Shown here piece after piece: positions 1-64,000 of a DNA stretch of 64,000 nt. Origin of the DNA: Candidatus Saccharimonadales bacterium (GTDB taxonomy: Bacteria; Chloroflexota; Dormibacteria; Aeolococcales; Aeolococcaceae); the NCBI GenBank assembly GCA_035534875.1, contig DATLRB010000013.1, forward strand, positions 101,315 to 165,314, given 5' to 3'. Under the pieces are notes generated by a model. The model was given only the letters and a program-made list of their open reading frames with translations. It was not told the DNA's origin and ran no database searches. The position numbers and the translations under genes were made by a program. Position 1 is the stretch's first letter; every line of letters begins with the position of its first letter.

Positions 1-79
1 CCATGGCCCCGAGCAGCATGCCCCATCCCAGCTTGACGGTGATCACCTTTCGCCACTCGGCGCGGAGCAGGTGGATCAC
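1..79 (-). CDS. ABC-2 family transporter permease, N-terminal fragment (gene continues beyond the window start)
   Basis: Minus-strand GTG at 79-77 overlaps the TGA of the upstream ATPase gene (GTGA). Reading to the window edge gives VIHLLRAEWRKVITVKLGWGMLLGAM, which resembles the start of the permease that normally follows this ATPase type. Only 26 codons are visible. Confidence 0.45.
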   Translation of the reverse strand, partial: MIHLLRAEWRKVITVKLGWGMLLGAM

Positions 80-990
80 GGGCTCGGCCCCGGTTGTGCG
101 TTCGGCTCAGCGGTCAACCTCAGGAAGGTCTCCTCCAGGCTCGAGCTCCCTGCGCGAAGCTCGTGCAGCTCGACGTGGGCTTGCCACGCCGCGCGGCCGA
201 CGTCGGAGGGGGTCGCACCCACGATCGCAAGCGTTCCATCGGGTCGAGGCGTGACGTGGGCATTGAGGGGCCCCACAGCCGTGATCAAAGCATCGGGCGT
301 CGGTGTTCGCACCACGACGCCTGCGCTCGCGCCTTCGAGATCCGACAGTCCCCCCTCGTAGATGAGCCGTCCGCGCGCGATGATCACAACCCGGTCGACC
401 GTCTGCTCGACTTCCGAGAGCACGTGGCTCGAGATCAGGACCGTCCGTCCGTCCACCTCCGCGAAATGACGGAGGAGGCCCCGCAGCCAGGCGATACCCT
501 CGGGGTCTAGTCCGTTCGCCGGCTCGTCGAGCAGCAGCACCCTCGGATTTCCCAGAAGTGCCGTGGCCAGTCCGAGCCGCTGGCGCATTCCGAGGGAGAA
601 GCCCCGCACCGCGTATCGGGCTGCCTGCGTCAGCCCAACCCATTCGAGCACCTCGTCCGCTCGCTTGTCCGGAAGCCCAGCCGCGGCGCAGAAGACACGC
701 AGATGGTTGCGAGCCGACCGGCCCGGGTGGAAGCTGGTCGCCTCCAGAACGGCGCCGACCGTTCGGCCCGGGGCGGGGAGATGCGCGTAGGTGACACCGC
801 TGATCGTCCCGGTGCCCGAGGTGGGTGTGGCCAGTCCGAGGATCATTCGAAGGGTCGTCGTCTTGCCCGCCCCGTTGGGGCCGAGGAACCCGGTCACCGA
901 TCCCGGCTCGACACTGAAGGACAGCCCATCCACCGCCTTGACCTCGCCGAACATCTTGGTCAGGCGTGTCGCCACGATGCGACCCTCCAC
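76..990 (-). CDS. ABC transporter ATP-binding protein (ABC-2/DrrA-like)
   Basis: Track ORF 76..1041. Walker A GPNGAGKTT, signature/Walker B region FSLGMRQRLGLATALLGNPRVLLLDEPANGLD, H-loop SSHVL. I prefer GTG 990 (VEGRIVATRLTKMFG), 17 nt after the HxlR stop. ATG 1041 would overlap that gene by 34 nt. Confidence 0.9.
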   Translation of the reverse strand: MEGRIVATRLTKMFGEVKAVDGLSFSVEPGSVTGFLGPNGAGKTTTLRMILGLATPTSGTGTISGVTYAHLPAPGRTVGAVLEATSFHPGRSARNHLRVFCAAAGLPDKRADEVLEWVGLTQAARYAVRGFSLGMRQRLGLATALLGNPRVLLLDEPANGLDPEGIAWLRGLLRHFAEVDGRTVLISSHVLSEVEQTVDRVVIIARGRLIYEGGLSDLEGASAGVVVRTPTPDALITAVGPLNAHVTPRPDGTLAIVGATPSDVGRAAWQAHVELHELRAGSSSLEETFLRLTAEPNAQPGPSP

Positions 991-1007
991 CCCGCTGGGA
1001 TCGCCGC

Positions 1008-1394
1008 TCACCCCGCCGTGCCCAGGTGCGCCTGCGCCCACGCGCCCAGTGCCGTCAGTGCCGGCCGGAGCGCTTCGCCGCTCGGCGTGAGCCGGTAGAG
1101 CGAGGCGATCGGTGGGCCTTCAAGCACCTCACGGGTCAGCAGCCCCGCGCCTTTGAGCTCGGTGAGGCGGGCCGAGAGCATGCTCTCGGTGATCCCGGGG
1201 ATCGCGCGCGCGATCTCGGCGAACCGAGCCGGACGCTCGAGGAGCACGCCGATCACAAGCCCCGTCCACCGCTTCCCGAGGACGCCGAAGACCGACGTCA
1301 GCGCCTCGTCGCACTGAATCGCGGCCGCGCGGCAATCGTCGTCCATAACAAGCTCATGGTACCTGCTGTCGTCGTGCCGGCTAGCAACTTGCAT
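1008..1394 (-). CDS. HxlR-family winged-helix transcriptional regulator
   Basis: GKRWTGLVIGVLLERPARFAEIARAIPGITESMLSARLTELKGAGLL is the HxlR-type wHTH pattern. Co-directional with and directly upstream of the ABC genes. Alternative start at ATG 1346. Confidence 0.85.
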   Translation of the reverse strand: MQVASRHDDSRYHELVMDDDCRAAAIQCDEALTSVFGVLGKRWTGLVIGVLLERPARFAEIARAIPGITESMLSARLTELKGAGLLTREVLEGPPIASLYRLTPSGEALRPALTALGAWAQAHLGTAG

Positions 1395-1651
1395 TACGCT
1401 AGTTACGAGCGAAGCCCACGCCGAGAGGCAATCGTGAGTCCGAATAGCCCCGGTGCCGGCGCCGCTCGCCGTGAATCGGCGGATATCGCGGTGCCGTCAT
1501 GGCGTTTGCCGAGCGGATGACCACTTTGCTACCGAACAACGCGGCGCTGTCGCGGACTGACGGGTAAGTGCGTTTGCGTACAGACCGCGCCGCGGGCTCC
1601 TACCAACGTGATCAGCAGCCATCGCTCCATTCACGCTCACGGTGACTCTCA

Positions 1652-3622
1652 GTGTCGATACGGACTCCTCACGCGTCACGCATCCAGGTGCTGGATGGCG
1701 ACATCCATCGGACTGTCCGCGAGCGCGGACGCGAGGTCTTGGGACGCGTCGACCGGCCGCTCCTGGTACACGCCGGCGACCCGGCTGAGCCGTTGTTGGT
1801 CCGCGCGCTGGCGCTGTTCAACGAGTCGGACGATCTCGATACGACCCTTCGTTCGGCCCTGGCCATGGTGACGACGGCGCTCGACGGACGCATCGGAGAG
1901 ATCTGGTTGCGCGGTGGCACGGCGCGCGACGTCGAACTGTGCTATTCGTCCTCCGACGGAACGCCGTTTGTGGCAGCTTTCGAAGCCGAAGGAAGGGCAT
2001 TGGGACGCGGTGCGGGCCCGGCGCTCATCAGCCGGGTCGTCAGGACCGGCCGAGGGTCACCCCTGGCATCGGTGATTGCCGGCGGACAGGGCGGCCGAGT
2101 AGCCGAGGCAGCGGCCGCTGATATTCACAGCGCTCTGACCTTCCCCATCGGGGGCAAGGACAGCGTCGTCGGGGTCCTCGTCGTCTTCCGTGAGTCGACG
2201 GTGCGCTCGAACCGCCCGGCGCTCGCCGCGATGCCTGAGATCTCCCGCCACCTCGGACGGTTCATCGAACGGGTACGCGCCGAGTCAGCGATCCATGCGG
2301 CGGCGATGGAGTTGGCGGCCCTCGCGGCCACCGACGCGCTCACCGGCCTCAAGAATCGGCGCGAGTTCGACCGCGCGATGCGCACCATCCCTCGCCTCCC
2401 GTTTGCGGTGCTCTCCCTCGACGTCGACCGCCTCAAGGACATCAATGACTCCGAAGGTCATGGAGCGGGCGACGCGTTGCTCCGCGTCGTCGGGCACACG
2501 CTCGGTCTGCTGGTCCGCGGGTGGGACGTCATGGCACGGATCGGTGGTGACGAGTTCGCGGCACTCCTGCCCGAGGTCGGCGTCTTTGGCGCTCACCTGG
2601 TCGCTGAACGCATGCGCATCGCAATGCACTCTCTGATCCTGCCGTCCGGACCGGTCCGCATCACCGTCGGATGGAGCGCGGCGCCGGCGGGCGCGGACCC
2701 GCTCTCCGTCTGGCAGCGGGCCGACGAGGCGCTCTACGACGCCAAGCGAGCCGGCGGCGACCGGGTCGCGGGTTCACCGTATGAGGGTGGCGGCGAGGCT
2801 TCCGACATTGCGGAGCGGTCGTACTCCGACGTCGTCACTCGCATCCTCGAAGGCGGGGTGATCTCGACCATGTTCCAGCCGATTGTCAGCCTCGACAACG
2901 GCGCGGTCATGGGATACGAAGCGCTGGCGCGACCGGAGGGATTCGCCGCCATGGACTCGGTCGAGCCCGTCTTCGAAGCCGCCCGAACCGGCGGTCGGAT
3001 CCGGGACCTCGATTGGGTGTGCCGCCGCAAGGCGGTCGAGGATGCCAGGCAGCTTCCGCAGAGCACCCCGTTATTCCTGAACATCAGCGCGGCTGCGTTG
3101 CTCGACCCGGTGCACGGCGTTGATCAGCTTCTGATGCTCCTCAGCAACGCCGGGCGAGCGCCCGCGACCGTGATCCTCGAGATCACCGAACATGAACGCA
3201 TTCGTGACTACGACGTGCTCGCGGGCACCCTCGCCGCCTATCGCGCCGAGGGGATCCGATTCGCTCTCGATGATGTCGGCGAGGGACACTCCACACTCGA
3301 ACTGCTCGCAGCATCGTCGAGCGAATTCCTCAAGCTCGGTCGCAGTCTCACCATGACCTCCACCAGGGTCGGATCACGCGCTGCGATGGATGCGACCATG
3401 GCGTTTGCGCGCGTGAGCCGCGCGACTGTTATTGCCGAGGGTGTCGAGAACGAGTTCGTCGCCGACCTCATGAAGGCAAGCGGTATCACGCTCGGCCAGG
3501 GATTCGGGCTGGGCAAGCCCACCGTGGCGGCGGATATCGAGGATGTCGCCACCGCGCTGGCCGAGCGGGCGGCCCTCAGTTCGCTCCGGCCCCGTCCTGC
3601 GACGGTGCGCTCGCTCAGTTAG
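1652..3622 (+). CDS. GAF-GGDEF-EAL signalling protein (diguanylate cyclase/phosphodiesterase)
   Basis: GGDEF domain (LTGLKNRREF, active site RIGGDEFAALL) followed by an EAL domain (YEALARP, DDVGEGHSTLELL, QGFGLGKP). The N-terminal ~200 aa look like a GAF-type sensor. The start (GTG 1652) is uncertain. Confidence 0.9.
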   Translation: MSIRTPHASRIQVLDGDIHRTVRERGREVLGRVDRPLLVHAGDPAEPLLVRALALFNESDDLDTTLRSALAMVTTALDGRIGEIWLRGGTARDVELCYSSSDGTPFVAAFEAEGRALGRGAGPALISRVVRTGRGSPLASVIAGGQGGRVAEAAAADIHSALTFPIGGKDSVVGVLVVFRESTVRSNRPALAAMPEISRHLGRFIERVRAESAIHAAAMELAALAATDALTGLKNRREFDRAMRTIPRLPFAVLSLDVDRLKDINDSEGHGAGDALLRVVGHTLGLLVRGWDVMARIGGDEFAALLPEVGVFGAHLVAERMRIAMHSLILPSGPVRITVGWSAAPAGADPLSVWQRADEALYDAKRAGGDRVAGSPYEGGGEASDIAERSYSDVVTRILEGGVISTMFQPIVSLDNGAVMGYEALARPEGFAAMDSVEPVFEAARTGGRIRDLDWVCRRKAVEDARQLPQSTPLFLNISAAALLDPVHGVDQLLMLLSNAGRAPATVILEITEHERIRDYDVLAGTLAAYRAEGIRFALDDVGEGHSTLELLAASSSEFLKLGRSLTMTSTRVGSRAAMDATMAFARVSRATVIAEGVENEFVADLMKASGITLGQGFGLGKPTVAADIEDVATALAERAALSSLRPRPATVRSLS

Positions 3623-3895
3623 CCGGTGGCGCCGCGCTCCACACCGGCCGGGTGAGCGCGGGCGGCGGGCGCCGCTGCGGGATCCGGCGCCAGTTCCGCG
3701 CGCAGGGCTGCTGCGCACATGCCAGTGAGCGCGATGGGGCACACCGCACGGCTGCCCCCACCGCGAGCACTGCCACGAGGTCGTTCATTCCCTTCCTGGG
3801 CGCACAAGGTGTTCCATCGCAAGGGAATGGGTCTGTTCGTCAGCGTACATACGAGCCCGCCGTTCCGTACTGTCACAACTGTCACGACCGGCGCC

Positions 3896-4726
3896 TCACC
3901 CAGCTGTGATCAGGGCCACCGCGACCATCGCCGCCCCGACTCCCACGAACTGCGGGGTGCGCAGGCGCTCCCCCAGCACAGCCATCGAACACAGCACGGT
4001 CGAGACCGGGTACAGGGACACGAGCACCGCAACGATGCTCAGCAGGCCACCGTGAACCGCGAGCAGGTACAGCGCATTGGCGGTGACGTCGAGCGCGCCG
4101 GCCCCGAGGATCACGAGCGGATGGGCGGCGCCGAAGCTCGGGGCAGTCCGCGTGATACCTGAGGCCCCCAGCAGCACCGCCACCGAAGCGCCGCGCGCGG
4201 CCACCAGGGGCCACAGGTTTGCTCCCATCGACGTCCTCGCGATGGCGACGTAGAACAGCCCGAACCCGATGCCGGCGCCGAGTGCGAGCAGCAGCGTCCC
4301 ACGACCGAGCCGTGCACCCCTGCTTCCGCCCCCGCTGAGGAGCGCGACAGCCAAGACCGCCGCAACGATGCCCGCGTACTGGAGCGCCGCAGGACGCTCG
4401 CCGGTTCCGACGCCAACGGCAATGGGCACGACCACAGCGACCACGCCGGTGATCGGCGCGACCAGCGACATGGCGCCCGAGGCGAGGCCCCGATAGAGCA
4501 TGGCGACACCGGCCGCTCCCGCCAGCCCGGCGATGGCGCCGTAGCCGAGGTCGGCGCCACTCGGGTTGCCTCCGAGTACCTGGGCGACGCAGAGCATGCC
4601 CACCAGACCGATGCCCTGCGAGATCAGCAGCACGGAGAGCAACGACGCGGCGCGGTTTGCAAGTCCGCCCAGGAAATCCCCGCAGCCCCAGAACGCCGCC
4701 GCGCCGAGCGCCAGTGCGATGCTCAG
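3896..4726 (-). CDS. EamA/DMT family transporter (start probably a non-canonical CTG at 4726; first canonical start is TTG 4642)
   Basis: Polytopic Gly/Ala/Leu-rich sequence with two EamA-like halves. The 28 in-frame codons upstream of the track start read [28 protein letters not shown], a typical EamA first helix, and contain no ATG, GTG or TTG. The CTG overlaps the fadD stop (CTGA). Confidence 0.75.
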
Positions 4727-6357
4727 GCGGTCGTCACCGACGCCGCCGCGTGCAATCCCAGCTCGTCGACGGATGCCTCGCGCATGAGGTACTTCTGCAC
4801 CTTCCCCGTCACGGTCATGGGAAAGGATTCAACGAACTTCCAGTACCGCGGGATCTTGTTGGACGCGATTCGGCCGCGGCAGAACGCCCCGAGCGATTCG
4901 GCGGTCGGCGTCGCACCGTCTTTCGGCTTCACCCAGGCCATCACCTCTTCGCCATACCGCTCGGAAGGAACCCCGATGACCTGAACGTCGCTGACGTCGG
5001 GATGCGTGTACAGGAACTCCTCGATCTCGCGCGGATAGATGTTCTCGCCGCCACGAATGATCATGTCCTTGATGCGCCCCACGATATTCACATAGCCGGC
5101 TTCGTCCATGGTCGCAAGGTCGCCGGTGTGCATCCAGTGCCCGGCGTCGATCGCGCCGGCGGTCGCGGCGTCATTGTTCCAGTATCCGAGCATGACGCTG
5201 TAGCCGCGGGTGCAGAGCTCGCCCGATTCCCCGCGCTGGACGACGCGGTCCGTCTCGGGATCGACAATCTTGACCTCGACGTGCGGATGCACCCGCCCCA
5301 CCGTCCCCACCCGCTTCTCGAGCGGATCATCAAGCGCGCTCTGTGTCGACACCGGTGAGGTCTCGGTCATGCCGTAGCAGATGGTCACCTCACGCATATT
5401 CATATGAGACTGCACCTTCTTCATGACCCAGACGGGGCACGGCGAGCCGGCCATGATCCCCGTGCGCAGCCGGCTCAGGTCATGCTCTCCGAACCCCGGA
5501 TGGTCCAGTTCCGCGATGAACATCGTGGGCACGCCGTAGAGCGAGGTGCAGCGTTCCTGCTCCGCAATCCGGAGAGCGGCGTCGGCGTCGAACGCCTCCC
5601 CCGGAACCACGATGCACGCTCCATGCGTCGTGCATGCGAGGTTCCCCAGCACCATCCCGAAGCAGTGATAGAACGGTACCGGGATGCAGACACGGTCCTC
5701 GGACGTGTACTTGACGGTCTCCCCGACGAAGAAGCCGTTGTTCAGGATGTTGTGATGGGACAGCGTCGCGCCCTTCGGGAATCCCGTGGTCCCCGACGTG
5801 TACTGAATGTTGATCGGGTCATCGAATTGCAGGCCGGTCTCGACCTCCGTCAGCTGCTCCTCGGAGATCTGGCCACCCTCTCGAAGGAGCGATTCCCAGC
5901 CATCCTCGAACACCAGCGCCTCCCGAAGCTCGGGGCAAGCGCCCTTCACCTCGCCGAGCATGCGCACGTAGTCGGCCTGACGGAATGCCCGGGCGAGGAG
6001 CAGAAATGAGACGCCGGACTGCCTGAGCGCGTATTCCAGCTCCGTCGTCCGGTACGCCGGGTTGATGTTGACGAGAATCGCCCCGATGCGGGCGGTGGCA
6101 TATTGGACGACCACCCATTCGAAGCGATTCGGCGACCAGATCCCAACCCGGTCTCCCGGGCCGACGCCCCGGGCGATGAGGCCTCGCGCCACGAGCGAGG
6201 TCTGCTCCCAGAGCTCCCGGTAGGTCGCCCGATAGTCCTGGTGCGGTACGACGAGCGCCTCGCTGTCACCATGCCGCTCGACGGTGCGCCTCAGGTTCTC
6301 GCCGACGGTCTCGCCGAGCAGCGGTAGTGAACTCGGACCGGATGCATACGAGAGCAA
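4723..6357 (-). CDS. AMP-dependent acyl-CoA synthetase/ligase (FadD-like)
   Basis: AMP-binding motifs [12 protein letters not shown] and [23 protein letters not shown] start preceded by GAGGAGG. Confidence 0.9.
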
Positions 6358-6392
6358 GCTGCGTCGACCTCCTCGTCACGTGTTGACACGGT

Positions 6393-6409
6393 CTGTGCGC
6401 GGCGCACAG
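6393..6409. promoter_or_regulatory. Perfect 17-bp palindrome upstream of fadD
   Basis: CTGTGCGC-G-GCGCACAG (8-bp arms), 36 nt upstream of the fadD TTG. Next to a second dyad, CGTGTTGACACG, at 6379-6390. Confidence 0.35.
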
Positions 6410-6460
6410 CGCAACGATACGCGGCATGAGCGAACCGCACGAGGTGCTGTTGCTGACGCC

Positions 6461-7786
6461 TCAGACTGTCACGCCGGGGTGTTCTATGGCGTCGGTCATC
6501 CCGTCCACGGCGGCGCGAGCGCCGGGGTGGGTCGCGGATGCCGTCTGGTCGCCTCCAGAGCGTGGGTGCAGAAGCCCGAGCCTGGTCATGGCGAGAAGGC
6601 CGATCGCGGCCGCCGCGAAGCAGGAGAGTCCGCCGACGCCGAGTCCGATGCGCGCACCCGCGATCGCGACCACCCAGCCGATGAGCGGGCCACCCACGGG
6701 GGTTGACCCCATGAAGCCCACCGCCCACAGCGCCATCACGCGGCCACGCATCGATGGCGCGGCCTCGAGCTGGAGCGTCGAATTCCCGGTGGCGAGGAAG
6801 GTCACACTCGACCACCCCATTGCCGCCAGCGCGACGAACGCGAGGGCCAGCACCGGTGAGAACGCCGCACAGAGGATCGCGACGCCGAAGCCGGCGGCGG
6901 CAAGGGTCAGCGGGCGCAAGCCGGTACGTCCACGCGTCGCGGTCACGAGACCGCCGGCCACCGCCCCAACTCCCATCGCGGCAGTGAGGAACCCATACGT
7001 GGCGGCGTTACCGCCGAAGGAGTCCTTTGCCAGCACCGGCAGGGTGACCTGGAACTCGTATGCGAGCGTCCCGACGATCGCCATCATCAGCAGCGGGACG
7101 CCGAGGCGAGGCTCGCGTGCGACGTAGCGGAATCCCTCGCGAAGCTGTCCACGTGCTCGAGACATTGGCGCACTCGGTGTCAGTGCGGTCGTGTCCATCG
7201 ACACCAGCGAGTAGACGACGGCCACGAAGCTGATCGCGTTGACCAGGAAGCAGACGCCGATACCGACTGTGGCGATGAGCAAGCCCGCGATCGCAGGTCC
7301 GACGGCGCGAGCGCCGTTCACCATTGTCGAGTTGAGGCTCACGGCGTTTCGGACGTCGCCCGCTCCCACCATCTCGCGGACGAAGGATTGGCGCGCGGGA
7401 TTCTCGAAGCAATTGTTGAGGCCGAGCACGACAGCCAGGGCGCAGATCTCCCAGAACACCACCACGTGGGTCACGACGAGAATCCCAAGCACCAGCGCCT
7501 GCACCCCCATCAGCGACTGCAGCACGATCATGAGCTGTCGTTTGTCGACACGGTCGGCGATGACGCCACCATACGGTCCGAGGATCAGCACCGGCAGCGT
7601 CTGCAGCGCGAGGACGAATCCGATGGCGGTGGCCGAGTGTGTCAGCGTGAAGACCAGCCACGATTGAGCAACCGACTGCATCCAGGTCCCGATCAACGAC
7701 GTGCTCTGACCGAAGAAGAAGCGCCGGAAGTTCGGAATCGAGAGCGCCGAGAACGTACGGCGTGCGACCGCGACGACGCGGTTCAC
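6461..7786 (-). CDS. MFS transporter
   Basis: Polytopic membrane sequence. N-terminus ...IPNFRRFFFGQSTSLIGTWMQSVAQSWLV is typical of EntS-like MFS exporters. GTG 7786 overlaps the MarR stop (GTGA). The longer track ORF (to 7984) adds Arg-rich non-membrane sequence that overlaps marR. Confidence 0.85.
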   Translation of the reverse strand: MNRVVAVARRTFSALSIPNFRRFFFGQSTSLIGTWMQSVAQSWLVFTLTHSATAIGFVLALQTLPVLILGPYGGVIADRVDKRQLMIVLQSLMGVQALVLGILVVTHVVVFWEICALAVVLGLNNCFENPARQSFVREMVGAGDVRNAVSLNSTMVNGARAVGPAIAGLLIATVGIGVCFLVNAISFVAVVYSLVSMDTTALTPSAPMSRARGQLREGFRYVAREPRLGVPLLMMAIVGTLAYEFQVTLPVLAKDSFGGNAATYGFLTAAMGVGAVAGGLVTATRGRTGLRPLTLAAAGFGVAILCAAFSPVLALAFVALAAMGWSSVTFLATGNSTLQLEAAPSMRGRVMALWAVGFMGSTPVGGPLIGWVVAIAGARIGLGVGGLSCFAAAAIGLLAMTRLGLLHPRSGGDQTASATHPGARAAVDGMTDAIEHPGVTV

Positions 7787-8340
7787 CTGCTGCCGACCCG
7801 AGCGGTGGTAGGCGGCTGGTCCACCATCCGATCTGCCAGCGCTTCGAGGACCGGCACGGCACGAGCCAGAGCGCTCCGATCCGCGGCGTTGAGCTCTCGA
7901 AGCAGCCGTGACAGCGCGTCGTTGCGCTCGGATCGAATCCGTTCCAGCAGCCGCCGCCCCTTCGCGTTGATCTCGACACGACACACACGCCGGTCGGCCG
8001 CGCTGGCCAGGCGGCGCATCAGTCCCGCGGCCTCGAGCTTCGGGATGAGCCGCGACAGCATGGTCGGATTGAGCCCCGCGAACCCGGCGAGGTCCGAGAG
8101 GCGCAGCGGCCCGCGGCGATCGATGGCAACCAGGACATCGACCTCGGTCGGGGTGAGCGAGCCCGCCGCAGCGGTGGGCCGGAGCCTTCGGGAGAGGCGA
8201 GCCACCGCGATGCGCAGCCGAGCGGCACTCGTCTCCGCGCCGTCGCCGGCCGTGATTGCCGGCTTCTCGATCACCCCGGTGGCAGTCATCGTCCTGGCCG
8301 CCGGCCTCCCGCGTTCCGATACTTGTTTGCTGGCAAGCAT
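7783..8340 (-). CDS. MarR-family transcriptional regulator
   Basis: wHTH LTPTEVDVLVAIDRRGPLRLSDLAGFAGLNPTMLSRLIPKLEAAGLMRR. ATG 8340 chosen as start; the rest of the 504-aa track ORF is antisense to the agmatinase-family gene. Confidence 0.85.
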   Translation of the reverse strand: MLASKQVSERGRPAARTMTATGVIEKPAITAGDGAETSAARLRIAVARLSRRLRPTAAAGSLTPTEVDVLVAIDRRGPLRLSDLAGFAGLNPTMLSRLIPKLEAAGLMRRLASAADRRVCRVEINAKGRRLLERIRSERNDALSRLLRELNAADRSALARAVPVLEALADRMVDQPPTTARVGSR

Positions 8341-8589
8341 GGTACTCCCCTTGGGGTGTCGACGTCGCGGGCTACAGCCCCGGCGCTGTGCTCTGGCCGA
8401 GGCAGGCCGCCGCGAACGCGGCCATCGACTCGAAGGTCCAATCGGGCGTGACCGCGAACTCCTCACCGACATCGAGTCGGTAATTCTCGTCGGCTCGCCC
8501 TGGTCGATGGGGCGGATGCGCGGGCTGCAAGACATCGTCCCCGAGGAGGTGTGAACCACGGATGACGGGGGCGCGCTAGTCTTCGCCCC

Positions 8590-9567
8590 GTGGAACGGTT
8601 CGACGAGGGGCCCGCCTACCTCGGCCCGACGACGTTTTGCCGGGTTCCCCTGCTCACGAGCCCTGATCAGCTCGACGAGGTGCGCCCGGACGTCGCCATC
8701 ATCGGCGCCCCGTGGGATGAGGGGGTCACCTACCGGCCGGGAGCACGCTTCGGCCCGCGTGCCGTCCGGACCGCTGCGTATCAGAGCGCTGAGTGGCACA
8801 TCGAACTCGACGTCGCGCCGCTCGAGGTGCTGCGAGTCATTGACTACGGCGACGCGCGATGCCTGCCCGGCATGACGGAGATCTCGCATGCCGCCATCCG
8901 CCGGCGTGTCAGCGAGGTCGCCACGCGGGGCATCACTCCCATGGTCATCGGTGGCGACCACTCGATCACCTGGCCGTCGGCAACCGCCGTGGCGGCGGCG
9001 CACCCCCCGGGAAGCGTCGGCATCGTGCACTTCGACGCCCACGCTGACACGGGTGAGGGTCTCTGGGGAAACCTCTACTCGCACGGCTCGCCGATGCGAC
9101 GTCTCATCGAGTCCGGCGCGATTCCAGGCCGCAATTTCGTGCAGGTCGGACTGCGCGGTTACTGGCCCCCCAAGGACGTCTTCGACTGGATGCGCGTACA
9201 GGGAATGCGCTGGCATCTCATGGGCGAGCTGCGCGATCGCGGTGTTGTGCCGGTTATCGAGGAGGCGATCGCGGAAGCACTCGACGGTCCGGAGCACATC
9301 TACCTCTCGGTCGATATCGATGTGCTCGACCCAGGCTTCGCGCCCGGAACCGGAACGCCGGAGCCCGGCGGCATGCAGCCGGTCGACCTGCTCCGCGCCA
9401 TTCGCCAGATCGTGCTGCGCACCGACGTCGTCGCGATGGATCTCGTCGAGGTGTCACCCCCCTACGACTGGGCCGAGCTGACCTCCCAGAACGCGCACCG
9501 TTGCCTGCTCGAGGCCATATCAGCGCTCGCCGTCAAACGTCGCGATCGCGCGCCCGCTGACGTCTGA
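8590..9567 (+). CDS. Agmatinase/ureohydrolase (arginase-fold) family enzyme
   Basis: Mn-binding motifs of the arginase fold: GGDHSITWP, HFDAHADTG, SVDIDVLDPGFAPGTGTPEPGG. Substrate (agmatine or another guanidino compound) cannot be decided from sequence. Confidence 0.9.
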   Translation: MERFDEGPAYLGPTTFCRVPLLTSPDQLDEVRPDVAIIGAPWDEGVTYRPGARFGPRAVRTAAYQSAEWHIELDVAPLEVLRVIDYGDARCLPGMTEISHAAIRRRVSEVATRGITPMVIGGDHSITWPSATAVAAAHPPGSVGIVHFDAHADTGEGLWGNLYSHGSPMRRLIESGAIPGRNFVQVGLRGYWPPKDVFDWMRVQGMRWHLMGELRDRGVVPVIEEAIAEALDGPEHIYLSVDIDVLDPGFAPGTGTPEPGGMQPVDLLRAIRQIVLRTDVVAMDLVEVSPPYDWAELTSQNAHRCLLEAISALAVKRRDRAPADV

Positions 9568-10728
9568 GCGACCCGGCAGCCCCAGCGCGAGCGGCAGCCC
9601 CAGCAGGCTGATGACCGCGAGCGCGCCGAGCGGAAGGTACGCGTTGCCCATCACCCCCTGGATCACAAGCACGAGCACAACGCCGCCGAGGTTGCCGGAC
9701 ATCAGCAGAAATCCCGCAGCAGCGCCCTCGCGCGCGATGCCGGCGTGAATCGCCGACCAGTCGAGGACAACCGGCAGGCACGCCATGATCGCGAAACCGG
9801 TGGCGAAGAGCCATATCCCGAGCCACGCGATGTCGTGGCGCACGTCGGTCGCGACAAACGCCAGGGCGCTGAACGCAAGGGCGACCACCAGCATCGAGCG
9901 CCGCACGTTGCGGGCGGCGACGATCGAGGGCAGCACCGCGGCGCCGGCGATGCCGCCCGCGGTGAGCACCGCGATGAGGTTGCCGGCCGCACCACCCTCG
10001 CCGAAATTCGCGAGCACCGGCTGCAACCAGGTCGCGACGGCGTTGTACACACCCATGCCGATGAAGATGAGGCCGGCGAGCAGCCACATGAACCGGTCTC
10101 TGACGAGCCAGCGCATGCTCAGACGGGTCGATGCGTCGTCGGGGTAGATCGCCGGGACCCGAAGAACGAGCAGCATCAGAGCCGCGCCGACGACCGACGG
10201 GACGGCTTCCACGACGACCACCAGTCCGAGCCCACCCGCGGAGAACAGCGGTGCCGCGATGAGCACCGATGCGAGGATGCCGACGAACAGCGCGACGCTG
10301 CCGATCGATATGGCGGTGGCGCGCTCCGGCTGCGGGAAATAGCGTGCCGCCACCTTGGTGATGCTGTTGAGCACGAACGGCTGGCCCGCCGCGATCACGA
10401 CCTGTCCGGCGAGCTGAACGCCAAACGAGGATGGCGCCAGGATGCGGATGACGGCGCCACCGCCCGTGAGCATCGCACCGACCCCGAGCGCGTGGGCGAA
10501 TCTCGCGTCGAGCCATCGGCCGACCGGCAGCGCGAGCACCACATAGATGAACGGAAAGATTGCCGCGAGGTCGCCGACGGTTCCGACATCGACGTGCAGC
10601 ACCCTGGCCGAATCGGTGTCGATCGCCGCGAAGGTGAGCCAGAGAAGTTGGGTGCACGCGGCGAGCAGCGCGTACACGGTCAGGATCGCCCAGCGCACGG
10701 CCGGAGCACGGACCGCAGTGGCGTTCAT
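9520..10728 (-). CDS. MFS transporter
   Basis: Polytopic membrane protein. ATG 10728 overlaps the stop of the upstream kinase gene (ATGA). The first ~85 aa of the track ORF are Arg-rich and overlap the kinase gene, so they are excluded. Confidence 0.85.
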   Translation of the reverse strand: MNATAVRAPAVRWAILTVYALLAACTQLLWLTFAAIDTDSARVLHVDVGTVGDLAAIFPFIYVVLALPVGRWLDARFAHALGVGAMLTGGGAVIRILAPSSFGVQLAGQVVIAAGQPFVLNSITKVAARYFPQPERATAISIGSVALFVGILASVLIAAPLFSAGGLGLVVVVEAVPSVVGAALMLLVLRVPAIYPDDASTRLSMRWLVRDRFMWLLAGLIFIGMGVYNAVATWLQPVLANFGEGGAAGNLIAVLTAGGIAGAAVLPSIVAARNVRRSMLVVALAFSALAFVATDVRHDIAWLGIWLFATGFAIMACLPVVLDWSAIHAGIAREGAAAGFLLMSGNLGGVVLVLVIQGVMGNAYLPLGALAVISLLGLPLALGLPGRSDVSGRAIATFDGER

Positions 10729-12287
10729 GCGTTCAGCCTCGCGTAGACCCCGTGGAGGCGGTGGTACAGGCGACGATATTCGGCGTAGATCGGCGCATAG
10801 ACCTCGCGCGCGTGCGCGTCTGGTTCGAAGGTGCCATCCACCCGGACCCGGGCGGCGGCTCCCGCGAGGTCGATGTTGCCGAGGCTCATCGACGCGAACA
10901 GCGCGGCGCCGCGAAGGTTCGCGTACATCGGCTCGGCGACCCGTTCGATGCGCCGATCGAGGACATCGGCATGTATCTGACACCACAGATCGGAGATCGC
11001 ACCACCGCCGAGGATCCGGAGCGTCGGCATGGGGCGCTTGACGAAGCGCTCAACTGAGTCGAGCAGCCATCGTGCGTTCAACGCCACTCCCTCCAGCACC
11101 GCGCGCGCCAGATGCGAGCGCTCGGTGGTCATCGAGATGTTCAGGAATGCCGCACGGAGCGTCCGATCATCGACCGGGCTGCGCTCCCCATTCAGCCATG
11201 GTGTGAAGAGCACGCCTCCCGAACCGACCGGCGCCGTCGATGCGAGCTCGGTGAGCGCCTCGTACCCGCCGTGGCCTGACGCATCGGTTACGCCGGTGGT
11301 ACCGATCGAATCGCGCAGCCACTGCAGGCACACCCCTGCGGTCTCGTGATTGTTGGCGACGAGGTATGACCCTGCGCGCAGCCCGGGAACCGACGCGATC
11401 TGATGAAAGACGTCTGTGCGCTTGAAGGGAACCGCGCAACCGATCCACGCACTCGTGCTGATGGTGACGTGGCCGGCGAACGGCGCGACGGCGCCGGAGC
11501 CGATGTACCCGGTGTGGAGGTCGGGGATCCCGGCGACAACGGGGATTCCCTCGGGGAGGCCGAGCTCGGCAGCGACGGCCGGCCGCAGGCCGCCGAGGAC
11601 GCTCCCCGTGGGGAGGAGCTCCGGCAACTTCGCCCGCTCGCGACCCGATCGCCGCACCAGGGTTGGCTCGTATCCAGTCTTCGTGCGTCGAGGACGGTTG
11701 TCCGTGAGCCACGAGAGGATCATCGACGCCTGGGTCGCCGCCCGCCTCCCGGTGAAGCGCATGCCGAGATAGTCCAGCGGCTCGAGGAGCGTCTCGATGC
11801 GGGCGTACAGCTCCGGCTCGCGGCTGGAGAGATGCAGGTGGTGCCCGAGCGGGTCGGCGCCGCCCGGTGACGGGGCGCCACCGGTGAGGCGCAGCCAGCG
11901 CACGAGGTTGCCCGGCGAGTAGCCGACGACGCTGATCACTCCGCCGAGACGCCGGGCAGCAAGGGCTCGACCACGCGTATCCGACCACAGCAGGCACGGT
12001 CCGACCGCATCGCCACCCACGCCGACCGGCACCGTCGACCCCCACTGACCGGTGATGCCGACGCCGACGGCGTCGCCGGCGACGGCGCCGTTGCCGAGGA
12101 CCTCGGCGACGCCCTCGCGTATCCCACTCCACCATGCGTCTGGATCCTGGACGGCGCCGCCGTCGTCGCTGAACCTGGTCGCCACAGGCCGGTGGGCCAC
12201 CGCGAGCAACTCGCCGGACAGGGTGACAGCGCCCGTCTTCGGCCCTCCCGTGCCGAGATCAACTGCGAGGATCCAGGGCTCGGCCAC
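10725..12287 (-). CDS. FGGY-family carbohydrate/polyol kinase
   Basis: N-terminal FGGY motif ILAVDLGTGGPKTGAV and C-terminal domain GGGAISDLWCQIHADVLDRRIE. GTG 12287 lies 4 nt after the stop of the upstream lyase-like gene. Confidence 0.85.
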   Translation of the reverse strand: MAEPWILAVDLGTGGPKTGAVTLSGELLAVAHRPVATRFSDDGGAVQDPDAWWSGIREGVAEVLGNGAVAGDAVGVGITGQWGSTVPVGVGGDAVGPCLLWSDTRGRALAARRLGGVISVVGYSPGNLVRWLRLTGGAPSPGGADPLGHHLHLSSREPELYARIETLLEPLDYLGMRFTGRRAATQASMILSWLTDNRPRRTKTGYEPTLVRRSGRERAKLPELLPTGSVLGGLRPAVAAELGLPEGIPVVAGIPDLHTGYIGSGAVAPFAGHVTISTSAWIGCAVPFKRTDVFHQIASVPGLRAGSYLVANNHETAGVCLQWLRDSIGTTGVTDASGHGGYEALTELASTAPVGSGGVLFTPWLNGERSPVDDRTLRAAFLNISMTTERSHLARAVLEGVALNARWLLDSVERFVKRPMPTLRILGGGAISDLWCQIHADVLDRRIERVAEPMYANLRGAALFASMSLGNIDLAGAAARVRVDGTFEPDAHAREVYAPIYAEYRRLYHRLHGVYARLNA

Positions 12288-12291
12288 GGTC

Positions 12292-13743
12292 TCAGGGGAC
12301 CACGTCGAACATCGCGTCGAGAGCCGCCGCAAACAGCATGTCGAGCGCCTCGTTGCCTTCGGGCGATCCCCCGAGCCCGTAGAGCGCGCCGCTGCGCGCT
12401 GGGCCGAGGTCGGGGGTCTTTGCATACTCGACCGCATCGCGCAGATCGGCGAGAAAGGCTCCGGCCACACCGTCTGCCGTATTCGGTCTGGTGACGCAGA
12501 AATGCAGCCCCGGCGGAAGCTGCAGGGCATTGAGGCGCCAGCCCTTGCTGATCAGGAAATCGTTGACGTGGTAGATATCGATGCCGCGCCCGCGAAAGGC
12601 GATGCTGAAGGTCGGATCGCCGAAGACCTCGAGCTCGGGAATCGCCGCGACGCCGGCCAGGATGGTCGCGGCGGTCTCGAAGATCCGCTCCGCAATCTCG
12701 AGGTACCCCTGCTCGCCGAGGCTGAGCATCGCCGCCCAGGCCGCGGCCACGACCCCGCCCGAACGGCTGCCGGAAAGCCCGGGCGACATGTAGATGCCGC
12801 CCGGCCAGTCGGGATAGCTGAAGTACTGGTAGTGGCGGAGCGTGCTGTTCCGATAGAGCAGCACCGAGGTTCCTTTGAGCGCGTACCCGAATTTATGCGT
12901 GTCCGCCGAGATCGAGGTGACCCCCGGAAGCCGGAAGTCGAAGGTCGGGATCGGATAGCCGAGACGTTCCGCCCACGGCAGGATGAAGCCTCCCATGCAT
13001 CCGTCGACGTGGAAGCCGAGGTCGTGCTCGAGCGCGAGCGCCGACATCTCCTCGATCGGGTCGATGAGGCCGTGTGGGTAGTTGCCGGCCGATCCCACGA
13101 TCGCCACGGTGTTCGCGGTCACGTGGTCGCGCATCCAGCCGACGTCGGCACGCCAGTCGTCGCGAAGCGGCGCTTGAATGAGGGTGATGCCAAGCATATG
13201 AGCGGCTTTCTGCAGCGCGACGTGCGCAGTGATCGGGACGATGACCTCGGGAGCGGTGATCCCCTTCTCGAGCCTGCCGCGCTCCCGGTAGACGAGCATC
13301 GGATCGATCAGGCTCTCGGTTCCGCCGAATGTGACGACGCCGCACACCTCCTCGCCGGGGTGATGCTCTGCGACAGCGCTGCCGTTCAGCAATGAGGCCG
13401 TCATCGCGACGATCTCGCCCTCGAGCTTGGTCGCACTCGGGTACATGTCCCGCTGCAGGACGTTCGCGTGGGCGAACAGCCCGTACGCGTCGGTGAGGAA
13501 GTGATAGTGGTCGTGGCCGCCGTGGTAGATCGAGCCGGAGACGCGACCGGCATTCCCCATCCGGTCCTCCTCCTCAGCCATGGCGCTGAGCTCGGCCAGG
13601 ATGCTCTCGCGGGAACGGGGCTCGGCCGGGATCCGATGGTGGGCCTCGAATCGGTCTCGATACGGGTGGAAGTCGATCAGTGCCGCGAAGTCCTGGGACT
13701 CGTCCGACTCATGCGATTCCCTGGACGCGTGGTGTTCCTCCAT
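12292..13743 (-). CDS. PLP-dependent group II decarboxylase-fold enzyme, sphingosine-1-phosphate-lyase-like
   Basis: GRVSGSIYHGG, NVLQRDMYPSATKLEGEIVAM and the PLP-lysine motif SISADTHKFGYALKGTSVLLYR match the S1P-lyase pattern. No N-terminal membrane anchor. Confidence 0.85.
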   Translation of the reverse strand: MEEHHASRESHESDESQDFAALIDFHPYRDRFEAHHRIPAEPRSRESILAELSAMAEEEDRMGNAGRVSGSIYHGGHDHYHFLTDAYGLFAHANVLQRDMYPSATKLEGEIVAMTASLLNGSAVAEHHPGEEVCGVVTFGGTESLIDPMLVYRERGRLEKGITAPEVIVPITAHVALQKAAHMLGITLIQAPLRDDWRADVGWMRDHVTANTVAIVGSAGNYPHGLIDPIEEMSALALEHDLGFHVDGCMGGFILPWAERLGYPIPTFDFRLPGVTSISADTHKFGYALKGTSVLLYRNSTLRHYQYFSYPDWPGGIYMSPGLSGSRSGGVVAAAWAAMLSLGEQGYLEIAERIFETAATILAGVAAIPELEVFGDPTFSIAFRGRGIDIYHVNDFLISKGWRLNALQLPPGLHFCVTRPNTADGVAGAFLADLRDAVEYAKTPDLGPARSGALYGLGGSPEGNEALDMLFAAALDAMFDVVP

Positions 13744-13811
13744 CGAGGCCGGATTGTCGTCGAAGCGCCGTGACGGGCGCAGCGGCGGCGGCGCGTCTAT
13801 GCTCGCCGGCG

Positions 13812-14831
13812 ATGGCTGATGACGTCGTCCTGGTCGAATCGGGGGGCCGAGAGATCACGATCACCAACCCCGCGAAGGTGTATTTCAACGAGCGCGGCGA
13901 GACCAAGCTCGATCTCGTCCGCTACTACCAGGCGGTCGAGGCACCGCTGCTCCGCGCCATGGGTGGGCGCCCGGTGCTCCTGCAGCGCTTCCCCAACGGG
14001 GCGAGCGGCCCGTCGTTCTTTCAGAAGCGCGTGCCGGATACGCGCCCCGACTGGCTGGAGACCACGATCGTCAGCACACCCAACGGAACCACGTCCCGAG
14101 CCCTGGTGGCCGCCGACCTCGCCCATGTGCTGTGGGCGGTGAACCTGGGATGCCTCGGGTTTCATGTCTGGCCGTCACGGGCCTCGGATCCGGAACATGC
14201 GGACGAGCTCCGGATCGACCTCGATCCGAGCCCCGGTGTCGTCTTCCCGATGGTGCAGGAAGCAGCACGCGAGGTTCGCGCGCTCTTCGACGAGCTCGGG
14301 GTGGCATGTCTCCCCAAGACGACGGGCAACCGAGGCATTCATGTGTACGTGCGGCTGCAGCCGCGCTGGACGTCCTACGAAGTTCGGTCGGCCGCGGTTG
14401 CCGTGGCGCGGGCGCTCGAGCGGCGCCGTCCGGATCTGATCACCTGCGCCTGGTGGAAGGAGGAACGTGGACGCCGTGTGTTCGTCGACTTCAACCAGAA
14501 CGCACCGCACAAGACGATCTTCGGCGCCTGGTCCGTCCGCGCCCGGCCCGGCGCACAGGTCTCGACGCCCTTCGCGTGGGATGAGCTCGACACGATCGCA
14601 CCTGACGCACTCACCATGGTGACCGTCCCGCCGCGCGTTGCTCGGAGCGGCGACCCGTGGCTGGCGATGTCGGCCGCGCCGCAGTCGCTCGAACCGGTGC
14701 TGGCGCTTCACAACCGGGATACCGCAGCGGGTCTGGTCGACGCGCCATGGCCGCCGCAGTACCCGAAGATGCCGGGAGAGCCATCGCGCGTGGCGCCGAG
14801 CCGGGCGCGGAAGCCAAATCCGCCCGCCTGA
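13812..14831 (+). CDS. Stand-alone LigD-type primase-polymerase (NHEJ polymerase domain)
   Basis: PolDom motifs ITNPAKVYF, LLQRFPNG, FFQKR, CLGFHVWP, DELRIDLDP, KTTGNRGIHVYVRL, VFVDFNQN. ATG 13812 (MADDVVLVESGG) preferred over the track start 13680. The ORF has no ligase or phosphoesterase domain. Confidence 0.85.
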   Translation: MADDVVLVESGGREITITNPAKVYFNERGETKLDLVRYYQAVEAPLLRAMGGRPVLLQRFPNGASGPSFFQKRVPDTRPDWLETTIVSTPNGTTSRALVAADLAHVLWAVNLGCLGFHVWPSRASDPEHADELRIDLDPSPGVVFPMVQEAAREVRALFDELGVACLPKTTGNRGIHVYVRLQPRWTSYEVRSAAVAVARALERRRPDLITCAWWKEERGRRVFVDFNQNAPHKTIFGAWSVRARPGAQVSTPFAWDELDTIAPDALTMVTVPPRVARSGDPWLAMSAAPQSLEPVLALHNRDTAAGLVDAPWPPQYPKMPGEPSRVAPSRARKPNPPA

Positions 14832-14942
14832 GGAATGCGCCGAGCGAACCATTCGAGTCGCGATGTACGCTCGACCGGTCTGCGGAGAGTCGACCCCGAG
14901 AGGAGGGTGCCGCCGGGGTTCCCCAAGGTGCCGTCGCGCCGC

Positions 14943-16160
14943 CTACTCCCGCGACCCCGTCCACGCCGAGCGGTGCCGCGGCTGGGCGAGAAAGGCGTCC
15001 CGCACCTTGTGGCGCAGGTCCCGGTCGAGAATGACGTCAGCGCCGATCCTGCCCAGCACCTCGGCCGCCTGCAGCATCGCGCTCTCCGCGCGCGGGGACA
15101 GTGCGGCCTCGCGAAAGGCGTGCGTGTGCGGCCCGATGCCCGCATCAGCGATCGCGAATTCCGGGTGCAGGGTGGGCGCCGCGTATGAGACGTCGCCGAC
15201 ATCCGTTGAGCCGGTCCGCTCCCACGGGACGACGCAATCCTCATCGAGTCCGACCGCGGCCAGATGGACGCTCGCGCGCTCGGCGAGGGGCTCGTTGGGA
15301 CGGAGGTCCAGGTAGGTCTCCTTCTCGTCGAGCTGCAGCTCGCAGCCGGTCGCGTGCGCGGCGCCCTCGAAGATCGCGCGGAAACGTGCGTTCATCGCGC
15401 GCAGGTACTCGCCATCACGCGCACGCGTCAGGTATTCGCCGCGCGTCAGCTCTGGGATGATGTTCGGAGCGGTACCGCCCTCGATGATGAACCCGTGCAC
15501 CCGCGCGTCGTCGCGAAGTTGCTGGCGCCACAGCGACACACCGTTGTACGCCTGAACAAAGGCGTCCAGCGCGTTGATGCCGTGATCGGGATGACCGGCC
15601 GCATGGGCAGCCTTGCCACGGAAGGTCCACTCCCAGTGCGTGCACGCGAGCGCGTACTGCCGCGACGCCGTCCGGTCGGAAGGGTGAAAGATCAGCACGG
15701 CGTCGAAGTCGTCGAAGAGCCCGTCGTGGCAGAGGGGAATCTTGCCGCCACCGCCCTCCTCGGCCGGCGCGCCAACGATGGTCACCCGAGCGTCAATGTG
15801 GCACTCGTTGAGCGAGCGCGCAAGCGCAATGCCGGCCCCAGCAGAGGACGTCGCGATCAGGTTGTGCCCGCAGGCGTGACCGAGACCTCGCAACGCGTCG
15901 TATTCGCACACGAATGCAACGTGCGGGCCCGCGGTGCCGTGCCTCGCCACAAAGGCCGTCGGCATCCCCGAGACACCACGTTCGACGCGAAATCCCTGCT
16001 GCTCGATGACGCGGCTGAGGAGGCGCGCCGACTCGACCTCCTCGAAGCCGATCTCGGCCAGCGCGTGGATGGAACGCGAGGTGGTGATCAACTCGTCGGC
16101 GCAGGCCGTGGTGGCGTCATGGATCGCCCGATGGATTTCGACGGGAACAGCTGTCGTCAT
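14943..16160 (-). CDS. M20-family amidohydrolase/peptidase
   Basis: M20 pattern: GHACGHN, EEGGGGK metal-ligand region, central dimerisation domain, C-terminal half ...GSTDVGDVSY. Family-level call only. Confidence 0.9.
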   Translation of the reverse strand: MTTAVPVEIHRAIHDATTACADELITTSRSIHALAEIGFEEVESARLLSRVIEQQGFRVERGVSGMPTAFVARHGTAGPHVAFVCEYDALRGLGHACGHNLIATSSAGAGIALARSLNECHIDARVTIVGAPAEEGGGGKIPLCHDGLFDDFDAVLIFHPSDRTASRQYALACTHWEWTFRGKAAHAAGHPDHGINALDAFVQAYNGVSLWRQQLRDDARVHGFIIEGGTAPNIIPELTRGEYLTRARDGEYLRAMNARFRAIFEGAAHATGCELQLDEKETYLDLRPNEPLAERASVHLAAVGLDEDCVVPWERTGSTDVGDVSYAAPTLHPEFAIADAGIGPHTHAFREAALSPRAESAMLQAAEVLGRIGADVILDRDLRHKVRDAFLAQPRHRSAWTGSRE

Positions 16161-16182
16161 GCGCTTCTCCTGGGCCGCTATT

Positions 16183-18549
16183 GTGCATAACGTGGAGAGT
16201 CCCGAGCGCCTCTACGTGGACGCGGAGGCGTCGTTCGCCGCGTGGGACGTGGTCAAGGATGTCGTCGACGAGTTCATCGACCTGGCGCTGAACTATCGCC
16301 AGAGCGGGCACCCGGGTGGTTCGCGCTCGAAAGTCCATCTGCTCCTCGCGACCATGCTGTCGGGGGCGATGCGCTGGGACATCCGCCGCCCGTGGCTCCC
16401 GTTCGGCGACCGGTTCGTCCTCTCGGCGGGGCACACCGTCCCGGTCGTGTACGCAACACTCGCCGCGCTCAACGAGACGCTCCGGCTGCGCGCGAGCCGC
16501 GACCCGAACCCGGCGTTCACCCTGCCCGAGAATGGGCGCTGGGCTCTTGCGCCCGAGGACCTGACGAGACTGCGGCATCGCGGCGGGCTTCCGGGACACC
16601 CGGAGATGGCGGGCAAGACCCTGTTCCTCAAGTTCAACACCGGTCCATCGGGTCATGGGATGCCTCCCGCCGCCGGCGAAGCGCTCGCACTCAAGCTCGC
16701 GGGAGCCGGGGAGGTGCGCGTCTTCGTCGTCGAGGGGGAGGGCGGCCTGACCGCGGGTGCGAGCCACGAGACTCGCAACGCGGCCTGGGGGCTCGGGCTG
16801 TCGAATCTCGTGTTCCTCGTCGACTGGAACGACTACGGCATCGATGACTTCGCCGCGTCGTCGGTGGTGCCGGGAACACCCTCGACGTGGTTCGGGTCGT
16901 ACGGATGGCGCGTGTCGGGGACCATGGATGGATCGGAATGGTCACCGGTCACCAAGGCCGTCCTCGAGGCTGCATGTGGCGAGAACCCCGACGGTGTGCC
17001 GTCCGTCGCATGGTTCCGGACTCGCAAGGGACGCGGATACGGCAAGTACGACAACAAGAGTCACGGCTCTCCGCATGCCATGAACAGCGATCAGTTCTGG
17101 GACCTGCGCCACGCGTTCATGGCGAAGTACGGCATGAGCTACGCCGGAGTGGACGAGCCGGCGCCCGCGGATCCCGTCGCCGTGCGCGAGCAGGCGGCGG
17201 AGAACCTGCGTCGTGCGGCGCGAGTGCTCGCAGACCATGCGGAGGTTGTCGATGCGGTTTCCGATCGCCTCGTCGAGCTGGCGGACCAGGTACCGGACCA
17301 GATCGACGGCCTCACCGTCGGCGGTCACGGCGCCGATGTCTTCGCGGATCCACGGCTGACGGATTTCCGCGCCTATCCGGCGGCGCTCTACCGGAAGCCG
17401 GGCGATAAGCAGGCCAATCGCTCCGCGTTCGGCGCGTGGAGCGCGTGGGTGAACGCCATGGCCAAACAGGACTATGGGCGCCCCCTGTTCATCGCCGCAT
17501 CGGCCGACCTCGCCGATTCGACGAACCTCTCGGGCTTCGCCAAGGACTTCGGCGACATGCGCGGGTCTGGCTGGTACGAGCGCGATACGAACCCGCGCGG
17601 TGCGCTGCTCCCCACCGAGATCACAGAGTTCACCAACGCGGGCATGATCGTCGGGCTCGCGACGGTGAACCTGTCGCACGAGCCGTTCACGTCCTTCAAC
17701 GGTTTCTGGGGTGCGTGCTCCACTTACGGCTCGTTCAGCTACCTCAAATACGGCGAGATGCGTCTGTTCAGCCAGCTCGCCCAGGACTGCGAGCTCAAGG
17801 TCGGCAAGGTCCTCTGGGTGGCCGGTCACTCCGGTCCGGAGACCGCCGAGGACTCGCGAACCCACTTCGGGATCTATGAGCCCGGGGTGACTCAGCTCTT
17901 CCCGGAGGGCAAGGTCATCGACCTGCACCCGTGGGAGTACAACGAGGTGCCCGTGGTGCTCGCCGCCGCCCTTGCCACCGAAGTTCCGATCGTCGCCCTC
18001 CACCTGACGCGACCGGCGATCGAGCTTCCGGATCGAGAAGCGCTCGGCATGCCGAGCCACTTCGAGGCGGCGCGCGGTGCCTACGTCCTCCGTCCGTTCC
18101 GCAACGACCTTCCCGCGATGGGGACGGTGTTCGTGCAGGGGACGACCACCACGGCGAACCTGGTCAAGACGCTCCCGGATCTCGACAATCTTGGCCTCAA
18201 CGTCAAGGTCGTCGCCGCGATCAGCCCGCAGCTGTTTCGGATGCAGCCGGCAGCGTATCGCGACGGCGTGATCGCCCCCGCCGACCGCCTTGATGCCATG
18301 GCGATCACCAACCGGACCGTCAGGCTGATGCGTGACTGGGTCGACGGGCCGCTTGGTGCCGAGTATTCGATGGGCGCGGACTGGGATGACCGCTGGCGCA
18401 CGGGCGGATCGGTCGACGAGGTCATGGACGAGGCGCACCTCACGACGTCGCACATTCTCGAGGGCGTTGGCCGGTTCGTCCGCGACCGCGAGAGCCGGCT
18501 CCAGCGCCTGCGAGCCCTGGTCGCCGCGGCCGATCGAACGTCGCCCTAG
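16183..18549 (+). CDS. Transketolase-family ThDP-dependent enzyme (divergent, ~790 aa)
   Basis: SGHPGGS, DRFVLSAGH and the ThDP/Mg motif region VVEGEGGLTAGASHETRNAAWGLGLSNLVFLVDWND, followed by Pyr and C-terminal transketolase-like domains. GTG 16183 or 16192 chosen as start, because the track start 15934 lies inside the divergent M20 gene. Confidence 0.8.
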   Translation: MHNVESPERLYVDAEASFAAWDVVKDVVDEFIDLALNYRQSGHPGGSRSKVHLLLATMLSGAMRWDIRRPWLPFGDRFVLSAGHTVPVVYATLAALNETLRLRASRDPNPAFTLPENGRWALAPEDLTRLRHRGGLPGHPEMAGKTLFLKFNTGPSGHGMPPAAGEALALKLAGAGEVRVFVVEGEGGLTAGASHETRNAAWGLGLSNLVFLVDWNDYGIDDFAASSVVPGTPSTWFGSYGWRVSGTMDGSEWSPVTKAVLEAACGENPDGVPSVAWFRTRKGRGYGKYDNKSHGSPHAMNSDQFWDLRHAFMAKYGMSYAGVDEPAPADPVAVREQAAENLRRAARVLADHAEVVDAVSDRLVELADQVPDQIDGLTVGGHGADVFADPRLTDFRAYPAALYRKPGDKQANRSAFGAWSAWVNAMAKQDYGRPLFIAASADLADSTNLSGFAKDFGDMRGSGWYERDTNPRGALLPTEITEFTNAGMIVGLATVNLSHEPFTSFNGFWGACSTYGSFSYLKYGEMRLFSQLAQDCELKVGKVLWVAGHSGPETAEDSRTHFGIYEPGVTQLFPEGKVIDLHPWEYNEVPVVLAAALATEVPIVALHLTRPAIELPDREALGMPSHFEAARGAYVLRPFRNDLPAMGTVFVQGTTTTANLVKTLPDLDNLGLNVKVVAAISPQLFRMQPAAYRDGVIAPADRLDAMAITNRTVRLMRDWVDGPLGAEYSMGADWDDRWRTGGSVDEVMDEAHLTTSHILEGVGRFVRDRESRLQRLRALVAAADRTSP

Positions 18550-18680
18550 GGAGCGGCTACACTGCGGCTCGATGCACATCGGCGTGCGGCACGATCGTAC
18601 GAGCGAAGCTCTGGCGACGCATGACGAGGCCCCGCCGGTGCGTGGCCGTGGAGAGGCGCCGGCCGTGGCAAGGACGAGCG

Positions 18681-19610
18681 ATGGATAAGGGCGTCGCCCT
18701 CGGATTGGTGCTGCCCATGCACGAGCGGCCCGACGACGGCGGCAAACCGACGTGGACGGACATCAGCACGTGGGCTCGTCGTGGCGAGGAACTGGGCGCC
18801 GACACGGTGTGGTTGGCGGACGAGATTCTCTGGCGCGTTGACGAGTGGCCCGGTCCCCGAGGCTGGTGGGATTGCCTCACCATGACCGGAGCGGTTGCGG
18901 CGAGCACGTCGAAGGTCGGCGTCGGGACGTGGGTGATGTCGGCGCTTCAGCACAAGCCGGGGATGATCGTCAGGGCTGCTGAGGCGCTCGACGAGATATC
19001 GGACGGACGCTTCGTGCTGGGGCTCGGTGCCGGCCACGGCGGTGGCGCCGAGTCCTTCGGATATCCGGCCGACAGGCCGGTAACGCGCTACCTCGAGGCG
19101 CTGGACATCATCGTGCCGTTACTGCGCGGTGCGCCGGGCGCGACGTTCGACGGCCAATTTCATCATGTCAAGAACGCTGACGTGCGTCCGCGTGGACCTC
19201 GAACGGGGCGCATCCCTCTGATGATGGGCGGGCATTCGACACGCACGATGACGGCGGCCGCGAAGCACGCCGACATCTGGAGTGCATACGCAACATCGAG
19301 CAGCTTGCCTGAAGCCTTTGCGACGATGACAGGCGAGCTGGATCGGATCTGCGAGAGCATCGGCCGCGACCCGACGACCATCGGTCGGTCAGTCGGCGCG
19401 TTCGTCGAGCCGGGGGACGCGAAGTCGACCGAGGCGACAGGGTTCGGTATTGCGATATCGGGCTCGATCGATCAGATCACCGAAACGATCGCCCGCTTCT
19501 CAGCAGTGGGTGTCACGCGCGTGGAGGTGATGCCCTGGCCGCCCTCGATCGACACGGTCGAGCAGCTGGAACCGGTGTTCGCCGCCTTGTCTCGCGGCCA
19601 CCCTGTTTGA
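18681..19610 (+). CDS. LLM-class (luciferase-like) flavin/F420-dependent oxidoreductase
   Basis: Luciferase-like TIM-barrel pattern (ELGADTVWLADE, VGVGTWVMS, RFVLGLGAGH). ATG 18681 is preceded by AAGGA. Confidence 0.85.
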   Translation: MDKGVALGLVLPMHERPDDGGKPTWTDISTWARRGEELGADTVWLADEILWRVDEWPGPRGWWDCLTMTGAVAASTSKVGVGTWVMSALQHKPGMIVRAAEALDEISDGRFVLGLGAGHGGGAESFGYPADRPVTRYLEALDIIVPLLRGAPGATFDGQFHHVKNADVRPRGPRTGRIPLMMGGHSTRTMTAAAKHADIWSAYATSSSLPEAFATMTGELDRICESIGRDPTTIGRSVGAFVEPGDAKSTEATGFGIAISGSIDQITETIARFSAVGVTRVEVMPWPPSIDTVEQLEPVFAALSRGHPV

Positions 19611-19741
19611 ACTGACGTCGAGCGTCGCTAGTCCAGGACCACGTCGTTGCCCTCGTCGGCCAACGCTCGAAGGGTGCGGTCGGGTCGATCACGGCGGCGA
19701 GAGAATGGTGATGCTCCCCGACTTGGCGGGTGGCGCTTTGG

Positions 19742-20149
19742 TCAGGGCGAGGGGCACGGGCCAGGAAAGCTCAATGAGCCACCGGCGTTCCTCATGAAGG
19801 CGCCCGCGTTGCCGGAGGCATCAGTCTCGACAACGACTTCCTGACCCGGTGACCCATGAGCGCCCGCGAGTTGGTCCAGGACGATCTTGCCATCGGGCTT
19901 GACGGCAACCACAACCCGCCACGGGAGCCGGGGCGCGCCGCGTGATCCGTCTCGGAACTCCACCCCATTCCCGCACGTGATCGTGCGCTTTGGGCCACCG
20001 ACCCACGGCGTCACGACAACTGCACCGGCCGAGTAGTTGTTCACGTCAAGGACCCATGTCCCATCGCGTGTGGGCGTCGCAAACGCGCTGCTGCATGCCA
20101 CCCCGGTCAGGCCGGTCAGGAACAGCGCCGCGGCACGCGTCCACTTCAT
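19742..20149 (-). CDS. Hypothetical lipoprotein
   Basis: Signal peptide with lipobox: MKWTRAAALFLTGLTGVAC. High GC3 in this frame. No recognisable domain. Confidence 0.7.
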   Translation of the reverse strand: MKWTRAAALFLTGLTGVACSSAFATPTRDGTWVLDVNNYSAGAVVVTPWVGGPKRTITCGNGVEFRDGSRGAPRLPWRVVVAVKPDGKIVLDQLAGAHGSPGQEVVVETDASGNAGAFMRNAGGSLSFPGPCPSP

Positions 20150-20425
20150 GTGGGGATCTTCGCCCCGTCATTCTGGGAACGGGATGACGTCGGGGTCGCA
20201 GTCGGCAAGCCCGGCCCATCGGCTGGCGCGACCCGCTGCCCGACGTGTCGGCGAGGGCCTGACGAACACCTGTACGACACCGGGATCGCAAGTCCTCGCC
20301 GTCGATCTCCCGCCGAGATGGAAGCTCGTCTGCGAGTTTCGAACGACCACCTGCCTCGATCGTGAGCGGGCTGAGAACGATGCCCCCGTTTCGGAGCTGG
20401 ACGATACGGCGTCCTCGCGCCCGTT

Positions 20426-20758
20426 GTGCGCGCCATGCGACTAGCATCTGAGGTCGTGAGCATCGGTAGCTGGTTCGAGGATCGCGTGAATCAGGTCGAC
20501 GCGCGTCGTATGCATCGCCGCAAGCATCTCCCGGATTCAATCGAGAAACCGTACTGGCACAACGACGCGTTCGCCAAGGACTCAGCCCGTCTCGAAGCCT
20601 TGGGCTACGCGGTCGAATCCGAGGTCGACAACGATGCGTATGTCAATTCGACGTACCCGGCGAACACCGGCGGAGGCTTTGGTCAGTTGAGCCGGACCGT
20701 CACTCGGCGAGTGCCGTCCATACACGTGAAGTACCGGCGGGAGCCACCGACGCGCTGA
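20426..20758 (+). CDS. Small hypothetical protein, paralog of 51756..52106
   Basis: Shares SI..WF, RRM, LEALGY/LQAIGY and RRVPSIHVKYRREP/RRVASIHVLYRRRP with the ORF at 51756..52106. Start uncertain (GTG 20426 or ATG 20435). Confidence 0.55.
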   Translation: MRAMRLASEVVSIGSWFEDRVNQVDARRMHRRKHLPDSIEKPYWHNDAFAKDSARLEALGYAVESEVDNDAYVNSTYPANTGGGFGQLSRTVTRRVPSIHVKYRREPPTR

Positions 20759-20845
20759 GTGACGTCACCGTTGCTCCGGGCGGCGATGACAGCGTGGCCA
20801 CAGATGGCCGCGGCGTCTGGAGGATCCGCCTTCTTGGGAGTCGCT

Positions 20846-22204
20846 TCAGACGTCGGCCCTGCGCAGCGTGTGGGGCCCGTATCGCAGTGCGGTGGAACGC
20901 CCCGCGGCACCCACCGCAAAACTCACCTCTTCTCCGAAGTGGCCGTAGTCGTCACCCTCGACGATGGTGAATCGCCGGGCACCATCCGGCCGCAATCGTG
21001 CGGCGGACGCAAGCGGCATCGTCATCTCGGGATCGATGATGTATAGCGACCGGTTGATGCGCGCGATGGTGATCTCGCCGATGTCGCCGCGGAAGTGGCC
21101 GGCGAGGCGGCCCAGGCTCACCCGCGAATGTCCGTGCGCGGTCTCGGCAGCGTCCCCCCAGCGACGCAGCACCGAGGCCACGCTGTGAAAGATCATGTCG
21201 ACGCCGAGGCTCGGCACCGGAGTGTTGGTGTTGCTCAGCACGGCCGCGCACAGGCCCCATTCCGGCGAGAACCCGATCTTGGTCGTGAAACCGGGGAACC
21301 CACCACTGTGCCCGCGGATGCCGACCCCGTCGACCTGCCAGATCATCCAACCGAGCCCGTGACTCGGTTGCTCGGGCCGCTGCCATTGCGTGCGCTGCAT
21401 CTCGCGCCGTGACAGGTCGGAGATGAGGTTTCCGACGCCCGGGAAATGAGCGTGCTGATAAGTGAGCAGATCCGGCACTGTCGAGACGAGCCCACCCGCG
21501 GGGGCAAAGGCGCGCGCCTCGGCGTGACGCGTCGGGCGTCGCGGCTCTCCGGGGCGTCGACGGTAGTACCCGGTCGCGAGCGTCCGACGCACGCGCGGCG
21601 CCAGCGACGGGGCGCTCCCGTGCATACGGAGCGGCCCCAGGAGATTCCGTTGCAGCAGCGACTCGAACGATCTGCCGGTGACGGATTCGAGTGCCTCACC
21701 GAGCAGCACGTACGCGATGTTGGAGTATCGAAAGGTTGTTGACGGCTCGGCGAAGGTGAGTCGCTGGCGGACGTCGGCTCGCACCGTGTCGGTGTCTGGA
21801 AAGTCATCGTCTCCCCAGATGTTCGATCCGTCGCGGATCACACCGCCGCCATGAATGAGCAGGTGGCGAATGCTGATGTCCCTCGCGTGCGCCAGGCGCC
21901 GCGTCCAGCTCAGATATTTCGTGATGGGATCATCAAGTCGCATCCTTCCGGCCTCAACCTGTTGCATGACGAGCGTCGCCGTCATCGTCTTGGTGATCGA
22001 GGCGCAGCGGTACGCTGTCGCATCGGCGGTTGCGGCGCGCTCTGACGCGAGGTCAGCGCTGACGATGGCATCGAGCATCACCGGGCGTCCACCGTGGCTG
22101 ATCCCGAACGAGATTCCAGGAACATCCCACAGCATCGCCTGATACCGGATCCAACGGCGGGCGATCTCCGCCGCATCAGCGAGCTGGCGCGGTGCGACCT
22201 TCAC
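20846..22204 (-). CDS. Serine hydrolase, class C beta-lactamase/PBP-like family
   Basis: S-x-x-K active-site motif SITKTMTA, YSN motif (FRYSNIAY), HSGG region, plus a C-terminal extra domain. Confidence 0.9.
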   Translation of the reverse strand: MKVAPRQLADAAEIARRWIRYQAMLWDVPGISFGISHGGRPVMLDAIVSADLASERAATADATAYRCASITKTMTATLVMQQVEAGRMRLDDPITKYLSWTRRLAHARDISIRHLLIHGGGVIRDGSNIWGDDDFPDTDTVRADVRQRLTFAEPSTTFRYSNIAYVLLGEALESVTGRSFESLLQRNLLGPLRMHGSAPSLAPRVRRTLATGYYRRRPGEPRRPTRHAEARAFAPAGGLVSTVPDLLTYQHAHFPGVGNLISDLSRREMQRTQWQRPEQPSHGLGWMIWQVDGVGIRGHSGGFPGFTTKIGFSPEWGLCAAVLSNTNTPVPSLGVDMIFHSVASVLRRWGDAAETAHGHSRVSLGRLAGHFRGDIGEITIARINRSLYIIDPEMTMPLASAARLRPDGARRFTIVEGDDYGHFGEEVSFAVGAAGRSTALRYGPHTLRRADV

Positions 22205-22262
22205 CGCGGGAAGCCTAGCGCGTCATCGCGGATCCTGTGGTCACCGCACGCCGGGCACCGCC

Positions 22263-22660
22263 TCAGCGGCGCTCCATGCCTCCCGAGACGCGCACGATCG
22301 CGCCCGTCACATGGGCTGCCTCGGGGCCGAGCAGCCATGCGATGGCGTTCGCGATCTCGAACGGTTCCGCAGGGCGCCCGAGAGGAATTCGCGTGGCAGA
22401 CCGTCGGCGCGATCCGGCGCGCCCGCCGCCGAGTGGGTGTCGGTTCGGACGACCCCGGAAGCCACGGCGTTGACCCGGATGCCCTCGCCGGCCAGCTCCT
22501 TCGCGAGCCCCACCGTCAGAGCGTCGACGCCGGCCTTCGCTGCCGCGTGGTGGAAGTACTCGTGCGCGCTGCCGAGAGTTGCTGCCCGGCTGAAACGCCA
22601 CCGAGTACGCCGATCGGAGGCCGGAGCGACGTGCCCGGTCCGGGGGGTGCGAAGATGACG
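22263..22660 (-). pseudogene. Short-chain dehydrogenase/reductase remnant (5'-truncated, at least two frameshifts)
   Basis: SDR C-terminal half is split over three frames: ...RAATLGSAHEYFHHAAAKAGVDALTVGLAKELAGEGIRVNAVASGVVRTDTH, then IPLGRPAEPFEIANAIAWLLGPEAAHVTGAIVRVSGG. The Rossmann N-terminus is missing and its position is occupied by the S9 peptidase gene on the other strand. Confidence 0.6.
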
Positions 22661-22662
22661 AC

Positions 22663-24462
22663 GTGGTCGACGAACTCCTCACGCGCCTGCTGGGAGCGCG
22701 AAGCTCGGTCATCGCCGACGTCGCACCGGATGGTGCCGAGCTCCTCGTGCGCTGCGACGACACGGGCAGCATGCAGGTGTACCGGCTCCCCGCCATGGGC
22801 GGCGACCTGGTCCAGTTGACGTTTCTCGATGAGCCCGTCTCGGCCGCTCGCTACATTCCGGGGACCGGCGATATCGTGGTTGCTGTCGATCGTGGCGGTA
22901 ACGAGAGCTATCAGCTGTGGCTGGTGAGCCTGCAGGGTGACGAACCACGACCGCTTGTCGTCGAGGAGCATGTCAAGCACGACCTCGGCGACGTCAGCCG
23001 AGACGGACGCCTCATCGCGTTCTCCTCGACCAAGCGGAATGGCGTTGATATCGACGTGCACGTGCTGGATCGTGCCGACGGGTCGATCCGCACGGTCTTC
23101 GAAGGAGGTTGGAACCGGGTCGAGTGCTTCTCCCCTGACGGCCACTGGCTGACCGTCGTCCGCCTCGACGGATCATTCGCGATCAGCGACGACCTGTTGC
23201 TCGTCGACCTCGAGACCGGCGAGGTGCGCATCGTGGTGGAACGCACCGGCGCCGGGACGGCGGTGGCTCCCACGTGGTATCCGGACTCGTCGGCTTTTCT
23301 CTTCAGCACCGACGCGGGTCGTGACGTCGCGTCCATCGCTCGGTACGACGTCGGGACATCGTCCTGGCACTACGTTCTCGACACCGCTTGGGACAGCGAG
23401 GCGAGCCTCAGCACGGACGGGCGCAGGGCCCTGGTCTTCCATGCGGAGAACGCCATCACCCGCCTCCAATTGCACGATGGCGAGACGCTCGCCCATATCC
23501 GGAATCTCCGGCTGCCAGAGGCCGGCACCGGGTTCGGCCTGCCGCTCATGCCTCGGCCGTTGCTCTCCTCGAACGGGACCACCGCGCTCCTGACCTACAC
23601 GACGACGGCGACCCCATTGACCCCACTGCGCGTCGACACCAATGACTCAGAGCCCCCTGTCCAGCTGCTCCCCATCGATCAGGTGGTCTCGCCAGCCCTG
23701 GTCACGCCCGAACTGCAGAAGATCGAGTCGTTTGACGGCGAGCAGATCACGTATTTCCTGTACAAACCCGAGGTCGACAACCCCCCGGTGGTCGTGGTGG
23801 TGCATGGAGGGCCAGAGGCACGATTTGCGCCTCGATACGACCCGTTCATCATTCGACTGGTCGCCCAGGGCATCGCCGTGGTGGCACCGAACGTTCGTGG
23901 TTCGGCAGGCTGGGGACGCCGGTTCGTCTCCCTCGACGATCGCCGCCTGCGGCTCGACTCGGTGCGCGATCTCACAGCGGTGCATGCGTCCCTGGCGGAG
24001 CGCGGAGTCGATGCGACGAGGGTGGCGGTGATCGGGGGATCGTACGGCGGCTACATGACGCTGGCCGCGCTGGCCTTCCATCCAGACCTCTGGGCGGCCG
24101 GTATCGCGACGGTGGGTATCAGCAGCCTGGTCACCTTCCTCGAGAACACCTCCCCATACCGGCGCCGGGTCCGCGAGGTTGAGTACGGCTTCCTCGACAC
24201 CGACCGCGACTTCCTCATCGAGGCGTCGCCGATGACGCACGTTGACCGGATTCGTGCGCCGCTGATGCTCATTCACGGCGCCAACGACCCTCGCGTTCCC
24301 GTTGGCGAGGCGCGGCAGCTGCACGCTTCGCTCCGCGCTCGGGGAGTCGCCAGCGAACTCCTCATCTACGAGGACGAGGGACACGGACTCGCGAAGCGTG
24401 CCAACCGGTTGGACGCCGCCCCCCGAATGCTCGCGTTTCTGCGCAAGAACCTCGATGCGTAG
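22663..24462 (+). CDS. S9 family serine peptidase (prolyl oligopeptidase/acylaminoacyl-peptidase type) with N-terminal beta-propeller
   Basis: Catalytic triad context GGSYGGYM (Ser), HGANDPRVP (Asp), EDEGHGL (His). The N-terminal half is a TolB-like propeller with repeated SxDG motifs. Confidence 0.9.
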   Translation: MVDELLTRLLGARSSVIADVAPDGAELLVRCDDTGSMQVYRLPAMGGDLVQLTFLDEPVSAARYIPGTGDIVVAVDRGGNESYQLWLVSLQGDEPRPLVVEEHVKHDLGDVSRDGRLIAFSSTKRNGVDIDVHVLDRADGSIRTVFEGGWNRVECFSPDGHWLTVVRLDGSFAISDDLLLVDLETGEVRIVVERTGAGTAVAPTWYPDSSAFLFSTDAGRDVASIARYDVGTSSWHYVLDTAWDSEASLSTDGRRALVFHAENAITRLQLHDGETLAHIRNLRLPEAGTGFGLPLMPRPLLSSNGTTALLTYTTTATPLTPLRVDTNDSEPPVQLLPIDQVVSPALVTPELQKIESFDGEQITYFLYKPEVDNPPVVVVVHGGPEARFAPRYDPFIIRLVAQGIAVVAPNVRGSAGWGRRFVSLDDRRLRLDSVRDLTAVHASLAERGVDATRVAVIGGSYGGYMTLAALAFHPDLWAAGIATVGISSLVTFLENTSPYRRRVREVEYGFLDTDRDFLIEASPMTHVDRIRAPLMLIHGANDPRVPVGEARQLHASLRARGVASELLIYEDEGHGLAKRANRLDAAPRMLAFLRKNLDA

Positions 24463-24561
24463 GCGACGATCGGGCGCGCTGCGGGGACGCCGCGATGCGC
24501 CGATGGTATGGTCCGCCGGGCGTACCCATGGGTGCGAGACCGATACCCGGAGCGACGAACG

Positions 24562-24783
24562 ATGGTGAGCGTGGTGGATCCGGGCGGCGACAAGCATGCG
24601 TATCAGACAGGGCGGTACATCGAAGTCGTCGACGGTCATCTGATCATCAGAGACGGCGCAGGCGGCACTGCAATCGGCATCTTCGCGCCCGGGAAATGGC
24701 AATCCGCGCACATCGACGCGGTACCGGCACGCAGCGCCGGAACGGTCTCCGGCATCAGGCCTCGATTGGGGCAGTCCCCGTAG
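24562..24783 (+). CDS. Small hypothetical protein (73 aa)
   Basis: ATG 24562 preceded by GGAGCG. GC3-rich frame. MVSVVDPGGDKHAYQTGRYIEVVDGHLIIRDGAGGTAIGIFAPGKWQSAHIDAV. No recognised family. Confidence 0.45.
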   Translation: MVSVVDPGGDKHAYQTGRYIEVVDGHLIIRDGAGGTAIGIFAPGKWQSAHIDAVPARSAGTVSGIRPRLGQSP

Positions 24784-24836
24784 TCACAGCGGCGACGTGA
24801 GCGTGGACGTGGGAGAGGAAATCGGCCATGCTCCCG

Positions 24837-24875
24837 TGATAGCAATAGCAGCGCTATCATGTTTTGTGATAGGAT
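24837..24875. promoter_or_regulatory. Palindrome TGATAGC-N9-GCTATCA plus a third TGATAG half-site upstream of the zinc-ribbon gene
   Basis: TGATAGC at 24837-24843 and GCTATCA at 24853-24859. A third TGATAG at 24867-24872 overlaps a TAGGAT -10-like hexamer (24870-24875). Lies about 50 nt upstream of ATG 24925. Confidence 0.4.
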
Positions 24876-24924
24876 GTTTCTGCAGGTGGGAGCGGAGACA
24901 AGCGACAACTGCTGGAGGTACCCG

Positions 24925-25128
24925 ATGGCTCGCAAGTACAAGCCGATACATCTCGATGTCAAGCCGGTGATCGGCCCGTATCTGGACGAAGCTGCAACGT
25001 GCCCGCAGTGCAGTTCGCGCATCACCGAGGTGCTCGGGCGTATGGGCCTCCGCCTCGTATTCCGCTGCGACCGCTGCCGCGTTCAGTTCTTCCGTCAGCG
25101 GACCGTGGCGAGCGCGAGCCTCGTCTGA
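24925..25128 (+). CDS. Small zinc-ribbon-like protein (67 aa)
   Basis: ATG 24925 preceded by GGAGG. CPQC...CDRC pair spaced by 21 aa. Lies downstream of an AT-richer palindromic region. Confidence 0.5.
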   Translation: MARKYKPIHLDVKPVIGPYLDEAATCPQCSSRITEVLGRMGLRLVFRCDRCRVQFFRQRTVASASLV

Positions 25129-25504
25129 GGGGCGCTCCGCGGCGACCCCGGCTTCGAGCGTCGCACAGACGCATCGGGGAGGTCGAGGTAGGCTCCGTGA
25201 CGGACTCCGAATAAACCGGGGGTGATCGTTGCGCCTGGTCACCGCGTGTAAACACTGCATCGCAAACCGTCGCATGCCGTCACGTGAGCGGTGCCGATAG
25301 CGTCTGATTGGTCCAGGGGCGCGAGCGAGGGTGGCCGCGTCGAAGAGTGGGGCTTGGAGGGCCGATGCCGTGCCGATTGCGGAGACTCCCCGGAAGGATG
25401 CGAGCGTGCTTCGTCGTCTCGGGGCACTGCCGGCGACAGCACTCTTCAGGCGTCGCGAGCACTCCTCGCCACCGGCTCGTGCCGCGTCAGGAATCGCCTG
25501 CACC

Positions 25505-26119
25505 ATGCGGGGTTGCAGCAATCACACCGCCGAACTCTGCGCCTACCGCGATCGCCGTGAACGCTCATGCGCCGCAATGATCTGTCCGGCACACCGCATC
25601 TCACTCGGCGGGGTCTCGTACTGCCGCCGGCACGCGGGCACGGTGCAGGCGATTGGTGAGCTGGCACGGGACCGGAGCGGGCATCCCGATGTCGACGATC
25701 GCGCGCCATCGCTCGTCGACTGGATCGGGCGCGACCTCGACAAGGACATCCGGCGGCTCCTCGCGCGGGCGGCACGCCCCGGCGAAAGTGTCATCGCGGA
25801 CGAGGTGACCCGACTCGCGCACGACTTTCACCGCAACGCGCGCTGGGAGCGCAGCTGGCGTCTCGTCGAACACACCGGGCCCATCCTCAACGTGACCCTG
25901 CACGTCGCCGAGGATGACGACTCACTTGTGCACGTTCGGGTCGGAACCGAGACGGTCGCCGACGGCGTGCCGCCCTGGATCGCGCGACGCCGGGAGGGTC
26001 AGGACGTCGAGGCGGCGATCGACATCTCCCAGCGCCGGCTCTTCTACCGCTACCTCGAGGCGACGATCTCCGAGGCGGTGGCCCGGTTCCGGGACCGCTC
26101 CGACCGCATCGACCGGTAG
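25505..26119 (+). CDS. Hypothetical protein with Cys/His-rich N-terminus
   Basis: Good GC3 periodicity. MRGCSNHTAELCAYRDRRERSCAAMICPAHRISLGGVSYCRRH followed by a ~150 aa soluble domain. Start uncertain (track ORF begins at 25331). Confidence 0.6.
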   Translation: MRGCSNHTAELCAYRDRRERSCAAMICPAHRISLGGVSYCRRHAGTVQAIGELARDRSGHPDVDDRAPSLVDWIGRDLDKDIRRLLARAARPGESVIADEVTRLAHDFHRNARWERSWRLVEHTGPILNVTLHVAEDDDSLVHVRVGTETVADGVPPWIARRREGQDVEAAIDISQRRLFYRYLEATISEAVARFRDRSDRIDR

Positions 26120-26189
26120 GGGCACACGCCTGCCCGAATCCCCCGGCGCCGGAGTCCGCCGGACGCCCAGACACTGATCCTGCGCGTCG

Positions 26190-28598
26190 TCATGCCCGCT
26201 CCAGCAGGGCAATCGGCGCGCTGTCGAGCAGGACGTCGAGGAGCTGCTCCTCGCCCCCGGTCTCGCGATTCGTGAGCACGTCGCGCCAGCGCCCCTCGGG
26301 AAGTGCGGCCGCAGTGTCCTCCCAGCCGGCCCGGAGCATGAGCGGCCAGCGGAATCCGACCGTCACGGTGACCGGGAGCCCATCTGAGCGCGTTCGGGAG
26401 AAGCAGATGGCGTGAGCCGCGCGTGACCCGGCCACCTCCACGCGCTGGTACCCGGAGTCACTGCCGAAGGCCTCGGGGTGTCTGGAGCGTACGGCGAGCG
26501 CGGTTGCGATGAGCCGTAGCTTAGGGCCACCCTCCTCGAGCCGTGACATGAAATCACCGCCTCCCTCCCCCAGCACGTCGCCAAGCAGGCGACGGCGACG
26601 TTCAAAGTCAACCGGCGTGCGGTTGTCCGGATCGACGAGCCGGAGGTCCCAGAGTTCCGAGCCCTGATAGATGTCAGGAATCCCGGGCACGGTCAGCTTG
26701 ATCAGCGTCTGCGAGAGCGACAGCCACTGCCACTCCGGCGTCATCGCCGCAATCACCGCGCTCATCTCGGTATCGACGTCCGGGTCGGCGACCATGCCTC
26801 GCACATACCGCTCGAGACCCAGCTCATACGGGTGATCAGGTTCGATCCAGTTGGTCTCGCACTTCGCCTCCCGAGCGGCCTTGAGCATGTACGCCCACGC
26901 TCGGTCACCATCCATCGGGTGGGCCGCCACCAGTGTTTGGTAGAGGAGATACTCGGCCTGGCGCGGGAGCGGATGCGAGCCCCGATGGCGCGCACCGATC
27001 GCGTCGAGGCGCGCGACGGCCCGACGCCAGCGTTCCGGCATCTCCGAGAGCATCCCCACCCGCAGGCGCGCATCCTCCGCGCGCTTGGTGTCGTGCGTGG
27101 TTGTGGCCAGCAATGTCAGTGGGTGCTTCCGTGAGGTCTGGGCGCACGCCGCATGAAACCCTTCGAGATCAACCGTTCGGTCAGGGTCCGAACCCACCTC
27201 GTTGAGTGCGACCAGAGGCACGTATCGGTAGAAGGCGGTGTCCTCGACGCCCTTGGCCATCACGGCGCCGGCGACCTGCTGGAAGCGCTCGCGAAGTTCC
27301 CGACGGGCCGGGACGCCATCGCTCGCTCCACGCAGCACCGAAAGAAGGGCCCCCAGTCGCGTCTCGTCGCAGCGACCCGATCGGCGCGCCCGCTCTTCCG
27401 CAATGCCGATCGCCCGCTCGTCATCGGCACTCAACCGGTCGTCTCCCTGCGGATAGGTTCGGTACCGCGGCATGCCTGCCACGAGCTCCGCGAGCTCGCT
27501 GCGGGCACCCGCGATCCCGGACGCTGCCGCGACCCGAGTGAGACGGCCGAGCTCGGCGCTGAGCAGATCCCCGAACACCTGCAGCCGGGCTCGATGCGAG
27601 TGTGTCGCGAAGTCGCCGGCGTCGCCGGTGAACTCGCGGTAGAGGTCGGAGAGCGCCGAGAGGCCCTCGGGGTGGACCAGGAGCGACGTCGCCAGCGCGC
27701 CGAATTCGTACCCCGTCGTTCCGTCGATCGGCCAGTCCTCGGGCAGGCTCTCCTCGGTGGCGAGGATCTTCTCGGCGACCAGCCACGCCCCTGCGGCCTC
27801 GGCACGCAGGCGAACCGCACATGCGGCGGGGTCGCGGAGCCCGTCGATGTGATCCACTCGCAGGCCGTCGACGGTGCCATCGGCCACCAACTCCAGCGCT
27901 CGAGCGAGCACCCTCTCGAACACCGTGCCGGCCTCGACGCACACGCCGGCAAGGGAGGTGACATCGAAGAAACGGCGGTAGTTCAGGTGAGCGGATCCGC
28001 TCCTTGCATCCTCGAGGATGTAGTGCTGGGCGTCGAGCGTCTCGAGAGACACGGGACCAGCGGCGCCGGCCGTACCGGGTGCAAGCGGAAACGCATCGGC
28101 CGCGTAGCGGAGCTCGAACTCGCCGTCAGATCCGCTGACCACCTGCAGCTCGTGATCCGCAAGCAGCTCGGCTCGGGGAGCCCCGAGCACGGGAAGGAGC
28201 AGCCGGCCCTGCAGCGCCGGCGCATCCCAGTCGATATCGAAAAATCCGGCGTACTCGCTGCCCTGCCCTGCGCGGAGGACATCCCACCACCAGGCATTCG
28301 CGCGGTCGGAGATGCACATGTGATTAGGAACCACATCGAGCAGTTGCCCCATCCGCGCGGTGCGCAGAGCCGCGTCGAGCCGGCGAAGGCCGGGGTCGCC
28401 GCCGAGCTCACGGCTCACCCGAGCCGGATCGACGACGTCATAGCCGTGAGGGCTGTGCGCCGCCGCCTGCATGTACGGTGAGCAATAGAGGTGCGAAATC
28501 CCCAACGCTTCGAGATACGGCACGATGGCCGCCGCGGCGTCGAAATCGAACTCCTCGCGCAGCTGCACCCGGTAGGTGGCGCGAGGCTCGGTCCTCAC
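26190..28598 (-). CDS. treY: Malto-oligosyltrehalose synthase
   Basis: N-terminus ATYRVQLREEFDFDAAAAIVPYLEALGISHLYCSPYMQAA, GYDVVDP, DGLRVDHIDGL. Length ~800 aa is typical of TreY. Confidence 0.92.
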   Translation of the reverse strand: MRTEPRATYRVQLREEFDFDAAAAIVPYLEALGISHLYCSPYMQAAAHSPHGYDVVDPARVSRELGGDPGLRRLDAALRTARMGQLLDVVPNHMCISDRANAWWWDVLRAGQGSEYAGFFDIDWDAPALQGRLLLPVLGAPRAELLADHELQVVSGSDGEFELRYAADAFPLAPGTAGAAGPVSLETLDAQHYILEDARSGSAHLNYRRFFDVTSLAGVCVEAGTVFERVLARALELVADGTVDGLRVDHIDGLRDPAACAVRLRAEAAGAWLVAEKILATEESLPEDWPIDGTTGYEFGALATSLLVHPEGLSALSDLYREFTGDAGDFATHSHRARLQVFGDLLSAELGRLTRVAAASGIAGARSELAELVAGMPRYRTYPQGDDRLSADDERAIGIAEERARRSGRCDETRLGALLSVLRGASDGVPARRELRERFQQVAGAVMAKGVEDTAFYRYVPLVALNEVGSDPDRTVDLEGFHAACAQTSRKHPLTLLATTTHDTKRAEDARLRVGMLSEMPERWRRAVARLDAIGARHRGSHPLPRQAEYLLYQTLVAAHPMDGDRAWAYMLKAAREAKCETNWIEPDHPYELGLERYVRGMVADPDVDTEMSAVIAAMTPEWQWLSLSQTLIKLTVPGIPDIYQGSELWDLRLVDPDNRTPVDFERRRRLLGDVLGEGGGDFMSRLEEGGPKLRLIATALAVRSRHPEAFGSDSGYQRVEVAGSRAAHAICFSRTRSDGLPVTVTVGFRWPLMLRAGWEDTAAALPEGRWRDVLTNRETGGEEQLLDVLLDSAPIALLERA

Positions 28599-28631
28599 CG
28601 TCGCCGCGCCCGGACGATCGATTTCTCTACC

Positions 28632-28675
28632 ATCAGCAGCACTATCAGCCTATATGCATGTAACTCTATCAGCCT
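28632..28675. promoter_or_regulatory. Repeated ATCAGC / CTATCAGCCT motif in the treY-glgX divergent intergenic region
   Basis: ATCAGC occurs at 28632, 28644 and 28668. The last two copies are part of an exact 10-nt direct repeat CTATCAGCCT (28642-28651 and 28666-28675, 24 bp apart) flanking the AT-rich ATATGCATGTAACT. Confidence 0.35.
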
Positions 28676-28716
28676 GAGAGCAGGGGAGCCACCAAGGTGC
28701 GCCATCATGAATCGCG

Positions 28717-30906
28717 ATGACCGCTCCTAGACGGCGCACGGCGAGCAGGTCGACCCCCCATCATCAGGCCTGGCCCGGAAGCGAGGCGCCGCTCGGAGCC
28801 AAATGGGACGGCGAGGGCACGAACTTCGCGGTGTACTCGGCGTCGGCGGACTCGGTGGAGGTCGTGCTCTTCTCGGACGATGGCGCCGAGAGTGCCACAT
28901 ACGAACTCCAGGAGCGCACCGATCTCGTCTGGCACGGATACGTCGACCAGGTGCGCCCGGGGCAGCGATACGGCCTGCGCGTCCACGGGCCGTACGACCC
29001 GCGCCGAGGTCTGCGCCAAAATCCGCACAAGCTGCTCCTCGACCCGTATGCGCTGGCGATCTCGGGACGATTCGAGCACGGCCCGGCCCTGTTCGGCTAC
29101 TCGTTCGATGGCGACGATCTCGATCCGAGCGACATCGACTCGGCTGGCGCGATGCCGAAGAGTGTTGTCGTCGACAGGAGCTTCCCGTGGGGCGATGACC
29201 GCCGACCGGATACGGCATGGGCTGACACGGTGATCTACGAGCTCCACGTGAAAGGCTTCACGATGGGCAATCCCGACATCCCGGAGGCGCTTCGCGGGAC
29301 GTACGCGGGGCTGGCCCATCCAAGTTCGCTCGAGTATCTGCAGCAACTCGGAATCACGGCCGTGGAGCTCATGCCCGTACACCACTTCATCGACGCCGGT
29401 CACCTCGTCGAGCGCGGCCTTGTGAATTACTGGGGGTACGACTCGGTCGGGTATTTCTCCCCCGAAAGTCGCTACTCGGCCGGTGGTGGCAACGGCGACC
29501 AGGTCCGCGAGTTCAAGGCAATGGTCCGCGCCCTGCATGCGGCAGGTCTCGAGGTGATCCTGGACGTCGTGTACAACCACACAGGTGAGGGCAATCACCT
29601 GGGCCCGACGCTGAGTTTCCGGGGCATCGACAACCCGTCGTACTACCGGCTCGTCGAGGACGAGCCCCGTTTCTACTTCGACGTGACCGGAACCGGCAAC
29701 AGCCTCAATGTCAGCAGCCCGATCACCCTGCAGCTGATCACCGACAGCCTCCGATACTGGGTGACCGAGATGCACGTCGACGGGTTCAGGTTCGATCTTG
29801 CCGCCGCCCTCGCGCGCCAGTTCTATGACGTCGACAGGCTCTCGGCGTTCTTCGACATCATCCACCAGGACCCTGTGCTTTCTCGCGTCAAGCTCGTCGC
29901 GGAGCCGTGGGACGTGGGTGAGGGCGGCTATCACGTCGGCAACTTCCCGGTGCGATGGGCCGAGTGGAATGGCGCGTACCGAGACACCGTTCGCGATTTC
30001 TGGCGCGGCGAGGCAGGCGGGGTGCGCGACATCGCCAATTGCCTCACGGGATCGAGCAGCCTGTACCAATGGGATGGCCGGCAACCGTGGGCGAGCATCA
30101 ACTTCGCCACTGCGCATGACGGATTCACGCTTCGCGACCTCGTCACCTACAACGACAAGCACAATGAGGCGAACGGCGAAGACAACGAGGATGGTTCCAA
30201 CGACAATCGGTCGTGGAACTGCGGCGCCGAGGGTGAGACCGATGACCCGGCGATCAGCACGCTGCGCGACCGCCAGCGCCGCAATCTGATCGCCACCGTG
30301 CTCCTCTCACAGGGATGCCCGATGATCTGCGGCGGCGACGAGATCGGCCGTTCTCAGCAGGGCAACAACAATGCGTACTGCCAGGATAACGAGCTGTCGT
30401 GGCTCGACTGGGCGAACATCGACCAGGTGATGCTGCAGTTCGTGCAGCGAGTCGTCGCGTTTCGACGCGAACAGCCTGTCCTGCGGCGGAAGCGTTTCTT
30501 CTCCGGCGAGGCGACCAAGCGCTCGGGACGAAAGGACATCATCTGGCTGCTGCCCAACGGTCAGGAATTCACCGATGCGGACTGGGACAACGACGGAGAG
30601 CGTTCCATCGGCATGATCCTCAACGGTGAGGAGATTCCCGACCGGGATCCGCGCGGCCACCGCATCGTCGGTGATTCGCTGATGATCCTGCTGCATAGCG
30701 GCGATGTGCCGATCACCTGGACGATGCCGTCAGGGTGGCGCGGAGGATGGACGATGGTCATGGATACCGATGATCCTGAAGGGCGTCGCGGGTCGAGCGT
30801 TCATCACGCCGGCGACGAGGTGCCACTCCAGCCGCGTTCGCTCCTCGTGCTCAACCATCCCATCGACACGGCGCGCGACCACGCTGCCACGTCTGCGCGA
30901 CTCTGA
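28717..30906 (+). CDS. glgX: Glycogen debranching enzyme (GlgX/TreX type)
   Basis: GAKWDGEGTNFAVYS, ELMPVHHF, VDGFRFDLAAAL, LVAEPWDVG, INFATAHDGFTLRD (GH13 conserved regions). Confidence 0.92.
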   Translation: MTAPRRRTASRSTPHHQAWPGSEAPLGAKWDGEGTNFAVYSASADSVEVVLFSDDGAESATYELQERTDLVWHGYVDQVRPGQRYGLRVHGPYDPRRGLRQNPHKLLLDPYALAISGRFEHGPALFGYSFDGDDLDPSDIDSAGAMPKSVVVDRSFPWGDDRRPDTAWADTVIYELHVKGFTMGNPDIPEALRGTYAGLAHPSSLEYLQQLGITAVELMPVHHFIDAGHLVERGLVNYWGYDSVGYFSPESRYSAGGGNGDQVREFKAMVRALHAAGLEVILDVVYNHTGEGNHLGPTLSFRGIDNPSYYRLVEDEPRFYFDVTGTGNSLNVSSPITLQLITDSLRYWVTEMHVDGFRFDLAAALARQFYDVDRLSAFFDIIHQDPVLSRVKLVAEPWDVGEGGYHVGNFPVRWAEWNGAYRDTVRDFWRGEAGGVRDIANCLTGSSSLYQWDGRQPWASINFATAHDGFTLRDLVTYNDKHNEANGEDNEDGSNDNRSWNCGAEGETDDPAISTLRDRQRRNLIATVLLSQGCPMICGGDEIGRSQQGNNNAYCQDNELSWLDWANIDQVMLQFVQRVVAFRREQPVLRRKRFFSGEATKRSGRKDIIWLLPNGQEFTDADWDNDGERSIGMILNGEEIPDRDPRGHRIVGDSLMILLHSGDVPITWTMPSGWRGGWTMVMDTDDPEGRRGSSVHHAGDEVPLQPRSLLVLNHPIDTARDHAATSARL

Positions 30907-30950
30907 GAGTCGTCGCGCGGCTCGGCGATCGCGTTTGGTCGCGGGCGAGG

Positions 30951-31643
30951 TCACGGCGTCGCTATCATCGAGATGCCGAAGGCTTGGTCGAGCTGGACGG
31001 CTCCGACCGGCGTGATCACGAGACCGCGGCCCGAACGCCGCCGTCGCACCCATCCCCCGCGCACGACGGTATGACAGAGCGCGGCTCCGAGCGCACCGGC
31101 GAGGTGCGGGCGCCGCTCGGTCCAGTCGAGGCAGGGGCGCGCGAAGTTGCGCCGCTGCCGACGCGCCCACGACACGTCGACACCGAGGCCGGCCAGACGC
31201 CGTGCACCGACGCGCGTGAGCAGGTAGTCATCAGCGTTCGCCACGAGCCATTCCCGTTGCAGCAGCGCGGTCAGCATTCCGACACCGAGCTGCCCGGCAA
31301 GATGGTCGTAACACGTGCGCGCGCCACGCAACGCATCCATCCTTCGCGCTGCGCGAAGTGACCGTACCGGGAGGTCGGGGCAGATTCTTGAGAGCGCCTC
31401 CAGAGCGAGCGCAACATCGCCATCCGCGATCCTGTAATCGCGATTGCGCCCGCGCGTGGTCACGACGACCATACCTCCCTCGACGAGTGCGGCAAGGTGT
31501 CCGCTCGCGGTCGACGGCTTGACCGCCGCCGCGGCAGCCAGTCCACCGGCCGAGGCCGTCCCGCCGTCGAGGAGGGCCTCGAGCATGGCAGCGCGTGCTG
31601 GACTGCTCAGCAGCCGTCCGACCACCGCGAAGTCTGTTCCCAT
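30951..31643 (-). CDS. ArsR-type winged-helix transcriptional regulator with C-terminal extension
   Basis: GRLLSSPARAAMLEALLDGGTASAGGLAAAAAVKPSTASGHLAALVEGGMV is the ArsR wHTH. ATG 31643 chosen as start. The upstream part of the 465-aa track ORF is antisense to the divergent EamA gene. Confidence 0.75.
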   Translation of the reverse strand: MGTDFAVVGRLLSSPARAAMLEALLDGGTASAGGLAAAAAVKPSTASGHLAALVEGGMVVVTTRGRNRDYRIADGDVALALEALSRICPDLPVRSLRAARRMDALRGARTCYDHLAGQLGVGMLTALLQREWLVANADDYLLTRVGARRLAGLGVDVSWARRQRRNFARPCLDWTERRPHLAGALGAALCHTVVRGGWVRRRRSGRGLVITPVGAVQLDQAFGISMIATP

Positions 31644-31709
31644 CGTGACCAACGGTACCGCGTCGATGATTCGGTCGGGGCCGAAGTGTTCAGCGGATAG
31701 GCTTGCACA

Positions 31710-32639
31710 ATGACCAGCGAGTTGGCCGCCCGATCGGTACCTTCGGGCGAACGTCGCCTGGCTCTCGCGGCTGCACTGGCGACGGTGGTCCTCTGGGCAT
31801 CCGCCTTTGTGGGGATCCGCGCCGCCGGCCGTGGCCTGGCTCCCGGGCCGCTCGCCCTGGCACGTCTCGTGGTCGGCACCGTCGCGCTCGGCGTGCTCCT
31901 GCTGTTCCGCAGGCAGCGGTTGGTGCGACGCGCAGACATTCCCGGCTTGATCGTCTGCGGGGTCCTGTGGTTTGGCGCCTACAACCTGCTGCTCAACCAG
32001 GCGGAGCGAACTGTCGACTCGGGCACCGCGGCGATGCTGGTGAACACCGGCCCCATCTTCATCGCGATTCTCAGCGGGCTCTTCCTTCACGAAGGGTTTC
32101 CGCGCCGTCTGGTCCTCGGTTGCATCATCGGGCTCGGCGGCGCCGTGACAGTCGGGTACGCTACATCGACGCACGGGTTCCAGGCGGGATTGGGTGCCGT
32201 ACTGTGCATCCTGGCCGCAGCGGTCTATGCGGGCGGGGTCACCGCAGAGAAGCCGCTGCTGAGCCACAACTCCGCCCTGTCGGTCACCTGGCTCGCATGC
32301 GCCATCGGCATGATCGTCTGCCTGCCGTTCGCCCCGCAGCTCGCCCACGACCTGGGCCGGGCAGACGCCGGTTCGCTGGCGTGGGCGGTGTACCTGGGGA
32401 TCTTTCCCACCGCCATGGGCTTCAGCTTCTGGGCGTACGCGCTTGCCCGCACCAGTGGCGGGCGAATGGGGGCGATGGGCTACCTGGTTACGCCGGTGGC
32501 GATCCTCCTGGGCTGGCTGCTCCTCGGCGACGTGCCCCCAGGACTGGCGCTATTCGGAGGCCTCCTCTGCCTTGTGGGTGTCGCGGTGGCCCGCGGGACG
32601 GGCGTCCGCCGGAGCATTCGCCGGAGGATCACCACGTAG
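31710..32639 (+). CDS. EamA/DMT family transporter
   Basis: Ten-helix Gly/Ala/Leu-rich sequence with two EamA repeats. Divergent from the ArsR-type regulator. Confidence 0.85.
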   Translation: MTSELAARSVPSGERRLALAAALATVVLWASAFVGIRAAGRGLAPGPLALARLVVGTVALGVLLLFRRQRLVRRADIPGLIVCGVLWFGAYNLLLNQAERTVDSGTAAMLVNTGPIFIAILSGLFLHEGFPRRLVLGCIIGLGGAVTVGYATSTHGFQAGLGAVLCILAAAVYAGGVTAEKPLLSHNSALSVTWLACAIGMIVCLPFAPQLAHDLGRADAGSLAWAVYLGIFPTAMGFSFWAYALARTSGGRMGAMGYLVTPVAILLGWLLLGDVPPGLALFGGLLCLVGVAVARGTGVRRSIRRRITT

Positions 32640-32894
32640 CGACCGCTCCGATCGGGTCACGCCGGACGTCCACCGTCTGGACGCGCCGGCCGAGGGTAGC
32701 TGGCAGGACGTCGCCGACCGCCTCGGGATGTCACGTCAGTCCGTGTGGACCCGCTATGCCGCCGAGGATCACAACCCGCCCGGCCGACGTGCGGCCGGCG
32801 TCCGCGTGCACGGAGCGCCGCGCGCACCTTCTCGAATTGCGCCGCCGACAAGGCGGGACCACCCGTCAATGATCGGGAGACCCCACTTGAGGCA

Positions 32895-35800
32895 CTAGCC
32901 GCCGCTATCCCGGACGCGTCGCGGGCGCGGGCTGGCGACGACGTCGAACACGTCCCACATCGCCGCGTACCGCCCATGCATCGCGACGAGCTCATCGTGG
33001 GTCCCGGCCTCGACCACCCGGCCACCGTGCAACACGATGATCCGGTCCGCGGCCCGGGCGGTCTGGAGCCGGTGGGCGATCACCACCGTGGTGCGGCCGT
33101 GGGACACCTCCTGCATGGCTGCGGCGACGCGCGCCTCAGTCACGAGGTCGAGGTTCGATGTGGCCTCGTCGAGAAGGAGCAGCACCGGGTCGACCAGCTC
33201 GGCGCGGGCCAGGGCAATGAGCTGGCGCTGACCTGACGAGAGCGACCGCCCGCGTTCGGTCAGCTCGTGGTGGTACCCACCGGAGAGGCGGGCGATGAAG
33301 TCGTGCGCGCCGACGGCGCGCGCCGCAGCCTCCACCTGGGCGGCAGCGGCGTCGGGCCGGCCGTACGCGATGTTGTCCCGGACCGTGCCCGAGAACAGAA
33401 ACGCCTCTTGAGGGACGTACCCGAGCTGGAGACGGAGGTCGTGGAGATCGAGGGCGCGGAGGTCGTGCCCATCGACCACGACGCTCCCCTCGTCGGGATC
33501 GTAGAAGCGCGCCAGCAGCTTCATCACCGTCGACTTGCCGGCTCCGGTCTCGCCCACCAGGGCGACGGTCTCCCCCGCCGCGATCCGCAGATCGATGCCC
33601 CGCAAGGCCTCGGGCGGCCTGCGCCAGGTCGCGTCCCGCGACTGGAGCAGCCGCGGATCCTGAGGTCCGCGCCGGTCGACTGGACGTGCCCCCTCGAACC
33701 CCGGCCGGCTGACCGGAAGCGGATACGAGAAGCGGACGTGGTTGAGCGCGAGGTCCCCGTGCAGCCGGCCGCTCTCCACGGGTATCCCAGGGTTCGGCGT
33801 CAGCGACTCGAGCTGCATCAGCTCGGCGATGCGCCCCACGGAGACGCGCGTCTGCTGCCAGGCGTCGAAGACCTGGGACAGCTGCTGGATCGGTGAGAAG
33901 AACAGGTCGATGTAGAGGAGGAACGCGATCAGCGCTCCCGAGGTGAGATGCCCGGTCTGGATGAGCCGCGCACCGACGCCGAGCACGATCGCATCGGCGA
34001 CCGCCGCCATGAACTGCACGAACGGGAAGTACGTCGCGACCAGACGTTGCGCGGCGACGCGCGTGTCGAGGTACGAACGCCCGAGCCGGTGAAACTGCGC
34101 CATCGCGGCACCCTCGTGCACGAACGCCTGTGACTCGCGGACACCGGACAAGCTCTCCTGGAAATCGGCGTTGACGATCGCGATGCGCTCGCGCGACACG
34201 CTGTACAGTCGCGCCGCCCTGCGCCGGAAGATCACCGTCGCGACGGCGAGCGGCACCGCCACGGAGAGCGTGCACAGGCCGAGCTCGGCATTGATGACCA
34301 CCAGGGCCACGCCGACCCCGACAAAGGTGACGATGGAGACCAGCGCCGAGAGCAGGCCGTTCTCGATCAGCGACTCGAACTGGTCGACGTCGGTCGTCAT
34401 GCGGGTCATGATTCGGCCGGCCATCTCGCGCTCGAAGTAATCGAGGGAGAGCCGCTGCAGCTGCGCCCAGATGCGGATGCGCAGCGAGAGCATGATGCGT
34501 TGTGCGGTCCGGCCCGTGACGAACGTCTCGCCGATCTCGTCGACGAGATCGATGAGCGTGACCACGAGGAAAACGCCCGCGGCCGCGAAGAGGACGATGG
34601 ACGACCCCTTGGCCACGCCGTTGTCGAGCCCTGTTTTCACCAGCACGGGACCGGCCAGGGTCATCAATCCGTCGATGACCACGAAGACGAGTCCGAGGAG
34701 CAACGGCCGGCGAAACTCGCGCAGCAGGCGCAGCAGGCCGAAGTTCCTGTCCGGACGCGATTCGCGCTCGAGGTCCACGGCGGGGACGTCGCGCACCGGC
34801 CGCAGGCGCGCCACCCGCGCGAGTAGCTCGGGTGTCGGCGCGAGGTTGAGCCGCCATCCCGAGCCGCCTCCTCCGAGTCCGGGGCCCAGCGTGGCCGCGC
34901 CGATGGTGCGGGCGGCGGCGCGCGCTCCCGACCGCTGCCAGTCGCCCGCCCACGCCGTGGCCGTGACGCCGTCGGCCCCAGCGCGCGAGACGACGGTCGA
35001 GAGGGCTTCGATGGAGTCGACGACCGCGGCTGCGTCGAGCTCTTCGAGGCCCGACACGAGCGTTCTGTAGAGCGCGCTCCGAGCGATGAGCTCGTGGTGC
35101 GTGCCCTGTTCGGCGACGACGCCGCCATCGATCACCACGATCCGGTCGGCGAGGTGCAGCGTCGATTGCCGGTGCGCGATGAGCAACGTGGTACGACCCG
35201 ACATGATCCCTCGGAGTGCGTCATGCACCTCCGCCTCGACCCTGGCGTCGATCGCGCTGGTGGCGTCGTCCAGGATGAGGATGCGCGGGTCGTAGAGGAT
35301 CGCGCGCGCGAGGGCGATTCGCTGACGCTGACCGCCGGACAGGGTCAGGCCGCGCTCGCCGATCGCGGTGTCGTACCCGCGCGGGAGCTCCTCGATGAAC
35401 TCGTGCGCCTGGGCTGCGCGGGCGGCGGCCTTGATCTGCTCGTCGGTCGCCTCGGGACGTCCGTATGCGATGTTGGCGCGGACCGAGTCGGAGAACAGAA
35501 AGCTCTCCTCGAAGACGACACCCACCTGTTGGCGAAGCGAATGCAACTTGACGTCACGCACGTCGCGCCCGTCGACAAGGACCGTCCCCTCGGCTGGGTC
35601 GTAGAAGCGCGGAACGAGCATCGCCAGCGTCGACTTGCCGCTCCCACTCGGACCGACGATGGCGACACGCTCACCGGGCACGATGTGCAGGTCGACGCCG
35701 CGGAGCACAGGTTCGCTGTCGGCGTACTCAAAGTGGACGTTCGTGAACTGGATGTCGCCGCGAAGTTCGGAGAGTTCCACGGCCCCCGGTCGATCGGAGA

Positions 35801-36770
35801 TAGCCGCGGGCAGGTCGAGCAGCTGGAAGATGCGCTCCAGTCCGGCTCTCGCCTGCTGGCCGATCGTCAGCACGCCGGCGAGCTGGCGGGCCGGGGCCAT
35901 CAGCTGGGTCACGTAGGTCGAGAATGCGAGGAATGTCCCGAGGGTGATCTGGTGGCGGAGCGCGAGCCACCCACCGAGCGCGAGGACGGCCACCTGCGCG
36001 AACAACGGGATGGCCTCGAGGAGTGGCTGGTATCGCGACTGCAGCCGCACCGCGCGCATCTGTGACCCGTACACAGCCTTGGCGGCGTCGGCCACTCGTT
36101 CGACCTCGCGCTGCTCCTGGCCGAACGCCTTGACGACCCGAACGCCGTTCAGGTCCTCGTCGACGATCTGGACCAGATCTCCCTCGCGCTGCTGTCCGTC
36201 CCATGTGGCGGGGAAGACGCGCCACCGCATGCGGTAGGACACGATCAGCAGGCTGGGCGCCACCACCAGAGCCACCAGGGCCAGGAGCGGCGAGAGGTAC
36301 ACCATGACGCCGAGCGAGAGCAGAAGCAGCAGGATGTTGCTGCTCATGATCGGAAAGAAGCTCAGGAGCCCCTGGACCAGCGTCGAGTCGGAGTTGGCGC
36401 GGGCGACCAGCTGGCCGGTCGGCATCCGGCCGAGGTTGTCGAAGTCCAGGGCCTGGAGGTGGTCGTGCATGGCGTTGCGCAGGTCGTACTGGACTTCGAG
36501 CGCCACCCGGCCACCCCGGTATCGGCGGATGTACGCGAAGACGAAGCTGGCAGCCGCGAGCCCGACCAGCAGGAGCAGCCACGGCCACAGCGCCGACCTG
36601 CTGGTGAGGATGACGCCGTCAACGATCTGGCGAGCGACCAGCGGGACCGCCGTCTGACAGACGCTGCCGAGCACCGCCGCCCCCACCGACAGCACGACGT
36701 CGCGCCGGTGCCGGAGCATGTAGCCCCAGAGGCGCCGGATCCAACCGGGCTTGACAGGAGCTTGGCTCAA
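32895..36770 (-). CDS. Fused ABC exporter (TMD-NBD-TMD-NBD in one 1291-aa polypeptide)
   Basis: Two type-I exporter membrane domains and two NBDs: Walker A GPSGSGKST and GETGAGKST; signatures LSGGQRQRIALARA and LSSGQRQLIALARA. The halves are joined by a Gly/Ala-rich linker (GPGLGGGGSGW). TTG start at 36770. Confidence 0.9.
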   Translation of the reverse strand: MSQAPVKPGWIRRLWGYMLRHRRDVVLSVGAAVLGSVCQTAVPLVARQIVDGVILTSRSALWPWLLLLVGLAAASFVFAYIRRYRGGRVALEVQYDLRNAMHDHLQALDFDNLGRMPTGQLVARANSDSTLVQGLLSFFPIMSSNILLLLLSLGVMVYLSPLLALVALVVAPSLLIVSYRMRWRVFPATWDGQQREGDLVQIVDEDLNGVRVVKAFGQEQREVERVADAAKAVYGSQMRAVRLQSRYQPLLEAIPLFAQVAVLALGGWLALRHQITLGTFLAFSTYVTQLMAPARQLAGVLTIGQQARAGLERIFQLLDLPAAISDRPGAVELSELRGDIQFTNVHFEYADSEPVLRGVDLHIVPGERVAIVGPSGSGKSTLAMLVPRFYDPAEGTVLVDGRDVRDVKLHSLRQQVGVVFEESFLFSDSVRANIAYGRPEATDEQIKAAARAAQAHEFIEELPRGYDTAIGERGLTLSGGQRQRIALARAILYDPRILILDDATSAIDARVEAEVHDALRGIMSGRTTLLIAHRQSTLHLADRIVVIDGGVVAEQGTHHELIARSALYRTLVSGLEELDAAAVVDSIEALSTVVSRAGADGVTATAWAGDWQRSGARAAARTIGAATLGPGLGGGGSGWRLNLAPTPELLARVARLRPVRDVPAVDLERESRPDRNFGLLRLLREFRRPLLLGLVFVVIDGLMTLAGPVLVKTGLDNGVAKGSSIVLFAAAGVFLVVTLIDLVDEIGETFVTGRTAQRIMLSLRIRIWAQLQRLSLDYFEREMAGRIMTRMTTDVDQFESLIENGLLSALVSIVTFVGVGVALVVINAELGLCTLSVAVPLAVATVIFRRRAARLYSVSRERIAIVNADFQESLSGVRESQAFVHEGAAMAQFHRLGRSYLDTRVAAQRLVATYFPFVQFMAAVADAIVLGVGARLIQTGHLTSGALIAFLLYIDLFFSPIQQLSQVFDAWQQTRVSVGRIAELMQLESLTPNPGIPVESGRLHGDLALNHVRFSYPLPVSRPGFEGARPVDRRGPQDPRLLQSRDATWRRPPEALRGIDLRIAAGETVALVGETGAGKSTVMKLLARFYDPDEGSVVVDGHDLRALDLHDLRLQLGYVPQEAFLFSGTVRDNIAYGRPDAAAAQVEAAARAVGAHDFIARLSGGYHHELTERGRSLSSGQRQLIALARAELVDPVLLLLDEATSNLDLVTEARVAAAMQEVSHGRTTVVIAHRLQTARAADRIIVLHGGRVVEAGTHDELVAMHGRYAAMWDVFDVVASPRPRRVRDSGG

Positions 36771-36773
36771 CCG

Positions 36774-36795
36774 CGTTCGTTGATCGTTCGTCGAT
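36774..36795. repeat. Tandem 11-bp direct repeat just upstream of the fused ABC exporter start
   Basis: CGTTCGTTGAT (36774-36784) is immediately followed by CGTTCGTCGAT (36785-36795), with one mismatch and a period of one helical turn. Confidence 0.3.
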
Positions 36796-36854
36796 CCTCA
36801 GCGAGACAGGTGGACGCGGTCAGCGTAGCGCGAGTGGGCTCGCGAAGCGCCCGC

Positions 36855-37097
36855 CTATCCGGTGGCAGTCGACATCGACGGCGAAGCCCGGCGGCCGATC
36901 GCGTTGAGGATGCGGAGGGCGAACTCCGGGCTATCGGTCAGGGTGAGGCGGTACATGCCGGTCTCGTTGGTGCGGGGCTCGATCCGGATCACCCGGAGGC
37001 CGGCATCCTGCAGCGCGGCGAGCATGCGGGCAACACCGCCCTGACGGTGTTGCGTGGTCACCATGATGTCGCTGTCCCTGACGTCGATCGCGAGCAT
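36855..37097 (-). CDS. Small ACT-like domain protein (80 aa)
   Basis: High GC3. MLAIDVRDSDIMVTTQHRQGGVARMLAALQDAGLRVIRIE resembles a single ACT-type beta-alpha-beta-beta-alpha-beta unit. Upstream of and co-directional with the ABC exporter. Confidence 0.55.
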   Translation of the reverse strand: MLAIDVRDSDIMVTTQHRQGGVARMLAALQDAGLRVIRIEPRTNETGMYRLTLTDSPEFALRILNAIGRRASPSMSTATG

Positions 37098-37188
37098 TGC
37101 TCATCCCCTATCGCGGTTGAATCACGGTCGCATCATGGACTCGGCATCCTGTCAACTTCGTGAGCAAGCTGTCTCAGAGGGATTCCAC

Positions 37189-37542
37189 ATGTACGTCGGA
37201 TCGGTGGTGATCGACTGCAACGACTTCCCAGCCATGTACGCCTTCTGGATCGCGGCGCTTGGCTACGTGCCTCGAGATCCGCCCGACGACGGGTGGGCAG
37301 TGCTCCGGGACCCCCGGGGAGGCCACGTCAACGTGTCGCTCCAGCGGGTCCCGGAGCCACGGATGGGCAAGAACCGCCTCCACCTGGACCTGTACACCGA
37401 CGACCAGGCCGGTGAGGTGTCGCGGCTGGTGGCGCTCGGGGCGGTTCCCCACCCACGCACGCCGGAGCCCGGGGAGGACTTCGTGACCCTCGAGGATCCG
37501 GAGGGCAATCTCTTTGACGTGATCGACAAGGTGGGAGGGTGA
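37189..37542 (+). CDS. VOC/glyoxalase-like family protein
   Basis: MYVGSVVIDCNDFPAMYAFWIAALGY...RLHLDLYT...FVTLEDPEGNLFDV matches the glyoxalase-like fold pattern. ATG 37189 preferred over track start 37054. Confidence 0.8.
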   Translation: MYVGSVVIDCNDFPAMYAFWIAALGYVPRDPPDDGWAVLRDPRGGHVNVSLQRVPEPRMGKNRLHLDLYTDDQAGEVSRLVALGAVPHPRTPEPGEDFVTLEDPEGNLFDVIDKVGG

Positions 37543-38327
37543 GCATGGAATCGAGCCGCGCGCTGTTGGATCAACGGTGCTCCCTGCTCCGCTCCCTGCA
37601 TGTCGCGGGAGCGCCGCTGGTGCTGCCCAACGCGTGGGACGCGGCATCGGCCAGGGCGGTGGTCGCTGCCGGCTTCCCTGTGGTCGCGACGACCAGCGGC
37701 GGGGTGGCAGCGACGCTCGGGTATGCGGACGGCCAAGATGCGCCGCCGGACCAGATGTTTGCTGCGGCGACGCGAATAGCTCGCTCGGTCGATACCCCGG
37801 TGACCATTGACTCCGAAGCCGGCTATGGGCTCGCGCCGGAAGTGCTCGTCGAACGGCTCCTCGACGCCGGTGCGGCCGGATGCAATCTCGAGGACAGCGA
37901 CCACGCGGCGGGTGGTCTGATTGATGCGCAACGGCACGCCGAATGGCTCGCCGCCGTGCGCCGCGCGGCACTCGGTCGCGGCTTCGGGCTGGTGATCAAC
38001 GCGCGCATCGACGTCTTCATCGGACAGGACGTACAAAACGTCCCCGACTTGTTGCATGACGTCATCTCCCGAGCCCGCGCGTACATCGACGCCGGCGTCG
38101 ACTGCGTCTTTCCGATTGTCTTGAGCGACGTCGATGTCATCCGGGCGTTGCTGGATGCCATTCAGTTTCCGGTCAACATCTTTGGCGTTCCACCCGCGCC
38201 CTCATATTCCACGCTCAAGAAGATGGGCGTCGCGCGGATCAGCTATGGGAGTTCCCTACATCGGCAGTCGATGCGCGAGCTGGCGACAAATCTCGGCCAA
38301 CTCACGAGGTGGTCCCGCCGGCGTTGA
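37539..38327 (+). CDS. Isocitrate lyase/PEP mutase superfamily enzyme
   Basis: LPNAWDAASARAVVAAGFPVVATTSGGVA, IDSEAGYG, GCNLEDS. The start overlaps the VOC stop (GTGA). Confidence 0.85.
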   Translation: MSMESSRALLDQRCSLLRSLHVAGAPLVLPNAWDAASARAVVAAGFPVVATTSGGVAATLGYADGQDAPPDQMFAAATRIARSVDTPVTIDSEAGYGLAPEVLVERLLDAGAAGCNLEDSDHAAGGLIDAQRHAEWLAAVRRAALGRGFGLVINARIDVFIGQDVQNVPDLLHDVISRARAYIDAGVDCVFPIVLSDVDVIRALLDAIQFPVNIFGVPPAPSYSTLKKMGVARISYGSSLHRQSMRELATNLGQLTRWSRRR

Positions 38328-38339
38328 AGGGACCCGGCG

Positions 38340-38471
38340 ATGGCGACTGATCCGCTCTCGGGGACCGACCCCTTCGTGAGCGGCTGCATCGGCGCGTTGA
38401 TCATCGGTTTCGTCATCGTGGGCACCCGACACGGCCTCAGCCCGGAACGGTGTTCACGCAACACCCGTTAG
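38340..38471 (+). CDS. Candidate small membrane protein (43 aa), absent from the ORF track
   Basis: ATG 38340 lies 7 nt after GAAGGGA. MATDPLSGTDPFVSGCIGALIIGFVIVGTRHGLSPERCSRNTR. One hydrophobic helix. About 34 of 43 third codon positions are G/C by my hand count. Confidence 0.3.
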   Translation: MATDPLSGTDPFVSGCIGALIIGFVIVGTRHGLSPERCSRNTR

Positions 38472-38481
38472 TGCATCGACG

Positions 38482-39243
38482 ATGTTTGCACCCCGGGGCA
38501 GCTCATTCACCGTGGCCACGTCCGACCGAGGGGCATTGTCCTTCGTCGTGCTCGCGGCGGTTCTCACCGCGGCGCTCGCGGCGTGCGCCGGCGCGGCGCC
38601 GGCGCGACCAACTTCGAGTCCGCTGCCCAGCACTCCGTCGCCCGCAACTCCCTCACCCGAACCAAGTGCCCTGCCGAGCGTCGCACCAACCGCGGCACCA
38701 ACCGTGGCGCCTACCCCGTCCCCGACACCGCCGATCGTGACTGCCGGCGAGCCGACCTGCGCGAGTTCACAGTTGCAGATCGCATACTCGCAGGCGCTCG
38801 GCGGAGGGGCCGCTGGGAGCTTCGTCGTGGCGCTCGGGATCTGGAATCGTGGCAGCCGACCGTGCAAGCTGCGCGGCTGGGCGACCGTGCAATTCCTCAA
38901 TCCCACTGGCGGTCTCGTGCCCGCCCACTGGGTGGAGACCACGTCGGACTTTTCGGGAAGCGCGGAATCAAGGGTGGTCAGTCTCCTCCCCTGCGCCGGA
39001 GCAGGCGGGTGTGCGCCCGATTCCACTCCCGCCGCGTACATCAGCGTCGCCGGCGACGACGTCATCGAGCCATGCGTGACGGCGGCAAGTGTTCGCGTCG
39101 TCGTACCCGGGTCGTCGACGCCGGTTGTCGTCAATCTCCGTGCCTCTGGTTTCGAGGATGGGCAGATCTTCTGTTCCGACGGGGAGGTATGGCTCCTTCC
39201 GATCTTGTCCCCGTTCTCGGTACTCGGACCGCAGCTGCCCTAA
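38482..39243 (+). CDS. Secreted lipoprotein, DUF4232-like
   Basis: Signal peptide with lipobox (VLTAALAAC), a Pro/Thr/Ser-rich linker, then CASSQLQIAY...GSRPCKLRGW, characteristic of the DUF4232 family of actinobacteria. Confidence 0.75.
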   Translation: MFAPRGSSFTVATSDRGALSFVVLAAVLTAALAACAGAAPARPTSSPLPSTPSPATPSPEPSALPSVAPTAAPTVAPTPSPTPPIVTAGEPTCASSQLQIAYSQALGGGAAGSFVVALGIWNRGSRPCKLRGWATVQFLNPTGGLVPAHWVETTSDFSGSAESRVVSLLPCAGAGGCAPDSTPAAYISVAGDDVIEPCVTAASVRVVVPGSSTPVVVNLRASGFEDGQIFCSDGEVWLLPILSPFSVLGPQLP

Positions 39244-39379
39244 TAGGTGTCACGCCGGCCGGATCCTGCCGCCGCGGGAGCGAACGATCCGGATTCCCGG
39301 GATTGGCAGGCGGAATTCGAGATGCACGGCGGCGGGCAAGCTTGTCGGGTTGGTGAAATCGCCCGAACCGATGCTCCCG

Positions 39380-40321
39380 CTACTCGCTGCCCAGTGGTAT
39401 CTCGAGCGACGCTCGCCAATCCGGGCTGTGCAGGAAGGCTTTGAACGCGCTGGCCGCGGGGCTCAGCAGGCGATCGCGCGCCCAGGTCACATGCCACATC
39501 CGCTCCACCGGAAATCCGTCCACCCGCAGCGGTCTCAACAGCCCGAGCTGGAGCTCGAGGCGAACCGCGTACGTCGACAGCACGGTGACACCCAGGCCAC
39601 CGGCGACGGCGCGCTTCAGGGCGCCGTTGCTCGCCATCTCCATGGCGGGAATCGGTTCGGCGCCGGCGCTGCGCAGGATCCGTTCGGCGGACTCGCGCGT
39701 GCCCGATCCGCGTTCGCGCAGCAACAGTGGCCCGTCGAGCAGGTCGATGGGTTGCAGGGGTTCGCGTTCCGCCAACGGATGGCCGGGAGCGCAGAAGCAC
39801 ATCAACGAGTTCTCGAGAAACGGCTCGGCCGCGAGCACCTCGTCCTCCCACAGCGTCCCGATGACGCCGACGTCTGCCACGCCCTCCAGAAGCAGTTCGC
39901 GCACCTGTACCCGGTTGACGACGTCGAGGCTGAGCGCGACGCCGAGGTGCTCGCGATGGAAAGCCGCCATCGCGTCCGGGAGCACGTAGATCCCGACTGT
40001 GGTGTCACCCGCGACGCGCACCCTCCCGGCCCGGAGGCCGGCCACATCCTCGATGGCTTCCTGCGCGTCACCGATCATCGCCAGGATGCGACCGGCGCGC
40101 TCGTGAAGCGCCTGCCCAACCGCGGTGAGCACGGGAGCCCGGCTCCCCGGATCCAGGAGCGGCTGGCCCACCGCCCGCGCAAGGGCCTGCATCTGATGAG
40201 TCACGGCCGGCTGCGTCAGGGAGAGCGCCTCAGCGGCGCGGGTGAAGCTGCGGTGCTCGATGACGCTCATGAAGATTCGCAGCTGGCGGAGCGTGATGCT
40301 CCGTTCGAGGTTGGTATCCAT
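39380..40321 (-). CDS. cbbR: LysR-family transcriptional regulator, probable CbbR
   Basis: LysR HTH LRQLRIFMSVIEHRSFTRAAEALSLTQPAVTHQMQAL plus an effector domain. Divergently transcribed from prk-cbbLSX, the classical CbbR position. Confidence 0.85.
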   Translation of the reverse strand: MDTNLERSITLRQLRIFMSVIEHRSFTRAAEALSLTQPAVTHQMQALARAVGQPLLDPGSRAPVLTAVGQALHERAGRILAMIGDAQEAIEDVAGLRAGRVRVAGDTTVGIYVLPDAMAAFHREHLGVALSLDVVNRVQVRELLLEGVADVGVIGTLWEDEVLAAEPFLENSLMCFCAPGHPLAEREPLQPIDLLDGPLLLRERGSGTRESAERILRSAGAEPIPAMEMASNGALKRAVAGGLGVTVLSTYAVRLELQLGLLRPLRVDGFPVERMWHVTWARDRLLSPAASAFKAFLHSPDWRASLEIPLGSE

Positions 40322-40423
40322 TAGACAATCTTATTGAAGAAATAGAAATCATGCATTGGACGGCAGTATGCCGACGTTCTATGGTCCATCCATGGTTGAT
40401 CTCCCGCGCGACCGGCGAACGCG
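40321..40423. promoter_or_regulatory. Divergent cbbR / prk-cbbLSX control region
   Basis: The only AT-rich stretch in this neighbourhood (TTAGACAATCTTATTGAAGAAATAGAAATCATGCATTGG). TTAGACAATCTTA at 40321-40333 fits the TNA-N7-TNA pattern described for CbbR/LysR boxes. Confidence 0.5.
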
Positions 40424-42918
<2,495 letters not shown>

Positions 42919-42929
42919 GGAGCACGCAG

Positions 42930-43352
42930 ATGCACGTCACCCAGGGAACGTTCTCCTACCTTCCTCCGCTCACCGACGCACAGGTGAAAGCGCAGGTGCA
43001 GTACGCGCTCGACAACGGTTGGGCGCTCTCGGTGGAATTCACCGACGACCCACACCCGCGCAACTTCCTCTGGGACATGTGGGGACTTCCCATGTTCGAT
43101 CTGCGCGATCCCGCAGCGATCCTGCTCGAGGTACAGCGCTGCCGCGACACGTATCCGGCACGCTACATCCGAGTCAACGCATACGACCGCACGCTCGGAC
43201 GCCAGACCACCGCGCTCAGCTTCATCGTGCAGCGCCCGAAGAACGAGCCGGGCTTCCGGCTGGACCGTCAGGAGGGTGCCGACCGGCAGGTCCGCTACAC
43301 CCTGCACGCATACGCGGCCGACCGCCCCCCCGGCGAGCGGTACGACGACTGA
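42930..43352 (+). CDS. cbbS: RuBisCO small subunit
   Basis: [61 protein letters not shown] lies 8 nt upstream of ATG 42930. Embedded in a longer spurious track ORF (42309..43352). Confidence 0.95.
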
Positions 43353-43355
43353 GCT

Positions 43356-44396
43356 GTGACCCAGGACGCTCACGTCCCCTTCGGGATGCCCCGCCCTTCG
43401 GCGCTCGATCTCGCCACGTCGGTTCCGGAGATGGTGGCCGGGAACGGTGATGCCGCGCCCTCCGACGTGGAGTCAGGAGATGCGGCCGGCGCGGGTGTCA
43501 ATGTCGAAGCAGAGGCTCGGGACTCCGGCGTGTTCGAGGTGATCGACGACCTCGACCGCGAGCTCGTCGGGCTGGATCCCGTCAAGACCCGGATCCGCGA
43601 GATCGCCTCGCTGCTCGTCGTCGACATGGCGAGGCGGCGTTTCGGGCTCGAGGCGGAACGGCCGAACCTGCACATGTGCTTCACCGGGAGCCCTGGCACT
43701 GGCAAGACCACCGTCGCGATGCGCATGGCAGCGGTGCTGCACCGTCTCGGCTATCTCGCCAGGGGACACCTCGTTGCGGTCACGCGCGACGAGCTCGTCG
43801 GACAGTACATCGGGCACACCGCGCCGAAGACGCGCGAGATCCTGAAACGCGCCATGGGCGGTGTGCTCTTCATCGATGAGGCGTATTACCTCCACCGTCA
43901 GGAGAACGAACGTGACTACGGCCAGGAGGCGATCGAAATCCTGTTGCAGGTCATGGAGAACCAGCGCAGTGACATCGTCGTGATCCTGGCGGGATACCGC
44001 GACCGCATGGACCAGTTCTTCAGCAGCAACCCCGGCATGGGATCACGGATCGCGCACCACATCGACTTCCCCGACTACGACCTGGATTCGCTGGTCGCGA
44101 TCGCGCGGATCATGCTTGACCGTCAGCGGTACACCTTCTCGGCCGGCGCCGAGCCGGCGTTTCGGGAGTTGATGTCGCGGCGCATGACCCAGCCCCGGTT
44201 TGCGAACGCGCGCAGCGTGCGCAACGCCCTGGAGCGGGCGCGGCTGCGCCAGGCCAACCGGCTCGTCTCGGACGGGAGGCTCCTGACCCGCGACGATCTG
44301 ATGCGCATCGACGCGGAGGACATCTACAAGAGCCGATGGTTCAGCGAAGCCCCCGACGAGGCGATGCTCGACGAGCGAATCCTGCCCGCCGGCTAG
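43356..44396 (+). CDS. cbbX: CbbX-type AAA+ RuBisCO activase
   Basis: Walker [10 protein letters not shown], Walker [31 protein letters not shown]. Directly follows cbbS, as in red-type operons. N-terminal ~45 aa extension. Confidence 0.9.
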
Positions 44397-44480
44397 ACGG
44401 TGACGTTGCGTTTGATCGGCGGGTCGACGAACCCGGTGGTCGTCCGCTCGCATCACTTCAGCGCGCTCGCGGACCTTCGC

Positions 44481-45626
44481 TCAGCAGATCCTCGGCAGGG
44501 GGTCTCCGATCAGCATGTCGACGACGCGGGTGCCGCCGAAGCTCGTGTGGATGAAGACCATGCCTTCAGGATCGGCCATCACCTCGCCGATCACGGCTGC
44601 CTCGGCGCCCTCGGGGCGGGAGCGCATGAGGTCGAGGGCGCGCGACGCATGCTCGCGTGCGACGACGGCGACCAGCTTGCCCTCATTGGCGATGTACAGC
44701 GGATCGATCCCGAGGATCTCGGCAACCCCGCGCACCTCGTCGTGGACCGGAAGCGAGTCCTCGTCGATGGCCACGGCCACTCCGGCAGCCTGGGCGATCT
44801 CGTTGAGCACAGTCGCAACACCGCCCCGGGTCGCGTCCCGCATGAAATGCACGTCGATGCCGTCGGCGAGGAGTGCCGCGGTCAATCCGTGCAGGGGCAT
44901 GGTGTCGCTGCGCAGGTTGTCGGCCTCGAGGTCCACGTCGCCGCGGGCGAGCATCACGGTGGCGCCGTGATCGCCCATCGCGCCGCTGAGAATCACAACG
45001 TCGCCCGGCGCGACCCGCTGGATCGCGGCACGCTGTGGGAGCGGAACGACCCCAACCCCCGTCGTCGTGATGAAGAGCTGGTCGGCCTTGCCGCGGGGCA
45101 CCACCTTGGTGTCACCGGTGACCACGTTGACGCCGGCGCGGTCGGCGGCCCGGCGCATCGATTCGACAACCCTGCGCAGCACCGCCACGTCCAGCCCCTC
45201 CTCGAGGATGAACGCGGCCGAGATGCCGAGCGTGGTCGCGCCCCCGACCGCAAGGTCGTTGATGGTGCCGTTGACGGCGATTTCGCCGATGTCCCCTCCC
45301 GGGAAGAAGAGCGGGCTGACCACGAATGAGTCGGTCGTGACCGCCAGGCCGATGTGGTCCACGCCCGGGAGCACGAGCACGGCCTGGTCTCCGAGCTGGT
45401 CGAGCACCGGGTTGCTGAGGATGTCGCCGAAGAGCGCGGTCACGAGCGTGTGACTCGCCTTGCCTCCGGCGCCGTGACTCATGGTGATCGCGTCCTCACG
45501 CAGTGTCGGCTTGCGCTTGCGAATCTCCGCGATGCGCTCGAGGACTCGCTGCTCGGGGTCGGCGATCCGCGCTGACTTCGCTCTGATCGCGGCACCACTT
45601 CCAGGTTGGACGACGGTGTCGGTCAT
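44481..45626 (-). CDS. hypE: Hydrogenase maturation protein HypE
   Basis: MSHGAGGKASH motif, AIR-synthase-like domains, C-terminal GDPLPRIC (thiocyanate-carrying Cys). Start overlaps the hypD stop. Confidence 0.93.
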   Translation of the reverse strand: MTDTVVQPGSGAAIRAKSARIADPEQRVLERIAEIRKRKPTLREDAITMSHGAGGKASHTLVTALFGDILSNPVLDQLGDQAVLVLPGVDHIGLAVTTDSFVVSPLFFPGGDIGEIAVNGTINDLAVGGATTLGISAAFILEEGLDVAVLRRVVESMRRAADRAGVNVVTGDTKVVPRGKADQLFITTTGVGVVPLPQRAAIQRVAPGDVVILSGAMGDHGATVMLARGDVDLEADNLRSDTMPLHGLTAALLADGIDVHFMRDATRGGVATVLNEIAQAAGVAVAIDEDSLPVHDEVRGVAEILGIDPLYIANEGKLVAVVAREHASRALDLMRSRPEGAEAAVIGEVMADPEGMVFIHTSFGGTRVVDMLIGDPLPRIC

Positions 45627-46837
45627 CGCGCCTGCACCGGAATGGGTCGCAGGTCACGCTCGGCGACGGCTGTACCGGCATAGCCGTTGCCATCGCCACC
45701 GGCATGCTCGCCCGACGCCAGCACCCGCTCGCGCTCACGCGCTCGCGAGTACCTGCCGAAGTTGTAGTACGCGGCGCAGGCTCCCTCGGACGACACCATG
45801 CAGGTGCCGATAGGCGTTTCCGGCGTGCACGCCGTGCCGAACACCTTGCACTCCCACGGCTTGAGGACGCCCTTGAGGACTTCCCCGCACTGGCATGCCT
45901 TGGGGTCGGCGACGCGGACACCGGGAACGGAGAACACCTTCTCGGCGTCGTAGTGGGCGAACTCGTCCTGCAGTTCGAGGGCACTCTGGCTGATGAACCC
46001 GAGGCCGCGCCACTCGAAGTGCGAGCGCAACTTGAACACGCGCGCGAGGACCTCGAGCGCCTTGGGATTGCCGTCGTCGTGCACCACGCGCTTGTACTGG
46101 TTCTCGACCTCGCAGCGCCCTTCACGGATCTGCCGGATGATCATGTGCACGCCCTGGAGGATGTCGAGTGGTTCGAATCCGACAATGACCACCGGCTTGT
46201 TGTAGTTGCTGGTCACGAACTCGAATGGCCTGATCCCCACGACGGTGGAGACGTGGCCTGGGCCGAGGAAACCGTCGAGCTGCACGTCCGGCGAGTCGAG
46301 GATCGCCTTCAACGGCGGAATGATCGTGACGTGGTTGCAGAACACAAAGAGATTGCGAATCCCCTCCGCTTTGGCACGCATCAAGGTCAGCGCCGTCGAC
46401 GGTGCCGTGGTCTCGAAGCCGATCGCATAGAAGACGACCTTGCGATCCGGGTTCTGCTGGGCGATCTTGAGCGCGTCGAGCGGCGAGTACACCATGCGCA
46501 CATCGGCACCGGCAGCCTTGGCGTCGAGCAGGCTGCCCTCGCTGCCCGGGACGCGCATGAGGTCGCCGAAGCAGGTGAAGATGACTCCCGGCTCATGGGC
46601 GACCGCGATGCCGTCGTCGAGACGGCCCATGGGAATCACGCAGACCGGGCATCCGGGTCCGTGCACCAGCTCGACGTTGCCCGGCAACAGGTCCTCGATG
46701 CCGTACTTGAAGATCGTGTGTGTGTGCCCACCACACACCTCCATGATCTTCCAGTGCTTGTCTCCTGACTCGGCTCCGATTCGCGCACCCAGAGCCCGAG
46801 CGATGTCCGCGTCGCGGAACTCGTCTGCGAACTTCAT
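45623..46837 (-). CDS. hypD: Hydrogenase maturation protein HypD
   Basis: MKFADEFRD, MEVCGGHTH, VHGPGCPVCV, GFETTAP, C-terminal Cys cluster ...CTPETPIGTCMVSSEGACAAYY. ATG 46837 overlaps the hypC stop (ATGA). About 35 aa C-terminal tail. Confidence 0.93.
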   Translation of the reverse strand: MKFADEFRDADIARALGARIGAESGDKHWKIMEVCGGHTHTIFKYGIEDLLPGNVELVHGPGCPVCVIPMGRLDDGIAVAHEPGVIFTCFGDLMRVPGSEGSLLDAKAAGADVRMVYSPLDALKIAQQNPDRKVVFYAIGFETTAPSTALTLMRAKAEGIRNLFVFCNHVTIIPPLKAILDSPDVQLDGFLGPGHVSTVVGIRPFEFVTSNYNKPVVIVGFEPLDILQGVHMIIRQIREGRCEVENQYKRVVHDDGNPKALEVLARVFKLRSHFEWRGLGFISQSALELQDEFAHYDAEKVFSVPGVRVADPKACQCGEVLKGVLKPWECKVFGTACTPETPIGTCMVSSEGACAAYYNFGRYSRARERERVLASGEHAGGDGNGYAGTAVAERDLRPIPVQAR

Positions 46838-47160
46838 GACGGCTTTCCGTTGCCCTCGCGATAGTCGGCACCGACGAGCCCGTCCTCCATTGCCTGCCAC
46901 TCGCGGATCTGCTCGACCTCGTCGGTATACGCGGAGCCCATCTCCTCGAGAATGCGCAAGGTCTCAGCCGCCTCGGTCTCGCTGACCCGGCTCAGCGCGA
47001 AACCGACATGCACGAGCACGTACTCGCCGGGCTCGGTGGCGTCCTCACCCACCAGCAGCGATGTGTTGATCCGACGCTGGACTCCGCCGAGTTCGACCTT
47101 GCCGTACAGGCGATCCTCGTCGACGTACTCGACGAGACGGGCTGGAATCGCTAGGCACAT
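46834..47160 (-). CDS. hypC: Hydrogenase maturation chaperone HypC
   Basis: Canonical N-terminus MCLAIPARLVE and the ...GEYVLVHVGFAL core. Confidence 0.9.
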   Translation of the reverse strand: MCLAIPARLVEYVDEDRLYGKVELGGVQRRINTSLLVGEDATEPGEYVLVHVGFALSRVSETEAAETLRILEEMGSAYTDEVEQIREWQAMEDGLVGADYREGNGKPS

Positions 47161-47828
47161 GCCGGCTCTCCTTCAAGTGCACGTAGCACCAACTCGGCGA
47201 GGAGGTGATAGAGCGTCATCTGGACCTCCTGAATCCGGTGGACGCTGCTGGATCGAACGATGAAGCAATGCTCGGTGACCTGTTCGCGAGCAAGACGTCC
47301 TCCGTCGTACCCGCAGATCGCGATGGTGCTCATGCCCCTGCGCCGGGCTTCGCCGAGCCCGCGGACGAGGTTCTCCGAATTGCCGCTGGTCGACACGGCG
47401 AGCACGACGTCGTCGGGCCGCCCCAGGGCGATGATCTGACGGACGAACACATCCCCGAATCCGACGTCGTTGCCGATAGCGGTGATCACCGCAATGTCGT
47501 TGGTGAGGCAGATCGCGGGGATCGGTCGACGGCCGCCGGACGGAACGAGCATTTCGGTCACCATGTCCGCCGCCGAGGTGGCGCTGCCGCCGTTGCCGAG
47601 CGCCAGCAGCCTCCCCTCTTTCTGAAAAGCGGCCGCCATCTCATCGGCGGTCCGGACGATCTCATCGCCGAATTCGTCGAGCAATTCCAGGCGGAGGCGG
47701 TTGCTCTCCGCGGATTTTTCGATCGGTGCGCTCGCCAGTTCGAGGATGAGGTCGTCGCCCGCGGCCGGCTGAGGGCGCAACATCGGGTAGAGCAGCTGCG
47801 AGAACGGGTCGCGTCCGGATTGCGTCAC
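47151..47828 (-). CDS. SIS-domain protein, GmhA (phosphoheptose isomerase)-like
   Basis: LGNGGSATSAADM, GNDVGFGDVFVRQ, STSGNSENL, RIQEV all match the GmhA pattern. GTG 47828 overlaps the stop of the upstream HypC-like gene (GTGA); the track start is TTG 47852. Confidence 0.85.
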   Translation of the reverse strand: MTQSGRDPFSQLLYPMLRPQPAAGDDLILELASAPIEKSAESNRLRLELLDEFGDEIVRTADEMAAAFQKEGRLLALGNGGSATSAADMVTEMLVPSGGRRPIPAICLTNDIAVITAIGNDVGFGDVFVRQIIALGRPDDVVLAVSTSGNSENLVRGLGEARRRGMSTIAICGYDGGRLAREQVTEHCFIVRSSSVHRIQEVQMTLYHLLAELVLRALEGEPACA

Positions 47829-48052
47829 GCGCCCGCCTCCACCGGATCGCAACGCTGCAGGGCGACGCCTCCGTGACAGAGGAGCACATCGCCGATGGTG
47901 ACGCCGTCGAGCAGATCCGTGCCGACTTCGGCTCCCAATCCGTTGATCGTGCCCCGAGCGGTGCCCGCGGCTTTGTCGACACCGGTGACCAATATGGTGA
48001 GGAGCTGGTCAGAACAGGTGATGCACATCTCGTCGTGACACTCGGCGCTCAT
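47825..48052 (-). CDS. HypC/HupF-family paralog with Cys-x-x-Cys N-terminus
   Basis: (MSAECHDE)MCITCSDQLLTILVTG...GDVLLCHGGVALQR aligns with the HypC fold. ATG 48052 overlaps the stop of the upstream SIS gene (ATGA). The internal ATG 48028 would give the usual Met-Cys N-terminus. Confidence 0.7.
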   Translation of the reverse strand: MSAECHDEMCITCSDQLLTILVTGVDKAAGTARGTINGLGAEVGTDLLDGVTIGDVLLCHGGVALQRCDPVEAGA

Positions 48053-48681
48053 GCGATGTCTCCAATACCACGGTGGTTGAGCACGATGTGCACGAGCTCC
48101 CAGAGCATGTGATACGTCGCCAGGTGCAGCTCGTGTGCTGCTTCTCGGTCTGACCCGTCCACGTGAAACACGAAGTCCGGGTGCTCCCCCGCGATCGGGT
48201 CGCCCGATGTCAGCGCGATGGTGAGCATGCCCACGGCCGCGCCGGCGGCGAGCCCACGGGTGATCGACGGGTGCATCGGTGCATGTGCGAACGCGAGTGC
48301 GATGTCGCCGGCGCGGCCGAGAACACGCACTTGATGTGCGTACACTTCCTCGGCAGCGTCTCCCTGGAGGATGTCGGTGACGGTCGCCATATCGTTGGTC
48401 AGGGACAGGGCCGGCAGGGCGCGGCATCCCGGCAGAACCGGATGGACGAACTCGACTGAGTTGTGCTGAGCGTCGGTCGCATGCGGACCCGAGCCGAAGA
48501 CCAGAAGCGTTCCGCCGGCGAAAAAACGATCCGCCATCGCCGCCGAGCATGCCGCGATCGCATGCGCGTAATGACCGAAGTACGCATCGCCGGATTGATT
48601 CGACGCCTTGACACGCGCATCGAGCAAGGCGCGACCGGTGGCGACGGCCGCATCGCGGTCAGGTCGCATCTGCACACTCAC
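48049..48681 (-). CDS. Degenerate SIS/GmhA-like protein
   Basis: Aligns with GmhA over its length (GGTLLVFGSGPHATDAQHNSVEF; TNDMATVT; ...LHLATYHMLWELVHIVL) but carries AFAHAPMHPS in place of STSGNS. GTG 48681 begins 1 nt after the hypF stop. Confidence 0.7.
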   Translation of the reverse strand: MSVQMRPDRDAAVATGRALLDARVKASNQSGDAYFGHYAHAIAACSAAMADRFFAGGTLLVFGSGPHATDAQHNSVEFVHPVLPGCRALPALSLTNDMATVTDILQGDAAEEVYAHQVRVLGRAGDIALAFAHAPMHPSITRGLAAGAAVGMLTIALTSGDPIAGEHPDFVFHVDGSDREAAHELHLATYHMLWELVHIVLNHRGIGDIA

Positions 48682-48682
48682 C

Positions 48683-51112
48683 TCACGTCACCTCTCGAGC
48701 CTGTGAAGCCGCCACGAGCGCCTGCCCCAGGCTGATGCCGCCGTCGTTGGCAGGGACCTGTTGGTTGGCGTACACGAATAGTTCGCGCTCGCGCAACATG
48801 CGCTCGACCCGATTGAGCAGCAGGACATTCTGAAAGACACCACCACCGAGCGCGATGCGATCAACGCCGAGCTCAGAACTCAGCCGCACGCACATGCTGA
48901 CGATGCCACAGGCCAGGCTCTGGTGAAAGATGGCGGCGAGCGCCTCTGGCGATCGTCCTCGCTGCCGCGCCTGAAACAATGTCCGCACCAGGCCGACGGT
49001 GTCGAGAACCAGCGGATCACCGCCGAGCACAACGTCGAGGTGCTCGCCACCGGCCAGATCCCCGGCCGCGGCCGCGAGCGCCTCCAGACGCATCGCGGCC
49101 TCGGCCTCGAACGTCGACACATGTGCCACCCCGAGCAGGCTGGCAACACCATCGAAGAGCCGGCCCGCGCTCGTGGTGATCGGAGCCGCCTCCGAGGTGG
49201 CCAGGCGGGACACGAGTCGCCAATGACGTTGGTTGGGTGCACCGGCGACATCGTCGAACCAGGGGGGTGGCGTCTCGCCGAGCGCGCCGGCAGCCGCAAG
49301 ATACGCGATCGCCATACGCCACCCCTCTCGAGCGCAAGCATCGCCACCAGGCTGGCGGACGGCTGCGATGTGGCCCACGCGACAGTACGACCGCTCGTCA
49401 CAAAGCAGGAACTCTCCGCCCCAGATCGTGCTGTCGGGCCCGAGGCCTGCGCCATCGAACGCGACTCCGAGCACGGCGCCGCGCAGGCCGTGTTCCGCGA
49501 GCACGCTGGCGATGTGCGCGTGGTGGTGCTGCACGCCCACGGAGCGCGCATCCGAATCCCACCACCGCTCCGCGATGCGGGTCGATGCGTAGTCAGGATG
49601 GAGGTCGGCGGCGACGGCGGTGGGCGTTGCCCGGAAAAGACGGAGGTACGTGCGCAGCGCCTCGTCCTGATGGCCCAGCGTCCGTGGGCTGTCCAGATCG
49701 CCGATATGTGGCCCCATGAAGGCGTTGCCCCCGTTGAGCACGCAGAACGTGTTCTTGAGGTGCGCGCCGAGCGCCAGCACCGAGGCCCCGTTCGAGTCGA
49801 CGCGAACCGGCAGCGGGCAGTATCCCCGGGCGCGACGGATCATCCGTGGCGTTCCGTCAACGACGCGGACCACCGAGTCGTCATAGCGGGCGTAGATCTC
49901 GCGATCGTGGAGCAGAAAGGCGTCTGCAATGTGACCGAGCCGCTCCACGGCCTCGTCGTTGGCTTTCGCGATCGGCTCCTCGCTGACGTTGCCACTGGTC
50001 GTCACCAGCAACCGCCGCGTGGCGCGCAGGAGGAGATGATGCATCGGCGTGTAAGGAAGCATCACGCCGAGCTCCTCGAGGCCCGGCGCAACGGGACCGG
50101 CGACGGCGTCGCGAACATGTCGCCGTTTGAGCAGGACGATCGGGCGCACCGAGCCTTCGAGGAGCTCTGCCTCCGCGTCGCTCACGACGCAGACTTCGCG
50201 CGCCGCGGCGATGTCGGGGCACATCACCGCGAACGGCTTGGCAGGCCGATGCTTACGATCCCGCAGCCGTTGCACAGCGGCATCTTCGGTCGCGTCGCAG
50301 CAGAGTTGGAAACCGCCCAGCCCCTTGAGCGCGACGATCTCCCCCCGAGCTATCGCGGCGGCCGCGAGGTCGATCGGATCGCCCGAGAGCTCGGTCCCTT
50401 CCGCGTTGGCATACCAGAGACGCGGACCGCAGGCAGGACACGCGTTCGGCTGCGCGTGAAAGCGGCGATTCGACGGGTCCTCGTACTCCCGCGTGCAGGC
50501 CGCGCACATCGCGAAATGCCGCATGGTCGTGAGCGGACGGTCGTACGGAATATCCTCGATGATCGTGAACCGTGGACCGCAGTTGGTGCAGTTCGTGAAC
50601 GGGTATCCGTGTCGCCGGTCGGCGGGGTCGAGGATGTCCTCGACGCAGTCGGGACAGGTCGCCGCGTCGGGCGCGATGGACTGATAGTCGCCCTCGACCG
50701 CGCGGCTCTCGACGATTCGAAAGCCCCGCTCGCCGGTTGCCGCCACGTACGCGGTCTCGACCGACTCAATCCGGGCGAGACGAGGTGCGTTGTCGCGCAA
50801 CGCGATCACGAACGCGTCGAGCACGCGCCGCTCACCCTCGACCTCGATGAGCACCGCTCCCGACGTGTTGTAGATCAGACCGCCGAGTCCAAGCCCGGTC
50901 GCAAGGTTCCAGACGAAGGGCCGGAAGCCGACCCCCTGCACCACGCCGCGAACCGCGAGACGCCGCCGCTCAGGCGCGCCATGATCAGGTGCGTTCACAC
51001 CCGCCGGGCGGCTCGTCGGTGGCCGGGTCGCGACGCTCAAGGGCTCACGCTGCGCGCAGATGCTCAGCGGTCGAACTGAATCGCTCCTTGCGCGCCCGGG
51101 TCCCGAGCACAT
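48683..51112 (-). CDS. hypF: Carbamoyltransferase HypF
   Basis: Acylphosphatase domain (VRGVVQGVGFRPFVWNLA) and two zinc fingers (CPDC...CTNCGPRF; CAAC...CPACGPR), followed by YrdC-like and Kae1-like domains. Alternative start GTG 50998 would give a more typical ~770 aa. Confidence 0.93.
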   Translation of the reverse strand: MCSGPGRARSDSVRPLSICAQREPLSVATRPPTSRPAGVNAPDHGAPERRRLAVRGVVQGVGFRPFVWNLATGLGLGGLIYNTSGAVLIEVEGERRVLDAFVIALRDNAPRLARIESVETAYVAATGERGFRIVESRAVEGDYQSIAPDAATCPDCVEDILDPADRRHGYPFTNCTNCGPRFTIIEDIPYDRPLTTMRHFAMCAACTREYEDPSNRRFHAQPNACPACGPRLWYANAEGTELSGDPIDLAAAAIARGEIVALKGLGGFQLCCDATEDAAVQRLRDRKHRPAKPFAVMCPDIAAAREVCVVSDAEAELLEGSVRPIVLLKRRHVRDAVAGPVAPGLEELGVMLPYTPMHHLLLRATRRLLVTTSGNVSEEPIAKANDEAVERLGHIADAFLLHDREIYARYDDSVVRVVDGTPRMIRRARGYCPLPVRVDSNGASVLALGAHLKNTFCVLNGGNAFMGPHIGDLDSPRTLGHQDEALRTYLRLFRATPTAVAADLHPDYASTRIAERWWDSDARSVGVQHHHAHIASVLAEHGLRGAVLGVAFDGAGLGPDSTIWGGEFLLCDERSYCRVGHIAAVRQPGGDACAREGWRMAIAYLAAAGALGETPPPWFDDVAGAPNQRHWRLVSRLATSEAAPITTSAGRLFDGVASLLGVAHVSTFEAEAAMRLEALAAAAGDLAGGEHLDVVLGGDPLVLDTVGLVRTLFQARQRGRSPEALAAIFHQSLACGIVSMCVRLSSELGVDRIALGGGVFQNVLLLNRVERMLRERELFVYANQQVPANDGGISLGQALVAASQAREVT

Positions 51113-51172
51113 GAGCGATCCCGAAGATCACGAGCTCCTCAAGTAGTGCATTCCACTCCGCGTTCCGTGTCG

Positions 51173-51685
51173 CTACGACTGCCGTTCGGCCACGATGTGG
51201 ACCTGCAGATCCACCTCCGGCTCCACCTTGAGAATGATCAAACGCGGAGGATCGATGCCGAAGTCCTTGACGTTGATCACCTGCTGCCCGTCGATCGTCA
51301 TCGTTGTTCCGTCGACGCTGAGATGCAGGTCCCCATTGATCTCTCGCGTCTGGCCGTGCATGGTGAGCTGCGCCGCCGCACGGTAGTGACCGTCGGCGTC
51401 CAGTGCTTCACCGTGAGTGACTTTGGCGGTGATCGTCGGATAGCGCGAGACGTCGAATCGCCGGCGCATCTCCCGATCCTGGATGCCGTTTCCCGACTTG
51501 ATGGCATCGACCGGCAGTGTCAACTCGGCACTGTAGGGCTGGTCGAGGCGAGGTCTCCCCTGCTCGTCGACCTCACACTCGATCACACCGCTGAGCGCGT
51601 TGGCGTTGATGTGCGACGGGTGAAGGTTGACTCTCAGGCCGACTTTGACCGTCGTCTGGGCGGTGTTCACTCGGAAGCGCGGCAT
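51173..51685 (-). CDS. YceI-like family protein
   Basis: Beta-barrel-type pattern with DAIKSGNGIQDREMRRRFDVSRYPTITAKV, the YceI signature region. Lies 60 nt upstream of hypF on the same strand. Confidence 0.75.
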   Translation of the reverse strand: MPRFRVNTAQTTVKVGLRVNLHPSHINANALSGVIECEVDEQGRPRLDQPYSAELTLPVDAIKSGNGIQDREMRRRFDVSRYPTITAKVTHGEALDADGHYRAAAQLTMHGQTREINGDLHLSVDGTTMTIDGQQVINVKDFGIDPPRLIILKVEPEVDLQVHIVAERQS

Positions 51686-51755
51686 ACCAGTCTCTCGTCC
51701 GTCCTACATCGACCGGATCTTCAGATACCGCTGAATGGTGCGCTGCGAGTGGCGA

Positions 51756-52106
51756 TCACTCCGTCTCATCGTGATCCACGTCGGAGTCGCTCGAGGAAAC
51801 CGGCGCCGGTCGGCGCCTGTAGAGAACGTGGATCGATGCAACTCGTCGCTGGATCCTCCGATCGAGGTGGCCGGTCACGCCGTTCGAAGCGGCGGGAAGG
51901 GTGACGCCGACGTGGGTCGGTGTTCGATCCTTGGCAACCGCCATATAGCCAATGGCCTGCAGCGCCGCCTCATCCCTCCCGTACTCCGCCAGGTCGACGT
52001 AGTGCCGCACGATGGCCTCGGGGAAGGCGTCATGGCGGACCATTCGCCGGACATCGCGCGTGTTGAACCAGTCTCGGATCGAGCCCGCAACTCTGATCGC
52101 TGCCAC
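51756..52106 (-). CDS. Small hypothetical protein, paralog of 20426..20758
   Basis: GTG 52106 preceded by AGGAGG. Shares the conserved blocks listed for 20426..20758. Acidic C-terminal tail. Confidence 0.6.
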   Translation of the reverse strand: MAAIRVAGSIRDWFNTRDVRRMVRHDAFPEAIVRHYVDLAEYGRDEAALQAIGYMAVAKDRTPTHVGVTLPAASNGVTGHLDRRIQRRVASIHVLYRRRPAPVSSSDSDVDHDETE

Positions 52107-52166
52107 GAGACCTCCTGCGGCTCCACGCCCATGGATGGTTCAGAGCATACCTTGTGGCGTCGCGCG

Positions 52167-52955
52167 CTATCCCGCGAACGGCCACCGCGCCGCACCGAGC
52201 TCCCGCGATACCCCGCGCGCCGCCTCGACCACCGCCGTGGAGAGGCCGCGCGCGGGACCGCGGGGAAACACCCGATCCGTGTCCCCCACGACGGCGATGG
52301 CCCCGACGGCATTGCCGGCGCGATCGATGATCGGGGCCGCGATGCTCGACTCACCGAGCACGGCCTCGTCCCGCTCGGTCGCGATTGCCTGGAGCCGGAT
52401 GGTGTTCAACTGAATGCGCAGCGCCGCGGCGTTCGGTGTTCGCTTGGTCAGCCGCTCCAGCGGCGCCGACAGTAGATTGTCGATGGTGTCGCCGGGCGCG
52501 AAGGCGAGCAGCGCCTTGCCGAGAGCGCTCGCGTGCAGCGGAAGCTGCGATCCGACCTCGAGGATCTGCAGTGTCGCGTCGGGACGAAAGACGTGGTGCA
52601 CGACCACCGCGGTGGGGCCGTGCATCACACCGACGCGAACGGCGAACTTGGTGCGAACGGCAAGTTGTGCGGCGTAGGTGATCGAGCGGGAGCGCAACTC
52701 GTTGACGTCGAGGTACGAGTACCCGAGTTGCAGCAGGCCCGCACCCAGCTGGTACTTCTCCGAGACGCGATCCTGCTCGACGAATCCCTGGGCGAGCAGC
52801 GTCTGCAGGAGCCCGTGCACCGTGGGACGCGCGAGGCCGAGCCTGTCGGCAAGCTCGCTGACACCCAACCTCCCAGGACCGCCCGCGAGCGCCTTGAGAA
52901 TCGCGGCAGCGCGATCGACGGACTGGATGCTCGTCGGTCGCCGGCTATTCGGCAT
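52167..52955 (-). CDS. IclR-family transcriptional regulator
   Basis: N-terminal HTH (IQSVDRAAAILKALAGGPGRLGVSELADRLGLARPTVHGLLQTL) plus an IclR effector domain. About half of its residues match the second IclR at 60561..61340. Divergent from dhaM. Confidence 0.88.
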   Translation of the reverse strand: MPNSRRPTSIQSVDRAAAILKALAGGPGRLGVSELADRLGLARPTVHGLLQTLLAQGFVEQDRVSEKYQLGAGLLQLGYSYLDVNELRSRSITYAAQLAVRTKFAVRVGVMHGPTAVVVHHVFRPDATLQILEVGSQLPLHASALGKALLAFAPGDTIDNLLSAPLERLTKRTPNAAALRIQLNTIRLQAIATERDEAVLGESSIAAPIIDRAGNAVGAIAVVGDTDRVFPRGPARGLSTAVVEAARGVSRELGAARWPFAG

Positions 52956-53006
52956 TGCTGAATTATGGTCGAGGATGTAGACTAGTTGGAATTCTGAACC
53001 GACCGC

Positions 53007-53411
53007 GTGACAGCGAGGGAAGTCGTGGCTGTCGGGATTGTACTGGTCTCACATAGCCCACAGTTGGCTGAGGGGCTTGCCCTTCTCGCCGGCCAGATGG
53101 CGGGGCCGGACGTCCATATCGAGGCGGCAGGCGGCGACCGTGACGGCGGTCTCGGCACTTCGGACACCCTCGTTCGCACGGCGATCGAGCAAGCCGACCA
53201 GGGTGACGGGGTGCTCCTGCTCTGCGACCTGGGGAGCGCTATTCTCACCGTGCGCGACGTGCTCGGCGGCAACGGCAACGGCCATGTCCGCCTCGTTGAC
53301 GCTCCGTTCGTTGAGGGCGCCGTGGCGGCTGCTGTGGTTGCGTCGTCGGGGGCACCGCTTGACGAGGTGGCCCGAGCTGCCGAGGAGGCGCGCGATGCTC
53401 GCAAGCTCTGA
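53007..53411 (+). CDS. dhaM: PTS-dependent dihydroxyacetone kinase phosphotransferase subunit DhaM (EIIA-Man-like domain only)
   Basis: VGIVLVSHSPQLAEGL (phospho-His context), DLGSAILT. Single ~130 aa EIIA domain. Alternative start GTG 53025. Confidence 0.85.
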   Translation: MTAREVVAVGIVLVSHSPQLAEGLALLAGQMAGPDVHIEAAGGDRDGGLGTSDTLVRTAIEQADQGDGVLLLCDLGSAILTVRDVLGGNGNGHVRLVDAPFVEGAVAAAVVASSGAPLDEVARAAEEARDARKL

Positions 53412-53664
53412 GGCCGCCATGACCCTCCCGGACGGCGTCGCGCTCCACGCCCGTCCAGCTGCGCTGTTTGTCCGCACCGCCATGCGCTTCCGCTCGAAAA
53501 TCGTCGTCGCCGCGAACGGGCGTGACGCCGACGCCAAGAGCATCCTCAGCGTGCTCGGGCTCGGTGCAACCGCAGGCACCATCCTGCTCGTACGTGCGGA
53601 GGGGGAGGATGCGGCGGATGCGCTTGACGCTCTCGCGGAGTGTCTAGCCGGCGTCGTCGAGTAA
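53395..53664 (+). CDS. ptsH: Phosphocarrier protein HPr
   Basis: GVALHARPAALF (His-15 motif), ADAKSILSVLGLG (Ser-46 region). ATG 53395 is preceded by GAGGAGG; ATG 53419 is also possible. Confidence 0.85.
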   Translation: MLASSEAAMTLPDGVALHARPAALFVRTAMRFRSKIVVAANGRDADAKSILSVLGLGATAGTILLVRAEGEDAADALDALAECLAGVVE

Positions 53665-55332
53665 CAGGCGGAGCGGGCGCTCCAGGGACTCCACCTCGGC
53701 TGCGGACTCGGCTTCGAGCGCCCGACGTGCGATGCGCGAGGCTTCGCCATAGTCTAGGGCGCGCACCCACGCGCGAACACGCGCAACCGCCGCGGCGCCG
53801 ACACTGAGCTCGTCAACCCCCAACCCGACCAGGAGCGGCATCACCACCGGATTCGACGCCGCCTCGCCGCAGATCTCGACCGGGATGCCTGCCGCACGAG
53901 CGGCGTCAACGGTATCGGCCACCAGTTGGAGCACCGCCGGGTGGTGTGCGGGCGAACCACCCGGCCGCGTCCGGTCGATGCCGAGCTGGAAGCTGGTCAG
54001 GTCGTTGGTGCCGATGCTGAACATCCCCACCTCAGGAGCAATCCGGTCCGCCATCGCGGCGGCTGCGGGAACCTCGACCATCGCGGCAACGACTGGCACC
54101 CGCTTCCCCCGCCGGGCTGCGATCGGCTCGATGACGGCTCGCACGGCGCGCACCTGACCGGGCTCGGTGACCATAGGGATCAGCACGCGCAGCTCGGTGG
54201 CGTCGCCGGTCTCGAGGATCGCCTCCAGCTGCCACGCGAGCGCCTCGGTATCCTCCAGGAGGAGCTCAACCCCGCGTCCGTACACTCCTTTAAGAAAGGG
54301 GGGCGTCTTGTCGCCTCCGAAATCCAGGAGGCGCACCGTCGCCGTCATTCCTTTGAGCTGAGCCAGCGCGGGATTGAGCGTGCGACGGTGTTCGGCGACG
54401 GTCGGCCAGTGCTGCGCCTCCAGAAACGCGAGTTCGGTGCGCAGGAGGCCAACCCCGTCGGCACCCGCCTCGAGCGCGGCGCGAACCTCGGCCGGGGTGG
54501 CGGCATTGGCAAGGACGCGAACCGTCCGGCCGTCACGGGTCACCGTTGGGAGCGTTCGAGCCGCCAAGGCTCGATCTCGCGACTCGCGGGCGGCCACGAT
54601 AGCCTGCCGCACCATGTCGACCCGCTCCGGATCCGGAGATGCGATGACGGTGCTCCGGTCCCCGTCGACGATGCAGCGCTCGCCTTCCGCCAGCGAGAGG
54701 ATGGCCGGTCCCAGGCCGACGACCATTGGAAGACCCAATCCGCGAGCAACGATCGCCGCATGGCCGGTGACGCCTCCGACCGCGAGGGCGATGCCGCGCA
54801 CATCGCCGTCGAGCTCGATGACGTCCGCAGGCCCGAGGTCGGACGCGACCAGAATCGTGTCGCCGTCGGTGCTTCGATCGGCACGTGCCGGGTCGCCAGA
54901 TGCGAGTCGCGACGCGCGCCGCGCCAGGCTTCTGACATCCGCCGCCCGCGCGGCAAGCTCGGGATCCCCGAGCAGATCCAGCCGAGCCGCGATCGCCTCC
55001 GCCTCGACTCGAATCGCGCTCGCCGCAGGAAGGCCACGCGTCAGCACGGCGCTCTCGACGGCTTCGACGAGCACCGGGTCCTCCGCCATCATCATCCCGG
55101 CATCCAGAATGTCAGCCTCGTCGGTCCGGCCCTGAGATCGAAGCCCGGCCGCGAGTTCGTCCAGCTGGTGAGCCGATCTCGCGAGCGCGTCGAGCGCTCG
55201 GGACGCCGCCGCCGGCCGCGCGCCGTCATCGAGGACGCCGGCGTCGGTCTCGCCGTCGTCGTCGAGACGCCGGACCAGTCCGAACGCCGTCCCCGGTGAC
55301 GCCGGAACGCCAGCGAGCACTCGCTCGGTCAT
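53644..55332 (-). CDS. ptsI: Phosphoenolpyruvate-protein phosphotransferase (PTS enzyme I)
   Basis: Phospho-His region GGVTGHAAIVARGLGLPMVVG, PEP-utilising TIM barrel with FSIGTNDLTSFQLGIDR. The start directly abuts the dhaL stop (TAAATG). Confidence 0.93.
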   Translation of the reverse strand: MTERVLAGVPASPGTAFGLVRRLDDDGETDAGVLDDGARPAAASRALDALARSAHQLDELAAGLRSQGRTDEADILDAGMMMAEDPVLVEAVESAVLTRGLPAASAIRVEAEAIAARLDLLGDPELAARAADVRSLARRASRLASGDPARADRSTDGDTILVASDLGPADVIELDGDVRGIALAVGGVTGHAAIVARGLGLPMVVGLGPAILSLAEGERCIVDGDRSTVIASPDPERVDMVRQAIVAARESRDRALAARTLPTVTRDGRTVRVLANAATPAEVRAALEAGADGVGLLRTELAFLEAQHWPTVAEHRRTLNPALAQLKGMTATVRLLDFGGDKTPPFLKGVYGRGVELLLEDTEALAWQLEAILETGDATELRVLIPMVTEPGQVRAVRAVIEPIAARRGKRVPVVAAMVEVPAAAAMADRIAPEVGMFSIGTNDLTSFQLGIDRTRPGGSPAHHPAVLQLVADTVDAARAAGIPVEICGEAASNPVVMPLLVGLGVDELSVGAAAVARVRAWVRALDYGEASRIARRALEAESAAEVESLERPLRLLLDDAG

Positions 55333-55965
55333 TTAAGGAGTGCTCGCTACCGTCCGTTCCAGGGCGCGGATGATCATCGCGGTCGACGTGGCTCCGGGGT
55401 CCTGATGGCCGATGGAGCGTTCGCCGAGGTACGACGCTCGCCCCTTTCGCGCCTGCATCGGGATGGTGGCGCGCATACCTGCCTCAGCCGCTTCAGAAGC
55501 GGAGCGCAGCATCTCCCCGCTCGAGGCGCCCCGCGCAAGCCCCTCTCGCATCGCGGTCACCGCCGGCTGCAGCGCATCGACCATGGTCTTGTCACCCGGC
55601 ACCGCTGCCCCGAGGTCTTGAATCGAGGCCAATGCCGCCGCCATCGCCTCGACCAATTGGGCGAGATCGAAGGTCGGTTCCTCTCCAAGGGCACGCCCCG
55701 CCTTGCGCAGCGCCGACCCCCAGAGTGGACCGCTGGCACCCCCGACAGTGGACACGAGCGTCTTCCCCGAGAGGATCAACAGCTTGCCGGGTGTGCCATC
55801 GGTCTCGGTGCTCAACACCAGCGTCACGGCGTCGAACCCACGATTCATGTTGATGCCGTGGTCGCCATCGCCGATCGCCGCGTCGAGCTGGACCAGATAG
55901 TCCCGCTCGGCGCGGACCGATGCGGCGATCTCGTTCATCCATGCGGTGACGGTCTGCGCGTCCAT
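55333..55965 (-). CDS. dhaL: Dihydroxyacetone kinase ADP-binding subunit DhaL
   Basis: LDAAIGDGDHGINMNRG, GGASGPLWG, GDKTMVDAL motifs. ATG 55965 preferred over track start 56064. Confidence 0.9.
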   Translation of the reverse strand: MDAQTVTAWMNEIAASVRAERDYLVQLDAAIGDGDHGINMNRGFDAVTLVLSTETDGTPGKLLILSGKTLVSTVGGASGPLWGSALRKAGRALGEEPTFDLAQLVEAMAAALASIQDLGAAVPGDKTMVDALQPAVTAMREGLARGASSGEMLRSASEAAEAGMRATIPMQARKGRASYLGERSIGHQDPGATSTAMIIRALERTVASTP

Positions 55966-55990
55966 TGCTATAGCGACCGCCACGATAGCA

Positions 55991-57013
55991 TCAGCCTCCC
56001 CAGCGGAGTGCGGCAGTATGCACGGGCGCGTCCCAGAGCGCGGTGAGGTGATCGTCGAGCTCAAGAATCGTCAATGACGCACCCGCCATCTCGAGTGACG
56101 TGATGTAGCTGCCAACGAGATTGCGGACCGGTATGAGTCCGGCTGCCCGCAGGCGCTTGTCCACCTCGCCGTAGAGGAGGTAGAGCTCGAGCAACGGCGT
56201 GCCACCCATGCCGTTGACGAAAGCGAGCACGTTTGAGCCAGGCTTGGCAGCAAGGTCGGACGTGACCGCCTCGACCATGATGTCCGCGATCTCAGCCGCG
56301 CTGCCGAGCGGCGCGCGACGGCGTCCCGGCTCTCCGTGAATACCGATGCCCACCTCCATCTCGCCTTCGGGAAGATCGAAGATCGGGTTGCCCGACGCCG
56401 GGGGGATGCACGACGACAGCGCGATGCCGAAGGAGCGCCCCCGCGCATTGACCTGGCGGATGACGCTGACGACGGCCTCGAGCGAGTCGCCGCGTTCCGC
56501 CGCGGCTCCACCGATCTTCTCGGCGAGCACCGTGGCGCCGACACCACGCCGGCCCGCGGTGTACAGCGAGTCCTGCACGGCGACATCGTCGTCGATCACG
56601 ATCGCCTCGACGTTGATCCCCTCGTCGGCCGCCTCGTCGGCTGCCATCTTGAAGTTGAGAACGTCACCCGTGTAGTTCTTGACGATGTGGATGACGCCGG
56701 CACCACCGTCCACAGCCTTGGTGGCGGCGAGCATCTGATCGGGAACCGGGGACGTGAAGACCTCGCCGGGGCACGCCGCGTCGAGCATGCCCACGCCGAC
56801 GAACCCGCCGTGGAGCGGCTCGTGCCCGGACCCGCCACCCGAGATCAGCGCGACCTTGCCCTTGACCGGCGCACCCGCCCGAACCAGGATCTGGTTCGCG
56901 ACGTCATACCTGAGCACGTCCGGAACGGAGGCGGCGAGCCCGGCGAGCGACTCTTTGACCACCTGGTCCGGCTCGTTGATGATCTTCCGCATGCGCCTGG
57001 TGGCTGTGGCCAT
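55991..57013 (-). CDS. dhaK: Dihydroxyacetone kinase substrate-binding subunit DhaK
   Basis: [48 protein letters not shown] motifs. Confidence 0.93.
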
Positions 57014-57015
57014 GG

Positions 57016-57046
57016 TTCGACACTCCTGTTATTCGACATTATCGAA
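57016..57046. promoter_or_regulatory. TTCGACA repeats in the dhaK 5' region
   Basis: TTCGACA at 57016-57022 and 57032-57038, plus an inverted near-copy TATCGAA at 57040-57046. The last two form TTCGA-N5-TCGAA. Located in the AT-richer dhaK / epimerase divergent region. Confidence 0.35.
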
Positions 57047-57179
57047 CGTTGGTCGGAAATTACTCTCTTGCCGAGGGGGATGTCAATGGTTTTGTTGAGA
57101 TACTCCGAGCCGGTTCTCTGAAGTCCCTTTGGGGCTCGTCGGGGTGATTGCACCGAGCGACGGCGTAGGCTCACAGTGC

Positions 57180-58211
57180 ATGGCCGGCAGAGCGTTTGTG
57201 ACGGGCGCGAGCGGCTTCCTCGGCCGAGCGATCGTGGAGGAGCTGGCCGCCGCCGGGCGTCCGGTTCGAGCCCTCGCCCGGTCCGATGCGACCGCCCAAC
57301 GGCTGGCCGCCCTGGGCGTCGAACCGGTCCGGGGCGACCTCCGTGACCGCGCCTCGCTCGAAGCAGGGTTCGCGGAGTGCGACGTCGTCTACCACGCGGC
57401 CGGGGTGAACGCGTTCTGCCTGCCGGATCCGGGCCCGATGTTCGAGGTCAACGTCAACGGCTCGCGGGAGGTCGTCCTCGCCGCCGCGGCAGCCGGCGTC
57501 GGCCGGGTGGTCTACACGTCGTCAGCAGCCACGCTCGACGCGGCCTCAGACGACCGGCGCGCGCGCCACCACGGCGCTCGCCGGTTTCTCTCGAACTACG
57601 CTCGGTCGAAGTTCGAGGCCGAGCGCGTTGTCATGGCCGCCTCCGCGAGCACCGGGGTCGACGTGGTGTGTGTCAACCCCGCCTCGGTCCAGGGCCCCGG
57701 GCGCACCAGCGGGACGGCGCGGCTGCTGATCGGCTATCTCAACGGCAAGCTGCCCGCCGCGGTCGACGGACCACTCAACGTCATCGATATCGCCGATTGC
57801 ACCCGAGGCCATCTGCTGGCCGAGGAGCGCGGGACCCCAGGGCAGCGCTATCTGCTCTGCGGTGCGTCGATGACGCTGCGCAGCGGGCTGGCGCTCCTGT
57901 CGAGGCTCACCGGGCTCGAGGACCCACCTCGTTTCCTCCCCGCCGGTATCGCCCTCGCGGCGGCTGCCGGCATCGAAGTCGTTGCGCGCGCACGCAGGAA
58001 ACCCACGCGTTTCTGCCGCGAGATGGTGCGCACCCTGATCGAGGGGGCCGCTTACGACGGGACCCCGGCGACCCGGGACCTCGGGCTCGCCTACACCCCG
58101 ATCGAGACGACGATGCGCCGGACCATCACCTGGTATCTCCAGCAGGGCCTCATCACGCGGCCACTACCCGGCTTCACGGACTCGGATGGCGCTGGGCCGC
58201 GGCTCGCCTAG
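57180..58211 (+). CDS. NAD-dependent epimerase/dehydratase family (extended SDR)
   Basis: Rossmann motif VTGASGFLG, catalytic Y-x-x-x-K (YARSK). Resembles HpnA/dihydroflavonol-reductase-like proteins. ATG 57180 preferred over track start 57129. Confidence 0.85.
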   Translation: MAGRAFVTGASGFLGRAIVEELAAAGRPVRALARSDATAQRLAALGVEPVRGDLRDRASLEAGFAECDVVYHAAGVNAFCLPDPGPMFEVNVNGSREVVLAAAAAGVGRVVYTSSAATLDAASDDRRARHHGARRFLSNYARSKFEAERVVMAASASTGVDVVCVNPASVQGPGRTSGTARLLIGYLNGKLPAAVDGPLNVIDIADCTRGHLLAEERGTPGQRYLLCGASMTLRSGLALLSRLTGLEDPPRFLPAGIALAAAAGIEVVARARRKPTRFCREMVRTLIEGAAYDGTPATRDLGLAYTPIETTMRRTITWYLQQGLITRPLPGFTDSDGAGPRLA

Positions 58212-58334
58212 CCCATCAGCCGGCCTGCGGCATGCGAGCGCCCGCCCACGGCCAGGCCGAGCGCAGCCGGCTCAGAGCCGTGCGATGCCAGACGCAATCC
58301 AGACCCATGGACCTGACCCCTTGGACGTGGTGGG

Positions 58335-58889
58335 ATGCACACTGACGCCGTGACCCGCCACATGACGATCCCCAACCAGCTGACGATGCTGCGCATCCTC
58401 CTGGTGCCGGTCATCGGCGCGGTTCTGGCGATCGATTTCACCGACCACTACCAGATCAGCGCCGTCGCCTATGTGACCGCAGCCGCCACCGACACCCTCG
58501 ACGGCCGGATCGCGCGCAGCCGCAACCTGGTGACCGAGTTGGGTAAGTTCCTCGATCCGCTCGCGGACAAGCTGCTGGTCATCACCGTACTTGTCATCCT
58601 TGCGACGCAGTCGCTGCTGCCTGCGTGGGTGGTCGTCGTCGTCGCCGCCCGCGAATTCCTGATCACCGGGTTGCGATCGGTGGCCGCCGCTCAAGGCGTG
58701 GTGGTCAGCTCAACTCCGTGGGGCAAATCGAAAACACTGACGCAGAACTGCATGATCCTGCTGATCATCCTGGCCCAGCCGTATCCGTGGCTGATGCCCC
58801 CCGCCATCGCGTTCATCTGGATCGCGGTGATCGCCACGGTGCTGAGCGGCCTCGACTACCTCTGGCGGTATCGGCGCTTCATCATCTAG
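58335..58889 (+). CDS. pgsA: CDP-diacylglycerol-glycerol-3-phosphate 3-phosphatidyltransferase
   Basis: CDP-alcohol phosphatidyltransferase motif DTLDGRIARSRNLVTELGKFLDPLADK within a 4-6 helix membrane protein. Confidence 0.88.
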   Translation: MHTDAVTRHMTIPNQLTMLRILLVPVIGAVLAIDFTDHYQISAVAYVTAAATDTLDGRIARSRNLVTELGKFLDPLADKLLVITVLVILATQSLLPAWVVVVVAAREFLITGLRSVAAAQGVVVSSTPWGKSKTLTQNCMILLIILAQPYPWLMPPAIAFIWIAVIATVLSGLDYLWRYRRFII

Positions 58890-58901
58890 GCACCGGCGAC
58901 G

Positions 58902-60395
58902 TCAATCGTCGTCGTCAACCCAGTCGAGCGTGCGCTGGACGGCCTTCTTCCATTTGCGATAGCCGCGCTCGCGCTCGCTCTCGCCCATATTGGGGAGCCA
59001 CTCGGCGGCCTTGTGCCAGTTTGCCCGGAGGCTCTCGATATCCGGCCAGAAGCCGACGGCGAGGCCGGCCGCGTATGCCGCCCCGAGCGAGACCGTCTCG
59101 GCAACGTTGGGGCGCACCACTGGCACGCCGAGCACGTCGGCCAGAAACTGCATCAACAGGTTGTTCGCGGTCATGCCGCCGTCGGCCTTGAGCGAGCTCA
59201 AGGCGATGCCGGAATCGGCATTCATGGCGTCGACGACCTCGCGCGTCTGCCAAGCGGTGGCCTCGAGCACCGCACGAGCGAGGTGCCCCTTGGTGACGTA
59301 GCCGGTGAGACCCGCGATCACGCCGCGCGCATCGCCCCGCCAGTGCGGAGCGAACAACCCCGAGAACGCCGGGACGAAGTAGATCCCCCCGTTGTCGTCC
59401 ACGGTCCGCGCGAGGGTCTCGACCTCCGGTGCGCTCCCGATCAAGCCCACCTTGTCGCGGAACCACTGGACGAGTGCCCCGGTCACCGCGATCGAGCCTT
59501 CCAGCGCGTAGGTCGCCGGCTCATCACCGATCTTCGAGCCGACGGTGGTGAGCAGTCCATGGCCCGACAGCACCGGCCGGTTTCCCGTGTTGAGCAGCAG
59601 GAAGCTCCCGGTTCCGTACGTGCACTTGGCCTCGCCTGCCGAGAAGCAGGTCTGTCCGAAGAGCGCCGCCTGCTGATCGCCGAGGGCGGCGGCGATGGGC
59701 ACACCGCCGAGCGAGTCGCCGGCCTGGCCATAGATCTTCGACGAGGGTTGGATCACCGGCAGCATGGCCCGTGGGACTCCGATCGCCTCGAGCAGCGTGT
59801 CATCCCAGTCGAGTGTCTCGAGATTCATCAGCATGGTTCGGCTTGCGTTGGTGACGTCGGTGACGTGACGACCGGTGAGGTTCCAGACGAGCCAGCTGTC
59901 CATCGTCCCGAACAGCAGGTCGCCCTCCTCCGCTCGCCTGCGCAATCCCGGCGCGCTGTCGAGCAGCCAGCTCACCTTCGGTCCGGAGAAGTAGGTCGCG
60001 AGCGGAAGCCCGCACCTGTCGCGGAACCGGTCCTGACCGTGCTCGGCGCCAAGCTTCCGGCAGAGGGCGTCGGTCCGCGTGTCCTGCCACACGATCGCGT
60101 TGTGCACGGGCTCGCCGGTGTGCGGGTCCCAGACCACAGTGGTCTCGCGCTGGTTTGCGATGCCGACCGCGACGAGATCGCGCACATCAAGGCCACCGCT
60201 GTCGAGCGCAACGTGCACGACTTCGATGACGTTGCGCAGGATCTCGCGCGGATCGTGCTCGACCCAACCCGGTCGCGGAAATATCTGCTCGTGCTCTTTC
60301 TGGCTGAGCGAAACGATATGCCCCTGTTGATCGAACACAAGGCATCGCGACGACGACGTTCCCTGGTCGATGGCGGCAACGAATCTGGCGCTCAA
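58902..60395 (-). CDS. glpK: Glycerol kinase (copy 1)
   Basis: [58 protein letters not shown] start at 60395. Confidence 0.95.
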
Positions 60396-60560
60396 CGCTC
60401 GCGGCCCCGCGCAGATTGCCCGGTTGCGGCAGAGCAGCCGGAGTGTCCGTGCATCGAGGTGTGTGACCCGCTGTCGCCCTCGCTCCGCGCGGCGACCATG
60501 AGTCGGAACGGATTGCGTGTCAAGAGCGTATTCCTCCTACCGGCTGACACTGCGTGGCCA

Positions 60561-61340
60561 TCACCATGGAACCGCCCCCAGGTCGCGCGATATCGTCCGC
60601 GCTCCCTCCCTGACGTACGACACCAGCTCGCTGCGCGGCTGCGCGCCGTCGCAGAGTCGTTCCGTCGGTCCGGAGATGGCGATGGCACCGACCGCCGCAC
60701 CCTGGCGGTCGCGGATCGGTGCAGCGCACGACGTCTCACCTTCGATCAGCTCTTCCACCGATGCCGCCCATCCGTGCTCCTGCACATGCTCGAGCTCGAC
60801 GCCGAGCAGCTTGGGGTCGGTGATCGTGCAACTGGTGAAGCGTTGGAGTGATCCGTTGCCGAGCTCCGCCGTCAGGTAGGGGTGGTAGGCGAGCAGCACC
60901 TTGCCCATCGCGGTCGCGTGCAGCGGCAGCAGCGCACCCACCTCGAGCACCTGCGGACTGTTGTCGGGACGGAACACGTGATGCACCAGCAGCACCTGAC
61001 CGTCATGCAGCGTGCCGAGGCGCACGCTCTCGTTGGTGCGCGCCGCAAGCCAGTCCGCCCAGTTGAGGGCCCGCGTGCGCAGCTCGTTGCCGTCGAGGTA
61101 ACTGCTCCCCAGGTGGAGCAGGGCGGCGCCCATCCGGTACTTGCCCGACTCCGGGTCCTGTTCCACGAAGCCGACCGAGAGCAGCGTGCGCATGATGCCG
61201 TACACGGTCCCCTTGGGGAGCCCCAGCTCGCCCGCGACCTCGGCCAGGCTCCTCCGGGTGCGCCCGGAGAGCAGGCGGAGGATCGCCGAGGCTCGTTCGA
61301 TGGATTGGATCGGTTTGGGCACGGGCGCTAAGCCTACCAA
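60561..61340 (-). CDS. IclR-family transcriptional regulator, GylR-like
   Basis: HTH IQSIERASAILRLLSGRTRRSLAEVAGELGLPKGTVYGIMRTL plus an IclR effector domain. Divergent from glpF-glpK as in actinobacterial gyl loci. Start TTG 61340 or GTG 61322. Confidence 0.88.
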   Translation of the reverse strand: MVGLAPVPKPIQSIERASAILRLLSGRTRRSLAEVAGELGLPKGTVYGIMRTLLSVGFVEQDPESGKYRMGAALLHLGSSYLDGNELRTRALNWADWLAARTNESVRLGTLHDGQVLLVHHVFRPDNSPQVLEVGALLPLHATAMGKVLLAYHPYLTAELGNGSLQRFTSCTITDPKLLGVELEHVQEHGWAASVEELIEGETSCAAPIRDRQGAAVGAIAISGPTERLCDGAQPRSELVSYVREGARTISRDLGAVPW

Positions 61341-61451
61341 TTCCTTAATAGGGCAAAAGGGCCATTGCCAAAGGTGATTGACAATGCCCTACGACCGAGG
61401 GTACTGTCCCCACACCCAATCAGGGTAGAGATCGCCAAGGAGGTGGCACCA
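61341..61451. promoter_or_regulatory. gylR-like / glpF divergent control region
   Basis: TTGACA (61378-61383), 18 nt spacer, TACTGT (61402-61407) facing glpF. Inverted repeat GGCAA-N8-TTGCC at 61352-61369 is a candidate IclR operator. Confidence 0.5.
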
Positions 61452-62171
61452 ATGCCGAACCACATCTTTTTCTCGGAGGTCATAGGGACTGGCCTACTGA
61501 TCCTTCTGGGGGACGGCGTCGTCGCGGGCGTGCTGCTGTCCAAGTCGAAGGCCGAGAACAGCGGCTGGATCGTGATCACCTTCGGATGGGCGATGGCCGT
61601 GGCGATGGCCGTCTACGCCGTCGGTCAGTTCGACGGCGCGCACCTCAACCCCGCGGTGACACTCGGGTTGGCGGTCATCGGCGTCACCCAGTGGTCCAAC
61701 GTTCCGTCGTACATCGGTGGTGAGCTGGTGGGTGCCTTCATCGGAGCGGTTCTGGTGTGGGCTCATTACAGCCATCACTGGAAGGAGACTGAGGATCCTG
61801 GCCTGAAGCTCGCCGTCTTCGCGACCGGCCCGGCGATTCGCAACCCTGCGTTCAACTTCATCAGCGAGGTCATCGGGACCTTCGTGCTCGTGTTCGGGGT
61901 TGTGGCGATCACCTCGGGAGGTAACAAGCTCACTGGCGGCCTCGCCCCGCTCCTCGTCGGCTTGCTGGTTTTTGCGATCGGCCTGTCGTTGGGCGGTCCG
62001 ACCGGTTACGCGATCAACCCGGCTCGCGACCTCATGCCGCGCATCGCCCACTTCCTACTCCCCATTCCCGGCAAGGGATCATCCGACTGGGAGTACGCCC
62101 TGATACCGGTGGTTGGGCCGATCGTCGGTGGCATCCTCGGCGCGATAGTTGCGCACCAGCTTCCCATCTAG
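61452..62171 (+). CDS. glpF: Glycerol uptake facilitator (MIP/aquaglyceroporin)
   Basis: Two NPA boxes (HLNPAVTLG and AINPARDL). ATG 61452 preceded by AAGGAGG. Confidence 0.92.
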   Translation: MPNHIFFSEVIGTGLLILLGDGVVAGVLLSKSKAENSGWIVITFGWAMAVAMAVYAVGQFDGAHLNPAVTLGLAVIGVTQWSNVPSYIGGELVGAFIGAVLVWAHYSHHWKETEDPGLKLAVFATGPAIRNPAFNFISEVIGTFVLVFGVVAITSGGNKLTGGLAPLLVGLLVFAIGLSLGGPTGYAINPARDLMPRIAHFLLPIPGKGSSDWEYALIPVVGPIVGGILGAIVAHQLPI

Positions 62172-62226
62172 ACGTCGCGGAACGCTGAGCGATTGCTGAA
62201 CGAAATATGGGCGAAAGGAAATAAGA

Positions 62227-63717
62227 ATGGCGAAATACGCAGCAGCGATTGACCAGGGCACCACCAGCACGCGCTTCATGGTGTTCGATCACAGCGGCAA
62301 GGTTGTCTCTGTCGATCAGAAGGAGCACGAGCAGATCTTCCCGAAGCCGGGCTGGGTGGAACATGACGCGCTCGAGATCTGGCAGCGCACACAGGAAGTC
62401 GTGCGGGCCGGGCTCGACAAAGTGGCGATCGGCGACCTGGCGGCCGTCGGCATCACCAATCAGCGCGAGACGACGGTCGTCTGGGACCGGGGTACCGGCC
62501 GTCCCGTCTACAACGCGATCGTCTGGCAGGACACCCGCACCGACAAGATCGTCGACCAGCTGGCGGCGGACGGCGGCCAGGACCGCTTCCGGGCCAAGGT
62601 GGGGCTACCGCTCGCAACCTACTTCTCAGGGCCGAAGGTCAAGTGGATCCTCGACAACGTCGACGGAGCACGCGCCAAGGCCCAGGCGGGCGACCTCGCC
62701 TTCGGCAACATCGACGCGTGGCTCATCTGGCTGCTCACCGGCGGGACCGACGGTGGCGTGCACGTCACCGACGTGACCAACGCCAGCCGGACGATGCTCA
62801 TGAACCTGGAGACGCTCGACTGGGACGATGAGATCCTCAGCACCATGACCATTCCGCGGTCGATGCTCCCCGCGATTCGCGCATCGAGCGAGACCTACGG
62901 GACGGCAAAGGGTGTGCTCGCCGGCGTACCCGTCGCGGGCGACCTCGGCGATCAGCAAGCAGCCCTCTTCGGGCAGACGTGCTTCGCGGTCGGTGAGGCC
63001 AAGAACACCTACGGCACCGGCAACTTCCTGCTGCTCAACACCGGCACCAAGCCGGTGCAGTCGAAGAACGGACTGTTGACGACGCTCGCGTACAAGATGG
63101 GCAGCGCCGACGCGACCTATTGCCTCGAGGGTTCGATCGCGATCACCGGCGCGCTCGTGCAATGGCTGCGCGACAACCTGGGCATGATCGAGAAGTCGTC
63201 GGACATCGAGGTGCTCGCCAAGACGGTCGATGACAACGGCGGCGCGTACTTCGTGCCGGCGTTCTCGGGCCTCTACGCTCCGTACTGGAAGTCGAGTGCC
63301 CGTGGAGTGATCGCCGGCCTGACACGCTACGTCAACAAGGGGCACATCGCCCGCGCGGCGCTCGAGGCGACCGCCTGGCAGACGCGTGAGATCGTCGACG
63401 CCATGAACGCGGATTCCGGTGTCGCACTGACCTCGCTCAAGGTTGACGGCGGCATGGTCTTCAACGACACACTGATGCAGTTCCAGTCCGACGTGCTCGG
63501 CGTACCGGTGGTGCGTCCGACCGTCGCCGAGACAACCTCGCTGGGCGCCGCCTACGCCGCCGGCCTTGCGGTCGGATTCTGGGCACAGGTGGAAGACCTC
63601 CGCGAGAACTGGGGCAAGGACAAGGAATGGACCCCGCGCATGGACAAGGCAACCGTCGACCACGAGTACGCGCTCTGGAAGAAGGCTGTCACCCGGACCT
63701 TCGACTGGGCGGAGTGA
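62227..63717 (+). CDS. glpK: Glycerol kinase (copy 2)
   Basis: Same FGGY/glycerol kinase motifs as copy 1 ([46 protein letters not shown]). Follows glpF. Confidence 0.95.
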
Positions 63718-63859
63718 CGCCCGCCTGAGGCGGATGGAGCAGACTGAAATTCGTCCTCCGTGGGAGCTCGGCGGCGCGGCGAGCGCCGGTGCCGGCCGGG
63801 CCCCCCGAGGGCGCCCACGCGATCGAAATTGGCGAGAGTCAGGCTACAAGGAGGTCGAC

Positions 63860-64000
63860 CATGGCTGGCGAGGGTCAGGAATCTGAAGGCGTCCCAGGAG
63901 CAGGCGACCACGAGCACGGGCACCAGGGCTCTTTTGCCACCGGGCAGGAGGAGACCGAGCACCACCCCGAGCGCGCGGCGGAAGAGGGGGACTTCGCGAC
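63860..64000 (+). CDS. Hypothetical acidic/His-rich protein, 5' end only (runs off the window)
   Basis: ATG 63860 preceded by AAGGAGG. MAGEGQESEGVPGAGDHEHGHQGSFATGQEETEHHPERAAEEGDFA. Open to the window end. Confidence 0.3.

Follow-up and report, generated by a model that had tools for sequence, protein, structure and literature searches.

What do two GmhA-fold proteins and an additional HypC-like protein do in the middle of a hyp operon? The question is raised by DNA of a Candidatus Dormibacterota relative, in a stretch of 64,000 nucleotides (the window), on the minus strand of which genes follow one another in the order hypF, SIS-2, HypC-like (HypC'), SIS-1, hypC, hypD and hypE. A first, sequence-only reading stated that gmhA-like ORFs had been drawn in actinobacterial-type hydrogenase clusters with no function assigned, and published figures bear this out (PMC11879354, PMC5900883, PMC7735108). 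GmhA protein of A. ferrooxidans goes up together with Hyp proteins (PMC7735108), and MSMEG_2706 is co-induced with Huc and hyp genes (PMC5445863). Our search of the literature found neither an account of how "gmhA" in hydrogenase clusters is split or fused, or of what it does, nor biochemical or genetic evidence on SIS-1, SIS-2 or HypC'.

Three real genes inside a hyp operon

The three genes are packed tightly among their neighbors. A single nucleotide separates the stop codon of hypF (48683-48685) from the GTG start of SIS-2 at 48681; the SIS-2 stop and HypC' start share ATGA (48049-48052), the HypC' stop and SIS-1 start share GTGA (47825-47828), and SIS-1 overlaps hypC by 10 nt (47151-47160). 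Upstream, hypF (carbamoyltransferase; 48683..51112, minus strand) has five HypF Pfam domains and may truly start about 20 codons downstream of 51112, its orthologue at locus L001 being 787 aa long. On the other side of the trio, also on the minus strand, lie canonical hypC (MCLAIP...; 46834..47160; Pfam 79.6 bits; TIGR00074 73.2 bits against a cut-off of 48), hypD (45623..46900; Pfam HypD 8.4e-157; real start probably near 46843) and hypE (44481..45626; Pfam AIRS and AIRS_C domains, C-terminal PRIC). A YceI-like gene precedes hypF (51173..51685, minus strand; Pfam YceI 1.8e-16), a place that it also occupies in sister Dormibacterota; the order YceI-hypF is repeated in L001, L009, L012 and L054. 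YceI is upstream of hypF in L093 as well, with an 85-aa ORF in between.

Re-reading of the window reproduced every ORF, coordinate and junction reported earlier, together with all the peptides quoted then (LGNGGSA, GNDVGFGDVFVRQ, STSGNSEN, RIQEV, FGSGPHATDAQH, AFAHAPMHPS, MCITCSD, GDVLLCHGGVAL and MCLAIP). Third-position GC of the trio is 0.74-0.81, similar to that of the adjacent genes, and homologues of its proteins number in the hundreds, so that the three are real genes and no chance ORFs. The whole window is devoid of HypX, hypA, hypB and hydrogenase structural genes.

GmhA-type site residues divided between two proteins

SIS-1 (225 aa; 47151..47828, minus strand; Pfam SIS_2 1.9e-18, SIS 5.8e-11) has GmhA 1X92 as its closest solved relative (E 1.2e-31), and SIS-2 (210 aa, or 206 aa if the start is Met5; 48049..48681, minus strand; Pfam SIS_2 4e-9) is closest to GmhA and DiaA (E about 1e-14). 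Both resemble GmhA structures (1X92, 2X3Y, 5I01, 2I22; Foldseek TM about 0.9 at 1.5-2 Å) and, as in GmhA, carry their key residues on helices alpha-2 and alpha-6. In GmhA, the zinc ligands H61, E65 and H183 come from one monomer and Q175 from its neighbor (PMC5387315), and all four have been described as completely conserved (PMC5705639).

The sequence-only reading had SIS-1 keeping the phosphoheptose-isomerase signature and SIS-2 losing it. For SIS-1, the quoted strings and all phosphosugar-binding loops are indeed there, along with the trans Gln, but the full GmhA signature is not. The loop G78-N-G-G-S82 (47583..47597, minus strand) is kept in 80 of 82 SIS-1 proteins and variable in SIS-2, and residues S, T, S, G and S of the phosphate-binding loop S146-T-S-G-N-S151 (47376..47393, minus strand) recur in 80-82 of 82 sequences. 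The segment R198-I-Q200-E-V ... L-Y-H208-L-L (47199..47237, minus strand) holds Q200, the equivalent of the trans ligand Gln175, and H208, that of His183 (R, Q and E, 82/82; H, 69/82). On helix alpha-2 (S85-A-A-D88-M-V-T-E92-M-L; 47547..47576, minus strand), Asp61 of GmhA is replaced by Ser and the zinc ligand His64 by Asp88, with Glu68 retained as E92. Across the family, position 64 is D in 47, Q in 20 and E in 7 sequences and never His, and position 68 is L in 51, E in 11 and D in 8 of 82. SIS-1 also has an N-terminal L-Y-P-M-L motif (47778..47792, minus strand), the L-Y-P of which is unchanged in 76 triple fusions (described below).

For SIS-2, the reported loss holds for the phosphosugar loops but not for the metal-ligand residues: Asp61, His64, Glu68 and His183 of GmhA are all intact in the window protein, in which Gln175 has become His (family: K 62, Q 14, H 6). 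In the motif H73-N-S-V-E77-F-V-H80-P on predicted helix alpha-2 (48439..48465, minus strand), H73 and E77 correspond to the zinc ligands His64 and Glu68, and H80 is an additional invariant His. Among 83 sequences, H64, V67, E68 and H71 are each found in all 83 and P72 in 82, and the motif is unchanged across the 76 triple fusions; at position 71, genuine GmhA proteins carry N, S or G instead. Helix alpha-6 (Y190-H191-M-L-W194-E195-L-V-H198; 48088..48114, minus strand) contributes H191, equivalent to His183, and the additional invariant residues E195 and H198, with Y, H, W, E and H each in 83/83 sequences, compared with C at 186, D/A/G at 187 and D/E at 190 in GmhA. At least nine positions of SIS-2 are under strong purifying selection.

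The two families are thus complementary. SIS-2 has His, Glu and His at the GmhA metal positions in 83/83 sequences each, whereas SIS-1 has the trans Gln in 82/82, never the ligand His64, and Leu at position 68 in 51/82, so that an intact site is predicted only in a heteromer. Unlike in GmhA, no single chain holds the full ligand set. The pair had been described as an enzyme and a pseudo-enzyme; this reading is not supported, since the residues of one composite site are divided between them and SIS-2 is the stricter of the two at the metal-ligand positions.

Source databases label both proteins "D-sedoheptulose 7-phosphate isomerase," and their nearest solved relatives include GmhA enzymes, which raises the possibility that SIS-1 is an ordinary isomerase of heptose or glycan synthesis that came to lie in the operon by chance, with SIS-2 as its decaying duplicate. 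However, none of the NCBIfam GmhA equivalog cut-offs is reached by SIS-1 (141.5 versus 276; 123.8 versus 209) or, for gmhA, by SIS-2 (59 bits versus 209), and the SIS-1 substitutions at positions 64 and 68, the purifying selection on SIS-2 and its fusion to its partners all speak against this explanation. In a neighbor-joining tree, the hydrogenase-linked SIS proteins stand apart from GmhA in 60/60 bootstraps, with SIS-2 forming a clade in 60/60. A true GmhA, from Vibrio, shares no more than 33.5% identity and is flanked by genes for a GHMP kinase and a nucleotidyltransferase, whereas the trio sits among hyp and hydrogenase genes; gmhB, hldE or kinase neighbors were absent in 80 related loci, and heptose-pathway genes were never found beside the trio in the loci inspected. 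We regard the ordinary isomerase as extremely unlikely and close to being refuted already.

An undivided counterpart exists in proteobacterial hyp operons (hypF-hypC-SIS-hypD-hypE), which encode one SIS with all of the residues. The nearest homologue outside the trio is of this kind (WP_011153996 of C. necator H16 pHG1, approximately 40% identical to SIS-1), and single SIS genes are likewise found on Bradyrhizobium, Novosphingobium and Afipia plasmids, in a slot between hypC and hypD that we count as the same position as that of the trio. Single SIS proteins and the trio family share H-x3-E-F-x-H-P and Y-H-x-L-W-[DE]-x-x-H; the extra invariant residues H71, W186, E187 and H190, common to SIS-2 and the single SIS, are missing from GmhA, as is the L-Y-P-type N-terminal motif, LYPFL in the single SIS. 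Unlike the trio, the single SIS is one gene with full GmhA-type residues, is presumably a homo-oligomer and has no HypC' beside it. Relative to it, the window trio is a duplicated, subfunctionalised SIS with a HypC-like partner, and SIS-1 and SIS-2 are probably ancient paralogues within a branch of the GmhA fold that is linked to hydrogenases.

A HypC-derived protein as the third partner

HypC' (47825..48052, minus strand) is a HypC-derived OB-fold protein. Two lengths, 67 and 75 aa, had been considered; the 75-aa form, with ATG at 48052, is the correct one, because the Cys-His that precedes the internal Met is shared family-wide (consensus PECHDDVCITCSD). It matches Pfam HupF_HypC (3e-7, 30.9 bits; gathering score 28.5) and reaches 20.1 bits against TIGR00074 (cut-off 48); in hhalign, the HypC' and HypC families align over the OB-fold body only (probability 97.4%, E 1.5e-11). 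The likeness to HypC/HybG extends to the shared operon, a Cys-bearing N-terminal segment ahead of the first strand and the conserved His (VH.G): H60 in L-L-C-H60-G-G-V-A-L (47858..47884, minus strand; family consensus GD.ILVHAGEAI) is the equivalent of the His in VHVGFA of HypC and is invariant in an alignment of both families (A1). In contrast, HypC' lacks the N-terminal Met-Cys and the C-terminal helix of HypC, and its cysteines are internal (C-x4-C-x2-C), in the motif C5-H-D-E-M-C10-I-T-C13-S-D (48008..48040, minus strand). The CxxC (C[IV]TC[SAG]D) is present in 80/80 HypC' sequences recovered from 84 loci (the 80 loci of the census below plus the window, L004, L006 and L007), and the extra upstream Cys in 74/80.

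The three proteins occur as natural fusions of three types: SIS2::HypC', on a Mycobacterium plasmid; SIS2::SIS1, in Thermus and Sulfobacillus; and the triple SIS2::HypC'::SIS1. The best 120 clusters comprise 78 triple and 42 SIS2::SIS1 fusions, and one triple fusion (P0241) lies directly between hypF and hypC, adjoining RuBisCO. In 76 triple fusions, the upstream Cys and C-x2-C-x-D of HypC' are unchanged, and because these cysteines are mid-chain, a free N-terminal Cys is impossible in fused HypC'. Joined in gene order, the window trio is colinear with the natural fusions and retains all invariant columns. AF2 gives compact models for P0241 (pTM 0.85, pLDDT 88.9) and the window concatenation (pLDDT 86.6), in which the Cys motif of HypC' is modelled at low confidence and may therefore be flexible or require a ligand. 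Fusion in three combinations argues that SIS-1, SIS-2 and HypC' almost certainly belong to a single complex.

Such a complex might be a ligand-free scaffold on which HypC', HypC, HypD, HypE or the large subunit are brought together as in an assembly line. A precedent for this fold as a platform for oligomerisation without enzymatic activity is set by HobA and by DiaA, whose GmhA-fold tetramer bridges several copies of a partner and serves protein binding with no sugar chemistry (PMC4697000). The top structural matches include DiaA chains (TM about 0.87), and the fusions to an OB-fold adaptor would agree with a function in docking. However, DiaA has lost the catalytic Glu, which is Ser, and other catalytic residues vary among non-enzymatic relatives (PMC4697000), whereas the metal and phosphosugar residues of the trio, spread over two chains, are strictly selected. 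The SIS-2 metal ligands and SIS-1 phosphate/sugar loops are 97-100% conserved across phyla, which argues for bound ligands and leaves a purely structural role rather unlikely.

The CxxC, which alone is conserved universally in the N-terminus of HypC', suggests a different function, in which it would cycle between dithiol and disulfide and so keep the cysteines of HypD, HypE and HypC, or the HypD redox cascade, reduced during maturation in air. The HypD Cys pair does need electrons (review PMC12134894), and in Thermus and Sulfobacillus the neighbors of the SIS2::SIS1 fusion include glutaredoxin-like genes. Against this, the upstream Cys-His in 74/80 sequences looks more like part of a metal site, and the strict metal and phosphosugar residues of the SIS proteins are left unexplained. 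Nor is C-[IV]-T-C-[SAG]-D on an OB fold known as a motif of the thioredoxin type. Thiol protection thus appears distinctly improbable.

Distribution and hydrogenase context

Our census comprises the best 80 species-level loci from a SIS-2 profile, those most similar to the query, and is for that reason skewed to Actinomycetota group 1h clusters; the taxa are Dormibacterota, many Actinomycetota, Chloroflexota and Gemmatimonadales. SIS2, HypC' and SIS1 are three ORFs in 72 loci (strictly adjacent and ordered in 71), SIS2::HypC' plus SIS1 in 3 and SIS2::SIS1 in 4, with HypC' undetected in 1. The genes abut throughout, the CxxC codon lying a median of 46 nt beyond the stop of SIS2. Within 10 kb, HypD is present in 70/80 loci and a large subunit in 53/80, the best reference for all 53 being the C. 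necator group 1h enzyme (73-84% identity in the listed examples); canonical HypC is additionally encoded in 69/80. All 80 loci lie within [NiFe]-hydrogenase/hyp clusters, mostly of group 1h, which bears out the proposal that the trio is an accessory module of the Hyp machinery for O2-insensitive uptake hydrogenases; two findings named beforehand as contrary to it, a lack of hyp synteny and a SIS-1 nested within heptose GmhA, were both looked for, and the data show the opposite. The module accompanies group 1h enzymes in sister genomes and 2a-type clusters elsewhere; since some 2a-type clusters seem to do without it, it is not universally required. In a Parageobacillus paper, the hyp operon table reads HypC-HypD-HypE-GST-like, and the words "SIS" and "isomerase" are absent.

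The hyp operon adjoins RuBisCO/PRK genes in the window, sister Dormibacterota, L095 and the Mycobacterium plasmid. Together with the conserved phosphosugar loops, this would suit a sensor through which an intermediate of the Calvin cycle or the pentose-phosphate pathway, for example sedoheptulose-7-P, gates hydrogenase maturation by carbon status. However, RuBisCO is close by in only 3/80 loci, and the link is therefore lineage-specific; domains for DNA binding or signalling are missing from the module, and neither the HypC-like partner nor the invariant metal ligands would be accounted for. We consider such a sensor very unlikely.

The absence of HypX from the window, also pointed out in the sequence-only reading, extends to the 10 kb around each of the 80 loci, and would fit, though it does not demonstrate, a supply of the CO ligand in air that is independent of HypX. 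In such a route, a phosphosugar at the metal site would pass through an aldose/enediol and yield a one-carbon unit, as CO, to iron held by the cysteines of HypC'. The hosts are aerobic, and where CO comes from, HypX aside, is acknowledged to be an open question (PMC12134894). Furthermore, SIS-1 and the proteobacterial single SIS keep all their phosphosugar-binding residues under strong selection, and the heteromer is predicted to restore a GmhA-type Lewis-acid metal site. Yet the route is pure inference, the SIS fold not being known to perform such chemistry; C. necator H16 has hypX and a hyp-linked SIS on one plasmid, and the HypX survey covers 10 kb around the loci only. In most SIS-1 proteins, Leu replaces Glu68, the GmhA catalytic base, and SIS-2 is devoid of phosphate loops; for an isomerase site to be complete, the loops would have to act in trans. 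On balance, this origin of CO is unlikely.

Proposed role and significance

We favor, with a probability of roughly 60%, the interpretation that the trio is a ligand-binding accessory complex in the maturation of O2-insensitive, high-affinity uptake [NiFe]-hydrogenases. The composite zinc site and paired half-of-sites active sites of GmhA provide the template for a heteromer in which SIS-2 would supply the His-Glu-His metal ligands and three more invariant residues (two His and one Glu), as two H-x3-E-x2-H patterns on helices alpha-2 and alpha-6, and SIS-1 would give the trans Gln and all phosphosugar-binding loops. Each SIS-1:SIS-2 pair would have one intact predicted metal site, the reciprocal site lacking canonical ligands, and would thus resemble a hard-wired version of GmhA half-of-sites behavior. 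HypC', tethered and in many organisms fused between the SIS-2 C-terminus and the SIS-1 N-terminus, would present its C-x4-C-x2-C/CxxC at the place of the iron-binding N-terminal Cys of HypC. The complex may serve as a scaffold on which the iron unit, or a precursor of it, is held or prepared; while the cofactor is being assembled in air, HypC' would dock this scaffold onto either HypD or the apo large subunit. We infer the geometry of the heteromer, its metal binding, the nature of its phospho-ligand and the maturation step that it serves.

Functionally, such a role would be analogous to that of HupF/HupK of R. leguminosarum or HoxL/HoxV of the C. necator MBH, in which an extra HypC-family protein likewise has a dedicated partner. 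HupF and HoxL keep the N-terminal Cys, unlike HypC', and their partners are large-subunit-like, whereas that of HypC' would be a GmhA-fold pair. The HupF/HupK and HoxL/HoxV helper pairs are encoded with hydrogenases that mature under O2 (review PMC12134894). The accessory complex that we propose would be conserved among hundreds of air-breathing H2-oxidising bacteria.

A conserved three-gene unit of hydrogenase clusters

Between hypF and hypC, on the minus strand of the window, lie SIS-2 (48049-48681), the gene of the 75-aa HypC-like protein HypC' (47825-48052), and SIS-1 (47151-47828). A SIS-2 profile scan with one genome per species recovered at least 592 relatives among the first 600 pattern matches, a count that includes the proteobacterial type with a single, undivided SIS protein. 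The best 80 loci, with flanks of 10 kb, were annotated with purpose-built HMMs; they derive from Dormibacterota, many Actinomycetota, Chloroflexota (Ktedonobacter among them), and one Gemmatimonadales genome. Three separate ORFs are present in 72 of the 80 loci, in 71 of them as strictly adjacent genes in SIS2, HypC', SIS1 order; 3 loci have a SIS2::HypC' gene fusion together with SIS1, 4 have a SIS2::SIS1 fusion, and in 1 HypC' is undetectable. Neighbouring genes of the trio abut at almost every locus, and HypD (70/80) and a hydrogenase large subunit (53/80) are encoded within 10 kb. In many Actinomycetota, the trio heads the structural operon (SIS2-HypC'-SIS1-hydS-hydL-NifU-...); in Dormibacterota and Chloroflexota, it is embedded in the hyp genes, after hypF and before hypC in the former and between hypC and hypD in the latter. 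The sequence-only reading had made its proposal of an accessory maturation module depend on synteny with hyp genes. Hyp/hydrogenase contexts surround the trio in the window and in all 80 loci, and this placement in the clusters of aerobes supports the proposal in its general form.

The module can be defined by its motifs, namely H-x2-V-E-F-V-H-P and Y-H-x-L-W-E-x-x-H in SIS2, C-x-T-C-[SAG]-D in HypC', and LYP, GNGGS, STSGxS, and R-x-Q-E in SIS1. The window trio displays the SIS2-HypC'-SIS1 order and every motif, in agreement with the family statistics. Within this widespread module, which ranks among the genes most regularly found in group 1h/2a clusters, it is unremarkable, and the interest lies in the module, not in this instance. 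In 3 loci, from Gemmatimonadales (L025), Actinophytocola (L028), and Anaerolineales (L072), the adjoining large subunit is only ~40-42% identical to the group 1h reference, indicating, by identity alone, that the module accompanies at least one further hydrogenase group. In 2 long-read MAGs (L010 and L060), many cluster genes are broken into two to four ORF pieces, probably through frameshift errors rather than biology.

Genomic setting in the window

The minus-strand genes comprise YceI-like, hypF, SIS-2, HypC', SIS-1, hypC, hypD, and hypE (44481-51685). Their junctions are those first described: the hypF stop is followed after 1 nt by the GTG of SIS-2, SIS-2 and HypC' overlap by ATGA, HypC' and SIS-1 by GTGA, and SIS-1 and hypC by 10 nt. 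GC at third positions is 0.74-0.81 in the trio genes, similar to the flanking genes, and the nearest relatives of SIS-1, SIS-2, and HypC' all come from Candidatus Dormibacterota genomes. A promoter and terminator scan of 43800-52400 gave predictions at chance level only and is uninformative for a high-GC, non-E. coli organism.

A search of the window for hydrogenase structural genes, hypA, hypB, a protease, and HypX found none of them. In sister genomes, hydS-hydL-NifU-DUF5947-DUF6084-protease-hypA-YceI lies directly upstream of hypF, and the large subunit is ~79% identical to the C. necator group 1h enzyme. Compared with the sister Dormibacterota loci L001, L009, L012, and L054, the window keeps YceI-hypF...hypE without the hydS-hydL-NifU-DUF5947-DUF6084-protease-hypA block (51686-57013), the place of which is occupied by an IclR regulator (52167-52955) and PtsI/DhaM/DhaL/DhaK-like genes (53007-57013). 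The organism has either lost its hydrogenase structural genes or carries them at another place in the genome. The YceI-like gene (polyisoprenoid-binding family), detected in 5 of the 80 loci, is located upstream of hypF in the window (51173-51685), L001 (6264-6776), and L093 (10579-11073), either immediately or separated by a single small ORF; it occurs in Dormibacterota and also beside a triple fusion in another lineage.

Convergent with hypE, on the plus strand, is a Calvin-cycle operon (39380-44396) with PRK (40424-41458), cbbL (41455-42918), cbbS, and cbbX (43356-44396), accompanied by a divergent LysR regulator gene. RuBisCO genes adjoin the hyp genes and the SIS module also in L001, L009, L054, and L095 and, on a plasmid of Mycobacterium intracellulare, in L004; unlike the convergent arrangement in the window, those of L095 precede hypF and share its strand. 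An organism that fixes CO2 with H2 would be expected to show this layout. Hydrogenases of groups 1h and 2a, which mature in air, allow soil bacteria to live on atmospheric H2, and in Dormibacterota, such enzymes beside RuBisCO power "atmospheric chemosynthesis". Unrelated to the trio, a single 1291-aa ORF at 32895-36770 consists of two fused ABC-transporter halves (two transmembrane and two ATPase domains).

Relationship of SIS-1 and SIS-2 to GmhA

Profile searches with the SIS/GmhA family, suggested at the outset, place both proteins in the GmhA/SIS_2 fold (Pfam SIS_2), and the AF2 model of a natural fusion superposes on GmhA chains with TM 0.86-0.93 and rmsd 1.5-2 A. This fold is what an ordinary GmhA would share; nevertheless, a bona fide GmhA serving heptose synthesis is ruled out by residues, curated cut-offs, gene context, and phylogeny, which leaves it a negligible likelihood. 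Against the curated GmhA equivalog models (NCBIfam TIGR00441, NF010546, NF001628, and NF010547), SIS-1 remains below the cut-offs (123.8 vs 209.45, 141.5 vs 276, and 106.7 vs 265), and SIS-2, with 59.4, 66.2, and 31, is below all of them. Neither gmhB nor an hldE/hddA kinase nor a nucleotidyltransferase was found near the trio in the window, the 80 loci, or the plasmid loci; the true GmhA of Vibrio, by contrast, is encoded between a GHMP kinase and a nucleotidyltransferase, whereas all trio contexts are hyp/hydrogenase. In a tree built by neighbor joining (NJ) only, with four true GmhAs as outgroups, the hydrogenase-linked SIS proteins stand apart from the latter in 60/60 bootstraps, and the grouping of SIS-1 with heptose-pathway GmhA, named earlier as the finding that would count against a maturation role, is seen neither in the tree nor in the gene context. 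Within the tree, SIS-2 (60/60) and the proteobacterial single SIS (60/60) form clades and SIS-1 a weakly supported one (23/60), a topology which implies that the SIS duplication is older than the divergence of the sampled phyla.

One predicted metal site divided between two paralogues

Four zinc ligands are described as completely conserved in GmhA orthologues, namely His64, Glu68, Gln175, and His183 in B. pseudomallei numbering (PMC5705639), and the catalytic zinc is held by His, Glu, and His from one monomer and Gln175 from its neighbour (PMC5387315). According to published work on GmhA, the ligands span two chains, three chains contribute to each site, and the active sites occur as adjacent pairs with half-of-sites behaviour. 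No single chain of the window holds all four ligands: SIS-1 has Asp, Glu, Gln, and His, and SIS-2 has His, Glu, His, and His at these positions (H73, E77, and H191, with His also at 175). Across 83 loci with both paralogues (SIS-2, n=83; SIS-1, n=82), SIS-2 retains His64, Glu68, and His183 in 83/83 and Asp61 and Glu176 in 82/83, and varies at position 175 (Lys 62, Gln 14, His 6). SIS-1 invariably has Gln175 and Glu176 (82/82 each), keeps Asp61 in 72/82 and His183 in 69/82, never has His at 64 (Asp 47, Gln 20, Glu 7), and at 68 has Leu in 51, Glu in 11, and Asp in 8 sequences. The window SIS-1 retains Glu68 (E92) and Gln175 (Q200), with Asp at 64 and Ser at 61. The phosphosugar loops GNGGS, ND, and S-T-S-G-x-S are located in SIS-1 (residues 78-82, 119-124, and 146-151), with 97-100% conservation family-wide, and are lost from SIS-2, where FGSGPHA and AFAHAPMHPS take their positions; they are thus present in the pair, not in each protein.

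The His/Glu/His of SIS-2, complemented in trans by the SIS-1 Gln, gives one canonical predicted site in each pair; no such site can form in the reciprocal position. Judging from these residue patterns, one GmhA-type metal site is predicted to be rebuilt in each SIS-1:SIS-2 pair. The pair had initially been taken for an enzyme and a pseudo-enzyme, a view that the split site replaces: SIS-1 does keep the loops of the phosphoheptose-isomerase signature but never His64, and SIS-2 has indeed lost the loops but keeps His64, Glu68, and His183 in every sequence. A "dead" SIS-2 is excluded by the 99-100% conservation of its metal-ligand positions and by its being the hub of the fusions. The SIS-1 loops would also suit a metabolic sensor, a role that leaves the invariant SIS-2 ligands unexplained and that we regard as very improbable.

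SIS-2 has three further invariant ligand-type residues, which create two mirror motifs, H-x2-V-E-F-V-H-P on helix alpha-2 and Y-H-x-L-W-E-L-V-H on helix alpha-6. The motif residues occur in 83/83 sequences (Pro in 82/83) and without exception in 76 triple fusions, and bona fide GmhA lacks them; conjecturally, they may represent an enlarged or binuclear metal site. The proteobacterial single SIS combines all residues of both halves in one chain and lacks HypC', in contrast to the two SIS proteins and HypC' of the window; its operon order is hypF-hypC-SIS-hypD-hypE in the C. necator AH cluster, Bradyrhizobium, Novosphingobium, and Afipia. On pHCG3 of Afipia/Oligotropha carboxidovorans (L091), a single-SIS operon, hypF-hypC-SIS-hypD-hypE-hypB, neighbours a regulatory-type hydrogenase (HoxB/HoxC-like) and a histidine kinase, so that hyp-linked SIS may extend beyond group 1h/2a clusters. 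SIS-1 further carries an N-terminal L-Y-P-[FM]-L motif (residues 13-17; window 47778-47792), which is invariant in 76 triple fusions, recurs as LYPFL in the proteobacterial single SIS, is missing from GmhA, and may be a docking peptide.

HypC', a divergent addition to HypC

In the HupF-HypC profile search called for earlier, HypC' scores just above the gathering score of Pfam PF01455 HupF_HypC (30.9 vs 28.5 bits) and fails NCBIfam TIGR00074 (20.1 bits; cut-off 48). An hhalign comparison of the two families, represented by 81 HypC' and 76 canonical HypC sequences (probability 97.4%, E 1.5e-11), shows that the OB-fold body is homologous; His60 of HypC' aligns with the conserved HypC His, and this residue is retained across the HypC' family. 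The termini differ. HypC has Cys at position 2 of its processed N-terminus (MC[LI][AG][IV]P), whereas the HypC' N-terminus, MSAECHDEMCITCSD, has no such Cys, and HypC' ends straight after the OB fold, with no C-terminal helix, whereas canonical HypC runs 20-45 residues further. The N-terminal motif of HypC' reads C5-H-D-E-M-C10-I-T-C13-S-D. Among 84 loci screened, C-[IV]-T-C-[SAG]-D is found in 80/80 HypC' sequences, and 74/80 carry an additional Cys 4-6 residues before it, frequently with His as the following residue (consensus PECHDDVCITCSD). From the first estimate of 67-75 aa, the 75-aa form stands; a 67-aa protein starting at an internal Met is ruled out by the conserved Cys-His upstream of that Met.

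In fusions, the Cys motif is mid-chain rather than N-terminal as in HypC, some 15-25 residues past the end of SIS-2 helix alpha-6, the helix bearing E195 and H198, and, given how the chain is connected, it may be situated close to the His/Glu cluster of SIS-2. Canonical HypC is also encoded in 69 of the 80 loci, and HypC' is therefore an addition, not a replacement. The invariance of the CxxC would be in keeping with a redox function exerted through HypC'; such a function would leave the conserved SIS-2 ligands and SIS-1 loops unaccounted for, and we consider it a rather remote prospect.

Natural fusions point to a three-part complex

In the M. intracellulare plasmid, SIS-2 and HypC' form one 236-aa protein, followed by SIS-1, and a protein of ~390 aa unites SIS-2 with SIS-1 in Thermus thermophilus and Sulfobacillus, where HypC' adjoins hypC. 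The best 150 representatives at 50% identity include ~37 SIS2::SIS1, ~16 SIS2::HypC', and ~9 triple fusions, and the best 120 90%-clusters matching one triple fusion comprise 78 triple fusions and 42 SIS2::SIS1. One natural SIS2::HypC'::SIS1 protein, P0241, is encoded exactly between hypF and hypC with a RuBisCO operon alongside, and is the positional equivalent of the window's three genes joined in a single frame. Concatenated in gene order, the window proteins are colinear with natural fusions, with 38-51% identity and all invariant columns kept. AF2 models of P0241 (pLDDT 88.9) and the artificial window concatenation (86.6) are compact (pTM 0.85), with uncertainty confined to the junction and the Cys motif; they favour a defined assembly without describing its geometry. 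The fusions imply that SIS-1, SIS-2, and HypC' form one complex, and, as far as gene arrangement and conservation can tell, the three almost certainly constitute a predicted three-part complex dedicated to the hydrogenase maturation clusters of aerobes.

A Foldseek search of the PDB gave no match spanning the whole three-domain arrangement; the matches were single GmhA/DiaA chains and, poorly, the tandem SIS domains of GlmS. The DiaA matches would accommodate a ligand-free, DiaA-like scaffold, a reading for which the near-complete conservation of the SIS-1 loops is awkward and which we deem unlikely.

In the Sulfobacillus acidophilus plasmid CP003180 (L007, ~9960-11130), the SIS2::SIS1 gene is absent from the PLSDB gene table, and read-through needs a frame change near the 3' end; this gene is either a pseudogene or the product of a sequencing error. 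A glutaredoxin-like (Uxx-star seleno/Cys) gene stands after SIS2::SIS1 and before hypF in Thermus (L006, 11130-11390) and Sulfobacillus (L007, 11132-11359). In the published Parageobacillus Huc cluster, a GST-N/glutaredoxin-like gene follows hypE, and the SIS module is seemingly absent.

Proposed role in cofactor assembly

We propose that the complex would bind a metal and a phosphorylated ligand, that HypC' would dock it onto HypD or the large subunit, and that the docked complex would help to assemble the iron unit, or to pass it on, in air. In its logic, this proposed role would parallel HupF/HupK and HoxL/HoxV (PMC12134894); in these systems, the additional HypC-type protein works with a large-subunit-like scaffold, whereas HypC' is partnered by GmhA-fold proteins, and no second large-subunit-like ORF was labelled beside the trio in the inspected loci.

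A stronger version, to which we assign a probability of roughly one in eight, sees in the SIS-1/SIS-2/HypC' complex a hitherto unrecognised catalytic step of aerobic [NiFe]-cofactor biosynthesis. A GmhA-derived and possibly binuclear metal site, composed of the two H-x3-E-x2-H motifs of SIS-2 and the SIS-1 Gln in trans, would work on a phosphorylated small molecule held by SIS-1, and the product, which could be the CO ligand or iron itself, would be passed to iron bound by the HypC' cysteines. A single-sequence HMM from C. necator HypX (L089, 13681-15474) had no match at E <= 1e-5 in the window or within the 10 kb flanks of the 80 loci, and the earlier claim that the window lacks HypX thus holds. 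This result would agree with a HypX-independent route to the CO ligand, although one model and 10 kb set its reach, and we view such a route as doubtful.

Several papers show or list genes named "gmhA" or "phosphoheptose isomerase" in group 1h/2a clusters and give no function for them, as the sequence-only reading had indicated for actinobacterial-type hydrogenase clusters. Examples are a Frankia cluster, in which gmhA is preceded by a "hypothetical protein" (PMC11879354) that is probably a SIS2::HypC' fusion, an Acidobacteria cluster (PMC5900883), and A. ferrooxidans, in which the GmhA protein level goes up along with the Hyp proteins (PMC7735108). A neighbourhood survey also lists gmhA (PMC12727194), and M. 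smegmatis MSMEG_2706 is co-induced with Huc/hyp genes (PMC5445863). In the literature searched, largely outside subscription journals, we found neither a functional study of gmhA/SIS genes in hydrogenase clusters nor any description of, or experiment on, the two SIS paralogues, their complementary site, the fusions, or the HypC' family. A 2025 review of cofactor biosynthesis counts the CO source among the unanswered questions and nowhere mentions GmhA/SIS proteins (PMC12134894), and a 2024 paper treats the iron source as likewise unsettled (PMC10847431).

Collectively, the results replace the vague "gmhA" arrow of gene maps by a testable three-part complex with named residues and predict a single composite metal site per SIS heteromer. 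The natural single-chain fusions should express easily, and M. smegmatis and C. necator are tractable hosts. SIS-1 and SIS-2 represent a clean case of an oligomeric enzyme site divided among paralogues, and the trio genes may be required for heterologous production of O2-insensitive hydrogenases. Should the complex indeed catalyse a step of cofactor biosynthesis, it would answer where the CO comes from without HypX, or where the iron comes from.
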